Shown here: one piece after another, positions 1-64,000 of the stretch
Numbering within the stretch: the stretch's first letter is position 1
Layout of the letters: the number at the start of each line of letters is the position of its first letter
Source of the DNA: Bispira polyomma
Lineage: Eukaryota
Assembly (NCBI GenBank): GCA_965649765.1
Contig: OZ287755.1
Coordinates: 27,280,001 to 27,344,000 of the forward strand
Length of the DNA: 64,000 bases
Direction: 5' to 3'
Notes under the pieces: model-generated
What the model was told of the DNA's origin: nothing
What the model saw: only the letters and a program-made list of their open reading frames with translations
Database searches by the model: none
Translations under genes and position numbers: made by a program

Positions 1-1360
1 GTTTAACTCTACATTGGTGAAATGCCAGTGATTGTGAAGCAGGTGCTTCTAACCGCTGCACTATCATGACCCCTCAATTTCAATAGACAACATTGCCTCA
101 AAATAATTGCTGCAGCCATGGACAGCTTTAGTTCCAAACCATGCTAACATCCAAATAAAATTTCTGGCCATTGGTGAGAAGTCAGTGATTGTCAAGCAGA
201 TGCTTTTTACCACAAAAGGCCACCACAGTCCTTGTTACATAGTAGTCCTAAAAAAAAGAAGCTTGTTTGACCTTTGGGAAAATACATCTTATCCATTTGA
301 ATCTGTCGAAGCAAAGTAGCTATACTTTTAAGCATAGTTAAAAAGGAGTTGTTTAATAAGGTGGTGCAGACTTCAATAAACACAAAGATATTAAAATTGA
401 CCCTTTCCCAAGGGAGAACACCCAAAAGGATAAATCTGTGAACCACAAGCTACTGCAAGTATCTGACAAAGTTTCCAACATGAATGCATGAACAGGATTC
501 AAAGCTACATAAGTGAAAGGTCAGTGATGGTGAAGCAGGTGCTTCTAACCGCTACACAATCATGGGCCCTTAATTTCAATAGACAACATTGCCTCAAAAT
601 AATTGCTACAGCCATGGGCACAGCTCTAGTCCAAAACTATGCTAACATTCACGTGGATTGATCCAAATATAATTTCTAGTCGTTGGGGATAAGCCAGTGA
701 TTGTCAAGCAGATGCTTTTTATCACAAAAGGCCACCACAGTCCTTATTACATAGTAGTCCTAAAATAAAGAAGCTTGTTTAACTTGCAAAAAAATCTCAT
801 CCATTTGAATCTGTCCTAGCAAAGTAGCTACACTTTTAAGCATAGTTAAATTTGAATTTGGATATTTAACATCCACTCTAGTAGCTGTTTAGGTTTTATT
901 GGGACGGGTAGTTGGAAACGCTGGAGGAAACGCTGCAAACAGTTGATCAAGGTTCTGCACTGAAACCAGCGGCCCACAGTAAGGAAGTACCACCTTTCCC
1001 ACATAGACATTGATGGGATTCAAACTCACGCCGCCCAGAGGTAAAAGTTAAGCATAGTTAAAAAGAAGTCTTGTAATAAGGTGGTGAAGACTTCAATAAT
1101 CACAAAGATATTAAAATTGACCCTGTCCCAAGGGAGAACACCAAAAATGATAAAGTCGTGAACCATCGACCTGCTGCAAGTATCTGACAAATTTTTCGAC
1201 ATGAAGGCATTAACAGGGTTTAAAGCTACATTGGTGAAAGGCCAGTGATGGTGAAACAAGTGCTTCTAACCGCTACACTCTCATGAGCTCTTAATTTCAA
1301 TAGACAACATTGCCTCAAAATAATGGCTAAAGCCAATTAAAAAGGAGTCGTGTAATAAGT
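1..1360. repeat. Tandem repeat with ~0.5-kb unit (>=3 copies, runs off the window start)
   Basis: Blocks such as ttaagcatagttaaa (327, 836, 1048) and caatagacaacattgcctcaaaataat (81, 577, 1298) recur. Confidence 0.85.
851..1047 (-). mobile_element. 5'-truncated tRNA-derived SINE with 15-bp target-site duplication
   Basis: Reverse complement of the SINE at 59147; flanked by TTAAGCATAGTTAAA at 836-850 and 1048-1062. Confidence 0.85.
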
Positions 1361-4300
1361 CCAATTGGATTTTCTACAGGTATATTTTCAAATTCTACCA
1401 GATTGGACTTTTTACCATGACATATATATATATATATCTATAGAAGATGGGAGTATAGGTAGATTGGGGGAAAGTCGGCAAATATTCTTTATAATTATAT
1501 AATTAATACATATCAGGTATATAAGTAAGTATTCATTATTCTTAAAGTTCATTTATAACTTAATTCAATACCGATGACTGGCAGTACTAATGAATATAAT
1601 ATTTAATTAATAGTGAAGTTTACTACATTTTTACTGAAAAAGATAAATTCTACAATGACTGCCAGTACTGATGTATATTTCATTAATACTGCAGTTTCGT
1701 TGATTTCTACAGAAAATAAAATAAATTCTACCAATGACAATGAGTGATTCTGACCTGAACACTAGCTTTTACAGTAAAATTCTGAATCACTCCAAGAAAT
1801 CTAGACTACACATGTAATAAAATATATTCACCGTTTAATGGGAATTCTCTAAATCATTTTATTGTTTACCTAGTGATCCGGTAATTTCTGTACATTTCCG
1901 GTTGTAGGTCGGACCCCAAAACATGGCCTTCAGAGTGAAAGTTTAGCAAACCATATATAATGGGAATGTGTGAAATATCTGCTATTTAATGACAAAATGA
2001 CCTTCTAGTAATCGAACCCAAGAACCAATCAGTGTTTTAAAGTACTTAAAGGTTTGTCAACTTAGTGTCAAAATCGGTGATTTCGCGATCTCCCATAGTT
2101 TGTTTCTCCTTGTGCTACTGATTACAAAAGTGAAAGAATTTTTAAAATTGGACAATTATTAAGGGAGATATGAGCATTCAAAGTTTTTGTTGCTACACGG
2201 GTCACGGGTGGTACAAATTCTGGACACAATTTGATGTTTTTACTTGAATTTAGGTATGTTGCATAAGATATAATAAAACGAGAGTTTGATAATAAAAAGT
2301 AAAATGTACTGAAATAGGTATACATGAAACACTTGTCACACATATATATCTATGAAAAATCTTTTGAAATATTCTTTAAAATAAGGTTTTAAATTTGTTG
2401 ATAGGCTAAGCCAAGTGGTATAAATACGCGAGTTCGTCGATTTGATTGCGCAGTCGTAGTTATAATCTTCCGGGATGATATATGGCACATAATCACAAGC
2501 ACCTGTATATGGCAAAAGTGCAGTCAACAACTAATTTAACATGGGTACCCGTATTTAAAATTTAATATCATTTCCCAAGGGATTTTGATGCAAAAAATAG
2601 AATAGTAATTGCAATATAATAAGCTTTGTCATCATATTTTTGCAAAATTATTACCTACAGTATTTTTGGAGTTGTTAAATAATAATCGGCATTTTTATTT
2701 TGCAAAAAATGGTGCTTGTATAAAAGTTTATTGGGAATGTATCATTTAACAATAAAGTAAATATATTTACAAAGAAACAATATGCATCATATATCCAAAT
2801 ATGAGGCTATTATTTGCGATAATAACTGAAAATTAACATTTTAACATATTTTGCAAGCTCATATAAGTCCATTTGTTTATGTGCGCCCTTTAAACAACCC
2901 GTGAATGACTGCCAGTACTGTAGTATATTTCATTAATACTGCAGTTTCGTTGATTTTTACATAAAATAAGATAAATTCTACCAATGACTGGAGAGTGCTT
3001 AATGTCTTAGTCAATATCAAATAATTTGTGAATTTCTAAAAGTGTTAGGCAGTGTATTAATTGCTCTTTCAGGAAATATAAGTCTTAAAGGTTTAGCTTA
3101 ATTAATCACATAATATCAGAATATTAAAAATGCATATATTCCCAAACTTAAAATATTTTATGCATATATCACCGCGAATATTTCTTAGGGTTGTAATCAA
3201 CGGTTTTTTCTATTTTTTTAAAACCTGTTTTATCATCATGTATTTGTGTGACTATTTCTTTTCATAAAATTCTGTTTTAGTATCACTAGAAATTAATGTA
3301 ACTCATGAAACCCAAATATATAAAGTGTATCCGGAACAAGGTTTCCATTGTATTCTATAGTATATTCACTGCAGGGTCACTGTATTAAGTCTATTGGGTG
3401 ATCTACAGAAAATCGGCTAGAAGCAGTAATTAGGAACTTAACTAATTTTCACTAATTATATAAAAATAACTCGTATAACTAATGTTATGTGAATTATGTG
3501 CAGAACATGGTGTCCAGTAATGTTTAAATTATAAAAATCAGACAAATATTAAAACTTCTACAGTATATTAACTGCAGGCACTCTGTCACTGGATTAAGTC
3601 TATTAGGCGATCCACGAAAAATTGGCTAGAAGCAGTAAGGACTGATGTAACTCCCATGGGTATATGCAGAATTGAAACATGACTTTTGGCTAATTAGAAT
3701 CAGGCACACAGCCGTGTCATGTTAAAATTTCTACATGGGTGGTGGAAACTTGGGTCAATGCACATAAAAATGGGTACCAGACTACGTGTATCTGAACTTC
3801 AATATTTTAGCTATTTCTGGACTGATTGTGATGCAACAAAAAGCACAATGTTCACAATAACATAAGCTTTCTCAACATATTTTCATGCATTTTTTGCCCT
3901 TAGTAATTCCTTTTAAGTCAAAACAAAGCACATGAAAATGGGTACTGCTTGTGGTCCTAATTCGGCCACCTGTATTAAATCGGCCACCATACAATAAATG
4001 TGTCATAACTTCAAATTAATTGAATTTATTTGCCTAACAATGCTGTAACTTCATCAATTGGCCATGTACAAATAAATGATACTTATAGAACCATCAACTC
4101 AAACCCACAACTCGCACCCAAATAAAATTGTTCATATCCCTATAGATTTATATTTATTATTCTTACTGTAAATATATACACGTAAGTATATTGTTATATT
4201 TATTGCGATTATTGTGTTTCTTGTATGAAACTTCATTGAGAAATGGCTAAAATATTTAAGTTTACAAGTTACATGTGCAGATATACGGTAATATATGTTG

Positions 4301-6159
4301 CCGTTTCTTGCTGAGTCGAAGGTCAAAGATAGGGTGTACACAGGAATGTTTAAAAAACATTTTATGGACGTTGGTACTTCTCGTTGCTTCTTTCTAAGGT
4401 CAATAGGTTCAAAGATAAACTAAAATAAATAAAAGGCCTATTAACATCAAAAACAAATATGTCTATTTAATGTTAATAAAAAAATAAATTTCACACAACA
4501 CACACACAACATTAATATGTATTTCTGTATTATCTGTCAACTTGTCTAGTGTAAGAAAATAAAAATTACCTGTCTACCTTTAAAAACAAGCCGTCGGTGA
4601 CGGCAAGGTATTTTACCAGTGTAAATATCTTTCATTACTTTGCCGACAAAAAATTATTATTTTATCGACGTAAATATTTTGTCATAGTTTACCATATTTT
4701 CGCACTAATTAACAAATAATCATTCCTTGTGGTTTTGTGGGCTGTTTTAGAATATTAAGTAAAGATATGAAGTGACATTGGTCTATTTTTATAAATGTTG
4801 TTTTGTTGAAGTAAAAGTTATTTTTAAAACGACGATTGATTATTTATTATTGGTAAAGACATGAAATGAGCCGAAGATCTGAGTATTGACCAAATCATAT
4901 TTTGCTGACAAAAATTTCGTATTTAAATAAAATATAGTCGGTAAAATAAATAATAGTTTAATTTATCATCTGTTGTCATAATAGTTTCATGGTATTAAAC
5001 AAGTACTCAGTGACAGACAATCTACGTGTGGCCCCATGGGCCACTCTTATCTTGTTAATAAAAAAACCATAATAACGGTTTTAAAAATCTAGGTCACACT
5101 GACATAAGTTTGACCTGTATAGTCATATATTTTATTTTCTAGCATTGCTGACATGCAAAAATGGCCGGTATTTATAAAAACGCTGTATATACACGAAAAA
5201 TCAATCAAAAATCTCTCGCCATATAATAAATGCGTACCACGTGTATCACCCAATATTTTAATTTTAGTAAATTTTACAGTTATAAACAATCTTCGCGAGA
5301 ATTGTTTACATCGAACATTTTGAAAGTCACTCCAAGCCCCACCTAGCGAGTTCTGCAAAACTATAAAGTTCTTGAGAGTATGTTTACAAAATAATTCGAA
5401 ATAACCAGAAAACGGAAATCTCTGCATGTTCCCAGAAGTCTGCTGTCTCCCCACATTCTAGCCCTTACCTGTGGCAAGATCGTTCAAAATTATTATTGAC
5501 TACATATAGCCGGCAACAAAGGAACCTACATTTAGCATACATATTTAAAAGCCCCGATTTCTGTATATTATTACAATATAAATGGCTAAGAAATCAAAAA
5601 AAAGGTTTTAGGTTATAGGGTGAACAGATAAAATTTGGGGGTAACTTATTGGTTGACAGGTAAACAAATAATATTTTAAATTTTACTTTTAGCTTGGCAG
5701 GTTGACCAATAATTGTTTTGCAAGTTATAGGTAGACAGGTCTACAGATAGAGAGATTTATTTTTTTATAATTTACAGATTGACAGGACGACAGAAAATAT
5801 TTTGTTTATTTTATTTCTAACTAAACAGGTGAGGAGATAGATGAATAAATTTTTTTGTAGCCTTTAGGTTTATTAGATTGACAGATCGACAGATAATATA
5901 TTTTTATTTTACTTTTAAGTTGATAGTTCGACAGATAGACAGATGATTTTTTTAAGTTATAGGTAGACAGGTTGACAGGAATAAGTCTGTAATTATGTCA
6001 GCTGACATAATTACTGTTAGCAAACAAATATGTGACCGATTCATCGGTCACTGATTGCTTGTTTAATGAATTACCTGGTTTCTGTAGCGTTTTTGCCCTT
6101 GAATTGACATTTTAATATATACTAAGGTAGTATATTACTAATATTACTAATCCACACTT

Positions 6160-6860
6160 TTTAGGCATTCTCTCCAAATAACCCCCTAGGGGGGGCTACA
6201 TATGTAATCCCCGGAGGTTATTTAATTTTTAGATTTTGATTTTGTGATAACGCCCGGGGGTCATTTATTAATACATTTAAAAATAAAATAAATAAAAAAT
6301 CTGAAATAAACAACAAAAAAATATATTCTACAAAAAAAAATATTCTACAACCAAAAAAAAACAACAAATAATCTAAAATAACCAACCACAAAAAAATGAA
6401 AACAATAAATATGCTTATTCGTAAATGTGAAAATTTATGCTTAAAAATACCCCCAAAACATCCTAGCCCCATTTTTTATTATAAGCCCCTCAAAGAAACC
6501 CTTTTTTGCCCCAAAAGAACCCTTTTAATGGCATTCAATCATTATTGTTGTAAATAAATTTTAAATATTACATAAGTATATATGGGGTGGAAGAAGTAAA
6601 AATATAAACTTGTTTTATCCCAAGGGGTTATTTACGGATAAGACAATAATCCTGTTATATCCCCCGGGGGTTATTTGTTTCTCAACTTTAAAATGTTAAC
6701 GTTCACCATTTACAAAGAAGTGTCTTCAGTCCCAAAGGGGTGTTTCTGAACTTTAAAATCTTAATGTTCAACATTTATGAAGAAGCATCTTCCGTTGCTG
6801 CGGGGGTTATATCGAGAGAATTCCCACCCTTTTGCGGGTATTACCGGCAGTAGTTCTATC
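6160..6860 (+). mobile_element. Non-autonomous Helentron-like (HINE) element
   Basis: Starts in a T run; subterminal inverted repeats gcattctctccaaataacccc / ggggttatatcgagagaattc followed by a 3' hairpin tgcgggt-att-accggca. Confidence 0.55.
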
Positions 6861-7324
6861 TGTAAGTTTTCCCTATATGGGTTTTTTGTACTGGCAGCTC
6901 AAGTGTGTTACTTGGCTGCATAGTTAACCTTGGTTTGTGCTGCCTCCATTCTTTGTATTTTTAGTTTTTGTATAAGTTGCTCAAGCGTGTTACTTGGCTG
7001 GATTGTCAATTTTGTTGGTAGCTCAAGTGTGTTACTTGACTGCATTTTAAATGTTTTGATAAATCATCAATTAATAAATAATCCTAGTTTGTTTTGCTTT
7101 CATTGTCTGTATTTTTTGGCAGTTCAGTTTTTTGTCTAAGTAGCTCATGCGTGCTACTTGGCTGGATTGTGAATTTTGTTAAGTTACATTATTACATCAG
7201 TGTGGTGTCTATCTATTTGCACACTTTCTTTACTTTTTCTTATTGTTCTGTAGTCACTTCATTTAAAATGTTTTTGTTCAAATTCCTAGTATTCTTCTCC
7301 TATTAATAACAAAACTGGTAAACA

Positions 7325-8420
7325 ATTCCTTAGCTCAGGGTGTTTTCCAATTAAGTTGATAAGGGCTGTTGTCACTCCTCTTATAAAGAAGGCTTCCCTA
7401 CCAAAAAACGACTTACAAAATTATCGACCTGTATCTGGACTATGCTATATCTCAAAATTGATAGAAAGGGTTGCAGCCCAACCGATCAACAGTCATCTTT
7501 AAAAATTCAGCCTAGAGAACACCTACCAATCAGCATAAAAAAATACCATTCAACTGAAACACCTCTGCTTAATATCAAAAGCATTCATATGCCTTTATCA
7601 AGGGGGGTTCCTGCTGCATTAGTACTGTTAGATTTATTAGCTGCTTTCAACACTATTGATCACGATGTCCTCATTAAAAGACTAAAAACCTGGTTTGGTC
7701 TGAAAGGCTCTGTCTAGCAATGGCTTGTTTCCTATTTATCAGACAGGTACCAGTCTTTTAAAATTGGCGATATTCTGTCTGATTTACCACTCCTATTTTC
7801 ACTATATACTACACCCCTTAGCAAAATTATTTCCTTCTATTCTTCTCTGAAGTATCACTTCTATGCAAATGATACACAACTCCACGTGCACCTTACTCCA
7901 AAAACATCAATTGGTGCCCTAGAAGTCCTTCAGAAATGCTTAGCAGATGTTTAAAATTGGATGGCGCTAAATAAGCCCAAGCTGAATTCTGATAAAACTG
8001 AATTCATATTGTTTGGCTTGGGCACTCAAAGTACTGAACTGTCAAATTCTTTTTCAAACATTCTTGGGACACTGTTATCCCCAACTGATAAAGTGAGGAA
8101 CCTGAGAGTTATTATTTATAGTGATTTTTCTTTTTCCAGTCATATCCAATCAGTGTGTAAGTCTAGAGATCTTAGGAGAATCAGGAGGTACCTTCCAAAA
8201 TCAGTTGCTATTACTGCAGCAAATGCTCTGGTTAGTAGCAGACTGGACTACTGCAAATCACTGTGTCGTAGTTTGACCAAAAATGACCTAAACAAATTGC
8301 AATGCATCCAGAATTCATTGGCACGTCTGGGCAGTTGTTTTGCTCGGCTTTTGCATGCTTAATTGATTCTGAATCACTCCACTGAATCTCTGTTAGGTAT
8401 CGATGTGTTTTTAGTAGATT
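7325..8420 (+). mobile_element. Decayed CR1/L2-group LINE RT fragment
   Basis: NYRPVS, HSTET, LLDLLAAFNTIDH, LNxDKTEFI, VSSRLDYC motifs with stops and frameshifts. Confidence 0.9.
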
Positions 8421-9049
8421 GGCCAATCAAGGCCAATCTACTTTTAATATTATGGAGATGATATTGCCTGGATACTGGAATAGGACAAGCAAATATCAGA
8501 GACTGTTGGGATTTGAGGGATAAAATTTTACCTATACATAGGATATGTGTTGAAGATGGTACAACTTTTTTTTTTGTTAGGTTATCTCTGTTAGTTTAGG
8601 AGTTATAGCTCTTTTTCTTCCATTCAGGGGGGTGGGGGGGTGGTTGCTAGGTATCTATATCCTTGTATTGTATAGAACATGTGTGTGTGTGTGTTGAAGA
8701 AATAATTTAAGTATCTTTGATGTTGGAGGGCTATTTATGGGTGTTACCTGTCCTTGTAGTATATAGAAGATGTGTATGTGTTGTGGTGGGACCAATTAAA
8801 GGTTCGTTGAAGTAGAGAGGGTCCAGTTAGTACAAACCAGTTGCTGTTAATAGTAGAGAGGGTTCAATAAGTACAATATGATGGTATCTCCTAATGTAGC
8901 ATTCTGTTTTGAACTATTTGAAGTGTTACAATGTATGGATATATATAGGGGTGGGGGGGGGGGATATATATATATATTTTTCTTTTTTTATATATTGCCC
9001 CCCTGTTTGGTGTTTTTTGCCCTGTCCTTGTAGGATATGGAAGATGTGT

Positions 9050-10960
9050 GTGTGGGTATATGCAGTCATTTGCAACTTTCCCAATAATTCTAAAAAAATT
9101 CAAAAATTTTTTAAAAATTCAGAAATTTTAAAAAATCACAAAAATTCATAAAATTTCATAAATTTTTTTCTTTTTAAACATTTTTGTCAAATTTATTACA
9201 TTTTTTTTTTTTTTTGCAATATTTTTTTAATATCTCGTAAACGGTGCGAGATAGAGCAATTTCGGCTGTATTTTGGGTCCAGAGGGGATATGCAGTCATT
9301 CGCAAATTTTCCCCGAAATTTTTTTCGCAATATTTTGCTTTCTCGCCATTTTTTGGCATTTATCTCTGAAACCGTGCCAGATAGAGCAATTTGGGCCTAA
9401 TTTTGGGTCCAGAGGGTACATGCAGAAAATCGCTCTCCCATCAAAATACATTTAATGTCACACAATGTCTCATTGAGATGCTTTGTTTTTGCTGTGCAAA
9501 AAACAATTTCCTTTCATTTGCAAAGCAGTGCTCTAGTTAATTATTGCATTTTGACACTTTGAATGTATTATAAGCATATAGAACATATAAAACCAGGGTC
9601 AGAGAAGCTAATGCACTGGTCAGATATGACCTATGACCTTGTAATTCAAGGTAGTTTGTGTCTTATCTTAAATTGGTTACTTACAATGCCACCAAACTTT
9701 GTGGTATACTTTTTTAATGATGGTTTAAAACGAACAGATCTGTCAAGGTCCCTTTTCTTGCCCAAAAAGGGCCAATTTTTATGTTTTTGCTGTATATCTT
9801 ATTAACAAGAGTTTTGAGTCTTGGAATGTAATCGTTGTATTGTGAGCCTATACAAAACCAGAGATTTGACCTACGACCTTAGGAATAAGGTCAACTTGAT
9901 GTCATGAAGGTCATCGATCCGAAGGAAACTGACGATATGCCCATTCATGCCTGTTCAGGCATTCACATCTTGTTCGTTTGCTTGAACAATTTTCAATTTC
10001 TGGCCGCTACAGTGGTCACTACATTCATGTTTAAATGGTGGTTCCACTATGCTGATTTGGTCCCCAACCTTGCTAATTTTAAGGGGCGAAAACGAGGTTA
10101 AAATTATATTAAAATGTATTTACACACCATTATTATTATCATAATATATGCGGGAAGCTTGTTTGTATACAGAAAAAAACCACTGGGAGGATTCTCTTCA
10201 AATTTGGCACATGTATGCAGTAGCCATGGATAAAATTTTCAATATGGTGTCATCACATTTAGACCAATCAGAGAAGTCACATAACCAAACACAGGTTTTT
10301 TAAAGGGGTGCTTGTCCAGATGCTAACTTAAAAAACGCTTTACCTATTCTCATGAAATTGGGCAAGTAGGTTTCTTATATAAATGTCTGGACAACATTAA
10401 CTTTTGGAAGTGATTTGATACAAAATGGCCGACTTATTGATGATTGATAAAACATTAAGGTTTTTCTAAACGATGAAAATTAAAAACCCTTAATATCTCA
10501 GAAATGGTGCGAGATAGAGTGATTTCAGCTGAATTTTGCGCCTAGAGGGTCAATGCAGTCAACTTTTCCAAAAATTAATAAAATTTCTGATTTTTTTTTA
10601 CAATATTTTTAAAAAATTGCTCTCGCCATTTTTGGTGGCCAACTTAAATTTCTGCCTTAAACGCAAAAACGTGTTTATCTCGGAAACGGTGCCAGATAGA
10701 GCGATTTCGGCCGAATTTTTTGGGAGTGTATATGCAGAGTAATCCGCACATTTTTTATAATAAAATCGCGCTCCTGCCATTTTTGGCAGCCATCTAATAT
10801 GTTTTCATCACACATTGTCTCATTGGGACACTTTGTGGTCGGTAAAATAAATAATACTTGAATTTGTCGTTTGATGTCATAATAGCTTCATCATATTAAA
10901 CAAGTGCTTAGTGACTGATAATCTACATGTGGCCCCATGGGCCACTCTTTTCTTGTTAAA
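9050..10960 (+). mobile_element. Helitron/Helentron-like non-autonomous repeat(s)
   Basis: Repeated motif atatctc..aaacggtgcgagatagagc.atttc (9230, 9360, 10495, 10675, also 19580); 3' hairpin gtggccccatgggccac + tcttgtt (10930; also 5028 and 19873). Boundaries approximate. Confidence 0.5.
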
Positions 10961-12492
10961 ACTGCTACAATAGTACTCTTTTCTTGTTGAAACTGCTACA
11001 ATAGTTTTTCGATTCGGGTTTGCCTAAATACTTCGAACCACACTTGTGCTACTACAAGTGTAATGTCAAAACTAGGTAAGCTGCTCCCAAAAATAGATTT
11101 CTTCTTGTTCCAAAATATAAGTCCAAAGTGCACAGGTCTAGGTTCACCTCAGAATAGTTTTACATTAGGACAGCTCCGTCCCTGTATTCCTTCCGGCACA
11201 GTTTAAAGACCAATCTGGTAAGGGGGTGAACCTAGCTGGAAAAGTAACCAATAGCCATGATCTTTGAGGAAACTGACATATGCCTTGCACAGTGTGGTGG
11301 GTATGACCAGTAGAGCATAAATAAGGATGCCTCAAATTGCGCTAGATCAACCTGTGAGGTAACCCGTTAAAACATGTGTCAAAATTTTAAGACAGGTCCC
11401 GGGTATCACAAATGGCTATAGCCAGACATTTTGAGTGGTGGGATGTGTCTGTCAGACGTATATGACCAATCCTCAAATGTTGGGCCAGATCAACTCGGTA
11501 CTAACACGATAAAATCAATTACAAAATCTTCAGCACAGCCCTAGGTATTACAAATGACTATAGCCAGACATTTTCACTGGTGGAATGTGCCCACCAGACA
11601 AACCTGAATGACCCATCCCCAGATTTGCGCTAGATCAGCTCATGTAGTAACCAGATAAAATCAACTGGATATTTGTGTTTTATTTTGTTGCACTATATAT
11701 TAAGGACGTAAGCAAGCGCATAGTACCTAAGCAAAATAATATATAGCTTACAAAAATGTATCAATTTTAATATGCCAATCTGTGCATATTGCTCTTAATT
11801 AATTTTACTAACAATATTTCTATTTTCTACTAATAAAAATCGCCGTTTAAAATATAAAACCAAATGTAAAATACAGATCCTCAAATTCACGTGCCCCTTA
11901 TTATCACATACATTGAATATATATATATGTTATTGTAGTAATATTCATTTTGGTACAAATTTTATTGCATATTATGCATGATATATTATCATCAATGTGT
12001 GAACTGTATAAGAGAGTAATATTACACAACATGCTTGTGTCACATTCATAGGAAGCAGCATCATCACACTGGTATGTGGTATATTTACTGGTTTCTTCCA
12101 TTTGAAGAAGGCCTCTCTAAAGAGAATGAGCATTAATTTACAGATCAGATCATAGTTTTAGGTATCACAAGTGGCCTTAGTCAGACATTAGGATTGGTGG
12201 GATATGCCTGTCAAACAGATCTAATTGACTGATCTCCACATTTTTAGTACTTATAGCATGCGACTATCAAGACAGCTAGCCCTTTGGCTCTTATGTGACA
12301 GTCACACTGTATGTGAAAATGTTCATTTGCATGTATTTGCATCCCCGTTTATGCCCCGTTTATAAATTTTATCCCCGTAGACCCCTGTTTAGCGACATTT
12401 ATGCCCAGGATATGCCAAATCTTGACCAGATCTCACAAGTTTGTGACAAATTTATGCACAGACCTGACCAGATCTAAGCAGTCCATCACAAG

Positions 12493-12600
12493 TTCTTACT
12501 ATGTTGTAATTACGACTTACTATGTTGTAATTACGACTTACTATGTTGTAATTGCGACTTACTATGTTATAATTATGACTTACTATGTTGTAATTATGAC
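12493..12600. repeat. 21-bp minisatellite x5 (acttactatgttgtaattacg)
   Basis: Direct inspection. Confidence 0.9.
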
Positions 12601-12699
12601 AAAACCTCACTGTAAACCTCTCTATTTTATATGAATCTCTTTTGACATATTTGGCCTTGTATTCGATAACTGTTTTTTTCTTTTAAATTGTTATACACT

Positions 12700-14365
12700 T
12701 ATAGCAGACCCCATCCTGTTTGCATTCCAGCATAAAAAATGATAAGTGTGTACTGAGCTGCTATATTTGTGGCAAATACTCGAAAACGGAGTGCAAACTA
12801 AGAACCTTCACTAACAGTACCTGGGCAACAGTCAAGAATGTTGCTTCCTTGCGTAAAATTTTGAACATAGATAAGTATGCTGAGGTCACAAAAAAACTTT
12901 GGTCAACATTGGTGTTTAGTCATCTATCAGATACCATCCAACTTGCCATAATAATTACACCGCAGAAAACATCCAAAAATATCACAGCCATGTGATGATG
13001 AACCTAAGACCAAGAAGACTTGCATCAAGACAAGACGCTAGAGTCAGATGAGCAGGGCCTGTTGAAAGGAACTTGTATTTTCTGTGGTAAAAGTTGTAAG
13101 AAGAGAAATGGAAAAGAGGAACCCACATTAAAAGTGGCAACAATTGCTAGTTCAAAATCTCTTTCTCAGCTTATGAAATCGTCAAACAATGAACCTATCA
13201 AAAGTCTCATTCAAAGTGGTGTTGACTTGATTGTAAAATAAGCAGAATACCATAAGTCCTGTCGTTTACAGATCTTGAAGGAAACTGGCCTACAGAACCT
13301 ATACCTCAGTCCTACCACAATAAGGCATTTGCATCACTCCTCTCCTATATTCAGAATGATATTATATAGAAACAGAGATCTGTCTTACTCAGTTATTTAT
13401 TTGACATGTACAAAGAAATCTACATCAGTGTTGGAAGACATCAACGTTTACAGTACTCAACATCTAATTACAAAGGTAAAGAACTATTTTAGAGAAGAGG
13501 TACCAATAAAAATAGCAGACCAACGGAAGGAAAACTTAATCTATACTTCTGGTCTTTCAAAGCAAGATGATAAGGCTCGTCTTCATGAAGATGCATAAAC
13601 ATACAGAGTGGATCACCAGTTATTATGGGCTGCTCTACATCTCAGAACATTAATAATGCAACTTCCCAAAACCAAGACACCAAATCCTGCAACAGTACAC
13701 AACTTAAAGGAATGTGCCCCAAAGATGCCACCCAACTGACCATGTTTTTCAGAGTTTCACTGGGTGGCATTACATCAACTTCAGGTGATGCAGCCAACAT
13801 AAAGGTAATTGCAATGGCATCAAATGCAATTTATAATGTCACACACGGTATAGTGAAACCATGGGTCCTGGGGTTGTGTCCCTTAAAGGATCAAAACTAG
13901 CTTTACAGATACTAAATAGAGTAGAAATAATAGATAGGAAAGAAATCTTACATTTAACAGTTGGACATACGTACCAAAATGTATTATAAGATACACGGCA
14001 AATCCATCCAAATCCAATGCAGTATCGGGACGGAAGAAAACGATTGTTTGTCGTAAAAGAAAATATTAATACTGCAATTGTTGCTTGTCAACCAACATTT
14101 CAACCAGATTACCAAGTAACACTCCAAATACTTGATATTTATTGGTTTTGGAAACTGATAGAAGGCAACATACCACCACATATGCTGGATTTATGAGCCA
14201 GTACATTGAACTATTTGCTATATGGATTCAATATCCAAATTGCCAACCAGACAATGATACAAACCATAAATGTTGGAGAAGAAACAGGCTAAGTTTATGC
14301 AGTGGTCATCTATGATTTGGCAATTGCACTGAAAGCATTTTCAATACAAGCAATAGAAGCTAAAT
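12700..14365 (+). pseudogene. Decayed transposase-like ORF, Academ-like
   Basis: Fragments CYIC..YHPTC, CIFCGK...DLIVK*AEYHKSC, ETG*VYAVVIYDLAIALKAFSIQAIE; family assignment is from recalled motif similarity only. Confidence 0.45.
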
Positions 14366-16029
14366 TTTTGGGGTAGAGCTGCTAAGGGCCAAATGCCTAG
14401 CTTTCTTAATAGTCGCAAGCTATTACTACTAAAAATGTAGAGATCAGTCAATTAGATCTGTTTGACAGGCATATCCCACCAATCATTATGTCTGGCTAAG
14501 GCCACTTGTGATACCTGAAACTATGATCTGTTCTGTAAATTAATGCTCATTCACTTTGGAGAGAGGCCTTCCACAAATGGGAGAAACCAGTCACTGTTTA
14601 TACTACATCACCATATACCAGTGTGATGAGGCTGCTCTCTATGAATGTGACATAAGCATGTGGTGTAATATTACTCTCTTGTACAGTTCACACATTGATG
14701 ATAATATATCATGCATAATATGACATAATATTGATACAGAAATAAATATTACTACAATAACATATATATATATTCAATGTGTGTGATATCGAGAGGCACG
14801 TGAATTTAAGGATCTGATTTTACTTTTGTTTTTATATTTTAAACGGCAATTTTTATTGGTAGAAAATAGGAAATATTGTTAGTAAACTCAATCAAGAGCA
14901 ACATACACAGATTGGCATGTTAAAATTGATACATTTTTGTAAGCTACATATTATTTTGCTTTGGTACTATGTGCTCGCTCATGTTCTCAATATATAGTGC
15001 AACGAACTAAAACACAACTTTCCAGTTGATTTTATCTGGTTGAACATGACCTGATCTAGCGCAAATCTGGGGATGGGTCATTCAGGTTTGTCTGGTGGGC
15101 ACATTCCACCAGTGAAATATCTGACTATAGCCATTTGTGTCTAGGGCTGTGCTGAAGATTTTCCAATTAATTTCATCGGATTACTACACAAGTTGATCTA
15201 GCCTAAAATTTGGGAATAAGTCATTCGGGTACGTCTGGCTGGCACATTCCACCAGTGAAAATGTCTCCCTATAGCCATTTGTAATACTTAAGGCTGTGCC
15301 GTGTTTCTAATTGATTTCATCATGTTACTTCACAAGTTGATCTGGCCCAAAATTTAAGGATTGGTCATTTACATCTGACAGACACATCCCACCACTCAAA
15401 ATGTCTGGCTATAGCCATTTGTGATACCCGGGACCTGTCCAAAAATTTTGACACATGTTTCAACGGGTTACCTCACCAGTTGATCTAGCTCAATTTTGGG
15501 CAACCTTATTTATGCTCTACTGGTCATACCCACCACACTGTGCAAGGCATATCTCAGTTTCCTTATATGGGCATCCTTAAAAATCATGGCTATACATATA
15601 AAAATTGGTTACCTTTCTAGTTAGGTTCACCCCCTCCCCCCCCCCCCCCACCCTGGTTCCTGGTCTATATGCCTGTATTAAAATCTGTCAAACAAAACTT
15701 AAATATTACAAAATTTACACAGGATACCGAGCCCCTTTTATGGGCTTATATGTCACTATGAAATACATAAAGCATTAACTATTGGCTAGAGTTGACATAG
15801 ATAAATATTAATTAATACTACTTTTTCATTTTAAGATTTTTTTATTCCAAATCAGTTCAATGTACAAAGCTACTTGCTTAGATATATTTTGCATAATATA
15901 AATAAATTTGTCTTTTTATCAGATGAATTAAAAAAATCAATGTTGTTCTGATAATTTTCAAAGAAAGTGTTAAGTTTTGTTTCATAACATTCACACTGAC
16001 ACAAAAAATGTATTTCATCTTCAATTTGA

Positions 16030-17800
16030 TGTTCATTACATACTAAACAATATCTATCAATAACAGGGATATTGTAAAAACTACCTACTTCAATATCTTA
16101 AGGTAACATTCCAAAGCGCAGTTGCGATACAAGTGATCGCTGTGATCTAGTGAGAGAGAGTTTCAAATAATTTTCAGTTTCTATATCTTATTTAAATTTC
16201 ACAAAACTTTTAAGTTTTGGTTTAGATGGTTTATTTAGACTCCAATCATAATGCATAAGGTAATACAATAGTTCTTTTGTCTCTTTCAGATTAAAACACT
16301 GTCCTTAAAAGATGATATTTTCAAGTAATAGCATTTTTGCAACTGCAAAGACATGACTAGACCAATTATCATTGCATATTTTGGACAAGTCATATTCAAA
16401 ATCTTTTTTGTTAAACAATTTTCATCCATTTTTATAAAACAGTTGTACAGACGTAAACTATTTAAATAATGCTAATACTTAATATTCAACCATCCCATAT
16501 CAGCTTGTAAACCCAATATTGGCACTTTTTTATGGACACCCACATAGTATTTAACACCCCTATTTTGTACCTTTTGACCAGGAATATAAATTCCAAAGTT
16601 CCATATGGATGAACCGTAGCCAATGACTGGGAATACAACTGCATTAAACAAAGGACTTCCATCTAATTAGACCATGAGTCAATGTTTGAAATTTTGCAAT
16701 AAGTGAAGAAAGATCGCGACCAGCTGATTCACCCAGTATACTTGTACATTCACAGTAGTTTAAAAATTCATCAAAAACCACACCTAAATACTCATTTTGA
16801 TATCTTATCACCTATTTTAAAAACACGGTTACTTTGTTTTAACATATACACTCGTGTCATTTACAGCAGTGGGTATATACATGTGAAAGCATTTCTTGTA
16901 ATTTTTTTTCATTTGTATTTAATAATACAATATCATCTGCATAAAGTAAGATGGACACGTGTAAATCATTGATATTAATTCCAAGTTTTCTTTCCTGCAC
17001 TTCCAGGGCTAAATCATTCAAAAATAAGTTAAACAATATGGGTGATAAATCATCACCTTGTCGAACAACAGACTCGGTTGTAAACCAATCAGGTAATTAA
17101 TTTTTTAATTGTGCTACAGCTGTATTATTGGTATATAGTGCTTTGATGGCATAGAAGAAGTTACCATTTATATTATGTTGCAAAAGTTTAAAGAATAGAA
17201 AAGACCTATTGACCCTGTCAGACGCTTTACTCCTGTCAAGAACAACTGCAACAGTTGGCTTACTTTCATGTTTTCTAAAAAATACAGAAGTACTTATAAG
17301 AGTGATTCAGATGATAAAGCCTGGAGTAAAGATTGCAAGATTTTTTAGTAACTCATTAGGGATTTTATTTTAGTTGGACTTGTGCTTTCCATATAGTTTT
17401 AACTGATTATACCTTCTCTTAGCCTGCCTTAACATTTTATCAAAAGTTTTTCTTGCCTTATCCTTAACTGTTCTCTTTTACTCCTGTGTCCCTTAAATTT
17501 TTGAAACCTCTTTAATGTTTATTCATAATTTCCATGCCTCTGACAAATCATTTGACCAGTATGGCTTACTACTTCTAAAGCTTTTTTTTGTGTTTGTTTG
17601 GAACATCTTAAAATCAATATATATTTATCGATTTCATTTGCAACGGTATCAACAAGCTTTTGGTAATAGGTATTTAATTGATATATCCGATTTAAATTGT
17701 TTGCCATTTTATTCAATGGCTCAGATATGTTGCTTGACCATATTCTGTATTCATAAAATTTGGGAAATCTATGGGCCTTCATAAACAAAATTCTACATCG
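16030..17800 (-). mobile_element. Decayed non-LTR retrotransposon RT region
   Basis: Minus-strand VRQGDDLSPILFNLFLNDL, LLYADDIVL, KYLGVVF motifs, broken. Confidence 0.8.
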
Positions 17801-17829
17801 AAAATCGGAGCAAGTTCTCCCCATAAACC

Positions 17830-18725
17830 ACTATCTTACTTTCTTAGTCGAAAAATTTGAAAAATTTGTGTAGAAAAAAATCAGCAACATTCGCAACGGC
17901 TTTCCAATGATATATCACTTCAGTCCTCTAACCCGAGGATATAAGGTTTCTAACCTGTTTCATTTCAGTACATTGTCAGAGCAGGAAGTTCTGAAACTCA
18001 TAAAATCTTCTACTATTAAATCTTGTGAATTAGATCCCATCCCAGCAGTTATTCTGAATCATTCTAGTCACATTCTAGTCACACCCATAACAAACATGTC
18101 AAATTTTTCTCTTCAGGATGGTGTTTTTCCCTCCAGTTTCAAGACGGCAAATGTAACTCCCTTGAATAAAAAACAAGGGTTTGATAAGAATCAGCTCAAA
18201 AACTACAGACCGGTGTCAAACTTCAGCTTTGTCTCAAAAGTCATTAAGAAAGCTGCAGCTCAACAAATTTTTGACCACCTTAATAAAAAAAACCATTAAA
18301 AATGGCCACCAGTCTGTTTACAGAAAGTGCCCTTTTTCCATCAGCAATGATATCAATCTTCCACTGGACCACAACGACACAGTGGCCCTCACTCTTCTGG
18401 ATCTCTTGGCTGCATTCGACACCATTGATCATGTCCTGCTCTTCGACACTCTTAAGCAGTGGTTTGGTATAAATGGTAGTGTCCTTAAATGGATAAGATC
18501 CTACCTTAGTCTTAGGGCACAAAGAATTAAATCAGATGGTCACCTATCATCTTCCATAAAGCTACCATATGGAGTAGCCCAGGGATCCGTCCTTGGCCCT
18601 CTACTTTTCATCCTTTATACACATCCTCTCAGCACTGTCATCAATGAACATAATATAAAACACCACATGTATGCAGATGAGACTCAAGTTTATCTCTCTC
18701 TTAATCCACAAAATGCAAATATGAA
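17830..18725 (+). mobile_element. Decayed CR1/L2-group LINE RT fragment
   Basis: KSCELDPIP, NYRPVSN, LLDLLAAFDTIDH, GVAQGSVLGPLLF, YADET. Confidence 0.92.
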
Positions 18726-20082
18726 CATATTATATATGCCATTCATTTTGACAGAATATAGTTGTAGTGCTCAAAAAATTTACCGGTAAAGTTCTGCACC
18801 ATACAAATCAATTTTAAGGTCACTTTTTAACCAGGGTCAGACACTCTTATGCAGTGATCCTATTTGATTTATGATCTTGGGTTTGAGGTCAAACTGAGGT
18901 CATAAAGGTCAATTTCCAGTATTTTGTGTCATATCTCAAACAGTGTTACCTCAGGAATAACACATGTCAAACCATGATATACGGTAATTTTTACCACGAT
19001 TGGAGGCGCAGTAACACAATGCCTTTAAATTTGCTTGGGTATCTCTATGAGGTTTAACATATATTCTGGTAAGATTCCTTACCAGTCAGAGCGGTTTTTA
19101 GCTCAGTTTCATGTGTCTAAGAGGGTTAATTTCATAATTTTTTTACATGTGTAATAATTCTTAAAATATTGCATTGTATTTATAATTTGTCAACTCTGTG
19201 GAGGAGGCTCATCGTATGTCTGTTCCAGGCATTCAGTTCGTGTTTATTTTTTTATGCATGATGTCATTTTTTGCGTTTAAGTTGAAGAGAGTGGTATAGC
19301 TGATCAACTGTTTGAGGACAGCAAAATATCTGAGAGTAAGAGATAATTTTGTCCTGAATTGGTATGGGTACATAGTATGGTGCGCAGATGCTGCCGTTCC
19401 AATTTTGTTCTCTGGTATTTGGTATGTTGAGTGTTATTGACTATTTTTTGTAATTTTTGAATTGGTTGCTAAAATGAATAATGATTGATAGGTCAAGTTC
19501 CCCCTTTTATGTCCCAGAAGAAAGTTTTCAATATTGGTGGCCATCTTGAATTTCTGCGTCTTTTTTGAAAATGTCTGTTATCTCGGAAATGGTGCTAGAT
19601 AGAGCGATTTCCATCTCATTTTCGACTAAAAGGGCTGTTTCTGCTTATATGTAAACTTTTTAAACAATTCGTTTTCTAGTTTATTTTAAGAATGTATGGA
19701 TACAAGAACTATTCCAACTGTTAAAATGAGAACATTGTTGTTTTATGAGGGTATTTTGCGAGAAATCACCAACTGATCTTAGGCGTACACTGGGCGCCTT
19801 GTAAAGTCTAAGGTCACCTTACTATTCTAATTAAAGGCAACTTTAAATTAATCCTCACAGTTGTCCAGCGAAGTGACCCCTGGGGCCACTCTTATCTTGT
19901 TTAGATAATCCCAGACTTCTGCTATCACCAAGGGTAATACATATGAAACAAAAAGTAAATTATTTTTACCTAACAATTAACCAGCTCTCAGCATATATTT
20001 CAAACAAAATTGGGTTTTAATTGTGAACATGCAATATGTCTGGCTTACGTGTACAACTTCTTACTTTTTATGAAGTATCAGA

Positions 20083-20423
20083 ACGGATATAACAACCCCC
20101 CCCCTTGCCCCCCAAAAAAGTAAACTTAATCTAATCATTACACATTAACTAAACCGATAAAAAAATCACAAATAAAAATGAACTCGCCAAACTTAAAGAA
20201 GTGAGAACTATGAGATACAACAAACCTATTGAACATGCACTATGTGATCAAGTCGGATATAACAAACCCCAAAAAAGTAAACTTAATCTAATCATTACAC
20301 ATTAACTAACCCGAAAAAAAATCACAGATAAAAATGACAGATGTCTAAGGAACTCGCCAAACTTAAAGAAGTGAGAACTTTGAGATACAATAAACCTATT
20401 GAACATGCACTATATGATCAAGT
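20083..20423. repeat. ~170-bp direct tandem duplication downstream of the TSR gene
   Basis: cggatataac...cactatgtgatcaagt repeated at 20083 and 20254. Confidence 0.85.
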
Positions 20424-20500
20424 ACAAAATAACGGGTGGACTAAACCACGTTGGGGATGGTTTTTGAAGTTGGTGAAACACCACATGTTTTGCTAAAGCT

Positions 20501-20548
20501 TTTATTCTGCATTATTACCATAGTTGACTAACATTCTGTTACTTTATT
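20501..20548 (-). terminator. Candidate polyadenylation signals of the TSR gene
   Basis: AATAAA on minus strand at 20543-20548 and about 20501-20506, ~90-130 nt after the stop. Confidence 0.5.
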
Positions 20549-20634
20549 TGTAACGACATGCTATATGTCACATACAATTACCATAGTAATTCATTAAGTT
20601 TCTCTTCAAATGGAGAATTTCATGTTTATCTGGT

Positions 20635-20653
20635 TTATGGCCACTGCAGGTAC
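20635..20653 (-). CDS. TSR gene last coding exon (GYLQWP-stop)
   Basis: Strong acceptor atttttcttacag|G, phase 2 compatible, TAA at 20637-20635, AATAAA downstream. Confidence 0.65.
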
Positions 20654-23600
20654 CTGTAAGAAAAATCAGTTGATTGTATAGTAACTCATAATAACTGGCT
20701 ATGTAATAAAAATGTTTCAATTTATCAAATTTTGTTTTATATGTAAAAGCTTCATAAATGCACAGCAGTCATTTAAATGTTAAACTTTACTACATACCTT
20801 TAAAAATCTAGCAATGATTTTTAAGACGAGACCATGACCATATTGTTATGTTTAGTCCTCTAGGTCAAACACTTACCCACAGTTTTTGACATAACAGGAA
20901 ACAGACGTGGTATCACTGCCAGGACATGAGAGATAGGATGGCTTGCAATTAGGTGGCACTTTACACACTCTCTTGCGGTATCGCTTACCCTTTTCCTTAC
21001 ATCCCTGACATGCACCATATGGACCCCATTGATCCCATTCTGTGGCAGAATAATCAACAATAGCTCTCATCAAATGCATGTCAAGATGTGCATGGTGTCA
21101 TGCTCTGATATTCAGTGTAGTGGTAAATAAGACATGTTATCAGTACAATAGATACCAGACTATATTATTTATTATTATTATTCTTATTATTATTTTTTAA
21201 CACGCTTTATTGATGCTAAGCATCTTCTAGAGTGCAACAGCAGAATAATTGGTTCAATCATTAAATCCATGGACATTGCAAAGTCGAATATATATTAAAG
21301 TACCTTTATATAACATTATACTCAATGTTTTATTGTAAAGCGCTTCAGACCATTGGATAGGGCGCTATACAAATCTTATTTATTCTTATTTATCCTTCAA
21401 GGCCTAATATTCTAGTTTGCGAGAGTGTAATTGTAGGTAGTGAGAGTGTGCACTCACTTGGACTGCAGCAGTTGGTACAGGTCTTGGTCAGCCTACTCCC
21501 ACCAGTGCAATCTGGGCTAACATAGCCACACTTGTTCTTACAACTTCTTGTCTTAACATGGTAACAGTCGGAGTTACAACCACTCCATCCACTCCAGTCC
21601 GACCAATAGGAGCCTACAACATGTATGAGATCGTATTGTGTTGTCTCCATCATTACACATATATGCAGTGATTACTGTGAATCATGAACTCTATCCATTA
21701 TTTTGGGCTGCCCCTAAGCAACCAAACCAGGTGTTATATCAAATACATTTGATTTTCAGCAATGCAATCTAAGATCACATTTTTTTAACCTTATTAAGAT
21801 GTACAGAGAACAATGTAAAATCCTGATTTATGGATCAATTGTGATCAATCTTGTATCACTACAATCACTTTTTGATGTACATATAGTGGTGAATGCATAG
21901 TCAATATGATTGACATATATCTTCAAATGTATTTGCAGGGAAATTTTTGGCATAATTTAAGAGTTGGTGACCATAGATAGGAGTCTTATGTTATTTTAAA
22001 TATTTGTATTGGTGTTCAATTCAAGTAAACTGATTATTTGTATACAATACCATAACAAGGTCTATTCTGATTGCTCGGTCCAATGCAGATTTTTGTTGGA
22101 CATGTACGACAGGTTCTTTTTCTATACTGACTACATGATGACTGGTAATTGGCACAGTTACTCCACTGACCCCAGCCATTCCACGATGGATCTGGAAAAA
22201 TTACAAAGAATTTTTAACCCGCTTTGTATAAAAGCTAATGCTTTTGTTGAGGTAAAGTGTCACATGAAACTTACTGCAGCAGTTACCACAGGATTTGGTC
22301 TCCGTATTTACACCATAACAGCCCGAGCTTAGATAGCCACATTTATTCTGACATGTCCTGGTCCTGACAGATTTACAGTTAGCAGTGCAAGCTTGCCAAG
22401 CTGTCCATTGAGACCACATAGAACCTGTAAAATAATGGATAAAACATGGATGTGAAATGTGGGCTCTTTTGTCATCACTGACAACACGCATTACTTGTAT
22501 AGGGTTCGACTCACACTTGTTCTTTAAACTTTTCTTTTCACTGTATATATTTGTTTTTTCCAAACTATATGTATAACCTTGAATGTCTTCAGAAATAAAT
22601 AATAGCATGATTAGTTTAGCATACAATTTAGTGTTTGTTGTTTATACCAAAATATTTTTTAAAAATGCCATCAAAATTTACCTTGTTGAATATATCATGA
22701 AAATTCGTTATCTACAAATGGTACTTGGAGATAATGCAAGATAATTTTTTTTATTTCTGTACGACCAGTATCACGACAACCTGCAACATAAGCTAAAGTT
22801 AAGATGTATAGGCTGTAAAACAATCAGTGTGCCACATGTGTATAACGGAATAATGAATTATAAAAAATTCTGAGTTCTGCTTCAGAAAGCCTCACTTACT
22901 GGAACAAGGTCTATTCTGATTGCTCGGTCCAATGCAGATTTTTGTTGGACATGTACGACAGGTTCTTTTTCTGTACTGACTACATGATGACTGGTAATTG
23001 GCACAGTTACTCCACTGACCCCAGCCATTCCACGATGGATCTGGAAAAATTACAAAGAATTTATAACCTGTTTTGTATAAAAACTAATGCTTTTGTTGAG
23101 GTAAAGTGTCAAATGAAACTTACTGCAGCAGTTACCACAGGATTTGGTCTCCGTATTTACACCATAACAGCCCGAGCTTAGATAGCCACATTTATTCTGA
23201 CATGTCCTGGTCCTGACAGATTTACAGTTAGCAGTGCAGGCTTGCCAAGCTGTCCATTGAGACCACATAGAACCTGTAAAATAATGGATAAAACATGGAT
23301 GTAAAATGTGGGCTCTTTTGTCATCACTGACAACACGCATTACTTGTATAGGGTTCGACTCACACTTGTTCTTTAAACTTTTCTTTTCATTGTATTTATT
23401 TGGTTTTTCCAATCTCTATGTATAACCTTGAATGTCTTCAGAAAGAAATTATAGCATGATTAGTTTATCATACAATTTAGTGTTTGTTGTTTATACCAAA
23501 ATATTTTTTAAAAATGCCATCAAAATTCACCTTGTTAAATATATCATGAAAATTTGTTATCTACAAATGGTACTTGGAGATAATGCAAGATAATTTTTTT

Positions 23601-26600
23601 TAATTTATGTACGACCAGTATCACGACAACCTGCAACATTAGCTAAACTTAAGATGTATAGGCTGTAAAACAATCTGCTTCAGAAAGCCTCACTTACTGG
23701 AACAAGGTCTATTCTGAGTTTTGTCCCCATAGCATCCAGTAAGTGAAGAGTAACAACCACTACAAGTCCTTGTCCTAGTTTGACGACACAGGACTCCCTG
23801 TTTGGTACAACTACCCCATTGACCCCACTGGCTCCAGGATGGATCTGTTTGTAAAAAAAAACAATAGATGTTAAATTTATCGTACTGTTTCTGTAGAATC
23901 AAGTTTCTAAAATAGTATCATAAGCATGGTTTCACCTACACAAATGTATATTGGAGGAGGTGTTCAAAGTAGAGTATGGTATAAACTAATTTGATAAAAT
24001 TCTAATTTTTTTTAATATTCTCACTAAGTACTTTGTATTTACATCACCTTAATAGTTAGTTTATTACAAATAAAAGTATCCTACTACAACGAGACACACT
24101 CTTCTGCACCTGTACAACTGCACTGCTCACATGATACACAGGTACGTGATTTGGACGGTTTATCAATATTTTCCAATAAAGATAGCATAATTGACAATAT
24201 AAGAATATTTAGGATTTAATTTAAGTATCCATTAAAACTTACACATTTTTTAAAGGAATTGGCAGCATAAATTAAGAACTAAAGTGCCACAGGGTCTCGA
24301 CTAGCAGGAGTAACTCTAAAACATATTTTGTGGGTCACTTGCCTCGTTTAAATAATTGTGAAATATTTATTCACTGTACAGGTCATGCACACATATAACG
24401 TTAGTTTTTAGAAAGTTAAACCAGCTAGAGAGTAAGCTTTAAAAGAAAGTAGTCTTTATATCATGTTTGTATTTTGGAACATTTGTTTAGTCATTATATT
24501 GCTCTTATTAATACACATAACAGCTAATGCTCCAGTCACACAGCCCTCACAACAGCTGAACATATCACAGAGCAGTTATGGGACTCTTAACAAGTCGGGC
24601 ATATTAACTATGCTGGACATAGTTAATGTTCCATATTACAAACATAATATAAAGACTATTTTCTTTTAAAGCTTTCTCTTTAAAAGAAAAAAAGGCCTGG
24701 AGGACGACGAGGATGATGATTATGAGGGGGTCAGCAAGAAAGCCAAGGTGACCGACCAACTGTCAGAGGAGCAGGAGGAGCACTTGGTGGACATCCCCAC
24801 AGCCTATGTTCTATGACCAGTTGCTCCGGGACTTCAAGAACAGGGCCAAGAAGTCCCAGGTGCTGGTCAGACAGGGAGACATCATGGGGCTCACTGTTAA
24901 GTTGCATTAATATCTAATTACAACTGTAACTGCATGACCGAATCAACACATGGTTCAAGTCCATGCGGACTATATATGGCAAGCTCAAGAAAAAGTCCTG
25001 CCAGGCAACCAAGGCTCAAACTGCGTGCCAGTCATGGACACTCCGATCATTTCAATTCCTCGAGGCACATCTGGTTGACTGTTCGGAGAGTCGTAGGCTG
25101 GAGATGGGGCCTCCCCCGCCAAGCTTTGATGACCTGGAGGACAATGACAAGCTCTCCAATGTTGCCTCCTCAGCTCCTTTTGGGGTCAGGGCGAAGTCAA
25201 GTCCCACCCGCCCCACCCTTTCCAATTCCAGCCAGACTGGTCAGCTCAGCACCAGCGCCGCTCAGGGTTCCCGACCAAAGCCAGGAAAGGGTAATAGGGA
25301 AATAGACGATGCCATAATACAGCTGGCTGACCATTTCGCCACCTCCCAATGCAATGATCTACTGCAGTCTATGGTGACTGTGGCCAACAACCCCAGACTG
25401 TCGTTTTACCACTGGATAGGACTGGAGTCAGAATTTCTCACTGGCCTGCAGTGGGATGATTATATGTAGGAGACTTTTCAGGCCATGATTTTTCTCGCAG
25501 CCAATGGTTTGGCTTTCCTCTGCTCCGCCTGGCCAAGCATCGGGTTCATTTTCTTTTAGACCACCAAATATCTGGTCAGCACCACAACAACAGCTGAACC
25601 TATCACAGAGCAGTTATGGGACTCTTAACACGTCGGGCATATTAACTATGCTGGACAGCCTGCTGGGGCAACGGACACCTCAAGCTCAGCCCACTCAGCC
25701 GGCACTGGAGATGTTGCGACCTACATCATATCAAGTGACCAAAGTAGTGGTGGCCACACACAGCAGTACAAGGGGGACATCGGTGGTGGTGGTGTGACTG
25801 TTATGTCAGGGCCAAGGCCATAGTATCCTGTGGTCTCACATAACACTAGGTCATAAAAAATCCCAACTTCAAATACTAAAATGTTGCGATATAAGGTGTA
25901 TACCACAACATTTATGATCTAAAATTTACACATGGTCAAGGTAATGGTCTCCTTTTGGTCTCCTGTTGTCCACTTGCTAGCTAAAGATTCTTCTAAAAGT
26001 CATGTCCTAATAGTTTTACGAAAGACAATGAGAACACTGAAATAACCTTCTGCGCAGAGGCAATATATTGTATAAATAATTCACCTGGAATGATTGATTG
26101 ATTGATTTCAAAAAATAAAAGTAAAAATCACATAACAACATATAGTCACAGTCACTTAAAGCATGTCTCTCTGCCATGGTACAGCACCAACATTATTTAA
26201 TGTTTTAAGTATATCCTCTGTCTCTTGGCCCTGCGCGAAAACTGTGTGGGACCCCTAACATTCTTTCAGTATGCGAAGATAGCGTCATCCTTTCAGGCTC
26301 CAGGCACAAGTTAGCGATCGTTCCCCTCATGGTCCATTGCTGCATTCTGCAAGGCTGGATACATTGTACGCATTAAATTGTGCAAGCAAATGCATGCCAA
26401 CACAATTAACTTAACAGTTTTTGGGTCTTGTTGAAGAGTAGTCAGCAGGGCGCGGAACCTATTGGCAAGAATACCAAAGGCATTTTCAACAATCCTTCGA
26501 GCACGAGAAAACCTGTAGTTAAATATTATCTCTTCATCTGTCATGTTGCGTTGGAAGAATGTCTTCATCATGTAGGGGCCAAACCAAAGGCATTGTCACC

Positions 26601-29600
26601 AATGAAGACGTAAGGTATGTCCTCATCATCATGTGGAAGTGGCTCAGCCGGTGGTAGACCCAGTGTCTCATTATTCAGTTTTGTTTTTAGGTCAGAGTTG
26701 TTGTACAAGAAACTATCCGATGTAGAACCGTTGCCACCAAGACCTTGTAGTTGTGGTACACTGAGCCAGAGTTCTCAGGAGCATTGATTGCAATGTGTTT
26801 CCTGTCTCCTATCTCTGCACCATATTGTTCAACTATGGCCTCGCACGTCTCTTTCAAACACAGAAATGGTGATGTGAGGCACTCTGAATGCATAGCTCAG
26901 GCTGTGGTAGCTGTTACCAGATGTCAGGTACCTCAAGGTGATGGCCAACTACATACCAGGCTGTAAGGCAGGCCTCCAGTTGGTGTCCTTCTTGGTCAGG
27001 CGGGGGTCATCCTGTTCAGCAACTCATGAAACATCGCTGGTTCCATCCTGAGGTAGTTCAGAAAATCACCATGTGATTCTATCTCTAGCTCTACCATAAG
27101 GTTGTCATAGTCACCAAACTTCAGGCGCCTGCTGATCCAGGGCCTCAACCAGTACTGCCTTGCCCTCCTCCTCCTCCTGAGGTATACCAGCAATGGTAGG
27201 CCAGCTACCTGCTGCTGCTAACGATGTCTTCTCACACCCATGATTTGACCTGCTGCTGCTGGACCAACAAATGCCATTATTATAATTTATCTAAGTACTA
27301 TCTTACTACTGTCTTACTACTATTTAACCACTATGTTTACTGCTCAATAACTGATTTCATACTGATGACTGTAGTATTGGTACCAGTATTTATATCCAGA
27401 TCAATATGCTCCCCAAGGGGTTTGCGATGGACGTGCCACCAGAAAACGGCGACTAGTCTCTGAAAGTTGCATGACGATCTCAGACTAGATGCCGTCAACC
27501 GCACAGAGGTCTTTGCAAGTTGCTGACTATCGCAAAACTGGTCTCTACAGATCTCAGATGATCGCTACAAGCTTCAGAGAGCTGCTGTAGATCGAATGCT
27601 GGTCATCGCCAGAGTGGTAGGCGACCGGTGGCCAACCCCAAAAAGCTGAATTTAGGTGTGACTGCTACAAAAAAATCTTAAAAAGATCTTAGGTAATTGC
27701 CACTGATCGGCCATTTTTCTTTAATTTCCAGCTTACAGCAGCTCTGCAACCGGTCGTGAGGGCTGTGTGACTGGGGCTTAAAACCTTCCATTTGACATTT
27801 AGTGTAATTGTAATTTTTTATTGGTTTGTTTTTTGTCAGTATATTTTGTGCCGTTTAAGTTTATTTAGTTTATGTACGATACAAATCTATATTTACTGCT
27901 ATTTACAATTTTAACATCAAAAGGACAACATCAAAAGGACAGTAAGGAATCTCGTTAAAAGGGAAAAATGATTTGGCCTTGCTGCATTAACAAAGGACCA
28001 ACACACACATATGATATTTGTTTTCCTCACTAGCCTGGCTGAGGAATGCGTGAATAAATAGATTGATTGGGGTTTAATACCAGTTTCTACTGATAACCCC
28101 CATGCATCAGCAAGTAACTGCCAACGTGCCCTCATAAGGATCTATGCAGTTTTAATTTAATTACATTTCTTTAGACTATCCTCAAACTTCTGGACTGTAA
28201 ATTTACAACAATTTTACAAGTTCTCTTTTGCAATAGAATATGACATTAAAGCGAAATGACATTACCCCTAACTAAATATAACTTACGAGTTCCCTTAATT
28301 TTGATATATTAAATCGAAGTGACTTGGGACACATTCCTCGAGTGAATGTTGATAACATCCCACGCTGATTACATCTCATCCTCACCTATTGTTGGCACAC
28401 ACACGGCCTGATACACCCTAAAGTACTAACCCCCACTCAAGTTGACACACATCACAATCATTAGTGCTAGGCCTTTAGGTTACCCCAACAGTCAACTTTA
28501 CTGTTAAAAGAGAAATACAATCGAGTATCTCCTCTGTCAAAAATTAAGCCCAGTTATTTCACAGATCAGCATCACTGTTTCATCGTATTTACACTAGCAG
28601 AAACAATGCCCTAGAATTAAAGAATTGTAATTGAATGAAATATAAGTAATGATTCATTGATCGTCTGATATTTGGCAGGTACGCATGTTTTTTTTAGTTT
28701 GTTGTCTTGTTTCTTGTCATTTTTATTTGTGAAACGTGTCCCGAGCTTTGTTCATGCTGTACATACTAAAGCTTTAACAAAATTAAATACTGCACACCGT
28801 TGTAACCCACCTGATGCCTATGGCCCCCTCTGGCCATATCACTCTGTTCTTGTTTATTTATAACTGTCCTTATGACATTATGAATTCTAAAGTATCCACT
28901 CAGTTTACCTGAGTAATTGGTACTTTTCAAAGATAAAAATAACTTCAAGAAATTATATCACAAGAGAGCTTTACTTACTGGAGCAAGTTCTAGACTGAGT
29001 ACTTTCCCCAAAACATCCAGCATGGGACGAGTAACAACCACCACAAGTCCTTGTCCTAGTTTGACGACACAGGACTCCTTGTTTGGTACAGCTTCCCCAT
29101 TGACCCCACTGGTTCCAGGATGGATCTGTTTGTAAAAAATAACAATAGATGGCCCACACCTAAGACATGTAGTGGAGGAACTGCTTATTGAAAAGATGGA
29201 AAATGGTTTCCGGGAGAGAGAAATTGACATTACTGTTAATATATGTAATAAAGATGTCAATACATTCCTTTACCAAAGATGTTGGAATTGAATCCAGATC
29301 ACAGGACTAATTTAGGGAGATTTGAATAAGTTTGAAGACTTCTTCCTCAGACAGTTAGAAGGTGGTAAAAGTGTTGCGTATAGTGGGTGGGTGTGGCGAG
29401 GTATGAGAAGATGACAAGCTAGATCTAAGTTTGGTAACTTTCTTCAAGAAACATTTACCAAAAATCTCAAGTCTGCCACTGTTTTGCATTCACCTAGTTT
29501 AACTGAAGAGGATTTCTAGAGTATTTTTTTGATTGAGTTCCACAAGGTCGTTGGGTTATCGCAGTTTTCATAAACAATGTTAGTGTAATGGTTTGAAAAG

Positions 29601-32600
29601 TTCAAGCATATGCGTTTAATAGTTTATACTGAGAGACATTAGTACTTTTGAACATATTGTGGGAAAGGCACTTTATAAAACCCCAAATTGTTATTGTCAC
29701 ATAGCCATACAAATATCAATGATCTTTGGATGTTTTTACCAAATTTCAACATTAATTGATATAAATTATAATTCTGCATTCCTAAATATTTTCAAGTGCC
29801 ATAAAATGTACAAATTAAAAAATACTCATTGAATGTTAATGAAATATTTTATAAGTCCTTCTTTTTGACAATTACATCAAAATTATAAAAAAATACTGTT
29901 AAACGTATACATAAATGTATATTTGACGTGGTGTTCAAAGTAGAATTTTCAAAATCTGCCCCTAAGCTTGTTTCAAAGTATGGAAAAACTTATTTGATGA
30001 AATTCTCAATTTTTAAAGTTAGTTTATTACAAATAAAAGTATCTTACTACAACAAGACTGCTGGTTACACACTCTATCTTCTACACCTGCACCACTGCAC
30101 TGCTTAATTCTGTCACATGACGCACAGGTACGTGATTTTGACTGTTTCCCGCCTCCACAAGTTTTGGTACAGCTAGTCCATTGTGTCCATGGGGTCCAAT
30201 AGTCAGCTTGAGAAAATGTTCAAATTATTGGATGCAGTTAATACCAGTCTCAATGACCGAACAGGCATATCATTACCTTTCTTCTTATTACAACTAGAAT
30301 TATTAAAACACTATATAAGACAAAATACTGAAAACAAATACAGGCATCTTCTAAAGTGCAAAATCATTGACAAAAATTTTGAAATTGTAGTCCAAAGCAA
30401 ATTCGTTATCAGGGGTTGACGTGGAGGAAGAAATCTATGGAGGGAAATCGAGGGTAAAGAGATGGGTCTTAAGGTTACTTCTTAAGTCAGAGGGGGTTCT
30501 CTGGGATCTTATATTGGTTGGTAACTTATTCCATAGTGTAGGTGCTGTAACAGAGAAAGCATAGTATCCAATCCGTTTACTGGTTCTGGCATCAGAGACT
30601 GAAATTTGGTTTCCCCTGGTAACAACAGTTTAGAGCTTTGTATGTAGTAACATTGAAAATAATGCGGTACTTCACAGGTAGCCAATGAAGTCTTTTGAGA
30701 AAATGAGTCGTGCTGACACATGGTCCCACACGGCACACAACTCTGCACAAGTGATTCTGGATTGACTGTAGACTTTGTAGCTGGAACTTCTTTAGTTCAA
30801 GAAGGAGAGAATTGCAGTAATCCAATCGACTGCTATGATTATGACAGTTTGATGAGATACAAGTTTATCCCTGTCTTTTAGTACAATTTAGTTTTGTCAG
30901 GATTAAGTTTGAGTTTGGCAAAATTCATCCAATCTTGAATGGAGTGGAGACATCTGGCAAGGATGCTAAGCTGATCTAGTGGATTTTTTTGCCAATAATG
31001 ATAGGTAGATTTGGGCGTCATTGGTATACATGTGATGTTTGATACTGAGTTTATTAATAACATAACTCAGTGGGAAGTGTAAAGAATAAATAGGAGGGGC
31101 CCTAAGACGGATCCTTTTGGTCATCAATTTTGATTCTTTTACTTTTGTTGGCAAGGCATGATGCAATCTAATCCAAGACGAGGCCTTCAATGCCAAACCA
31201 GATTCTTAAAAGATTCTCAAATGTCGTCTATTATATCAGTAGTTGTGCATTTTTTATCAGAATATTGTGTGCCATTAATGTTTATTTAGTTTATAACAAT
31301 CATATGTGCTGTATTTCGTCCAGTTTAAATTTATGATGTCCCTGAGTGGCCTTTATTAATTAGTTTTAACTTCACATGGTAGTGGATTTACAAGCAGTTG
31401 TATTTCAAGTGACACATATGGGGTATTGGTTGTTCTCACCAGGCTAGCTAATGTGTTACTTGAAAGAGAAATATCTCGATTTAAATTAATTTTTATATTC
31501 TTAAAACATTATATTACTATTTAAGACCAATCTTAGCTAATCATAATAAAAGAGTTATTAAGAAATATATGATTTGAAAGTGTATATTCTACAATATATT
31601 ACCGCTCATTATCTGTATATTATTGAATCATGTAAACTGCTTCACCAGTATACTTTACACACTAATTATTTTAAAATTATACAATTTCTCAAAATATTTT
31701 GTAATTCAAATTCTTCTTACATAGATACTTACCATTTTAAAATAAATAATGTCATCCAACCAACTGACCCAAGGAATAGGAATGTTTTATGTACCTTAAA
31801 GATAGAGCTGTGGGTGCACAACTGTCTATAATGGGACAATTGGAAGATTTTAAAACACTTGAAGGACACCAGGTCAGTATTGGTTTTCCAATACTCAAAA
31901 AAGAGTTGTGAATGAGAACAATTTTATCGGGAAAAGTGTTCTCTACAAAAATTCTAGAATCAGCCCTAGATATCTGAGGGACACACACTGCAACCAAACA
32001 GTTAATTTATCTTTATCAATTTGACCCAAAAATATAAAAAAAGAATATTCCTATGATTACAACTAAAAGAAGAAATGTGTAAATTCACCATCCAGCGTTT
32101 TCTGTAGCTGTAATGGTAAACCAAACTTGATGTACTTCATAAGGACGACTCCTCATCACTCTACCAGTAGAAAACCACGTGGATACAGACTTTATACAAA
32201 AAGCATATGTGCAAATACAACACACATTTATGGCTGAAAGATAAGATGGGTGGCTGCAATGGAATCGACCTTAATCGTGTCACTATTATGCCAGTACATA
32301 TCCTTGACATCATTTCTCCACCTTTTGTCCTATTTAAATAGTATATCATTGCTCAATATGTGAAAAGACAATTGTCTTCATTGACAGATCTTTCAAAGTT
32401 ACATTTTAGTGCAGGAATTACTACCAGTTAAAGAGACAAAGGAAAGTGTAATAAAATCCAGAAGGATTAGCCTCTTTTCCTATTAAAAAATTGGGTGTCC
32501 AAGTATGGATTTCACCTTTCACCTAAAGCCGAAGCCAATAAAAGACTAATAAACAAATGTGGCACTTTAGCTAAAGGTTCAAAAGGTACATTTGTGAATG

Positions 32601-35600
32601 GGCCTTTTGCTATAGGTATTTTTCAAGTTTCTAACCTTAAAACAAAAAGTTCAGATCTTCTATATTAGAGTACAAGGTCTTAAGGTACAGACCAGTTGAA
32701 CAGTTTTGAATCAATTTGGAAAGAACAGCTACTAGACAAAATAGATAAGTGTGAAGATTTTCCCAGCGTTATGTATCTGTTTACACTGTTTGTCTGTCCA
32801 TGACAGGAGGACAGGGGGAATATATACAAGAAGTTTGTTGTGTCTTGTTGCAAAAATATCTACCATTGGTACCAAATTTTAAACTAGGTGAAGAGGCTGT
32901 TTGAACTGACTGACCTTCCGCCCCCCCCCCCCCCCCTCAATATGTGCCAATGCCAGGATTCTCCAGGCCAGGACACAAGGTTCCAACGAGTGGGTTCCTT
33001 GTATTAAGACTAAAGGGACGTTTTCCTAAAATTTTGTAAAGTGTTTGAGAGCTAGACACTTCTTTAAACTTATTTATGTGTACGTTTCTGTGATGAAACA
33101 CTCTGATCGACTGTATAATTATTCAGGTATTTACCCAGTCTTTCGCTAATGCTGCGGTCAAACTGGCCTTGCGTTTCGATTAAGCACAAAAAAATGGCTG
33201 ACGTAAGCTAAACGTAAGTAAATGTAGGCAAAACATGCGTAAGATGGTACCTTAAGTTTAGTTATCTCCTGTTTTTAAAGAAACGTCTTAATTTTTGGAC
33301 TGTTCAAAATTTTTTGTATTTAGCCGTTTGCTAAAAATTTTCCAGAAACGGGTGGTATAACTTAATGTGTATCTGATATAAAGGACGGGAGTAAAACGAA
33401 CTATACTTACAAAAAATATGAAAAGCGAGGAGAAAGAGAATGAAACGGGTTTACAAACATTAAAAACGAGACCGAGTTTAGAAACGTTGCTAAAGTATTT
33501 CTAATACGTGGCTAACGAGGCTGACATATTATTAAAATAAGGCAAACAAGTTAAACATAATTGAAACGGCTATTAAAACGTATCAAATGCGTGAACAAAC
33601 GTGAACAGATGCGTACTGAACGTGTACAAAACAGCCCATATATTTGATTTTTGCTATGTTTCCTGATTTTTCCACGGTTTTTCAGTTTGTTTTTTATGAA
33701 AAAAAAACATGTAACGCAAACGTACTCAGTGTGACCACGGCATAAAGCATCTAGGAACAACAGAAGGTTGTATTCCAACGTATGCAGGGCTGACCCATGT
33801 GTGACTGATGGGGTACACTGGACCTAGTTCCAAATAGATGTGGTGACACATAAAATTCACCTTTTATGTTGGATTTAGTTCTGATCTTAAGTATCAGACC
33901 CAACAACTGAAAGAGTAATATCAGCTTCTTCTGTAGTGTTTATATCCTTCTTTAATTTTTGGTGGAAGTAACTAAAAACAGTAACAAGACAATGGCAAAT
34001 TAAAATGCCTTGAGAAAAAAAACTGTTATTTTCTCCACTACTGCTATAACTTCTATAGTGCGCTCAATCCTGAGTGGTAAACTGGAACAAATGTCCCTGT
34101 ACCTGCCTTTTCTGGTTTTGGTACAAGAAAAAAATGTTTTTTTTAGTGAATAACCTTCCTTGAGAAGAGCTACAATTCTTGGATGGGCATTTATTTGTCC
34201 AAATATCTGTCAAAACGGCCTGCATGATATGTTGGTCAGTCACTTTGTCCTATTTGTGTTAGCTTTGCTGTAGATATAAAGGTGAATTCTCGCAACCGTT
34301 CCTGAGATAACATTTGGACATTTCCCTATACAAAGCTAAATTCGACCTGCAACTTTAATTTCTATGCTCCTTTTCCATTTTTACTGTTGCTTTCTCGACA
34401 GAATTTTAAACCAATTTTTGTGGTTGAGAATCCGAATATTTTCAAGTCGAACACACAGGGGCAAAAGAAGCAAAGGACTTACAGGTCGATAGAAGTCAAG
34501 GAACTGACCCTTCTGTAATAAAGGATGAGCTTGAAAAATGTCTGATGTACCAAGCCCCTTAAATTTCCATATGTTAATCATGTTTGCAGAAGGGAACAAA
34601 TACTAAAGGTGCCACCAAAGACTCAACATCCTGGACTTCTAAACTGAGCCATTTGTCAATAGTATCCATCTAATTAGGGCTGGGTTCAGTGTCTCTTTTC
34701 CAATGGAGGACTGATGCCTGGACTGTTAACTTGTGAAAACCCACCTATCTCTGCTGAATGCCTGTCATCATCAATGACAGGTTCATCATAAGCACAGGGT
34801 ATTGAGCAGACTTTCTGGTTCCGACCATTTCAACCCTGCTTACAGTCACTGGATTGATGTTAAACCCATCATATTATTTATATTATGAATTTTTAGCGCG
34901 CTTAATTGATGCTAGGCATCTTCTAAAGCACAACAGCAGAATCATTGGTCCAATCATTAAGTCCATGGACATTGCAAAGTAATAAAGGCTTACATAGTCC
35001 CAAGTGTGATGGGCGATGGACAAACCAATAATGAGCGAGTGTCTTTATATATGCCTCTTTTGGTGGTGGATTATTCTGTCCCATATATATATGTATAGGT
35101 GTGGACGCGCTGGCCTGTACTCAAGCTTCAAAAAATGTTTGTCTTTGTTTGGCCAGTTGGTTGGATGACTCCAACATATAGCACTCATAGAAAATGGCAA
35201 GTACATCTTTGTAATAAAAAGTCTGCACATTATCTTAGTATTAGTATATTAGTAGTAGTATTAGTATTTGATTTATTTTGTCCTGCAATGTATGTATGTG
35301 GTTGTCTCTGACTCTAAAAAACAATACATTTCATACTTTATATAAACATGTTTTCTGGACCCGATGTACTATCTTTACTAAGAAATATATCAGAAGTTTT
35401 GGTTTATTGTTTATACAAATTAATATTTAAAAATATAAGTTTGATATAATAATAATTGTAAAACCAAGTATATTTGTGTAGCCTTTCTACTATCTTTGAT
35501 AAACACGCTCCATGGGTATCTAAAACCCTTCCCCCAACAAACCCCAATAAATGGACCAATCACAGAGGCTAAAAGACACAAATGCCAACTGGAGCGTCAA

Positions 35601-38600
35601 TGGTGTCGTACCAAATGCTTGTTCGACAGAAGCCGTTACCGTATTTCCCCAAGCAACTTCAACAGGCTGATATCTAGTGCCAAAAGAAAGCACAACGACT
35701 ATATCAGCAGTGACAATCAAGACAATCCCAAAAGGTTATGGGCCTCCATAAACAAAATTTAAAATTAACATTAACTGAGTGTGTGTTTTTTTAAGGTTCA
35801 ATGTCTTTCCACAAGGTGGGCACTAACTTTATATACTTGACAAGTGAAGAATGTTAACATTACCCAAGTGTGTTTCTTAACGTCTAATCACTTTCCACTG
35901 GATGGAAATTGACTTTATAAAATTGACAAGTGAGGAATGTTAACATTAAATGAGGGCTTGTTTTTTAACATCCAATGTCTTACTACTAGATGGGCATTAA
36001 TTTGATATCATTGGCAAGTGTAGAATGTTAACATTAACCAAGTATGTTTTTAAAAACATTCTGTGTAATTTTACTGGATGGGCAAATGACGCACAAATAA
36101 CGACTTCATATAAATTCCAGTATGCTCTCGATTCTGTTTTTACTGACAAATTACATCCTTTTTTCAGTTTGACTTTTCAAGTGAAAAATTAAATTAACTT
36201 GTACGAATTCTAATCTTACTAATAGATTAACAGCATTGGCCATTTTTTTAAGTGTTATATTTGTATGGCACTTACTTTTGATGTATTATTTAGCATGTCA
36301 TGTTTGAGGTATAAAGTATGGTATGTACATTGTTTTTGCAAGTTTATGTTTTATGTGTGTGTTGTTTTTTGTTGTTCCAAACTTTTTGACAAGACAGGGT
36401 AGTAGCATTATTTATCTCTTTGTCTGTGTTTGCTTTCTTTATGCTACATATTGTTCACTAAATTTTGTTTAAATTAATAGTAAATACAATGGAATGATTA
36501 CAGGATGTAACAAAACATGTCAGTATTGAGTTTTATTTCCGTTTAGAGTATGCGTAAAATTTGACGTATGTTGTGGTAACAGTCGTTAGGAGACTAAAAA
36601 TGTGTCTATGCCAGTGGGTGAAATAAATAAGTGTTGTATATTTGCATACAATGGGTGATATTCTTAATATATTTTGTTTTAATACAAAAGGCTTAGGTGA
36701 TAAAAGTAAAAGATAAACTATTTTCTACTGGTTTAAAGGGATGGGACCTGTATTATTCATAATACAAGACTCTCATTCATCATGTACCACTAAAAACAGT
36801 GGAGAAACCAGTGGGATGGTACAATTGAATTTTCTCATGGTACCTCAAATAGTAGAGGAGTTGCAATATTAATATCCCCTGGCATAGATACTAATATGTT
36901 TGATCAAAAGAAGGACAATTTTGGTAGATTTTCACTGCTAGATTGTACAATATCAGCTAAGAGATATATACTTAGTAATGTGTATGCTCCTACAATAGAT
37001 AAAACTCAGAAACAAAAGATGTATGGGGAAGATTAAATAAGCAGACTTCAAAACCATGTTGGTGGAAGCTTTGTATTTGAGGGTGATTTAAACATAAATC
37101 TGGATAGCACACATGATACGAGTATCTTTTGTAAAAACTCAGGTTATATAAAGCAATTGTCACAGTTGATGATACTGTTAGATGTTACAGATATCTAGAG
37201 GATAAAACTCCCTGATACAATCCGATATACAAGATGAGAAAAAAACACATTTTGGCTTTTAAACAATCTAGAATTGACTATTTCCTGGTATCATATGGCC
37301 TAGAATACAATACAAAAGTTGTCAATATTCTACCAATTAAAATTCTGACCACATCCTACTAAAAATTTCCAAATCATGAGATTACATCGAATATATATGA
37401 TAAGAACTGAGTCTATTACTTTTTCAATAAAGAAATGTAAAAGGAACAAAATTGAATTTGAAAATTTAGAAAAACGGCTGATTGAACTAGATGATTGAAC
37501 TAGATAAAAGGGCACAATACAAATATGGATAAATCACAACCTAATGTCGAGACATATCTATGTAATGTCGATATTCCCAAAATATCTGATAGAAGTAATA
37601 CTCTTTGTGAGGAAACCATTACAGAAGTTAAAAAAGCTGTATATTGTCTAGCCAATAATAAAACACCAGGACCCGATGGAATACCTTGTAAATTTTGCAA
37701 GACTTTTTGTACTGAAATAGGTAACCATATTATTATGCACTCAAACCTGTAATTGATAATGTTTGCAGTATACAACAGTTTCTGTTATGTTTCATGTAGC
37801 AATTGTGCTTATAATTTCATGATCGCTTTTGTTATTGTATGTTACTTTTGTCATGTATCCTTTTTCTTATATGATTTTGTAAGTCTTCTATGTCAAAAAG
37901 AAATTTGTAAAGCTCCTTGTAATGTAAAAATTTGTAAAACCTTTATTTCAATGTAGTATAGTACCAATTGATAAAAAGGTCTTTTGTACGAGAACAACTA
38001 AAAGGGTTTTTGGTTTGTAATTGTATATTATTGTATTGTATAATGTTTTGTATAACTGTCTGTACAATTATTTGTTTTGAATGTCTATACCTCCTAAAAC
38101 ATAAAAAATATTCTCCTTCGAACATCTGAGAAAGTTCCCCTCATAAATCACAATTTTAGCGGATAGATTTGGAAAATTTTATTGATAATATCAGCAATAT
38201 TTGTGACGTTTTTTTAACGATGTATCATCTGTCCTTCAACCCCAGGTTATAAGGTTTCTAACCTGTTCCATTTCTGCAAACTTTCCGAGTAGGATGTTCT
38301 GAAACTTATGAAATCCTCTCCTATTAAATATTGTGAACTAGATCCTATCCCAGCTGTTATTTCAAATCAATGTCTCGATATTCTAGTCACACATAACCAA
38401 CATATTAAATTTTTCTCTTCGGGATGGTATTTTCCCAACCTGTTTCAAGACTGACAATGTAACTCCCTTGATAAAAAAACAGGTCTTGATCAGAACCAGG
38501 TCAGAAACTGCAGACCAGTGTCAAACCTCAGCTTTGTCTCTAAAGTTATCGAGAAAGCGGTAGCACAACAAATTTTTGATCACCTCAACCGACACAACAT

Positions 38601-41600
38601 CAAAAATCGTCACCAATCTGCTTACAGAAAGTTTCACTCTACAGAAAGTACCCTTTTTTCTATCAACAATGATATCAATCTTGCATTGGACCACAAAGAA
38701 ACAGTGGCCCTCACTGTTTTAGATCTCTCAGCAGCATTTGACACTATTGACACTCTCAAGCAGTGGTTTGGAATAAATGGCAGCGTTCTTGATTGGATCA
38801 GATCTTACCTTACTCTTAGAGCACAAGTAATTAAATTAGATGATCACCAATTATTTCCTATAAACCTACCATACAGAGTACCCCAAGGATCTGTCCTTGG
38901 GCCTCTACTTTTCACCCTTGTCACAAATAATCATAATTTTACGTGCACCTTAATCCAAACACATCAATCGGTGCCCTGGAAGTCCTTCAGAAATGCTTAG
39001 CAGATGTTCAAAATTGGATGGCGCTAAATAAGCTCAAGCTAAATCCTGCTAAAACCGAATTCATTGTTTGGCTCGGGCAGTCAACGTGCTGAACTGTCAA
39101 ATTCTTTTCCAGTAAACATTCTTCGGACACTGTTATTCCCAACTGATAAAGTGAGGAACCTGGCAGTTTTGTTTGGCAGTGATTTTTCATTTTCCAGGCT
39201 TGGATAAATGACTCGCTCGTGCTAATATCATATCCGTGACATCAAAAGAATCTGAAACCATCTGTCAATGGACACTGTGGCTAACGCCATTGTGAGCAGC
39301 CGCCTTGACAACTGCAACTCTCTTTTGTTTTGAGTAAACAAGTCACAGATTAAAAAGCTCCAATCCATTAAAAACTACCTATGCAGGGTGATTTTTTACT
39401 TGGGGGTCGTACAGACATCACTTCTTACCTAAAAAATTACACTGGCGGCCTATTCACTCTCGAATTTTGTTTAAAATTCAGGTTACCACTTTTAAGGCTG
39501 TAGTCACTCAACTGCACTTCTACCTTGCTTGCCTTCTCTCTTTCAGTAACCGTAAGAGAGGCAACAGACTCTCTGTTTCTTCAGTCAAACCCATGAGGAA
39601 GGCCGGATCCAGAGCTCCAATCCTTTCTCCATTGCAGCTCCCTTGTTATGGAACAGTCTCCAAGTTGACCTCAGATCAGTTGATACACTCATCGGTTTTA
39701 GGAAAAAGCTTAAAACCTATCTTTTTAACCTTGCCTACCCACTTTAGTTTCCCTCTTGTATGCTCCCACATCTTTCATTTCGATTCTAATGTTGCACTTT
39801 AGAAGATGCCTAGCATCAAACTAGCGCAGTAAAACTTCATAATAGAAAAAATAATATTGCTGCACTTCCTGTTATGGATCACTTTCTATTATCGATCCCA
39901 ACCACAACCAAGTAAACTCCGTTTTACTTGGTTATGTGACGCAATTTTTTGCTTGAGTGATAGCCATTAGATAGTATTATTTCAGATGCATTCTGATCAT
40001 ATTCTGCAAAAGCGCATGCAGTATGATGCTGAACACCTAACATTTACTTTAAGGGTAGTTTTTAGAAGAAGGTCATTCAATTAGAGGTTCTGCAAAGCTA
40101 TATAATGTACCCTACACTACACTTTGCGATAGAGTGAAAGGCAGAGTGCCAATTGACAACACAGGTCCAGGCCCAGCACCAATATTAAGTCAGCTAGAAG
40201 AAAGTAAACTTGCAGATCATATTCTGCTGATGTCTAGCATTGGATATGGCTATACCCGCGCTGATGTTATGGGTATTGCTGGGGAATATTTGTGTAGCAT
40301 GGGTAGGCGTGAAACTGGCAAACCATAATCGGACGAATAGTTTTATAATTTTTTGAAACGGTGGTCAGAGTTGAGGGTGATCAAACCAAGTGGTTTAGAG
40401 TTGATTAGGGCTAAAAGCACAACTCCTGATATCATTAACAAGTACTATGTTGAACGTCATGATATTTTTGACAAGTCTAGTTTGACAGACAAGCCTGAGT
40501 GTGTGTACAACATTGATGTAAAGGGTATTAACAGTGAGCATACACTTCCCAATGTTGTAGGTGGCCAAAATTTGAAACCCCAATCTCTGATTTCACCTAA
40601 AGGTGCCACAACTGTCATTGTATGCGGTAATGCAAACAGCATGTAAATTCCACCGTACTTTGTTTTCAAAGGTGTCAGGTTTCTTCCTGAACTTCTAAAC
40701 AATTCCCTTGCTAGTTCCGATGGAACTGTATCACCCACCGGATTGTCAAACAGTCAAACCTTCAATATATATCTTGATCACTTTTTAAGGTACAGCCAGG
40801 GTCAGGGTCAGTGATACTTTAATGGATAATGGATACAAAAAACATGTGTGAATCAAACTAATGAGTGAAAGAGCAACTAAAGAAGACATTGAAGTGGATA
40901 TCTTAAAATGGTAAGCATTTGCGTTATATTTGTCGGCGTTTTGATTTACCTCTACTACATGCCCTGCTTTCGGTGGATGATCCAGTACAGGAAGTGCTCT
41001 GTTTACCATTACATTTGTTTACACATTTTCTATTTTTCTGCTGATGTCCATTACAGGGACTGCTACAGGAGGTCCAGGTAGACCACTGAGTCCATTGGTG
41101 GACTGAAACAGTAAAATACAGGGCTAGTGAGTACAGTAGAACAAAATAGCAATTAGAATATGCCACCTCTCAATAAACACCACTTTTGAGGGTTCCCTTG
41201 GGTGGTCTTTTATATACAGGTTTTACTGTATATAACATAACATATACATTTGATATAGTGCAATTATATGTAGTAATAACATTTTAAATGCATATATAAA
41301 CATACACATTCTATTATCCGAATTATTTAAACTAAAATAATATCTTATTATTTTAGGAACATAAATTTGTTTTAGTTTGTCGATATTGCTACTCCTTCCC
41401 CATTGTTTTAAATAGTTAAAAAAAAAATTGATTTTGATTGGTTTATTTTTCTTCAGATAAAATGGTTGTGGCTTTCAAACAGTGTGGCAAATTGTTTAGA
41501 GAACTAGGAAACTAGGAAATGGAATGGGTAAGCTTAAGGACTTCTTCTGCAGGCAAAGTACGGAAGGAGGTAAAAGTGTTGTGTATAGTGGATGGGTGCA

Positions 41601-44600
41601 GTGAGGTCTCGGAGGATGAGGACAGGCTGGACCTCAGTTTGGTGATTTTTTTTGAGAAATATTCGCCAAGTCTGCCACTGATTTGCAGTCAGGAAGCATT
41701 ACCGTAGAAGATTTGTGGAGTATTTTCTTGATTGAATTCAACAAAGCATTGTTAAGAGAGTTCCAAAATGTGGTTATAGCAGTGGCTTCAATTGTTAACC
41801 ACAGTGCGGTACCTGCTCCTATTTATGCTCAACGTGTCTTAGCACCAGGTACATTCCAGTTTACTCCTAACGCGTTTGGTAAACCTGATTTGCTTGTTTA
41901 TAAAACCAGTATCAGGGTGTTAAGGATTTTTTTTGTTTGCTAGTGCGTGCCTGTCGAGTAATTCTCTGAGGGTAATAAAGTACTGATGACTAGGAGTTTT
42001 ATGTGGGCACTTTATGAAGTCAGAGTTCAAAATGTCAGCCTTAAAATCCTGGGCATTAATTACGTTTAGCCTTCGGATTTTTATATGTCTGTAGTTATAT
42101 TGAACTCATGGTGGTTGCAAAAGACAGTAGCAGTTAATTTGGCTGAAAACCACCAGGTGACAGTAATATGAAAAAAAAGACATAAATAGTCTGCCTAAAG
42201 ATCAAGAAGCACCAGACGCTAAAGTGTAAGAGCAGACATATTCTGGTGAGTGTGTGCAGTAACATAAAGGGTTATAGAGAACCACACTGCTTTGTGAGTA
42301 TTGCTGTAACTCTTACAACGCATGTTTTAAGTACAATATCGATTGCAATTTTCTGGGTAGCTTCATAGCCTGGGGACATTTGGAAGACGATTTTAACTGG
42401 GATTCAACTTGAAAAGTACCATTTGTGATTAAGGGGTTGGTTTTTCAAAATCATGAGGCTGCACAAAATAAAAGACTACTTAATTGGTTGTCAAAAAGGC
42501 CAACTGCTACATATGTCTAACCCCAGTTAAAATTTTAAATGTCTTTTTACAAAGGGTGTGCCAAGAATAAAAGACTTATTTCCAGACTTATTGGTTTACT
42601 ACAACAATTTGGATACACACCTTCTACTAGAACATGGTGTATTTAAAGATGGCCAGGGATAGCAAGAGAAATTCGGTTTTAGAAAGCTCAAGCCTAATTT
42701 GCTCTCTACGGACCAGAAGACAAAAATTTGTACCACTTCTTCAAAAAGAACATCATGGGTGAAAAGTCTATCATCTTTACCAGGTTCCACAAGGCTTGTA
42801 AAACCTTTTTGAGAGGAGAGAAAGTGTGCCAGATAATTGTGGGCTATGACTACAATATCCTGTCCTGATTGGTTAAAGATGAATGGATGCCCATAGGGTA
42901 TTTTGTCAGATAGGTGCCTTCATCAGTCACAAGACCAACAAGACAAAAAATTTTATCCGGCCCTATTTTTGGCACAGATTTGAAGGCTTGAATAACACTG
43001 TGTATATATATGATAGTTGATACCATCATAAATACAGATTCCCCTAAACATAACAAGCCTGGCAGAAGTATCCCAGCAGATTCATAAGACGCTTAAACAC
43101 ACTGAAGAAAAAGCCAAATATATCAGACAATGGGGTTACAAATTGGTTTCAAAGTGTTGCAAAGTTTTGTTCACTACCACTTACTGAGGCCACAGCAGTA
43201 TCCTTCAGGGGGTCCGAGAAGGAGTTCTAAACACCAGTAATAACTAAACCCTCGTAATACATTTATAACAAGATTCATCATACAACAACTTACTACCTCC
43301 TGGGATACAACCAGCTTTCGGAATAGGAGGTTATAAGACTTGAATAGAAGCATGTAACATGCACCTTAGAATCTAATTTAATGGAGATTAGGCGCTGTAC
43401 ACACTTGATTAGATTAGATATTACAATAGTGTTTGTTTTAATATTAAAAGTTTTAATACATGACATTTTACCTTCAAAGTCAATATGTAAATACTAAACT
43501 TTAACTTACCGTTTTTAAGATACTTCCTTGGGCATTTTCTAGTGATTTTATTTTTACCAGAACATTTCTTATCTGTGAATATAAATTATATATTTTTACA
43601 CACTGCTGATATACTTAGTAAATTGCATGATTAGTCATCAAACCAACAGCAAGTATGACAAAACGCTATCCATATATACTGACATATATATTAAAAAAGA
43701 GGAAACATGTTTTAATTAAAGACATACCCTCACCAAAGCATATTGCCCGATGTTGCATGTTGTGGAAAATATTAAAGACTAAACAATATTTTATACATCT
43801 TTTTCATTACACACTGAGTACTTCTCTTACTGATGAAAGTTTAAATTATTTAAAGATTTATTATTATGAGATAAGCTTCTGATGTCTATCATTGCCTCAC
43901 CTTCATGATTTTGACATTGCTGATCAACAATACACTTGCGAGTTTTGACGCTATTTTCACATGGGCATTTGGAATAGTCCCATCTGCTCCATTTTCCAAA
44001 GTAGGCAGCTGGTAAACAATAAACAAAACATAGTACTAGCTAATAAAATAGCCATTGCTGTATGAAATAACAGAGAACAGATGGAGCTGTATTGGTACAT
44101 GTACTGAGCAGATTCATTGTGGGAGTGGTGTCAGTGTCAATAGACCACTATCACAAGTCATTTATTGTTTACAGCACATTATAATCAACCACAGACAACC
44201 CCTACCTAAGACTGGGTGACTGCTTAAACTCCTACCTAAGACTAGGTGACTCTGCCCAAACTCCTACCTAAGACTGAGTTACTCTGCCCAAACTCCTACC
44301 TAAGACTGGGTGACTGCTTAAACTCCTACCTAAGACTGAATTATTCTGCTCAAACTCCTGCCTAATACTGTATGACTTTGCTCAAACTCATACCTAAGAC
44401 TGGGTGACTGCTGAAACTCCTACCTAAGGTGGGGTGACTGCTAAAACTCCTACTTATGACTAGTCTAAAGTAATGCTACTCAATTTTACATTAAAGTTAA
44501 GGGAAATGAGCTCATATTCTGTATATGAGGAAAAAATATACTAAATTGTAACTGGATAGTCACTTTTTAAGCTACTACTTCAAACTAAATCAATAGTTTG

Positions 44601-47600
44601 TGGGAGTGTGTAGCGCTGATGCCCAATTTTCAATATAAAATCCAGTGATCAAATCATATACTAACGTGTACAACAAGGTTTCGTGTTACAGGTTCTCATT
44701 TGTTTAGATGAGGCAGGATCTGATTGTCCAAGGCAGTCTTGATTATAAGGACAGGAATTGTCACAGGTTCGAGTTCTTGTCTGTGCTCCACCTCCACAAG
44801 TCTTTGTACAGCTGGTCCAAGCTCCCCAGTTCCTCCAATTGGAATCTGTACATCACAACTCAGTTAACGTAACGAATTCAAACTCTTACATGCCTAAAAA
44901 GGTATATCATCATACACATTTGAATGCATATAGTTCAACATATGACCAACACTTCATTTAAAAGAATAAATATTGCTGACATCACAGAGAAAGACATATT
45001 TATTTATCCTTCCTGGTATATGTGATCCAATACTGAAGCTTTGATTCTGACTTACATATCTTGAAAATGTTCTAGTTGTATTAGAGGTGCTGGTTAATCT
45101 GTCTTGCCAATGCTTGATCTACTTATCAGTTATATTGTTTCCCAGAGGGTAATTGAAGCCCTCATTGTCCAAATGTTATGGCAGTGTAATATTATACCTA
45201 TAGAAAGTAAAGAACTGGAACAGTAATTTATAGTATCAACTATGTTGTTCTCTTAGTGGCCACCGTTGCAATCATATGCTAAGTTCAATTCCAAGATACC
45301 CACTCTGGTTGAAGGCAAGGTAATATTTTGGAACATCTACCATGTTTCTTTTACACTCAACTAAAACTTTAAACTTGCTATTTATGTTTACCAAATTATT
45401 TAATTGCAAAGAAACCCACAAATTTGTGTTGAATGAGATCTTACAATAAGTTAGTCAATTTTACATTAAAGAGAAATGAACTGTAATTCTGTATATGAGG
45501 AAAAAATATACTATATTGTAACTGGATAGTCACTTTTTAAGCTACTACTTTAAACTAAACCAATAGTTTGTTGGGAGTGTGTAACGCTGATGCCCAATTT
45601 TCAATATTAAATCCAAAGTAATCAAATCATATACTAACGTGTACAACAAGGTTTTGTGTTACAGGTTCTCATTTGTTTAGATGAGGTAGGATCTGATTGT
45701 CCAAGGCAGTCTTGATTATAAGGACAGGAATTGTCACAGGTTCGAGTTCTTGTCTGTGCTCCACCTCCACAAGTCTTTGTACAGCTGGTCCAAGCTCCCC
45801 AGTTCCTCCAATTGGAATCTGTACATCAAAACTCAGTTAACGTAATGAATACAAACTCATACATCCCTAAACAAGGATATCACCACACACATTTGAATGC
45901 ATATAGTTCTATACACCTTGCCCAAGCTCCCAGTTCCTCTAATTAGAATCTGTACAACACAGCTCAGTTAACATAACAAATACAAACTCATACATCCCTA
46001 AACAAGGATATCACCACACACAATTGAATGCATATAGTTCAACATATGACCAACACTTCATTTAAAAGAAATAACATTTCTGACATCACAGAGAGTGACT
46101 TATTTAATTAATTTTCCTGGCATATGTGATCCAATACTGAAGCTTTAATTCTGATTTACATATCTTGAAAATGTTCTAGTTGTATTACAGGTGATCTAAT
46201 TATCAGTTTATTGTTTCCTGGACGGTAATTGAAGCCCAACTCTGCTCAAATTACTACCTTGGACTGGGTGACTCTGCTCTAACTCCTGCTTGAGACTTGA
46301 TGACTCTGTTCAAACTCCTACCTAAGACTGGGTCACTCTGGTCAAACTCCTGCTTAAGACTGGGTCACTCTGCTCAAACTCCTGCTTAATACTGGGTCAC
46401 TCTGCTCAAACTCCTGCCTAATACTGAGTCACTCTGCTCAAACGCCTGTCTAATACTGGGTCACTCTCCTCAAACGCCTGCCTAATACTGTATAACTTTT
46501 CTCGAATTCCTACCTATGACTGGGTGACTCTGTTCAAACTCCTACCTAAAGCTGAGTCACTCTGCTCAAACTCCTACTTAAGACTGGGTCACTCTGCTCA
46601 AACTCCTGCCTAATGCCATGGTCACACTAAGTATGTTTCACTTCCGTTTAAAATTTCACAAAAGTGAGGAAACGCAAGTAGAGCAAGTCATTATTTTGAG
46701 CGTAAACAAGGTAAGCCAAAATTATATCCAAGCCGCTTTTATTACGCTTTAGGTATGTTTAATGCGTTTTCTTCCTGTTACTTTTGTATATTGACACGCA
46801 TGGAATGTAATTTTTAGCTGCTGTTTGAACCATGCTTGTGACGCCCGGCAGGTTATTTATTATGTTTGAAAATATTTAATACCTTTTGGCCACGTATTAC
46901 ACATGTTTCCTTTACGTTTTGATTCCGCTTACTACGTTTAGGGTGTGTTTTTACGCTTCAGCTGCTTCCCCCATGCTTCCAGAATGCTTCAATTACGCCT
47001 ACTACCTCCCTGGCACTTCTATTTCATTCATTGCGTTTCTTACTCATTTAATACGTCTGGGACATTTCACTTATGCAAGGTACATTTTTACAGCCATTTC
47101 TGGGGGGTATATATAGGAGTTGATCGTACATATTTTCCTTTTTTTCGAATTTCATTCTACTGTTCACTGGATTTTAACAACTTCAACAATGGCTTTTAAC
47201 TTTGTATTGGAGCAATTCTAGGACCTGCAACAAGCAATGATGGTTCAAGTACAAGCGATGAGGAATATTTTTAATGCTACTCAATATTTGTGACAGGTAG
47301 GTATGGAAGAACAGGTAGGTATGGTCAAAAGGAGAAGGCAGAGGTCTATGCCCTTGATACTTAGGAGACCACTGTTTGGATTCTACGAGCACCTATTGCA
47401 GGAGCTTGAGGCCGAAGACTCTGCCAGGTTTAGGAATTTCACCAGGATTGATCCTGTCCTCTTTGGAGAACTGGTCCAACGCCTGCAACCAAGACTGCGA
47501 AGGAAAACAGTCAATTAAAGGGCTCCCCTAGAACCAGGTTTAATGGTGGCCATCACCCTGAGGTACATGGCTACTGGCTCGGACTACAGATATCTGGTCT

Positions 47601-50600
47601 ATGGTTTTGGTGTAGCACATAACACGCTGTCTGTGATTATTCGGGAAGTTTGCTGTACCATAGAGGCAGAATACCTCAATGAAGTTATATCTGCTCCAGA
47701 CACACCCTAGGGATGGACTGATATTGCAGAATTTTTCGAGAAAAGATGGAACTTTTCCCATTGCATTGGTGACATAGATCGGAAACCCGTTGCCTTATTG
47801 AAGCCCCCTCACAGAAGATTGCAGTTCTTCAATTACAAGCGGTTCACTACAATGATACTTTTGGGTGTGGTGGATGCTGACTACAATTTTATCTAGCTTG
47901 ATGTTGGTGCAAATGGCTGCTGTTCTAATGCCCAGATCTGGAATGCGTCTTACTTGAAGAAAGCCTTAGAGGATGCCATACTCCCACTTCCAACAGCTAC
48001 TCCTTTGCCCAGTGATGACTAGCCCATGCACTATTTCTTGATCGTAGATGATGCATTTGCATTATCAAGATACATGATATAACCGTGTGGACATAGGGCA
48101 CTATCTTATGAAGATAAGATTTTTAATACCGCCTGTCCCACACAAGGAGAGTTATTGAAAATGCTTTTGGGCTCCTCATCAATAGGTTCAGATACCTCAG
48201 TGGGAAGTTGCGCCATGGTCCAGTAGCCACTCTGATCACCACAGTCTGCTGCATTTTGCACAAGTGAGGTATTCAAATGGCCAAAAACCAGAATTGTTGG
48301 ACCGAGAAGACGCACAACACAATCGGCTACCAGGGGATTTGAGAAATGGGGCAGTGTTGCAAGATATGGAGGAGATACTGATGGAAAACACGGCAAACAG
48401 AGAGGCCAAGGCTCAACGCGCCTTACTGAAGGGGTACGACATCAACCCAATAAGTGCTGTTTCCTTGCAAGACAGAATGATATGATGTATACTTTGAATA
48501 TAATTTTTGTAATTAATATGTCATTTTGTGAATAAAGGTTTCTTCTTGTTTTTTTATAACTAACTTTCAAAGGACAATTAACCACCATCAACTGGGTTTA
48601 AACCCAGAAGCAAAGAAATAGTCGTTTGACTTTCAAAAGTTTCAAATGGCCATTGTCTCAACCACCATCATCTGGGTTAAAACCTAGGAGCAAAAAACTT
48701 GTCATTTGACTTTCGAATAGACATTTATCTCAACCACTGTCAACTGGGTTCAAACCCAGAACCAAAGAACTAGTCATTTGACTTTCAAAAGTTTCATATG
48801 GCAATTGTCTCAACCACCATCAACTGGGTTCAAACCCAGGAGCAAAGAAATAGTCATTTGACTTTCAAATAGACTTTTTTCACAACCACCATTAACTGGG
48901 TTCAATTCCAAAAGCAAAGAACTAGTCATTTGACTTTCAAAAGTTTCAAATGACCATTGTCTCAACCACCATCAACTGGGTAAAATTTAAAAAAGATATG
49001 TAAGATGAATAATATATCAGACTTTTTTATTATATCAGACTTTTTTAATATATCAGAATTTTTTTAGCGCTTATTTTTGTTGTAACAAATTCAAAGGCGC
49101 AACAATGAAATAACACAAGTAACTGAAATCCAAAATTTTTAAATTTTAATTTGTAACAAAACAAAGTACATCACAAGTACATCACCAATACATGCAGGTG
49201 CCACTCTGGATACTCTAACAAAGTACATTACCAATACATAACAAGTGCTACTCTGGATACTTTAAGGAAGTACATCACAAGTACATCACCAATACATTAC
49301 AAGTGCTACTATGGATACCGTAAGGAAGTACATCACAAGTACATCACCAATACTTTACAAGTGCCACTATAGATACTTTAAGGAAGTACATCACAAGTGC
49401 ATCAGCAATACATTACAAGTGCTACTATGGATACTGTAGGGAAGAACATCTGAACTACATCACCAATACATTATAAGTGCTACTATGGATACTGTAAGAA
49501 ACTACATCACAAGTACATCACCAATAGATTACAATGTTTCATCTTCTATGGAAAAATTGTGCCATGTCCCCCCTTGGGTTTATCTGGAGCACATATAATT
49601 CCATCGTGGTATTCCACCTTTATGGAAAGGTAAACCTTTCTGATAATGACCTTAATTTACTTTTCTTTACTTTAATTTATTTGATTACTTCAATTGATTC
49701 ATTTTTAATTGTACATATTCATATTTTCAGAGATGAAAATTCATATTTTTTAGAGATGGAGATTGAGATTAACATAAAGAACATTTAACCTCTTCTTTAC
49801 TATGTGTATGTACATACTGACCATTGAAGTAAGTAGGAGGGGCGAGGCCTTTCAAGTTAAATGGGCATCACTGGAAATTATGGAAATCATACCCATCCAT
49901 TATGTGGCATCAATACTGAGAAATTATTGGAAAGATAAATACTTTTCTTTCGAAAGGAGACACCCGAAACATGGGAGATGTTAAATTAGACTCATTGAAA
50001 ACCTCTAATGGTATACCGACAATTACTATTGACCATGCAACGCTTCCCCATTTCTCAAATCCCCTGGTCAGGAAAAGATTATGACAATTGACAGTAATCC
50101 TATTATCAAGGATGCATTTATGAAAATGTACTTTGCTGGTGCCAATTAAACTTTGGCACATTATCCTGTAAAAATGTAACATTATTAAATGACAACTGAA
50201 GAGTCTACTACATGGATTTTAATTGGCATCCAAGAAAACAATTACTGAACAACATAATTGAATGACAAGAAATTGAATAAAATGTAACTGCATGATGTGG
50301 TGTTCTAGAAAGAGGAATGCAGAGACACACATTTTGGAAGAAAATGACAATAAGTTGGAAAAAGAGGATACAGCAAATCTCAACACACAGTATGAAGATC
50401 CACCTCTCTCAAGAGTAGAATGTAATTGTAATCTGTGATTTTAATTTATAATTTTATGCATAATTTTATTTTATTTATAATTTTATTGAATTTTATAAGT
50501 TTAATCAGAACAAATCAAACGTAAACATATATTTTGAGCCAGAAACGGCGGCAAAAATGGTGTAATGTGTATTAAACGGCCCATACCAAATGGAACGTCT

Positions 50601-53600
50601 TGTAAATCCCACATAGGTATAATACATTTAGGGCGGGTTCGATCCGATCCAATTATGCAAAATAGGCTTCAATTTCATTTCTATTACATTTTAAAGCTGA
50701 CCATTACGCAAATGTCAAAATTCCAAAAACATAAGAAATTTTGAGCAGTCCAAAAGAAAGACGCTTTTCAATAATTCAAATTTTTTTCAATTTTGGTCCT
50801 ATGTAAGCATACATTCACAGACATATTTTACGTATGGTACGCAAACGCCTACATAGTGGTTACGTTTCCCATTGTTTTTGCATAAGCGAGAATGTAAGCT
50901 CAGTGTGACCACGGCATTATACTGGGTGACTCTGGTCAAACTCCTACCTAAGACTGAGTGACTCTGGTCAAACTCCTACCTAAGACTGGGTGACTCTGCT
51001 CAAACTCATACCTAATACTGGGTCTCTCTGCTCAAACTCCTGCCTAATACTGGGTGACTGCTGAAACTCCTACCTAAGACTGGGTGACTCTGTTTAAACT
51101 CCAACCTAAGACTCGATCACTCTGCTTAAACTCCTACTTAAGACTGGATTACGCTGCTCAAACTCCTATTTGAGACTAGACCACTCTGCTTAAACTCCTA
51201 CCTAAGACTGTGTGACTCAGATAACTTTTTATTTGGTTATGTCAACGGCTCGACTTTTCCCTGGTTGTGTGCATGTATGATCAATGGCTAAAATCTAGCA
51301 TTAAACCATAAACTAGAGAGTAAAGACATCCCTGTAGAAGCCGGGACCCATATAACATGTTTCTTATAGACATTGTTTAGAAAAGATCCCCTACTTTAAA
51401 ATATAGTTTTTATGCTCATTACCTTATACACATACATAATTTATGCATGGTTTTATTTTTTGTTTACGTCACTTACAACAACATAAAATATTACGACAGG
51501 CAGTTTATTGGTATACCAAGGCAATCATGTCAGTTGGTCCAGGTTGAACCCTATTGGTCGACTAAATCAATTATGTCAGTTGGTCAATGTTAAACCCTAT
51601 TGGTAAACTAAAGCAATCCTGTCAGTTGGTCCAGGTTGAACCCTATTGGTAAACTAAAGCAATACTGTCCGTTGGTCAATGTTAAACCCTATTGGTAAAC
51701 TAAAGCAATCCTGTCAGTTGGTCCAGGTTGAACCCTATTGGTAAACTAAAGCAATCCTGTCAGTTGGTCTAGGTTGAACCCTATTGGTAAACTAAAGCAA
51801 TCATGTCGGTTGGTTCAGGTTGAACCCTATTGTTAAATTAAAGCAATCACGTCAGTTGGTCCAGGTTGAACCCTATTGGTCGACTAAAGCAATTATGTCA
51901 GGTGATCAAGGTTTAACCCTATGATTTGATCCAATCAAGTGTGTGAAAATGGGAGAATACCACTTTTAAAAGTTAGCACTTGTATCAATTGTCTGTGTTC
52001 CCGGGCATTATCTTAATAATGCCACAGTGAGTCTATAACTTTTGGGAATGAGAACAATTGTAAATAATTTGTCTTAAAAGTTTTAAATATGGTTGATGTA
52101 TAAGTAAATGTTTATTTCATGTACACAATGAATTGTTAAAGAAAAGCAGGTACACACAAGCTACATAAATGTGGACTAAACATACGTCAAACAATCATTT
52201 CCCACTCCTTTTAATGGTGTAATGTGTTTTTTTAGCAACTGAGACGTTTGTCAACGTCTCAATCTCTCTGTGTCTCTTAAAATTAATTGTGCTTTAGATT
52301 CATTTTAATTCATATGAAGTAATGGAAAGGCTAATAAAGCTTTCGAGTATATTAAAATATGAAATGATTAAAACAATACAAAAATTAATCTTATATAACA
52401 AACTTCTGCAACCAATACTGACGGTAAAAAATTGAAATTGACTAAAACGGTTTTTAATAAGACACCAACATAATGTACTGTGTTTTTCTGTATAGTTCTA
52501 AACATGTGTCTTTTTCGAAATTAATAGTGCACCTTGTATAACTTTAAAGAGGCACTGTGTTTAATAGTGGGTGTTTGATACAAATATTGGACAGACAGTT
52601 AGCCTACGCTTCCTTTCAGCACATTCCGACGTCGTCTGATTTGTGTGTGTCCGATACGATCCGATGTCGACCAATGTTGTGCTTCCTTTCATCAGATATA
52701 TACCAAAAATTCGTCGGATATTGATGTTGAAAATGGCTTTAGAAAGCTTATTTGTTTATGATTATTGCTTTTTCCCCACCAAAATTCATTGAGAAAGGGT
52801 TAAGATATATGCAGTTTAGTAAGGGTACACCTTTTTACTTCCTAGTATGTAAGTTATGACATAGCTGCAAAACTGACGTCATTATGACGTTGCTGTGATA
52901 AGTTACTCACAGTAGAAGAGGAAGTTTAATCGGTACCTATCTATTAATTTAAATATCTGAGCCGTTTCTGAACGAATTTTGGTGGAAAAAAGCACAGTAA
53001 TTACAATAAAATAGTCTTTTTTAGGCCATTTTCAATTTCAACATCCAACAAATATTGAGTATATATCGGATGAAAACTATACCTACCACAGTGTTTTTCT
53101 ACCCATTTTTGTCTCAAAATCGGTCACTCCTCCTGATTTTTCCCCTCCCTGACAGATAAAATCTGTTGTCCAAACAGACGTCGACCGACGTCTGATCGGA
53201 TCTGATGCAAATCTGCTAAAAAAAAGCACTTGGTAGTATTGTATAATGTGATGAAAGTAAGCGCAGGCTTAAGTGTAGACAACTTACGTTTACACTGCTG
53301 GCAGCAGTTCCTGGTATCCGTCGCACTTCCACGACAATTACTGGCCGAGCAAGTCCGTGTCCTCTTCTACAAAGACACAACATATTGATTAAGAAGCATT
53401 GCTTCAGTTCACACTTCTTACACTAGATATTTACTGGATAGTGTTCTGTATATAGTAAGTATAATCGTAAGTAGCTCTCACCTGGACACAGTAACTACAG
53501 ATGCTCCAGGGTGACCAGTTATTCCAAGAAGCTCCAGGCACTGAAAACACAACACACACCAGTCTCAGACAAGTAACCAGGTGATTTGTGAAAACAACAG

Positions 53601-56109
53601 TCTGAGGCAAGTAACAAGGTAATTAGTGAAAACACAACAGTCTGAGACATGTAACCAGGTGATTAGTGAACACACAACACACATCAGTCTGAGACAAGTA
53701 ACAAGGTGATTAGTGAAAACACAACAGTCTGAGACAAGTAACAAGGTGGTTATTGAAAACACAACACACACCAGTCTGAGACAAGTAACAAGGTGATTAG
53801 TGAAAACACAACACACACCAGTCTGAGACAAGTAACAAGGTGATTAGTGAAAACACAACACACAACAGTCTGAGACATGTAACCAGGTGATTAGTAAAAC
53901 ACAACAGTCTGAGACAAGTAACAAGGTGGTTATTGAAAACACAACACACACCAGTCTGAGACAAGTATCCAGGTGATTAGTAAAAACACTTGAGTTTGGT
54001 GTTTGGTGTTCCACAAGGGTTGGTCCTGGGCCCAATCCTGTTTTCTTTGTACAGTACTCCGCTCAGCTATATCATCTGCAAACATAGCAATATGAAGTAC
54101 CACTTTTATGTTGATGACACACAGCTGTATGCTCATCTCTCACATAAAAATGCCACAACTGTCCCGACAGTCTAAAAAGTTGTCTCAGTAATGTTCAAAA
54201 ATGGATGTTTGCCAACAAGCTTAAATTAAACCCAGATAAGACTGAGTTTATACTATTCGGATGAATAGCACAGGCTTATAGATTGAAGGATTTTTTCCTA
54301 GTCAATATTTTAGGAAACATGGTGTACCCTGCAAGTGCTGTCAACAACCTGGGGGTGTGGTTTGACTCTACGTTTTCCTTCTCCAAACAAGTTCATGAAG
54401 TTTGCAAGTCTTGCTTCATCCAAATGAGGGATCTAAGAAGGGTTAGGCACTATTTGTCAGCCAATACTGCTACTATAGTTGCAAATGTCCTGGTTACAAG
54501 TCGTCTTAACTACTGTAATTCTCTTTAAAGAAGTTTATCCAAGGCTGACATCAGTAAGTTGCAATGCATCCAAAACTCGTTAGCCAGACTGGTGGTCAAC
54601 CATTCCAAGTAGTCCTGTGTTACTCCTGTTTTAAGAAATCCCCACTGGTTACCCATTGAGTTTAGATGTATGTTTAAAACAGCTACCTTATTCTACAAAT
54701 TCTTAAATTATGGCCTTCCAGCATACTGGAATCCATACCTCACACTTTACACATGCAGTCATAATACTAGAAGGAGCAGACCGGAAAAATGTTACCTAAC
54801 CGTTTCTAACCAAGATTTATCTCAGCAGTACACAAATCTAAACGTCAGTATAACAATAGCTTTGTCCATGATGCTCCAACACTTTGGAATGAATTACCTG
54901 CCGAAATTCGTTGTGCAACCTCACTCACATCCTTTAGATAAAAACTTAAAACCTACGTATTCGACAAGGCTTTTCCACCATAGCCCTAAATTCACCCGGC
55001 GTCTCCATGGTGCTGACCCATGCTTGACCAACGGAAATGTAAATTGAATAAGGATACTGTCCTGCGCCTTAGAATCTCCTAAGAAGGAGAGATTAAGCGC
55101 TATAAAAGTTAAATTAGATTAGATTGGAAACACAACACACATCAGTCTGAGACAAGTAACCGGGTGATTAGTAAAAATACAACACACACGCACAACAGTC
55201 TGAGACAAGTAACAAGGTGATTAGTGAAAACACAACACACACACCAGTCTGAGACAAGTAACCAGGTAATTAGTGAAAACACAACAGTTTAAGACAAGTA
55301 ACAAGGTGATTAAAAGTTAGATTAGATTACATTGGAAACACAACACACTTCAGTCTGAGACAAGTAACAAGGTGATTAGTGAAAACACAACAGTCTGAGA
55401 CAAGTAACAAGGTGATTAGTGAAAACACAACAGTCTGAGACAAGTAACAAGGTGATTAGTGAAAACACAACAGTCTGAGATAAATAACCAGGTGATTAGT
55501 GAAAACACAACAGTTTAAGACAAGTAACAAGATGATTAGTAAAAACACAACAGTCTGAGGCAAGTAACAAGGTGATTAGTGAAAACACAACACACATCAG
55601 TCTGAGACAAGTAACCAGGTGATTAGTGAAAACACACCAGTCTGAGATCGGGATGTTCTCTCTAATCACCACCATGGCTTTACTGAGAGTTGTATCACTA
55701 GATCAAGCACACTTAGCCATTAGGCCACACAGACTTGATGGAATTTAGGCCTTACTGTTCACGTAATATCAATCATAAAACTTACGTGCACTTCTTAAAA
55801 AGAACAAACAAAGACAAACAAAAGCAGTATTAAAATTCATACATATCAGCATAATAAAACCTGATCTTTTCAGACACAGTTCTAAAAGTAAGTGGCATAA
55901 AAGTAACAACAATTGAATTGCAATTGAGCAACTTGTTTTTTTTTATACACAATGAAAGTTACAGTAAAACTAACCATTTGTAGATATGAATTGTTGAAGT
56001 TTAAAATAATGTACAAAAAACAGAGAACATCCAACTTACAGTAGGTCATGCTGTAGGCGGTACTGTATAGAGATGCTAGAAGAACACATTGTAACAGCAA
56101 AGTGGCCAT
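20635..56109 (-). CDS. Multi-exon gene: secreted protein of 14 tandem thrombospondin type-1 (TSP1/TSR) repeats, ~754 aa, 18 coding exons
   Basis: Hand-assembled exons (5'->3'): 56109-56040, 53540-53482, 53366-53288, 45818-45639, 44845-44666, 44008-43901, 43572-43510, 41102-40950, 30206-30048, 29125-28979, 23844-23698, 23273-23124, 23040-22900, 22424-22275, 22191-22051, 21613-21458, 21039-20877, 20653-20635. Total 2265 nt, all GT-AG, phases compatible, no internal stop. Repeated WxxWxxW-C...RxRxC motifs. Extra exons hidden in the large introns cannot be excluded. Confidence 0.85.
20877..21039 (-). CDS. TSR gene exon 17 (TSR14: KWDQWGPYGACQGCKEKGKRYRKRVCKVPPNCKPSYLSCPGSDTTSVSCYVKNCG)
   Basis: 163 nt, phase 1 to 2, ccacag / GG|gtaagt; reading through the donor gives an immediate TAA. 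Confidence 0.85.
21458..21613 (-). CDS. TSR gene exon 16 (TSR13: GSYWSDWSGWSGCNSDCYHVKTRSCKNKCGYVSPDCTGGSRLTKTCTNCCSP)
   Basis: 156 nt, phase 1-1, gttgtag / A|gtgagt. Confidence 0.9.
22051..22191 (-). CDS. TSR gene exon 15 (TSR12, duplicate of exon 13, ends QNRPCY)
   Basis: 141 nt, phase 1-1, G|gtattg donor. Confidence 0.85.
22275..22424 (-). CDS. TSR gene exon 14 (TSR11, duplicate of exon 12)
   Basis: 150 nt, phase 1-1; 849-bp offset from exon 12. Confidence 0.85.
22900..23040 (-). CDS. TSR gene exon 13 (TSR10: NPSWNGWGQWSNCANYQSSCSQYRKRTCRTCPTKICIGPSNQNRPCS)
   Basis: 141 nt, phase 1-1, tttccag / A|gtaagt. Confidence 0.9.
23124..23273 (-). CDS. TSR gene exon 12 (TSR9: SSMWSQWTAWQACTANCKSVRTRTCQNKCGYLSSGCYGVNTETKSCGNCC)
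   Basis: 150 nt, phase 1-1; ORF 23050..23412. Confidence 0.9.
23698..23844 (-). CDS. TSR gene exon 11 (TSR8, paralog of exon 10)
   Basis: 147 nt, phase 1-1; ORF 23690..23902. Confidence 0.9.
24083..24160 (-). pseudogene. Decayed pseudo-exon copy of TSR exon 9
   Basis: Aligns to 30048-30145 with deletions and loss of the 5' half; flanking intron 23935-24082 matches 29905-30047. Confidence 0.75.
24690..25797 (+). pseudogene. Harbinger MADF/Myb-like DNA-binding protein relic
   Basis: LSEEQEEHLVD..PMFYDQLLRDFKNRAKK...TWFKSMRTIYGKLKK...WTLRSFQFLEAHL. Confidence 0.75.
26160..27193 (-). pseudogene. Harbinger (HARBI1-like) DDE nuclease relic
   Basis: FLNYLRMEPAMFHELL, DRKHIAI.AP.NSGSVYHNYK, FIGDNAF, FNYRFSRARRIVENAFGILANRFR, ACICLHN. 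Confidence 0.9.
28979..29125 (-). CDS. TSR gene exon 10 (TSR7: NPSWNQWGQWGSCTKQGVLCRQTRTRTCGGCYSSHAGCFGESTQSRTCS)
   Basis: 147 nt, phase 1-1; ORF 28971..29159. Confidence 0.9.
29270..29550 (-). mobile_element. CR1/L2 LINE fragment
   Basis: Homologous to 41520-41750. Confidence 0.6.
30048..30206 (-). CDS. TSR gene exon 9 (TSR6: ADYWTPWTQWTSCTKTCGGGKQSKSRTCASCDRIKQCSGAGVEDRVCNQQSCC)
   Basis: 159 nt, phase 1-1, ttctcaag acceptor / A|gtaaga donor; not in ORF track. Confidence 0.85.
30400..31200 (-). mobile_element. Decayed CR1/L2 LINE 3' part
   Basis: KHHMYTNDAQIY, WMNFAKLKLNPDKT, DYCNSLL, LHWLPVKYRI. Confidence 0.85.
33150..33742. mobile_element. Harbinger-type MITE related to the 46614-50916 element
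   Basis: TIR TGCTGCGGTCAAACTG / CAGTGTGACCACGGCA, TAA duplication, shared subterminal motif ttttggactg.tcaaaattt. Confidence 0.75.
35470..35760 (+). mobile_element. CR1/L2 LINE fragment (endonuclease-RT linker)
   Basis: ITEAKRHKCQLERQW...DNQDNPKRLWASINK. Confidence 0.75.
36651..37750 (+). mobile_element. Decayed L1/Tx1-type LINE ORF2 (APE endonuclease and start of RT)
   Basis: FNTKGLGD, FSHGTSNSRGVAIL, NVYAP, GDLN, SRIDYFLVS, SDH, NNKTPGPDGIP. Confidence 0.85.
38130..39855 (+). mobile_element. Decayed CR1/L2 LINE, RT to 3' tail (mosaic)
   Basis: HQSAYRKFHSTES, LDLSAAFDTID, VPQGSVLGPLLF; its 3' end also occurs as short minus-strand copies at ~21165-21290 and ~34870-34980. Confidence 0.9.
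39990..40790 (+). mobile_element. pogo/Tigger-like (Tc1-mariner superfamily) transposase relic
   Basis: HTH region, EESKLADHI..IGYG, FLKRW, YNIDVKG, CGNA...IPPYFVFKG motifs with stops. Confidence 0.85.
40950..41102 (-). CDS. TSR gene exon 8 (TSR5: VHQWTQWSTWTSCSSPCNGHQQKNRKCVNKCNGKQSTSCTGSSTESRACSR)
   Basis: 153 nt, phase 1-1, tttcag / G|gtaaat; inside ORF 40924..41166. Confidence 0.9.
41134..41228. mobile_element. Tiny Tc1/mariner-type MITE remnant
   Basis: TA-CAGTAGAAC ... GTTTTACTG-TA. Confidence 0.5.
41460..42070 (-). mobile_element. CR1/L2 LINE fragment
   Basis: Minus strand reads YFSKKITKLRSSL...FTSFRTLPAEEVLKL, typical pre-RT region. Confidence 0.7.
42430..43200 (+). pseudogene. Polinton/Maverick-type protein-primed DNA polymerase B relic
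   Basis: DLLVYYNNLD; LYHFFKKNIMGEKSIIFTRFH...KVCQIIVGYDYNIL...MPIGYFVR (motif A region); TEEKAKYIRQWGYKLV. Confidence 0.75.
43510..43572 (-). CDS. TSR gene exon 7 (TSR4 C-part: DKKCSGKNKITRKCPRKYLKN)
   Basis: 63 nt, phase 1-1, ttcacag / G|gtaagt; supplies the missing C-strand cysteines of TSR4. Confidence 0.7.
43901..44008 (-). CDS. TSR gene exon 6 (TSR4 N-part: PAYFGKWSRWDYSKCPCENSVKTRKCIVDQQCQNHE)
   Basis: 108 nt, phase 1-1, ttaccag acceptor / G|gtgagg donor. Confidence 0.8.
44200..44465. repeat. 30-32-bp minisatellite (ctcaaactcctacctaagactgggtgactctg)
   Basis: Same unit also at 46240-46613 and 50920-51220. Confidence 0.9.
44666..44845 (-). CDS. TSR gene exon 5 (TSR3, near-identical duplicate of exon 4)
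   Basis: 180 nt, phase 1-1; two substitutions seen vs exon 4 (one T->A amino-acid change, one silent). Confidence 0.85.
45639..45818 (-). CDS. TSR gene exon 4 (TSR2: HSNWRNWGAWTSCTKTCGGGAQTRTRTCDNSCPYNQDCLGQSDPTSSKQMRTCNTKPCCT)
   Basis: 180 nt, phase 1-1, tacag acceptor / gttagt donor, canonical TSR. Confidence 0.9.
46240..46613. repeat. 32-bp minisatellite, left part of array split by a Harbinger insertion
   Basis: Unit continues in register after 50919. Confidence 0.9.
47303..48485 (+). pseudogene. Harbinger (HARBI1-like) nuclease relic
   Basis: FRNFTRIDPVLFGELV, ITLRYMATG, WNFSHCIGDIDRK, FFNYK, VDADY.F, DDAF, RRVIENAFG. Confidence 0.9.
48580..48980. repeat. ~60-73-bp tandem repeat inside the Harbinger element
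   Basis: caaccaccatcaactgggtt recurs about 7 times with alternating unit lengths. Confidence 0.85.
49165..49535. repeat. ~60-bp tandem repeat inside the Harbinger element
   Basis: aagtacatcacaagtacatcaccaatacattacaagtgctactatggatac units. Confidence 0.85.
50920..51220. repeat. 32-bp minisatellite, right part of the split array
   Basis: Direct inspection. Confidence 0.9.
51517..51922. repeat. 46-bp minisatellite x~9
   Basis: aaagcaatcctgtcagttggtccaggttgaaccctattggtaaact. Confidence 0.9.
52602..53268. mobile_element. Harbinger-type MITE with nested ~100-bp inverted repeats
   Basis: TIRs GCCT(A/G)CGCTT(C/A)CTTTCA(G/T)CACATT, TTA duplication; inner IR 52687-52788 / 52974-53075. Confidence 0.75.
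53288..53366 (-). CDS. TSR gene exon 3 (TSR1 C-half: KRTRTCSASNCRGSATDTRNCCQQCK)
   Basis: tttgtag acceptor, C|gtaagt donor; phase 0 to 1, matches exon 2. Confidence 0.85.
53482..53540 (-). CDS. TSR gene exon 2 (TSR1 N-half: LPGASWNNWSPWSICSYCVQ)
   Basis: ttttcag acceptor, CAG|gtgag donor, WxxWxxW motif; phase 1 to 0. Confidence 0.85.
53542..55650. repeat. 40-47-bp minisatellite (gtgaaaacacaacagtctgagacaagtaacaaggtgatta) interrupted by a LINE
   Basis: Arrays at 53542-53989 and 55126-55650. Confidence 0.92.
53990..55125 (+). mobile_element. 5'-truncated CR1/L2 LINE with (TTAGA)n tail
   Basis: GVPQGLVLGPILF, YVDDTQLY, LKLNPDKTEF, SRLNYCNSL, HWLP; tail aaattagattagatt. Confidence 0.92.
56040..56109 (-). 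CDS. TSR gene coding exon 1: signal peptide MATLLLQCVLLASLYSTAYSMTY
   Basis: ATG, hydrophobic core, small-residue cleavage region, phase-1 donor T|gtaagt. Confidence 0.8.
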
Positions 56110-56199
56110 GTCTTCTCACTGGAACAGGTGATCGGTAAAGTAAATCGGCAGATGTTCTATTGTATCTGGAGGTGATATGTAAATGTGTATCAGACAGAG

Positions 56200-57620
56200 A
56201 TACCTAGAGTTAAATCACAAGGCGATATATACAGGTGAATCAGAGGGTTGTATGTACAGATGAGTCAGCAAGTAATACATACAGGTGAAAGAGGAGGTTA
56301 TATGTAAGGGTGAATCAGAAGATGCTATGTATAGTGTATCAGGAGGTGATACGTAAGGGTGAATCAGAAGATGCTATGTATAGTGTATCAGGAGGTAATA
56401 CTTAAAGGTGAATCAGAAGATGCTATGTATAGTGTATCAGGAGGTGATACTTAAGGGTGAATCAGAAGATACTATGTATAGTGTATCAGGAGGTGATACT
56501 TAAGGGTGAATCAGAAGATACTATGTATAGTGTATCAGGAGGTGATACTTAAGGGTGAATCAGAAGATACTATGTATAGTGTATCAGGAGGTGATACTTA
56601 AGGGTGAATCAGAAGATACTATGTATAGTGTATCAGGAGGTGATACTTAAGGGTGAATCAGAAGATGATATGTATAGTGTATCAGAAGGTGATACTTAAG
56701 GGTGAATCAGAAGATGCTATGTATAGTGTATCAGGAGGTGATACTTAAGGGTGAATCAGAAGATACTATGTATAGTGTATCAGGAGGTGATACTTAAGGG
56801 TGAATCAGAAGATGCTATGTATAGTGTATCAGGAGGTGATACTTAAGGGTGAATCAGAAGATGCTATGTATAATGATTCAGTAGGTGATATGTAAGGGTG
56901 AATCAGAAGATGCTATGTATAGTGTATCAGGAGGTGATACTTAAGGGTGAATCAGAAGGTACTATGTATAATGAATTAGGAGGTGATATGTATAAGTGAA
57001 TCAAGAGGTGATATGTATAAGTGAATCAGCTGAATTAGGAGAGGATACCTACAGCTGAATGAGCAGGTAATATGTATAGGTGAATCACGAAGTGATACCT
57101 ACAGGCAAATCTAGAGCTGATACCTAGATGTGAATCAAGAGGTAATATTAACAGGTGACTGGAGGTGATACGTACAGGTGAATCATGAGATAATATGTAC
57201 AGGTGAATAAGGAGGTGATACCTACAGATAAATCAGGAGTTGATACCTACAGGGTAATCAGGAGGTGATACCTACAGGTTAATTAGGAGGTCATACCTAC
57301 AGGTTAATCAGGAGGTGATACCTACAGGGTAATCAGGAGGTGATACCTACAGGTGAATCAGGAGGTGATATGAACAGGTGAATCAGGAAGGAAGTTACAT
57401 GTACAGGTGAATCAGGAGGTGATACCTACAGGGTAATCAGGAGGTGATACCTACAGGTTAATCAGGATGTGATACCTACAGGTTAATCAGGAGGTGTTAT
57501 GAACAGGTGAATCAGGAAGTAAGTTACATGTACAGGTGAATCAGGAGGTGATATGTATAGTTGAAATAGGAGGTTATATGTACAGGTGAATCAGGAGGTA
57601 ATACATACAGGTGACTCACA
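56200..57620. repeat. 25-bp monomer / 49-bp dimer minisatellite immediately upstream of the ATG exon
   Basis: 49-bp unit aagggtgaatcagaagatgctatgtatagtgtatcaggaggtgatactt (~56305-56990) grading into 25-bp acaggtgaatcaggaggtgatacct. Confidence 0.92.
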
Positions 57621-59146
57621 CATCAACCATTGATCTGATAACTACAGCTTAGTTTGCTTAGACATATTGATAGATAGAAGGGAGATGGCACAATGGTAGG
57701 AGAAGGACCCCTTTTTGTAAAGCCAGTGGTCCTTTTTCCACCCAGTGGTCCTTTTTCTACATAGAGTGGTCTCTTTATTACCGGGTGGTCTTAATCCTAC
57801 ATGACTACCTACACCTAAGTGGTTCTTTCATTACTTATGCGTGAGTCTGTCATTAATTATAGATAGAAGGACATTTCTGTAAATTTGTCACCCTAATGGT
57901 AAGTGAATATGCATTACCAGTCATTGTGCATGAAATAATGGTAATTAGAAACATACCATAATTGAAAATACAGGTGATATGACATATAAATGAATACACA
58001 AATAGGCAAAATATATGCTAAATGTCAGAAATACTATTGGATAATGTAATTATAGGCTTTTATGTCAAATGACATTACATAGTCTTGAACTATGACATGG
58101 TCTTAGGCTGAGACATGATATTACATCATTGAGACAGGGTATAAGGCACCGAGACATGATATAAGGTCACTAAGACATGGTATTAGGTCACTGAGACATG
58201 ATATCATAGGATTAGGTTATTGAGACATGTTAGATCAATAGATTTTTTATTATACTCTCACCTGGTAAATATGACCACATAATACAATTTATAAAATGTT
58301 AGACCCAGCCAGCCACTTGTGGCTTGTGAGAGAGTTTACATGTAAAAAATAGATTAAATGTACAAATACAACATTAACATAACATTAGCATTAAATGTGT
58401 AATATAATATATTTAATATTACAACATACTAGATCTGACTTCCAAACATATTTAGCCAAGAAGAAATTTCTGGTAATTTATTACTATCTGAAAGTAATAC
58501 TCAAGACTCTTAAGTTGGACTTAAGACTCAAGTTACAGAATAGTAAGGAAAAATTTTGGGTAATATAATGTAGCATTAAATGTATAATATCCTGTATATA
58601 AAGTTATAATGTACCAGATGCTTATTACTAATCTCCAATAAAGCTTCCTAATATGAGTAATTTTAAGTTAGGGTAATGTTACAAGACAACAATTCAAATA
58701 GAATTAGTTTGTTAGATTGAGTTTAACGTCACTATCAATACATCTTGTGTCATATTACAAGGAGAAGTTCAGTGCTGATTCATATGGATTATGCTATGCA
58801 AACCAGCAGAGCTTCTGCCACCTTTCCCAAATGCACGACAGGGCTAAGATTTGAACCCATTATGACAGATGGGAAGACGAGTTTGTTAAAAATACACCAC
58901 AGTTACCTCCTTTACATAGGACATATATAGCCTCAACTAAGAAAGCCATCTACACTTGGATGAATATTGTACTCATACAATTCAGAGACCGGAATTATAT
59001 AGAATTTTAATCAAAAGAAGCCTTTTTAAAGTGAAGGATTACACATTTTATCTCCATCACCAATATTGGTACCTGCCATTGAGCTACTGAGCTGACAAGC
59101 AGGACAGACTGTCAGATACATTAATATTAAGGTTACTTTCTGTAAC

Positions 59147-59400
59147 GGCCGCGGTGGCCTAGTGGTTAGCAAGCATTGCACTTCACAATCACTGGTCTCT
59201 CACCTCTGGGCGGCGTGAGTTCGAATCCTGTCGATGCCTATGTGGGAAAGGTGGTATTTTCTTACTGTAGGCCGCTGGTTGCAGAACCTTGAACAACTGC
59301 ATGCTGTGTTTCCTCCAGCATTTCCAACTACCCGTCCTAATATAACCTAAACAGGTACTAGAGTGGACGTCAAATATCCTAATTAAAAAAAAAAAAAAAA
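59147..59400 (+). mobile_element. Full-length tRNA-derived SINE
   Basis: Pol III A box TGGCCTAGTGG, B box GAGTTCGAATCC, poly(A) tail; three copies in window. Confidence 0.9.
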
Positions 59401-59534
59401 CTTCAACAAACAATTCAATTATACAAGGTGACATTTTTTGATTTTTAGATATACAAGTTTTCTGGGCCTATTTTCTAAGGCGAAATCAAATTCAAAATTA
59501 AACTGGTTTTATTTTCTACAATTAGTTTGATTTT

Positions 59535-59635
59535 CTTACCTTTATTGCAAACTGTGTAGAATCCCAGTTTCCTAAATGTGTGGCGCCCAAGTAATACTCC
59601 CGTCTGACAGAAGCCACTGAGTTCTGATTGGCTGA
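59535..59635 (-). promoter_or_regulatory. Candidate promoter and short non-coding first exon of the TSR gene
   Basis: AAG|gtaaga donor at 59540/59539 and AGCCAATCAG (CCAAT box) at 59633-59624 in a non-repetitive island; the ATG exon has an acceptor (cacctgttccag) about 9 nt before the ATG, implying an upstream exon. Confidence 0.35.
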
Positions 59636-59924
59636 GCTACCGCTTTAATAACATTAAGGTTTCTGTGGGCTAACAGCTTTTTGTAATGTTTCATTTGTTT
59701 TACAATAATACATCATTTTATTAAATCGTTAAAATAATGTGTCATACTATTGAGTTGTTGTGACTGTTTTATTGCAGTTGTACACAGGGCTATTTTAATT
59801 GTTTTGTTATGTGCAGGACTCCAAGTAATGATTGTATTTGTGGCCTGATATTTATATAAAGACATCACTTATTGTAATAATACAAAAGAACAACCAATAG
59901 TCTATAAACTGGACCCAATCACTT

Positions 59925-61685
59925 ACAATGTATAGAATGATAGGAGGACAGTTGCCACCATTTGGATCCCATCGCTTTGAACGTATAGAATGATAAGGGG
60001 CCAGTTGCCACCATTTGGATCCTATCAAATAACATGTATAGAGTGATAGGAGGACAGTTGCCACCATTTGGATCCCATCAAACAGCATGCATAGAATTAT
60101 AGGGGGGCAGTTGCCACCATTTGGATCCCATCATTTACCATGTATAGAGTGATAGGGGGACAGTTGCCACCATTTGGATCCTATCATATAACATGTATAG
60201 AGTGATAGGGGGCCAGTTGCCACCATTTGGATCCCATCATTTAGCATGTATAGAATGATAAGGGCCAGTTGCCACCATTTGGATCCCATCATTTAGTATG
60301 TATAGAATGATAAGGGGGGGCAGTGGTCATCATTAGGATCCCATCATTTAGCATGTATAGAATGATTGGGGGACAGTTGCCACCATTTGGATCCCATCAA
60401 ATAGCAGGTTCAGAATGATGGAGTGACAGTTGTCACCATTTAAATCCCATCAAACAGCATGTATAGATTGATAAGGGACAGTTGCTACCATATGGATCCC
60501 ATCAAACAGCATGTGCAGAGTGATAGAGACAGTTGTCACCATTTGGATCCAATCAAACAGCATGTACAGATTGATAGGAGGCAGTTGCCACCATTTGGAT
60601 CCCATCGTTTAACATGTTTAGAATGATAGGGGGCAGTTGCCACCATTTGGGTCCTATCATTTAGCATGTATAGAATGATAGGGGGATAGTTGCCACCATT
60701 TGGATCTCATCAAATAACATGTACAAAATGATAGAGGAACAGTTGCCACCATTCGGAGCTTATCAAATAACATGTGTAGAATGATAGGGGGCTAGTTGCC
60801 ACCGTTTAGATCTCATCAAATAGCATCTAAAGGATGATAGGGGGGCAGTTGCCATCACTAGAATCCCATCATTTAGCATGGATTGAATGATAAGGGGACA
60901 GTTGCCACCATTTGGATCTCATCAAATAGCATGTACAGAATGATAGGGGGACAGTTGGCACCATTTGGATCTCATTAAATAACATGTATAGAATGATAGG
61001 GGGACAGTTGGCACCATTTGGATCTCATCAAATAACATGTATAGAATGATAGGGGACAGTTGCAACCATTTGGATCCCATCACTTTGAACATATAGAGTG
61101 ATAAGGGGGCAGTTGCCACCATTTGAATTCCATCAAATAGCACGTATAGAATAATAGGGAGACAGTTGCCACCATTTAGATCCCATAATTTAGCATGTAT
61201 AGAATAATAGGGGGGCAGTTGCCACCATTTGAATCCCATCATTTAGCATGTATAGAATGATAGGGAGCAGTTGCCACCATTTGGATCCCATAATTTAGCA
61301 TGTACAGAATGATAGGGGGAGAGTTGCCACCATTCGGATTTCATTAAATACCATGTATAGAATGATAGGGGGACAGTTGCCACTATTTAGATCCCATCAT
61401 TTAGCTGTATAGAATGATAGGGGACAGTTGCCACCATTTGGATCTCATTAAATAACATGTGTAGAATGATAGGGGGCAGTTGCCACCATTTGGATCTCAT
61501 TAAATAACATGTATAGAATGATAGGGGGACAGTTGCAACCATTTGGATCCAATCATTTAGCATGTATAGAATGATAGGGGGACAGTTGCCACCATTTGGA
61601 TTTCATCAAATAACATGTATAGAATGATGGGGGGACAGTTGCAACCATTTAGAACCTATCAAATGGCATGTATAGAATGACAGGA
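59925..61685. repeat. 53-bp satellite, about 33 copies
   Basis: catgtatagaatgatagggggacagttgccaccatttggatcccatcatttag. Confidence 0.95.
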
Positions 61686-62039
61686 TACTTCCCTACTCTA
61701 AAAATGTTCTTCCCCAAATAAATTGAACTATTCCCTTCAAGAAGGTTAGAGTGGCAAAATTAGAAAAACATTAGCGCAACAATCCAGTATTGAATCTCAT
61801 TTGATAGAGAAAGTGCACTCAAAATAAATGTACACATAACCAGAAACCATATGTCTAATCACCCTAATGAAATTTCCATTTGATTGAAACAGTTCTACTG
61901 AAAAATTAATAATGATATGGTCTTAAATTGAAATGGAGTGGTTGCATTAACCCCTCATGACGTCTATGCAAATAATGTTTAAATGTACTACATTCTTTCC
62001 CTATTGGAATAACTGTTTCTAAATACTTAATCACCTTAA

Positions 62040-62340
62040 CCACAGTTTTAGATCAATTAAAGTCACAGCACAGTTCTGTGACTTTAATTAATCTAGAACT
62101 GTGCGATGACTTTAATTAATCTAGAACTGTGCTGTGACTTTAAATGGTCTACAACTGTGCTGTGACTTTAATTGATCTCGAACTGTGTTGCGACTTTAAT
62201 TGATCTAGAACTAAACCAGCACAGTTCTAGATCAATTAAAGTCACAGCACAGTTATAGATCAACTAAAGTCACAACACAATTCTAGATTATTTAAAGTCA
62301 CAGCACAATTATAGATTGTTTATAATCATAGCACAGTTCT
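62040..62340. repeat. 28-bp minisatellite with two internal orientation switches
   Basis: cacagttctagatcaattaaagtcacag forward, reverse (~62076-62212), forward again. Confidence 0.85.
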
Positions 62341-62474
62341 ATAATTCTGAGAAGATTAGAAAATGTTATCATAATATAATGTGGAAAAAAAACTTAATTT
62401 ACCTTGATTAATTTTGACATTCGTTTATTTGATGTACAATAAGTGTCTAATATTGTTGTTCTTGTCATCTTCAG

Positions 62475-62561
62475 GACAATGTGAAATTGGAAGTAACAAC
62501 ATATACTCTGATACTTGCGACCTTTTCGTGGGGCAGAGCACATATAGGTGTTATGTAGTAA
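62475..62561 (+). other. Candidate isolated Cys-containing exon of a plus-strand gene (GQCEIGSNNIYSDTCDLFVGQSTYRCYVV)
   Basis: Pyrimidine tract + ttcag acceptor, A|gtaagc donor, 87 nt phase 1-1 open frame; no partner exons established. Confidence 0.3.
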
Positions 62562-62642
62562 GTAAGCATGTTACAAAAAATGTTTCAAAATACACCTGGT
62601 TCTAAACACTAATATAATACATCTATAGCCAAACCATGGGAA

Positions 62643-62897
62643 TTTTTTTTTTTTTTTTGAATTGGGATATTTAACTCTAGTACCTGCTTTAGGTGATATT
62701 GGGATGGGTAGTTGGAAGCACTGGAGCAAACACTACATACAGTTGATCAAGGTTCTGCACTGAAACCAGCGGCCCACAGTAAGAAACTACCACGTTTTCC
62801 ACATGGGCATTGAGGGATGTCAAACTCACGCCGCCCAGAGGTGAGAGACCCGTAATTGTGAAGTGCAATGCTTGCTAACCACTAGGCCACCGCGGCC
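62643..62897 (-). mobile_element. Full-length tRNA-derived SINE (same family)
   Basis: Reverse complement of 59147-59400 including head and poly(A). Confidence 0.9.
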
Positions 62898-64000
62898 CCA
62901 CCATGATGGGGAAGATTGTTCGGATAATTAGATAGCCATTGTGTCACTCCTAGCTCAACACATAACAGATTCTGAACAGAGAAAGGATTTGAAATAAAAA
63001 TAGGGAAATCAACCAATACCATTAAAATAAAGTGAGATTGATGAGACAAGCTTTTGACATAGTAGTCGGCTATCATACAACCAAGAAGTGAGGTGGCAAC
63101 ATGCTGGTAATAAAGTTAAGCACTCTCATTGATCACCACATGCTCTAAAGTGTACAGAACTGGTGAAAATCAATCATTGATCAACCATTTAACATTTGAA
63201 ATTCCAGGATATTCTGATTAATGATATAATGTTATACTGTCTAGTGTATTTTAGTTCTGTTTATCACATACATACATCATTAGCAATAGGTATATACATG
63301 TTTTCACTCACTTTTGATAAGTTCATTTGCTTCGATTCTATTTGTTACTTTGTCCAACTGTTCCCAAAAATCGGCAGCCAATCAATGATTGTTGTAAAAA
63401 AAACAATTATACACCTACGTTAAAATGAAAAACTCGGGAGTAGATCATTTATATCCCAGACAAATTTAGTGCTGTATTGCATGTTTTATAACACAATGTC
63501 TATCATCTACCTAGTCCATTAATCACACTGGCACTCCCTGTTTTAAAGCAAGGAATGCATCATTTAATTACATTTAATTTTCCTGACCATTTATATACCA
63601 TCTCGAATTTGTGAGGGACAGCAAAACAGATTTAAACTGAAAGAATAAGTCTAGTTTGGCACACTTTTCAAACAAGTTGTAAGTGGTTACTTATGTTTTC
63701 CACATATTTGTCATGATTTCAATCAATCTGCAGTAACTTTTTGCCTTTGGCTGATTTATGAAAGGAAACTTATTTAATTTAGTTTAATTTTTTTTTCTGG
63801 AACAAACATAAAGTATCCACAATATGCCTATCACAAAACCATAACATAGCTTCTGACTATCATTCTGTTTATACTAATACTATCAATTGTTCTTGAAAAA
63901 TGTATGGTGAAGCAAATTTTCCTGAAAGTATTTTTGAGGGCTGTGTAATTATAACAAAGTTCTGACAACCAATTGTCCTGGACTATAAAATCTATCTCTT

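Follow-up and report, generated by a model that had tools for sequence, protein, structure and literature searches.

This locus raises the question of whether the step by which a gene built of tandem TSP1-type repeats gained two of them can be read at base level in the DNA, and whether a 17-bp sequence found at three of its exon ends was already there before that step. All positions refer to the window, i.e., the whole 64-kb stretch of DNA that was analysed (Table 1).

The host gene and its predicted repeats

The gene is single-copy and lies on the minus strand; no paralogue was found when its own genome was searched. No further domain and no membrane segment were detected in the predicted protein, and from its sequence the product is predicted to be a secreted chain of thrombospondin repeats. 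Properdin is a secreted protein that consists almost entirely of TSRs. Exons 8–16 are symmetric, each in phase 1 and of a length divisible by 3, and exons 11+12 and 15+16 form an older two-exon period. The curated cut-off of Pfam PF00090 was passed by three of the ten repeats tested (exons 4, 8 and 9), TSP1-type matches below this threshold were obtained for exons 10, 11, 12 and 17, and the profile gave no match for exons 13, 16 or the part-repeat exon 6. The W, R and C columns (WxxWxxW, RxR and Cys motifs) are kept in all ten repeats, and the third Trp in nine of them. A structure model of exon 13 (pLDDT 83) was matched by Foldseek with TSR-bearing chains (C6, UNC5, semaphorin-5A and properdin; top TM 0.72–0.75) at a probability of up to 1.0, yet none at E ≤ 0.001. 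A profile search with exon 11 retrieved 56 generic TSP1 proteins, none of them orthologous, and exons 11 and 12 found no match among longer proteins, in a search that was weak with queries of 48–49 aa. None of the branches was starred in a protein tree built from 12 repeats, and the tree was left unused.

Table 1. Features of the host gene and of the duplicated region (positions in the window).
Feature	Position	Strand	Remarks
Host gene, predicted	20635..56109	-	18 exons, 754 aa, hydrophobic N-terminus, 14 TSP1-type repeats
Exon 10	28979..29125	-	Older paralogue of exon 11; 18/147 bases differ; internal outgroup
Exon 11	23698..23844	-	TSP1-type repeat, 6 Cys, phase 1-1
Exon 12	23124..23273	-	TSP1-type repeat, 8 Cys, phase 1-1
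Exon 13	22900..23040	-	Hybrid: body of exon-15 type, tail and donor of exon-11 type; predicted TSR fold
Exon 14	22275..22424	-	Copy of exon 12, 1 synonymous difference
Exon 15	22051..22191	-	TSP1-type repeat, 6 Cys, tail and donor of own type
Exon 16	21458..21613	-	Ancient paralogue of exons 12/14, 63% ungapped identity
Unit A	22054..22902	-	849 bp; along the transcript: tail of exon 13, intron, exon 14, intron, body of exon 15
Unit B	22903..23700	-	798 bp; along the transcript: tail of exon 11, intron, exon 12, intron, body of exon 13
17-bp microhomology, exon 15	22054..22070	-	QNRPC codons
17-bp microhomology, exon 13	22903..22919	-	Duplication junction
17-bp microhomology, exon 11	23701..23717	-	
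52-bp intron segment	about 22826..22877		Carried by unit A only; 2-bp microhomology at ends

The tandem duplication and its junction

The tandem duplication of exons 12+13 and 14+15 proposed in the earlier note is real: positions 22054–22825 align with 22903–23675 over 773 columns with 97.0% identity, far more than chance would give (BLAST E = 0), and the two units abut head-to-tail. Both are bounded by the 17-mer AACAAGGTCTATTCTGA, which was found, as previously claimed, in exons 11, 13 and 15, at the 3' end of each. Mismatches immediately flank the copies, at the places expected from the model of the earlier note, and on both sides the homology begins and ends exactly at the 17-mer. The chimeric nature of exon 13 was equally borne out. 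Its translation is that of exon 15 save the last codon, which is Ser, as in exon 11, and Tyr in exon 15, and its 3' end and donor side are identical to those of exon 11 at 44/44 bases (22876–22919 vs 23674–23717). Exon 10 carries a tail and donor flank like those of exon 11, which independently confirms that the exon-13 tail is of exon-11 type. 

The 849-bp offset holds for the exon pairs 12/14 and 13/15 only; exons 11 and 13 are 798 bp apart, because 52 bp of unit A are missing from unit B and a further indel of 1 bp is present. Elsewhere in the 64-kb window nothing matches the 52-bp segment significantly, and the forms with and without it each occur as a separate read contig. The introns, described before as near-identical, are similar, but apart from these two indels they differ by 20 substitutions in 506 aligned bases (4.0%; 95% CI 2.4–6.0%). 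Given this divergence and the 52-bp indel, a very recent origin is not demonstrated for the duplication, which postdates most repeats of the host gene. In the exons, only 2 of 274 bases differ, both synonymously, a lower rate than in the introns (Fisher p = 0.011), and no nonsynonymous change was observed vs 8.4 expected at the intron rate (P = 2e-4). This pattern suggests that both copies of the two repeats, or their source alleles, have been under purifying selection.

The duplication could also be an assembly artefact, two haplotypes of one unit having been written in tandem, and a divergence of 4% could be allelic in a heterozygous animal. The read check that bears on this reading consisted of contigs from three public runs of one study, representing at most two samples and possibly the source of the assembly itself. 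Three distinct paths through the 17-mer were present in 3/3 runs: the junction path (22890–22932), the exon-11 path and the exon-15 path, with contig depth figures, which are not copy numbers, of 10, 99.6 and 11; 9.6, 90.2 and 10.6; and 10.9, 91.7 and 12.6, respectively. Unit-specific pieces had the same contig depth figure as the unique flanks, and pieces common to both units about 1.5 to 2 times that of the single paths (20, 206 and 22 for the shared 44-bp piece; 15.6, 168 and 18.6 for the shared exon body). Moreover, the read contigs held no alternative-haplotype letters in the unique flank 21255–22083, and the other letters listed can be traced to unit A, to exon 10 or to a repeat placed on the wrong copy. 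On the side of an artefact, none of the contigs listed from the three runs covers both units, and the junction contig itself has 43 bases, 13 on each side of the 17-mer, under the 31+31 bridging rule. With the junction and both parental paths in every run, an assembly artefact is very unlikely.

Origin of the duplication and of the 17-mer

We favour, with a probability of about 0.6, a tandem duplication of about 0.8 kb that arose in one microhomology-guided step, with its junction in the 17-bp identity of two older TSP1-repeat exons. A template switch or an end-joining event between misaligned chromatids would have joined the exon ends at the 17-mer, exons 11 and 15 pairing in the same codon register at their 3' ends; a meiotic unequal crossover would give an identical product. 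Exons 11 and 15 are homologous and both in phase 1-1; a join made at corresponding codons would therefore preserve frame, donor and acceptor, and the protein would have grown from 12 to 14 repeats. As claimed before, the two repeats were added in frame: the reading frame of the predicted spliced product stays open whether exons 13+14 are included (754 aa) or left out (657 aa).

Unequal crossover had been named as the pathway, an attribution that the sequence does not support, template switching or microhomology-mediated joining giving the same product; as several repair or recombination routes converge on it, the DNA gives the junction rather than the enzymes. Meiotic unequal crossover (non-allelic homologous recombination) uses some hundreds of highly identical bases. 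Identity of this kind is absent at the crossover, where the 17-mer is the longest perfect run between exons 11 and 15, the next run has 8 bp, the exons are 55% identical outside the 17-mer and the introns are unrelated; the hybrid repeat at the junction is what a meiotic unequal crossover would leave. To judge from these sequences, microhomology-mediated repair fits 17 bp in 55%-identical exons at least as well as meiotic crossover does. The length of the 17-mer lies within the 4–25 bp range of microhomology arms given in the available text of PMC13167724, and the arm-unit-arm-unit-arm layout with head-to-tail units at this locus matches that of a microhomology-mediated tandem duplication (MTD). 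For exon shuffling via introns, defined by intronic breakpoints in the accessible part of PMC1553488, the symmetric phases are present, yet the junction lies inside exon 13 and not in an intron.

The one-step model is strained by the 17-mer itself, a run of this length being unlikely between 55%-identical exons (P = 0.015–0.03). In an alignment of exons 11 and 15 with a single codon gap, a perfect run of at least 17 had P = 0.015 when codon match patterns were resampled from outside the 17-mer and P = 0.031 by codon shuffling; this alignment replaced an over-gapped one, in which an inflated identity of 75% had given P = 0.21. The 17-mer had been assumed to precede the event, an assumption weakened by exon 10, in which 4 of the 17 bases are not those of exon 11 (three codon-changing positions and one third position), so that under the one-step model all four changes must have occurred on the branch of exon 10.

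Possibly, then, although we consider it the less probable course, the 17-mer is a scar: the first duplication would have joined at a shorter exon-end match, and exon 11 would later have acquired 3' bases of the exon-15 type. It could have received them through conversion with exon 13 as the source, or when an array of three units contracted at a 4-bp match common to exons 10, 11, 13 and 15 at the start of the 17-mer. Exons 10 and 11 differ at 18 sites. Exon 15 agrees with exon 11 at 4/4 of those inside the 17-mer vs 4/14 of those outside, where it agrees with exon 10 at 4 and with neither, or falls in a gap, at 6; outside the 17-mer it is equally far (55%) from both exons. Third codon positions point the same way, 6/6 being identical between exons 11 and 15 in the 17-mer vs 19/41 outside. 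The 4/4 test (Fisher, p = 0.023) is however circular, the 17-mer having been chosen for the identity of exons 11 and 15, and the divergence of exons 10 and 11 is raised over the whole 3' third (13/52 differences vs 5/95 elsewhere), beyond the 17-mer. A scar requires two events, and the available text of PMC13167724 reports duplications enriched at long microhomologies, which offsets the low chance probability. Sequence searches found no orthologue or unduplicated allele of the host locus. The locus is useful as a test case of whether a microhomology is cause or scar.

It is much less plausible that three ancient two-exon units existed and that a long conversion, or expansion and contraction, overwrote the middle one with the number of repeats unchanged. 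The older two-exon period of exons 11+12 and 15+16 and the homogenised state of further TSP1 arrays in this genome are in accordance with such a history, but no trace of an older middle unit was seen, more steps are needed than for a single duplication, and introns belonging to different ancient units have no similarity (best local score 22), which leaves little to pair on.

Known systems, other arrays and the cysteine pattern

The mechanism of the favoured one-step duplication is already published, for piccolo exons, Tetrahymena LRR exons and MTDs. In the accessible text of Nonet 2012 (PMC3484663), repeated exons are proposed to cross over at short conserved motifs of their coding sequence; in the zinc-finger exons of teleost piccolo b, as here, domain exons were gained by unequal exchange at short coding stretches, the partners being adjacent or more distant exons. 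There, single exons were involved and the events were inferred from cross-species trees, whereas here two exons were duplicated and a single genome places the junction within 17 bases. The MTDs of PMC13167724, as far as its available text goes, likewise turn a single-copy segment and a short arm of 4–25 bp into arm-unit-arm-unit-arm, but their units are often under 50 bp and depleted from coding regions; unlike these, the host gene has a unit of about 800 bp, arms that both lie in homologous exons, and a product that is in frame and was kept. Most MTD units in that text are indeed far shorter (38–51% under 50 bp), a further strain on the one-step model.

Joint duplication of several domains inside a repeat region, as seen here, is described in the accessible part of Bjorklund et al. 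2006 (PMC1553488), where in-exon and intronic breakpoints were indistinct and exact segments hard to identify. The present locus offers a clean, base-resolved in-exon breakpoint in a domain-repeat expansion, of a kind that such proteome-wide studies could not resolve. For the arrays of 90-bp LRR exons of Tetrahymena, the available text of PMC6564038 also proposes unequal crossing over, there between two exons belonging to one gene, with changes of repeat number; thousands of genes and a link to retrotransposons are involved there, whereas no element lies at the junction here.

Tandem TSP1 repeats with near-identical units were also found in an oyster protein (XP_052706716.1) and two brittle-star proteins (XP_072046311.1 and XP_072048495.1), their best repeat-level identity to the host gene being 36–53%, with no orthologue among them. 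The cysteine pattern of the host gene predicts disulfide staples between successive repeats, which an in-register join would keep; each staple would link the spare cysteine at the end of one repeat to the cysteine that follows the RxRxC motif in the next, and both brittle-star proteins follow the same extra-cysteine logic. A self-priming ratchet can be imagined, in which exchanges between old repeat exons leave perfect coding tracts, the 17-mer being one, that seed the next duplication in an undescribed TSP1 subtype with disulfide-stapled repeats, reached independently in a brittle star, and only in-register joins keeping one spare Cys per repeat end survive; we hold this idea to be doubtful. 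Searches by title and start of abstract, with subscription papers mostly outside their coverage, returned nothing on copy-number variation of TSP1-only proteins or on inter-repeat TSR disulfides, and thrombospondin is not mentioned in the accessible part of PMC3632108. The predicted disulfide-stapled TSP1 chain may possibly be the more original lead.

Larger TSP1-exon arrays are present elsewhere in this genome, where such arrays are common. One case leaves the general picture unchanged, the model being published and the other placeable duplications ending in introns, namely that of exons 4/5 of the host gene and those of a 26-copy TSP1-exon array on C10. A repeat from a C10 array matched one protein, with ordinary 6-Cys repeats.

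Structure of the duplication and its read support

Two exons of a minus-strand gene with TSP1-type repeats are present in adjacent units, A of 849 bp and B of 798 bp, with an arm at each outer end and a third arm between them, where each arm is the same 17-mer of coding bases (QNRPC codons) at the 3' end of exon 11, 13 or 15. The homology changes partner exactly at the 17-mer. The body of exon 13 comes from exon 15, and its last codon, donor and intron flank from exon 11; since exon 11 has its tail and ~16 bases of flanking sequence at the donor in common with its older paralogue, exon 10, exon 13 is the hybrid. The two-exon duplication with a chimeric exon 13, claimed in the earlier note, is thus confirmed by the 97.0% match, the three 17-mers and the exon-11-type tail, while the claimed 849-bp offset holds on one side only, the period on the other being 798 bp. 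Between the units there are two indels, of 52 bp and 1 bp, and substitutions at 20 of 506 intron and 2 of 274 exon positions, both exonic ones synonymous. In the genome searched (G000), the stretch and both exon types were found at this locus alone.

Contigs were available from three public runs of one study (at most two samples), which may be the assembly's own source. An identical set of seven contigs was retrieved at the junction in each run: the junction piece (13 bases either side of the 17-mer), the exon-11 path, the exon-15 path, two shared pieces, and the intron in two forms, one including and one lacking the 52-bp segment; none of the contigs listed from the three runs spanned both units. 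For pieces specific to one unit or lying in the flanks, the depth figure, a contig depth and no copy number, was ~10, 90-100 and 11 in the three runs; the shared pieces reached 1.5 to 2 times these values. The haplotype-duplication artefact named in the earlier note, two haplotypes in tandem, would be expected to show the opposite. The junction depth figure, equal to that of the flanks, fits with both homologues carrying the duplication.

Features of the duplicated region, its gene and related sequences (window positions unless a sequence is named)
Feature	Position	Remarks
17-mer (arm)	22054; 22903; 23701	
Unit A vs unit B	22054-22825 vs 22903-23675	97.0% identity
Repeated ends	22876-22919; 23674-23717	identical
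Seven-contig region	22840-22970	
Junction piece	22890-22932	
Host gene	56109 to 20635	minus strand
Repeat with extra intron, exons 2+3	53540-53288	
Repeat with extra intron, exons 6+7	44008-43510	
Exons 4/5 duplication	44477-46237	recent; exons differ at 2/180 bases
32-bp tandem repeat	44197-44461; 46239-46613	both sides of exons 4/5 duplication
131-bp tandem copy	45780-46040	exon-4 acceptor and first codons, intron immediately upstream
Exon-9 remnant	~24049-24200 (vs 30013-30206)	several deletions; left by the duplication giving exons 10 and 11
Dispersed repeat, intron 10	~24690-25700	G+C-richer; ~40 scored copies genome-wide, 69-84% identity
Broken reading frames	17874-18789; 38455-39000; 54613-55047	which we take to resemble LINE reverse-transcriptase fragments
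TSP1 exon array	G000:C10:29163610-29193432 (L007-L010)	26 copies, ~1,141 bp spacing, 97% identity
Cysteine-pattern lead	20635-56109 (-)	all 14 repeats; also L007-L017 and P0001, P0004, P0061

Joining mechanism, age and origin of the 17-mer

An older two-exon period is formed by exons 11+12 and 15+16, with 55% identity between exons 11 and 15 outside the 17-mer, 63% between exons 12 and 16, and introns for which alignment is no longer possible. Exons 11 and 15 have no identity longer than the 17-mer, which occupies matching codons in the two. Joining there would copy everything lying between the two arms, keeping frame and splice sites; the predicted frame is open both with and without exons 13-14. 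The pathway is not readable from the DNA. Since meiotic recombination usually needs homology far above 17 bases, the unequal crossover previously proposed is no more likely than template switching or microhomology-mediated joining.

Ancestral state aside, the present layout (22054-23717) agrees with microhomology-mediated tandem duplication as defined in PMC13167724, and classical exon shuffling was ruled out by the exonic breakpoint. Nonet (PMC3484663) proposes that repeated exons cross over at coding motifs that are short and conserved, crossing over between two exons within one gene is depicted in a Tetrahymena LRR study (PMC6564038), and multi-domain duplications within arrays are usual according to Bjorklund et al. 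(PMC1553488). The kind of duplication is therefore already known, and the example is new.

Synonymous divergence between the units (2/53 sites, 3.8%) is like that of the introns (4.0%), and no amino-acid change was observed against 8.4 expected at the intron rate (P = 2e-4). At the mutation rates usual in animals (3e-9 to 1e-8 per site per generation), such divergence corresponds to some millions of generations if the copies were identical at the start; if two diverged alleles exchanged, the event may be much younger, and the selection older than the event. The very recent origin suggested earlier is possible, but, with introns so divergent, not demonstrated.

We favour, with a probability of about 0.6, a one-step duplication at an arm already present. 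Creation of the arm by a later exchange, the 17-mer being its scar, would account for a 17-bp run between exons 11 and 15 that is improbable by chance (P = 0.015-0.03), and for exon 15 siding with exon 11 at 4/4 of the bases at which exons 10 and 11 differ within the 17-mer (4 of 17) as compared with 4/14 outside, a comparison that is partly circular. However, the entire 3' third of exons 10 and 11 is more diverged (13/52) than the remainder (5/95), and PMC13167724 reports an enrichment of duplications where the arms are long. A later exchange is the less likely of the two.

Host gene and other duplications

The gene has 18 predicted exons and an open frame of 754 aa, encoding a protein with a hydrophobic N-terminus, no further hydrophobic segment, 14 repeats, 99 Cys and a calculated pI of 9.2. 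The exons each code for one Trp/Arg/Cys repeat, two TSP1 repeats being interrupted by an extra intron, and exons 8-16 are of phase 1-1. The Pfam TSP_1 cut-off was passed by 3 of the 10 repeats tested. No Pfam match was obtained for hybrid exon 13, whose predicted structure (46-residue query, pLDDT 83) gave fold matches to TSR-bearing chains, none with an E-value ≤0.001. No orthologue was found by protein searches with exons 11 and 12 or by a profile search with exon 11. From its domain content, the protein may be secreted and cationic, with a role in adhesion, matrix or immunity.

Two further duplications occur in the gene, one of exons 4/5 (93% over 463 bases) and one of exons 9+10, of which the copies are exon 11 and a decayed remnant of exon 9. 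The dispersed repeat of intron 10 is probably a transposon. At least 150 TSP_1 matches were found in the genome (150 of 537 candidates scored), and three of these arrays, all on sequence C10, were examined. Arrays of exons grow routinely in this genome; an in-exon join is not established as a rule, the exons 4/5 duplication and both ends of the 26-copy array lying in introns.

Cysteine pattern of the repeats

Seven Cys are found in the first and last repeats and six or eight in the 12 internal ones (98 in the mature chain). In the 10 aligned repeats the RxRxC motif is always followed by an extra Cys, which the first repeat lacks; by our reading of the spacings, a spare Cys at the C-terminal end (either CC at the terminus or the sixth canonical Cys missing) is apparent in every repeat except the last. 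From these residues each repeat is predicted to be disulfide-bonded to its successor, and the duplicated pair (one 8-Cys and one 6-Cys repeat) would preserve this chain. By random placement, the exceptional repeats would be the first and the last of the 14 in ~1 of 196 cases. No paper on inter-repeat TSR disulfides was found among titles and abstract openings. Scar-seeded growth of the gene under a disulfide-staple rule is a further reading, which we consider unlikely.

The same principle is seen in three brittle-star proteins, the spare Cys being at another position and their runs starting with a 7-Cys repeat lacking the extra Cys; against this parallel, the final repeat of two of these proteins retains a spare Cys, and the tail of the third carries an extra one. 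The C10 arrays also contain 8-Cys repeats.
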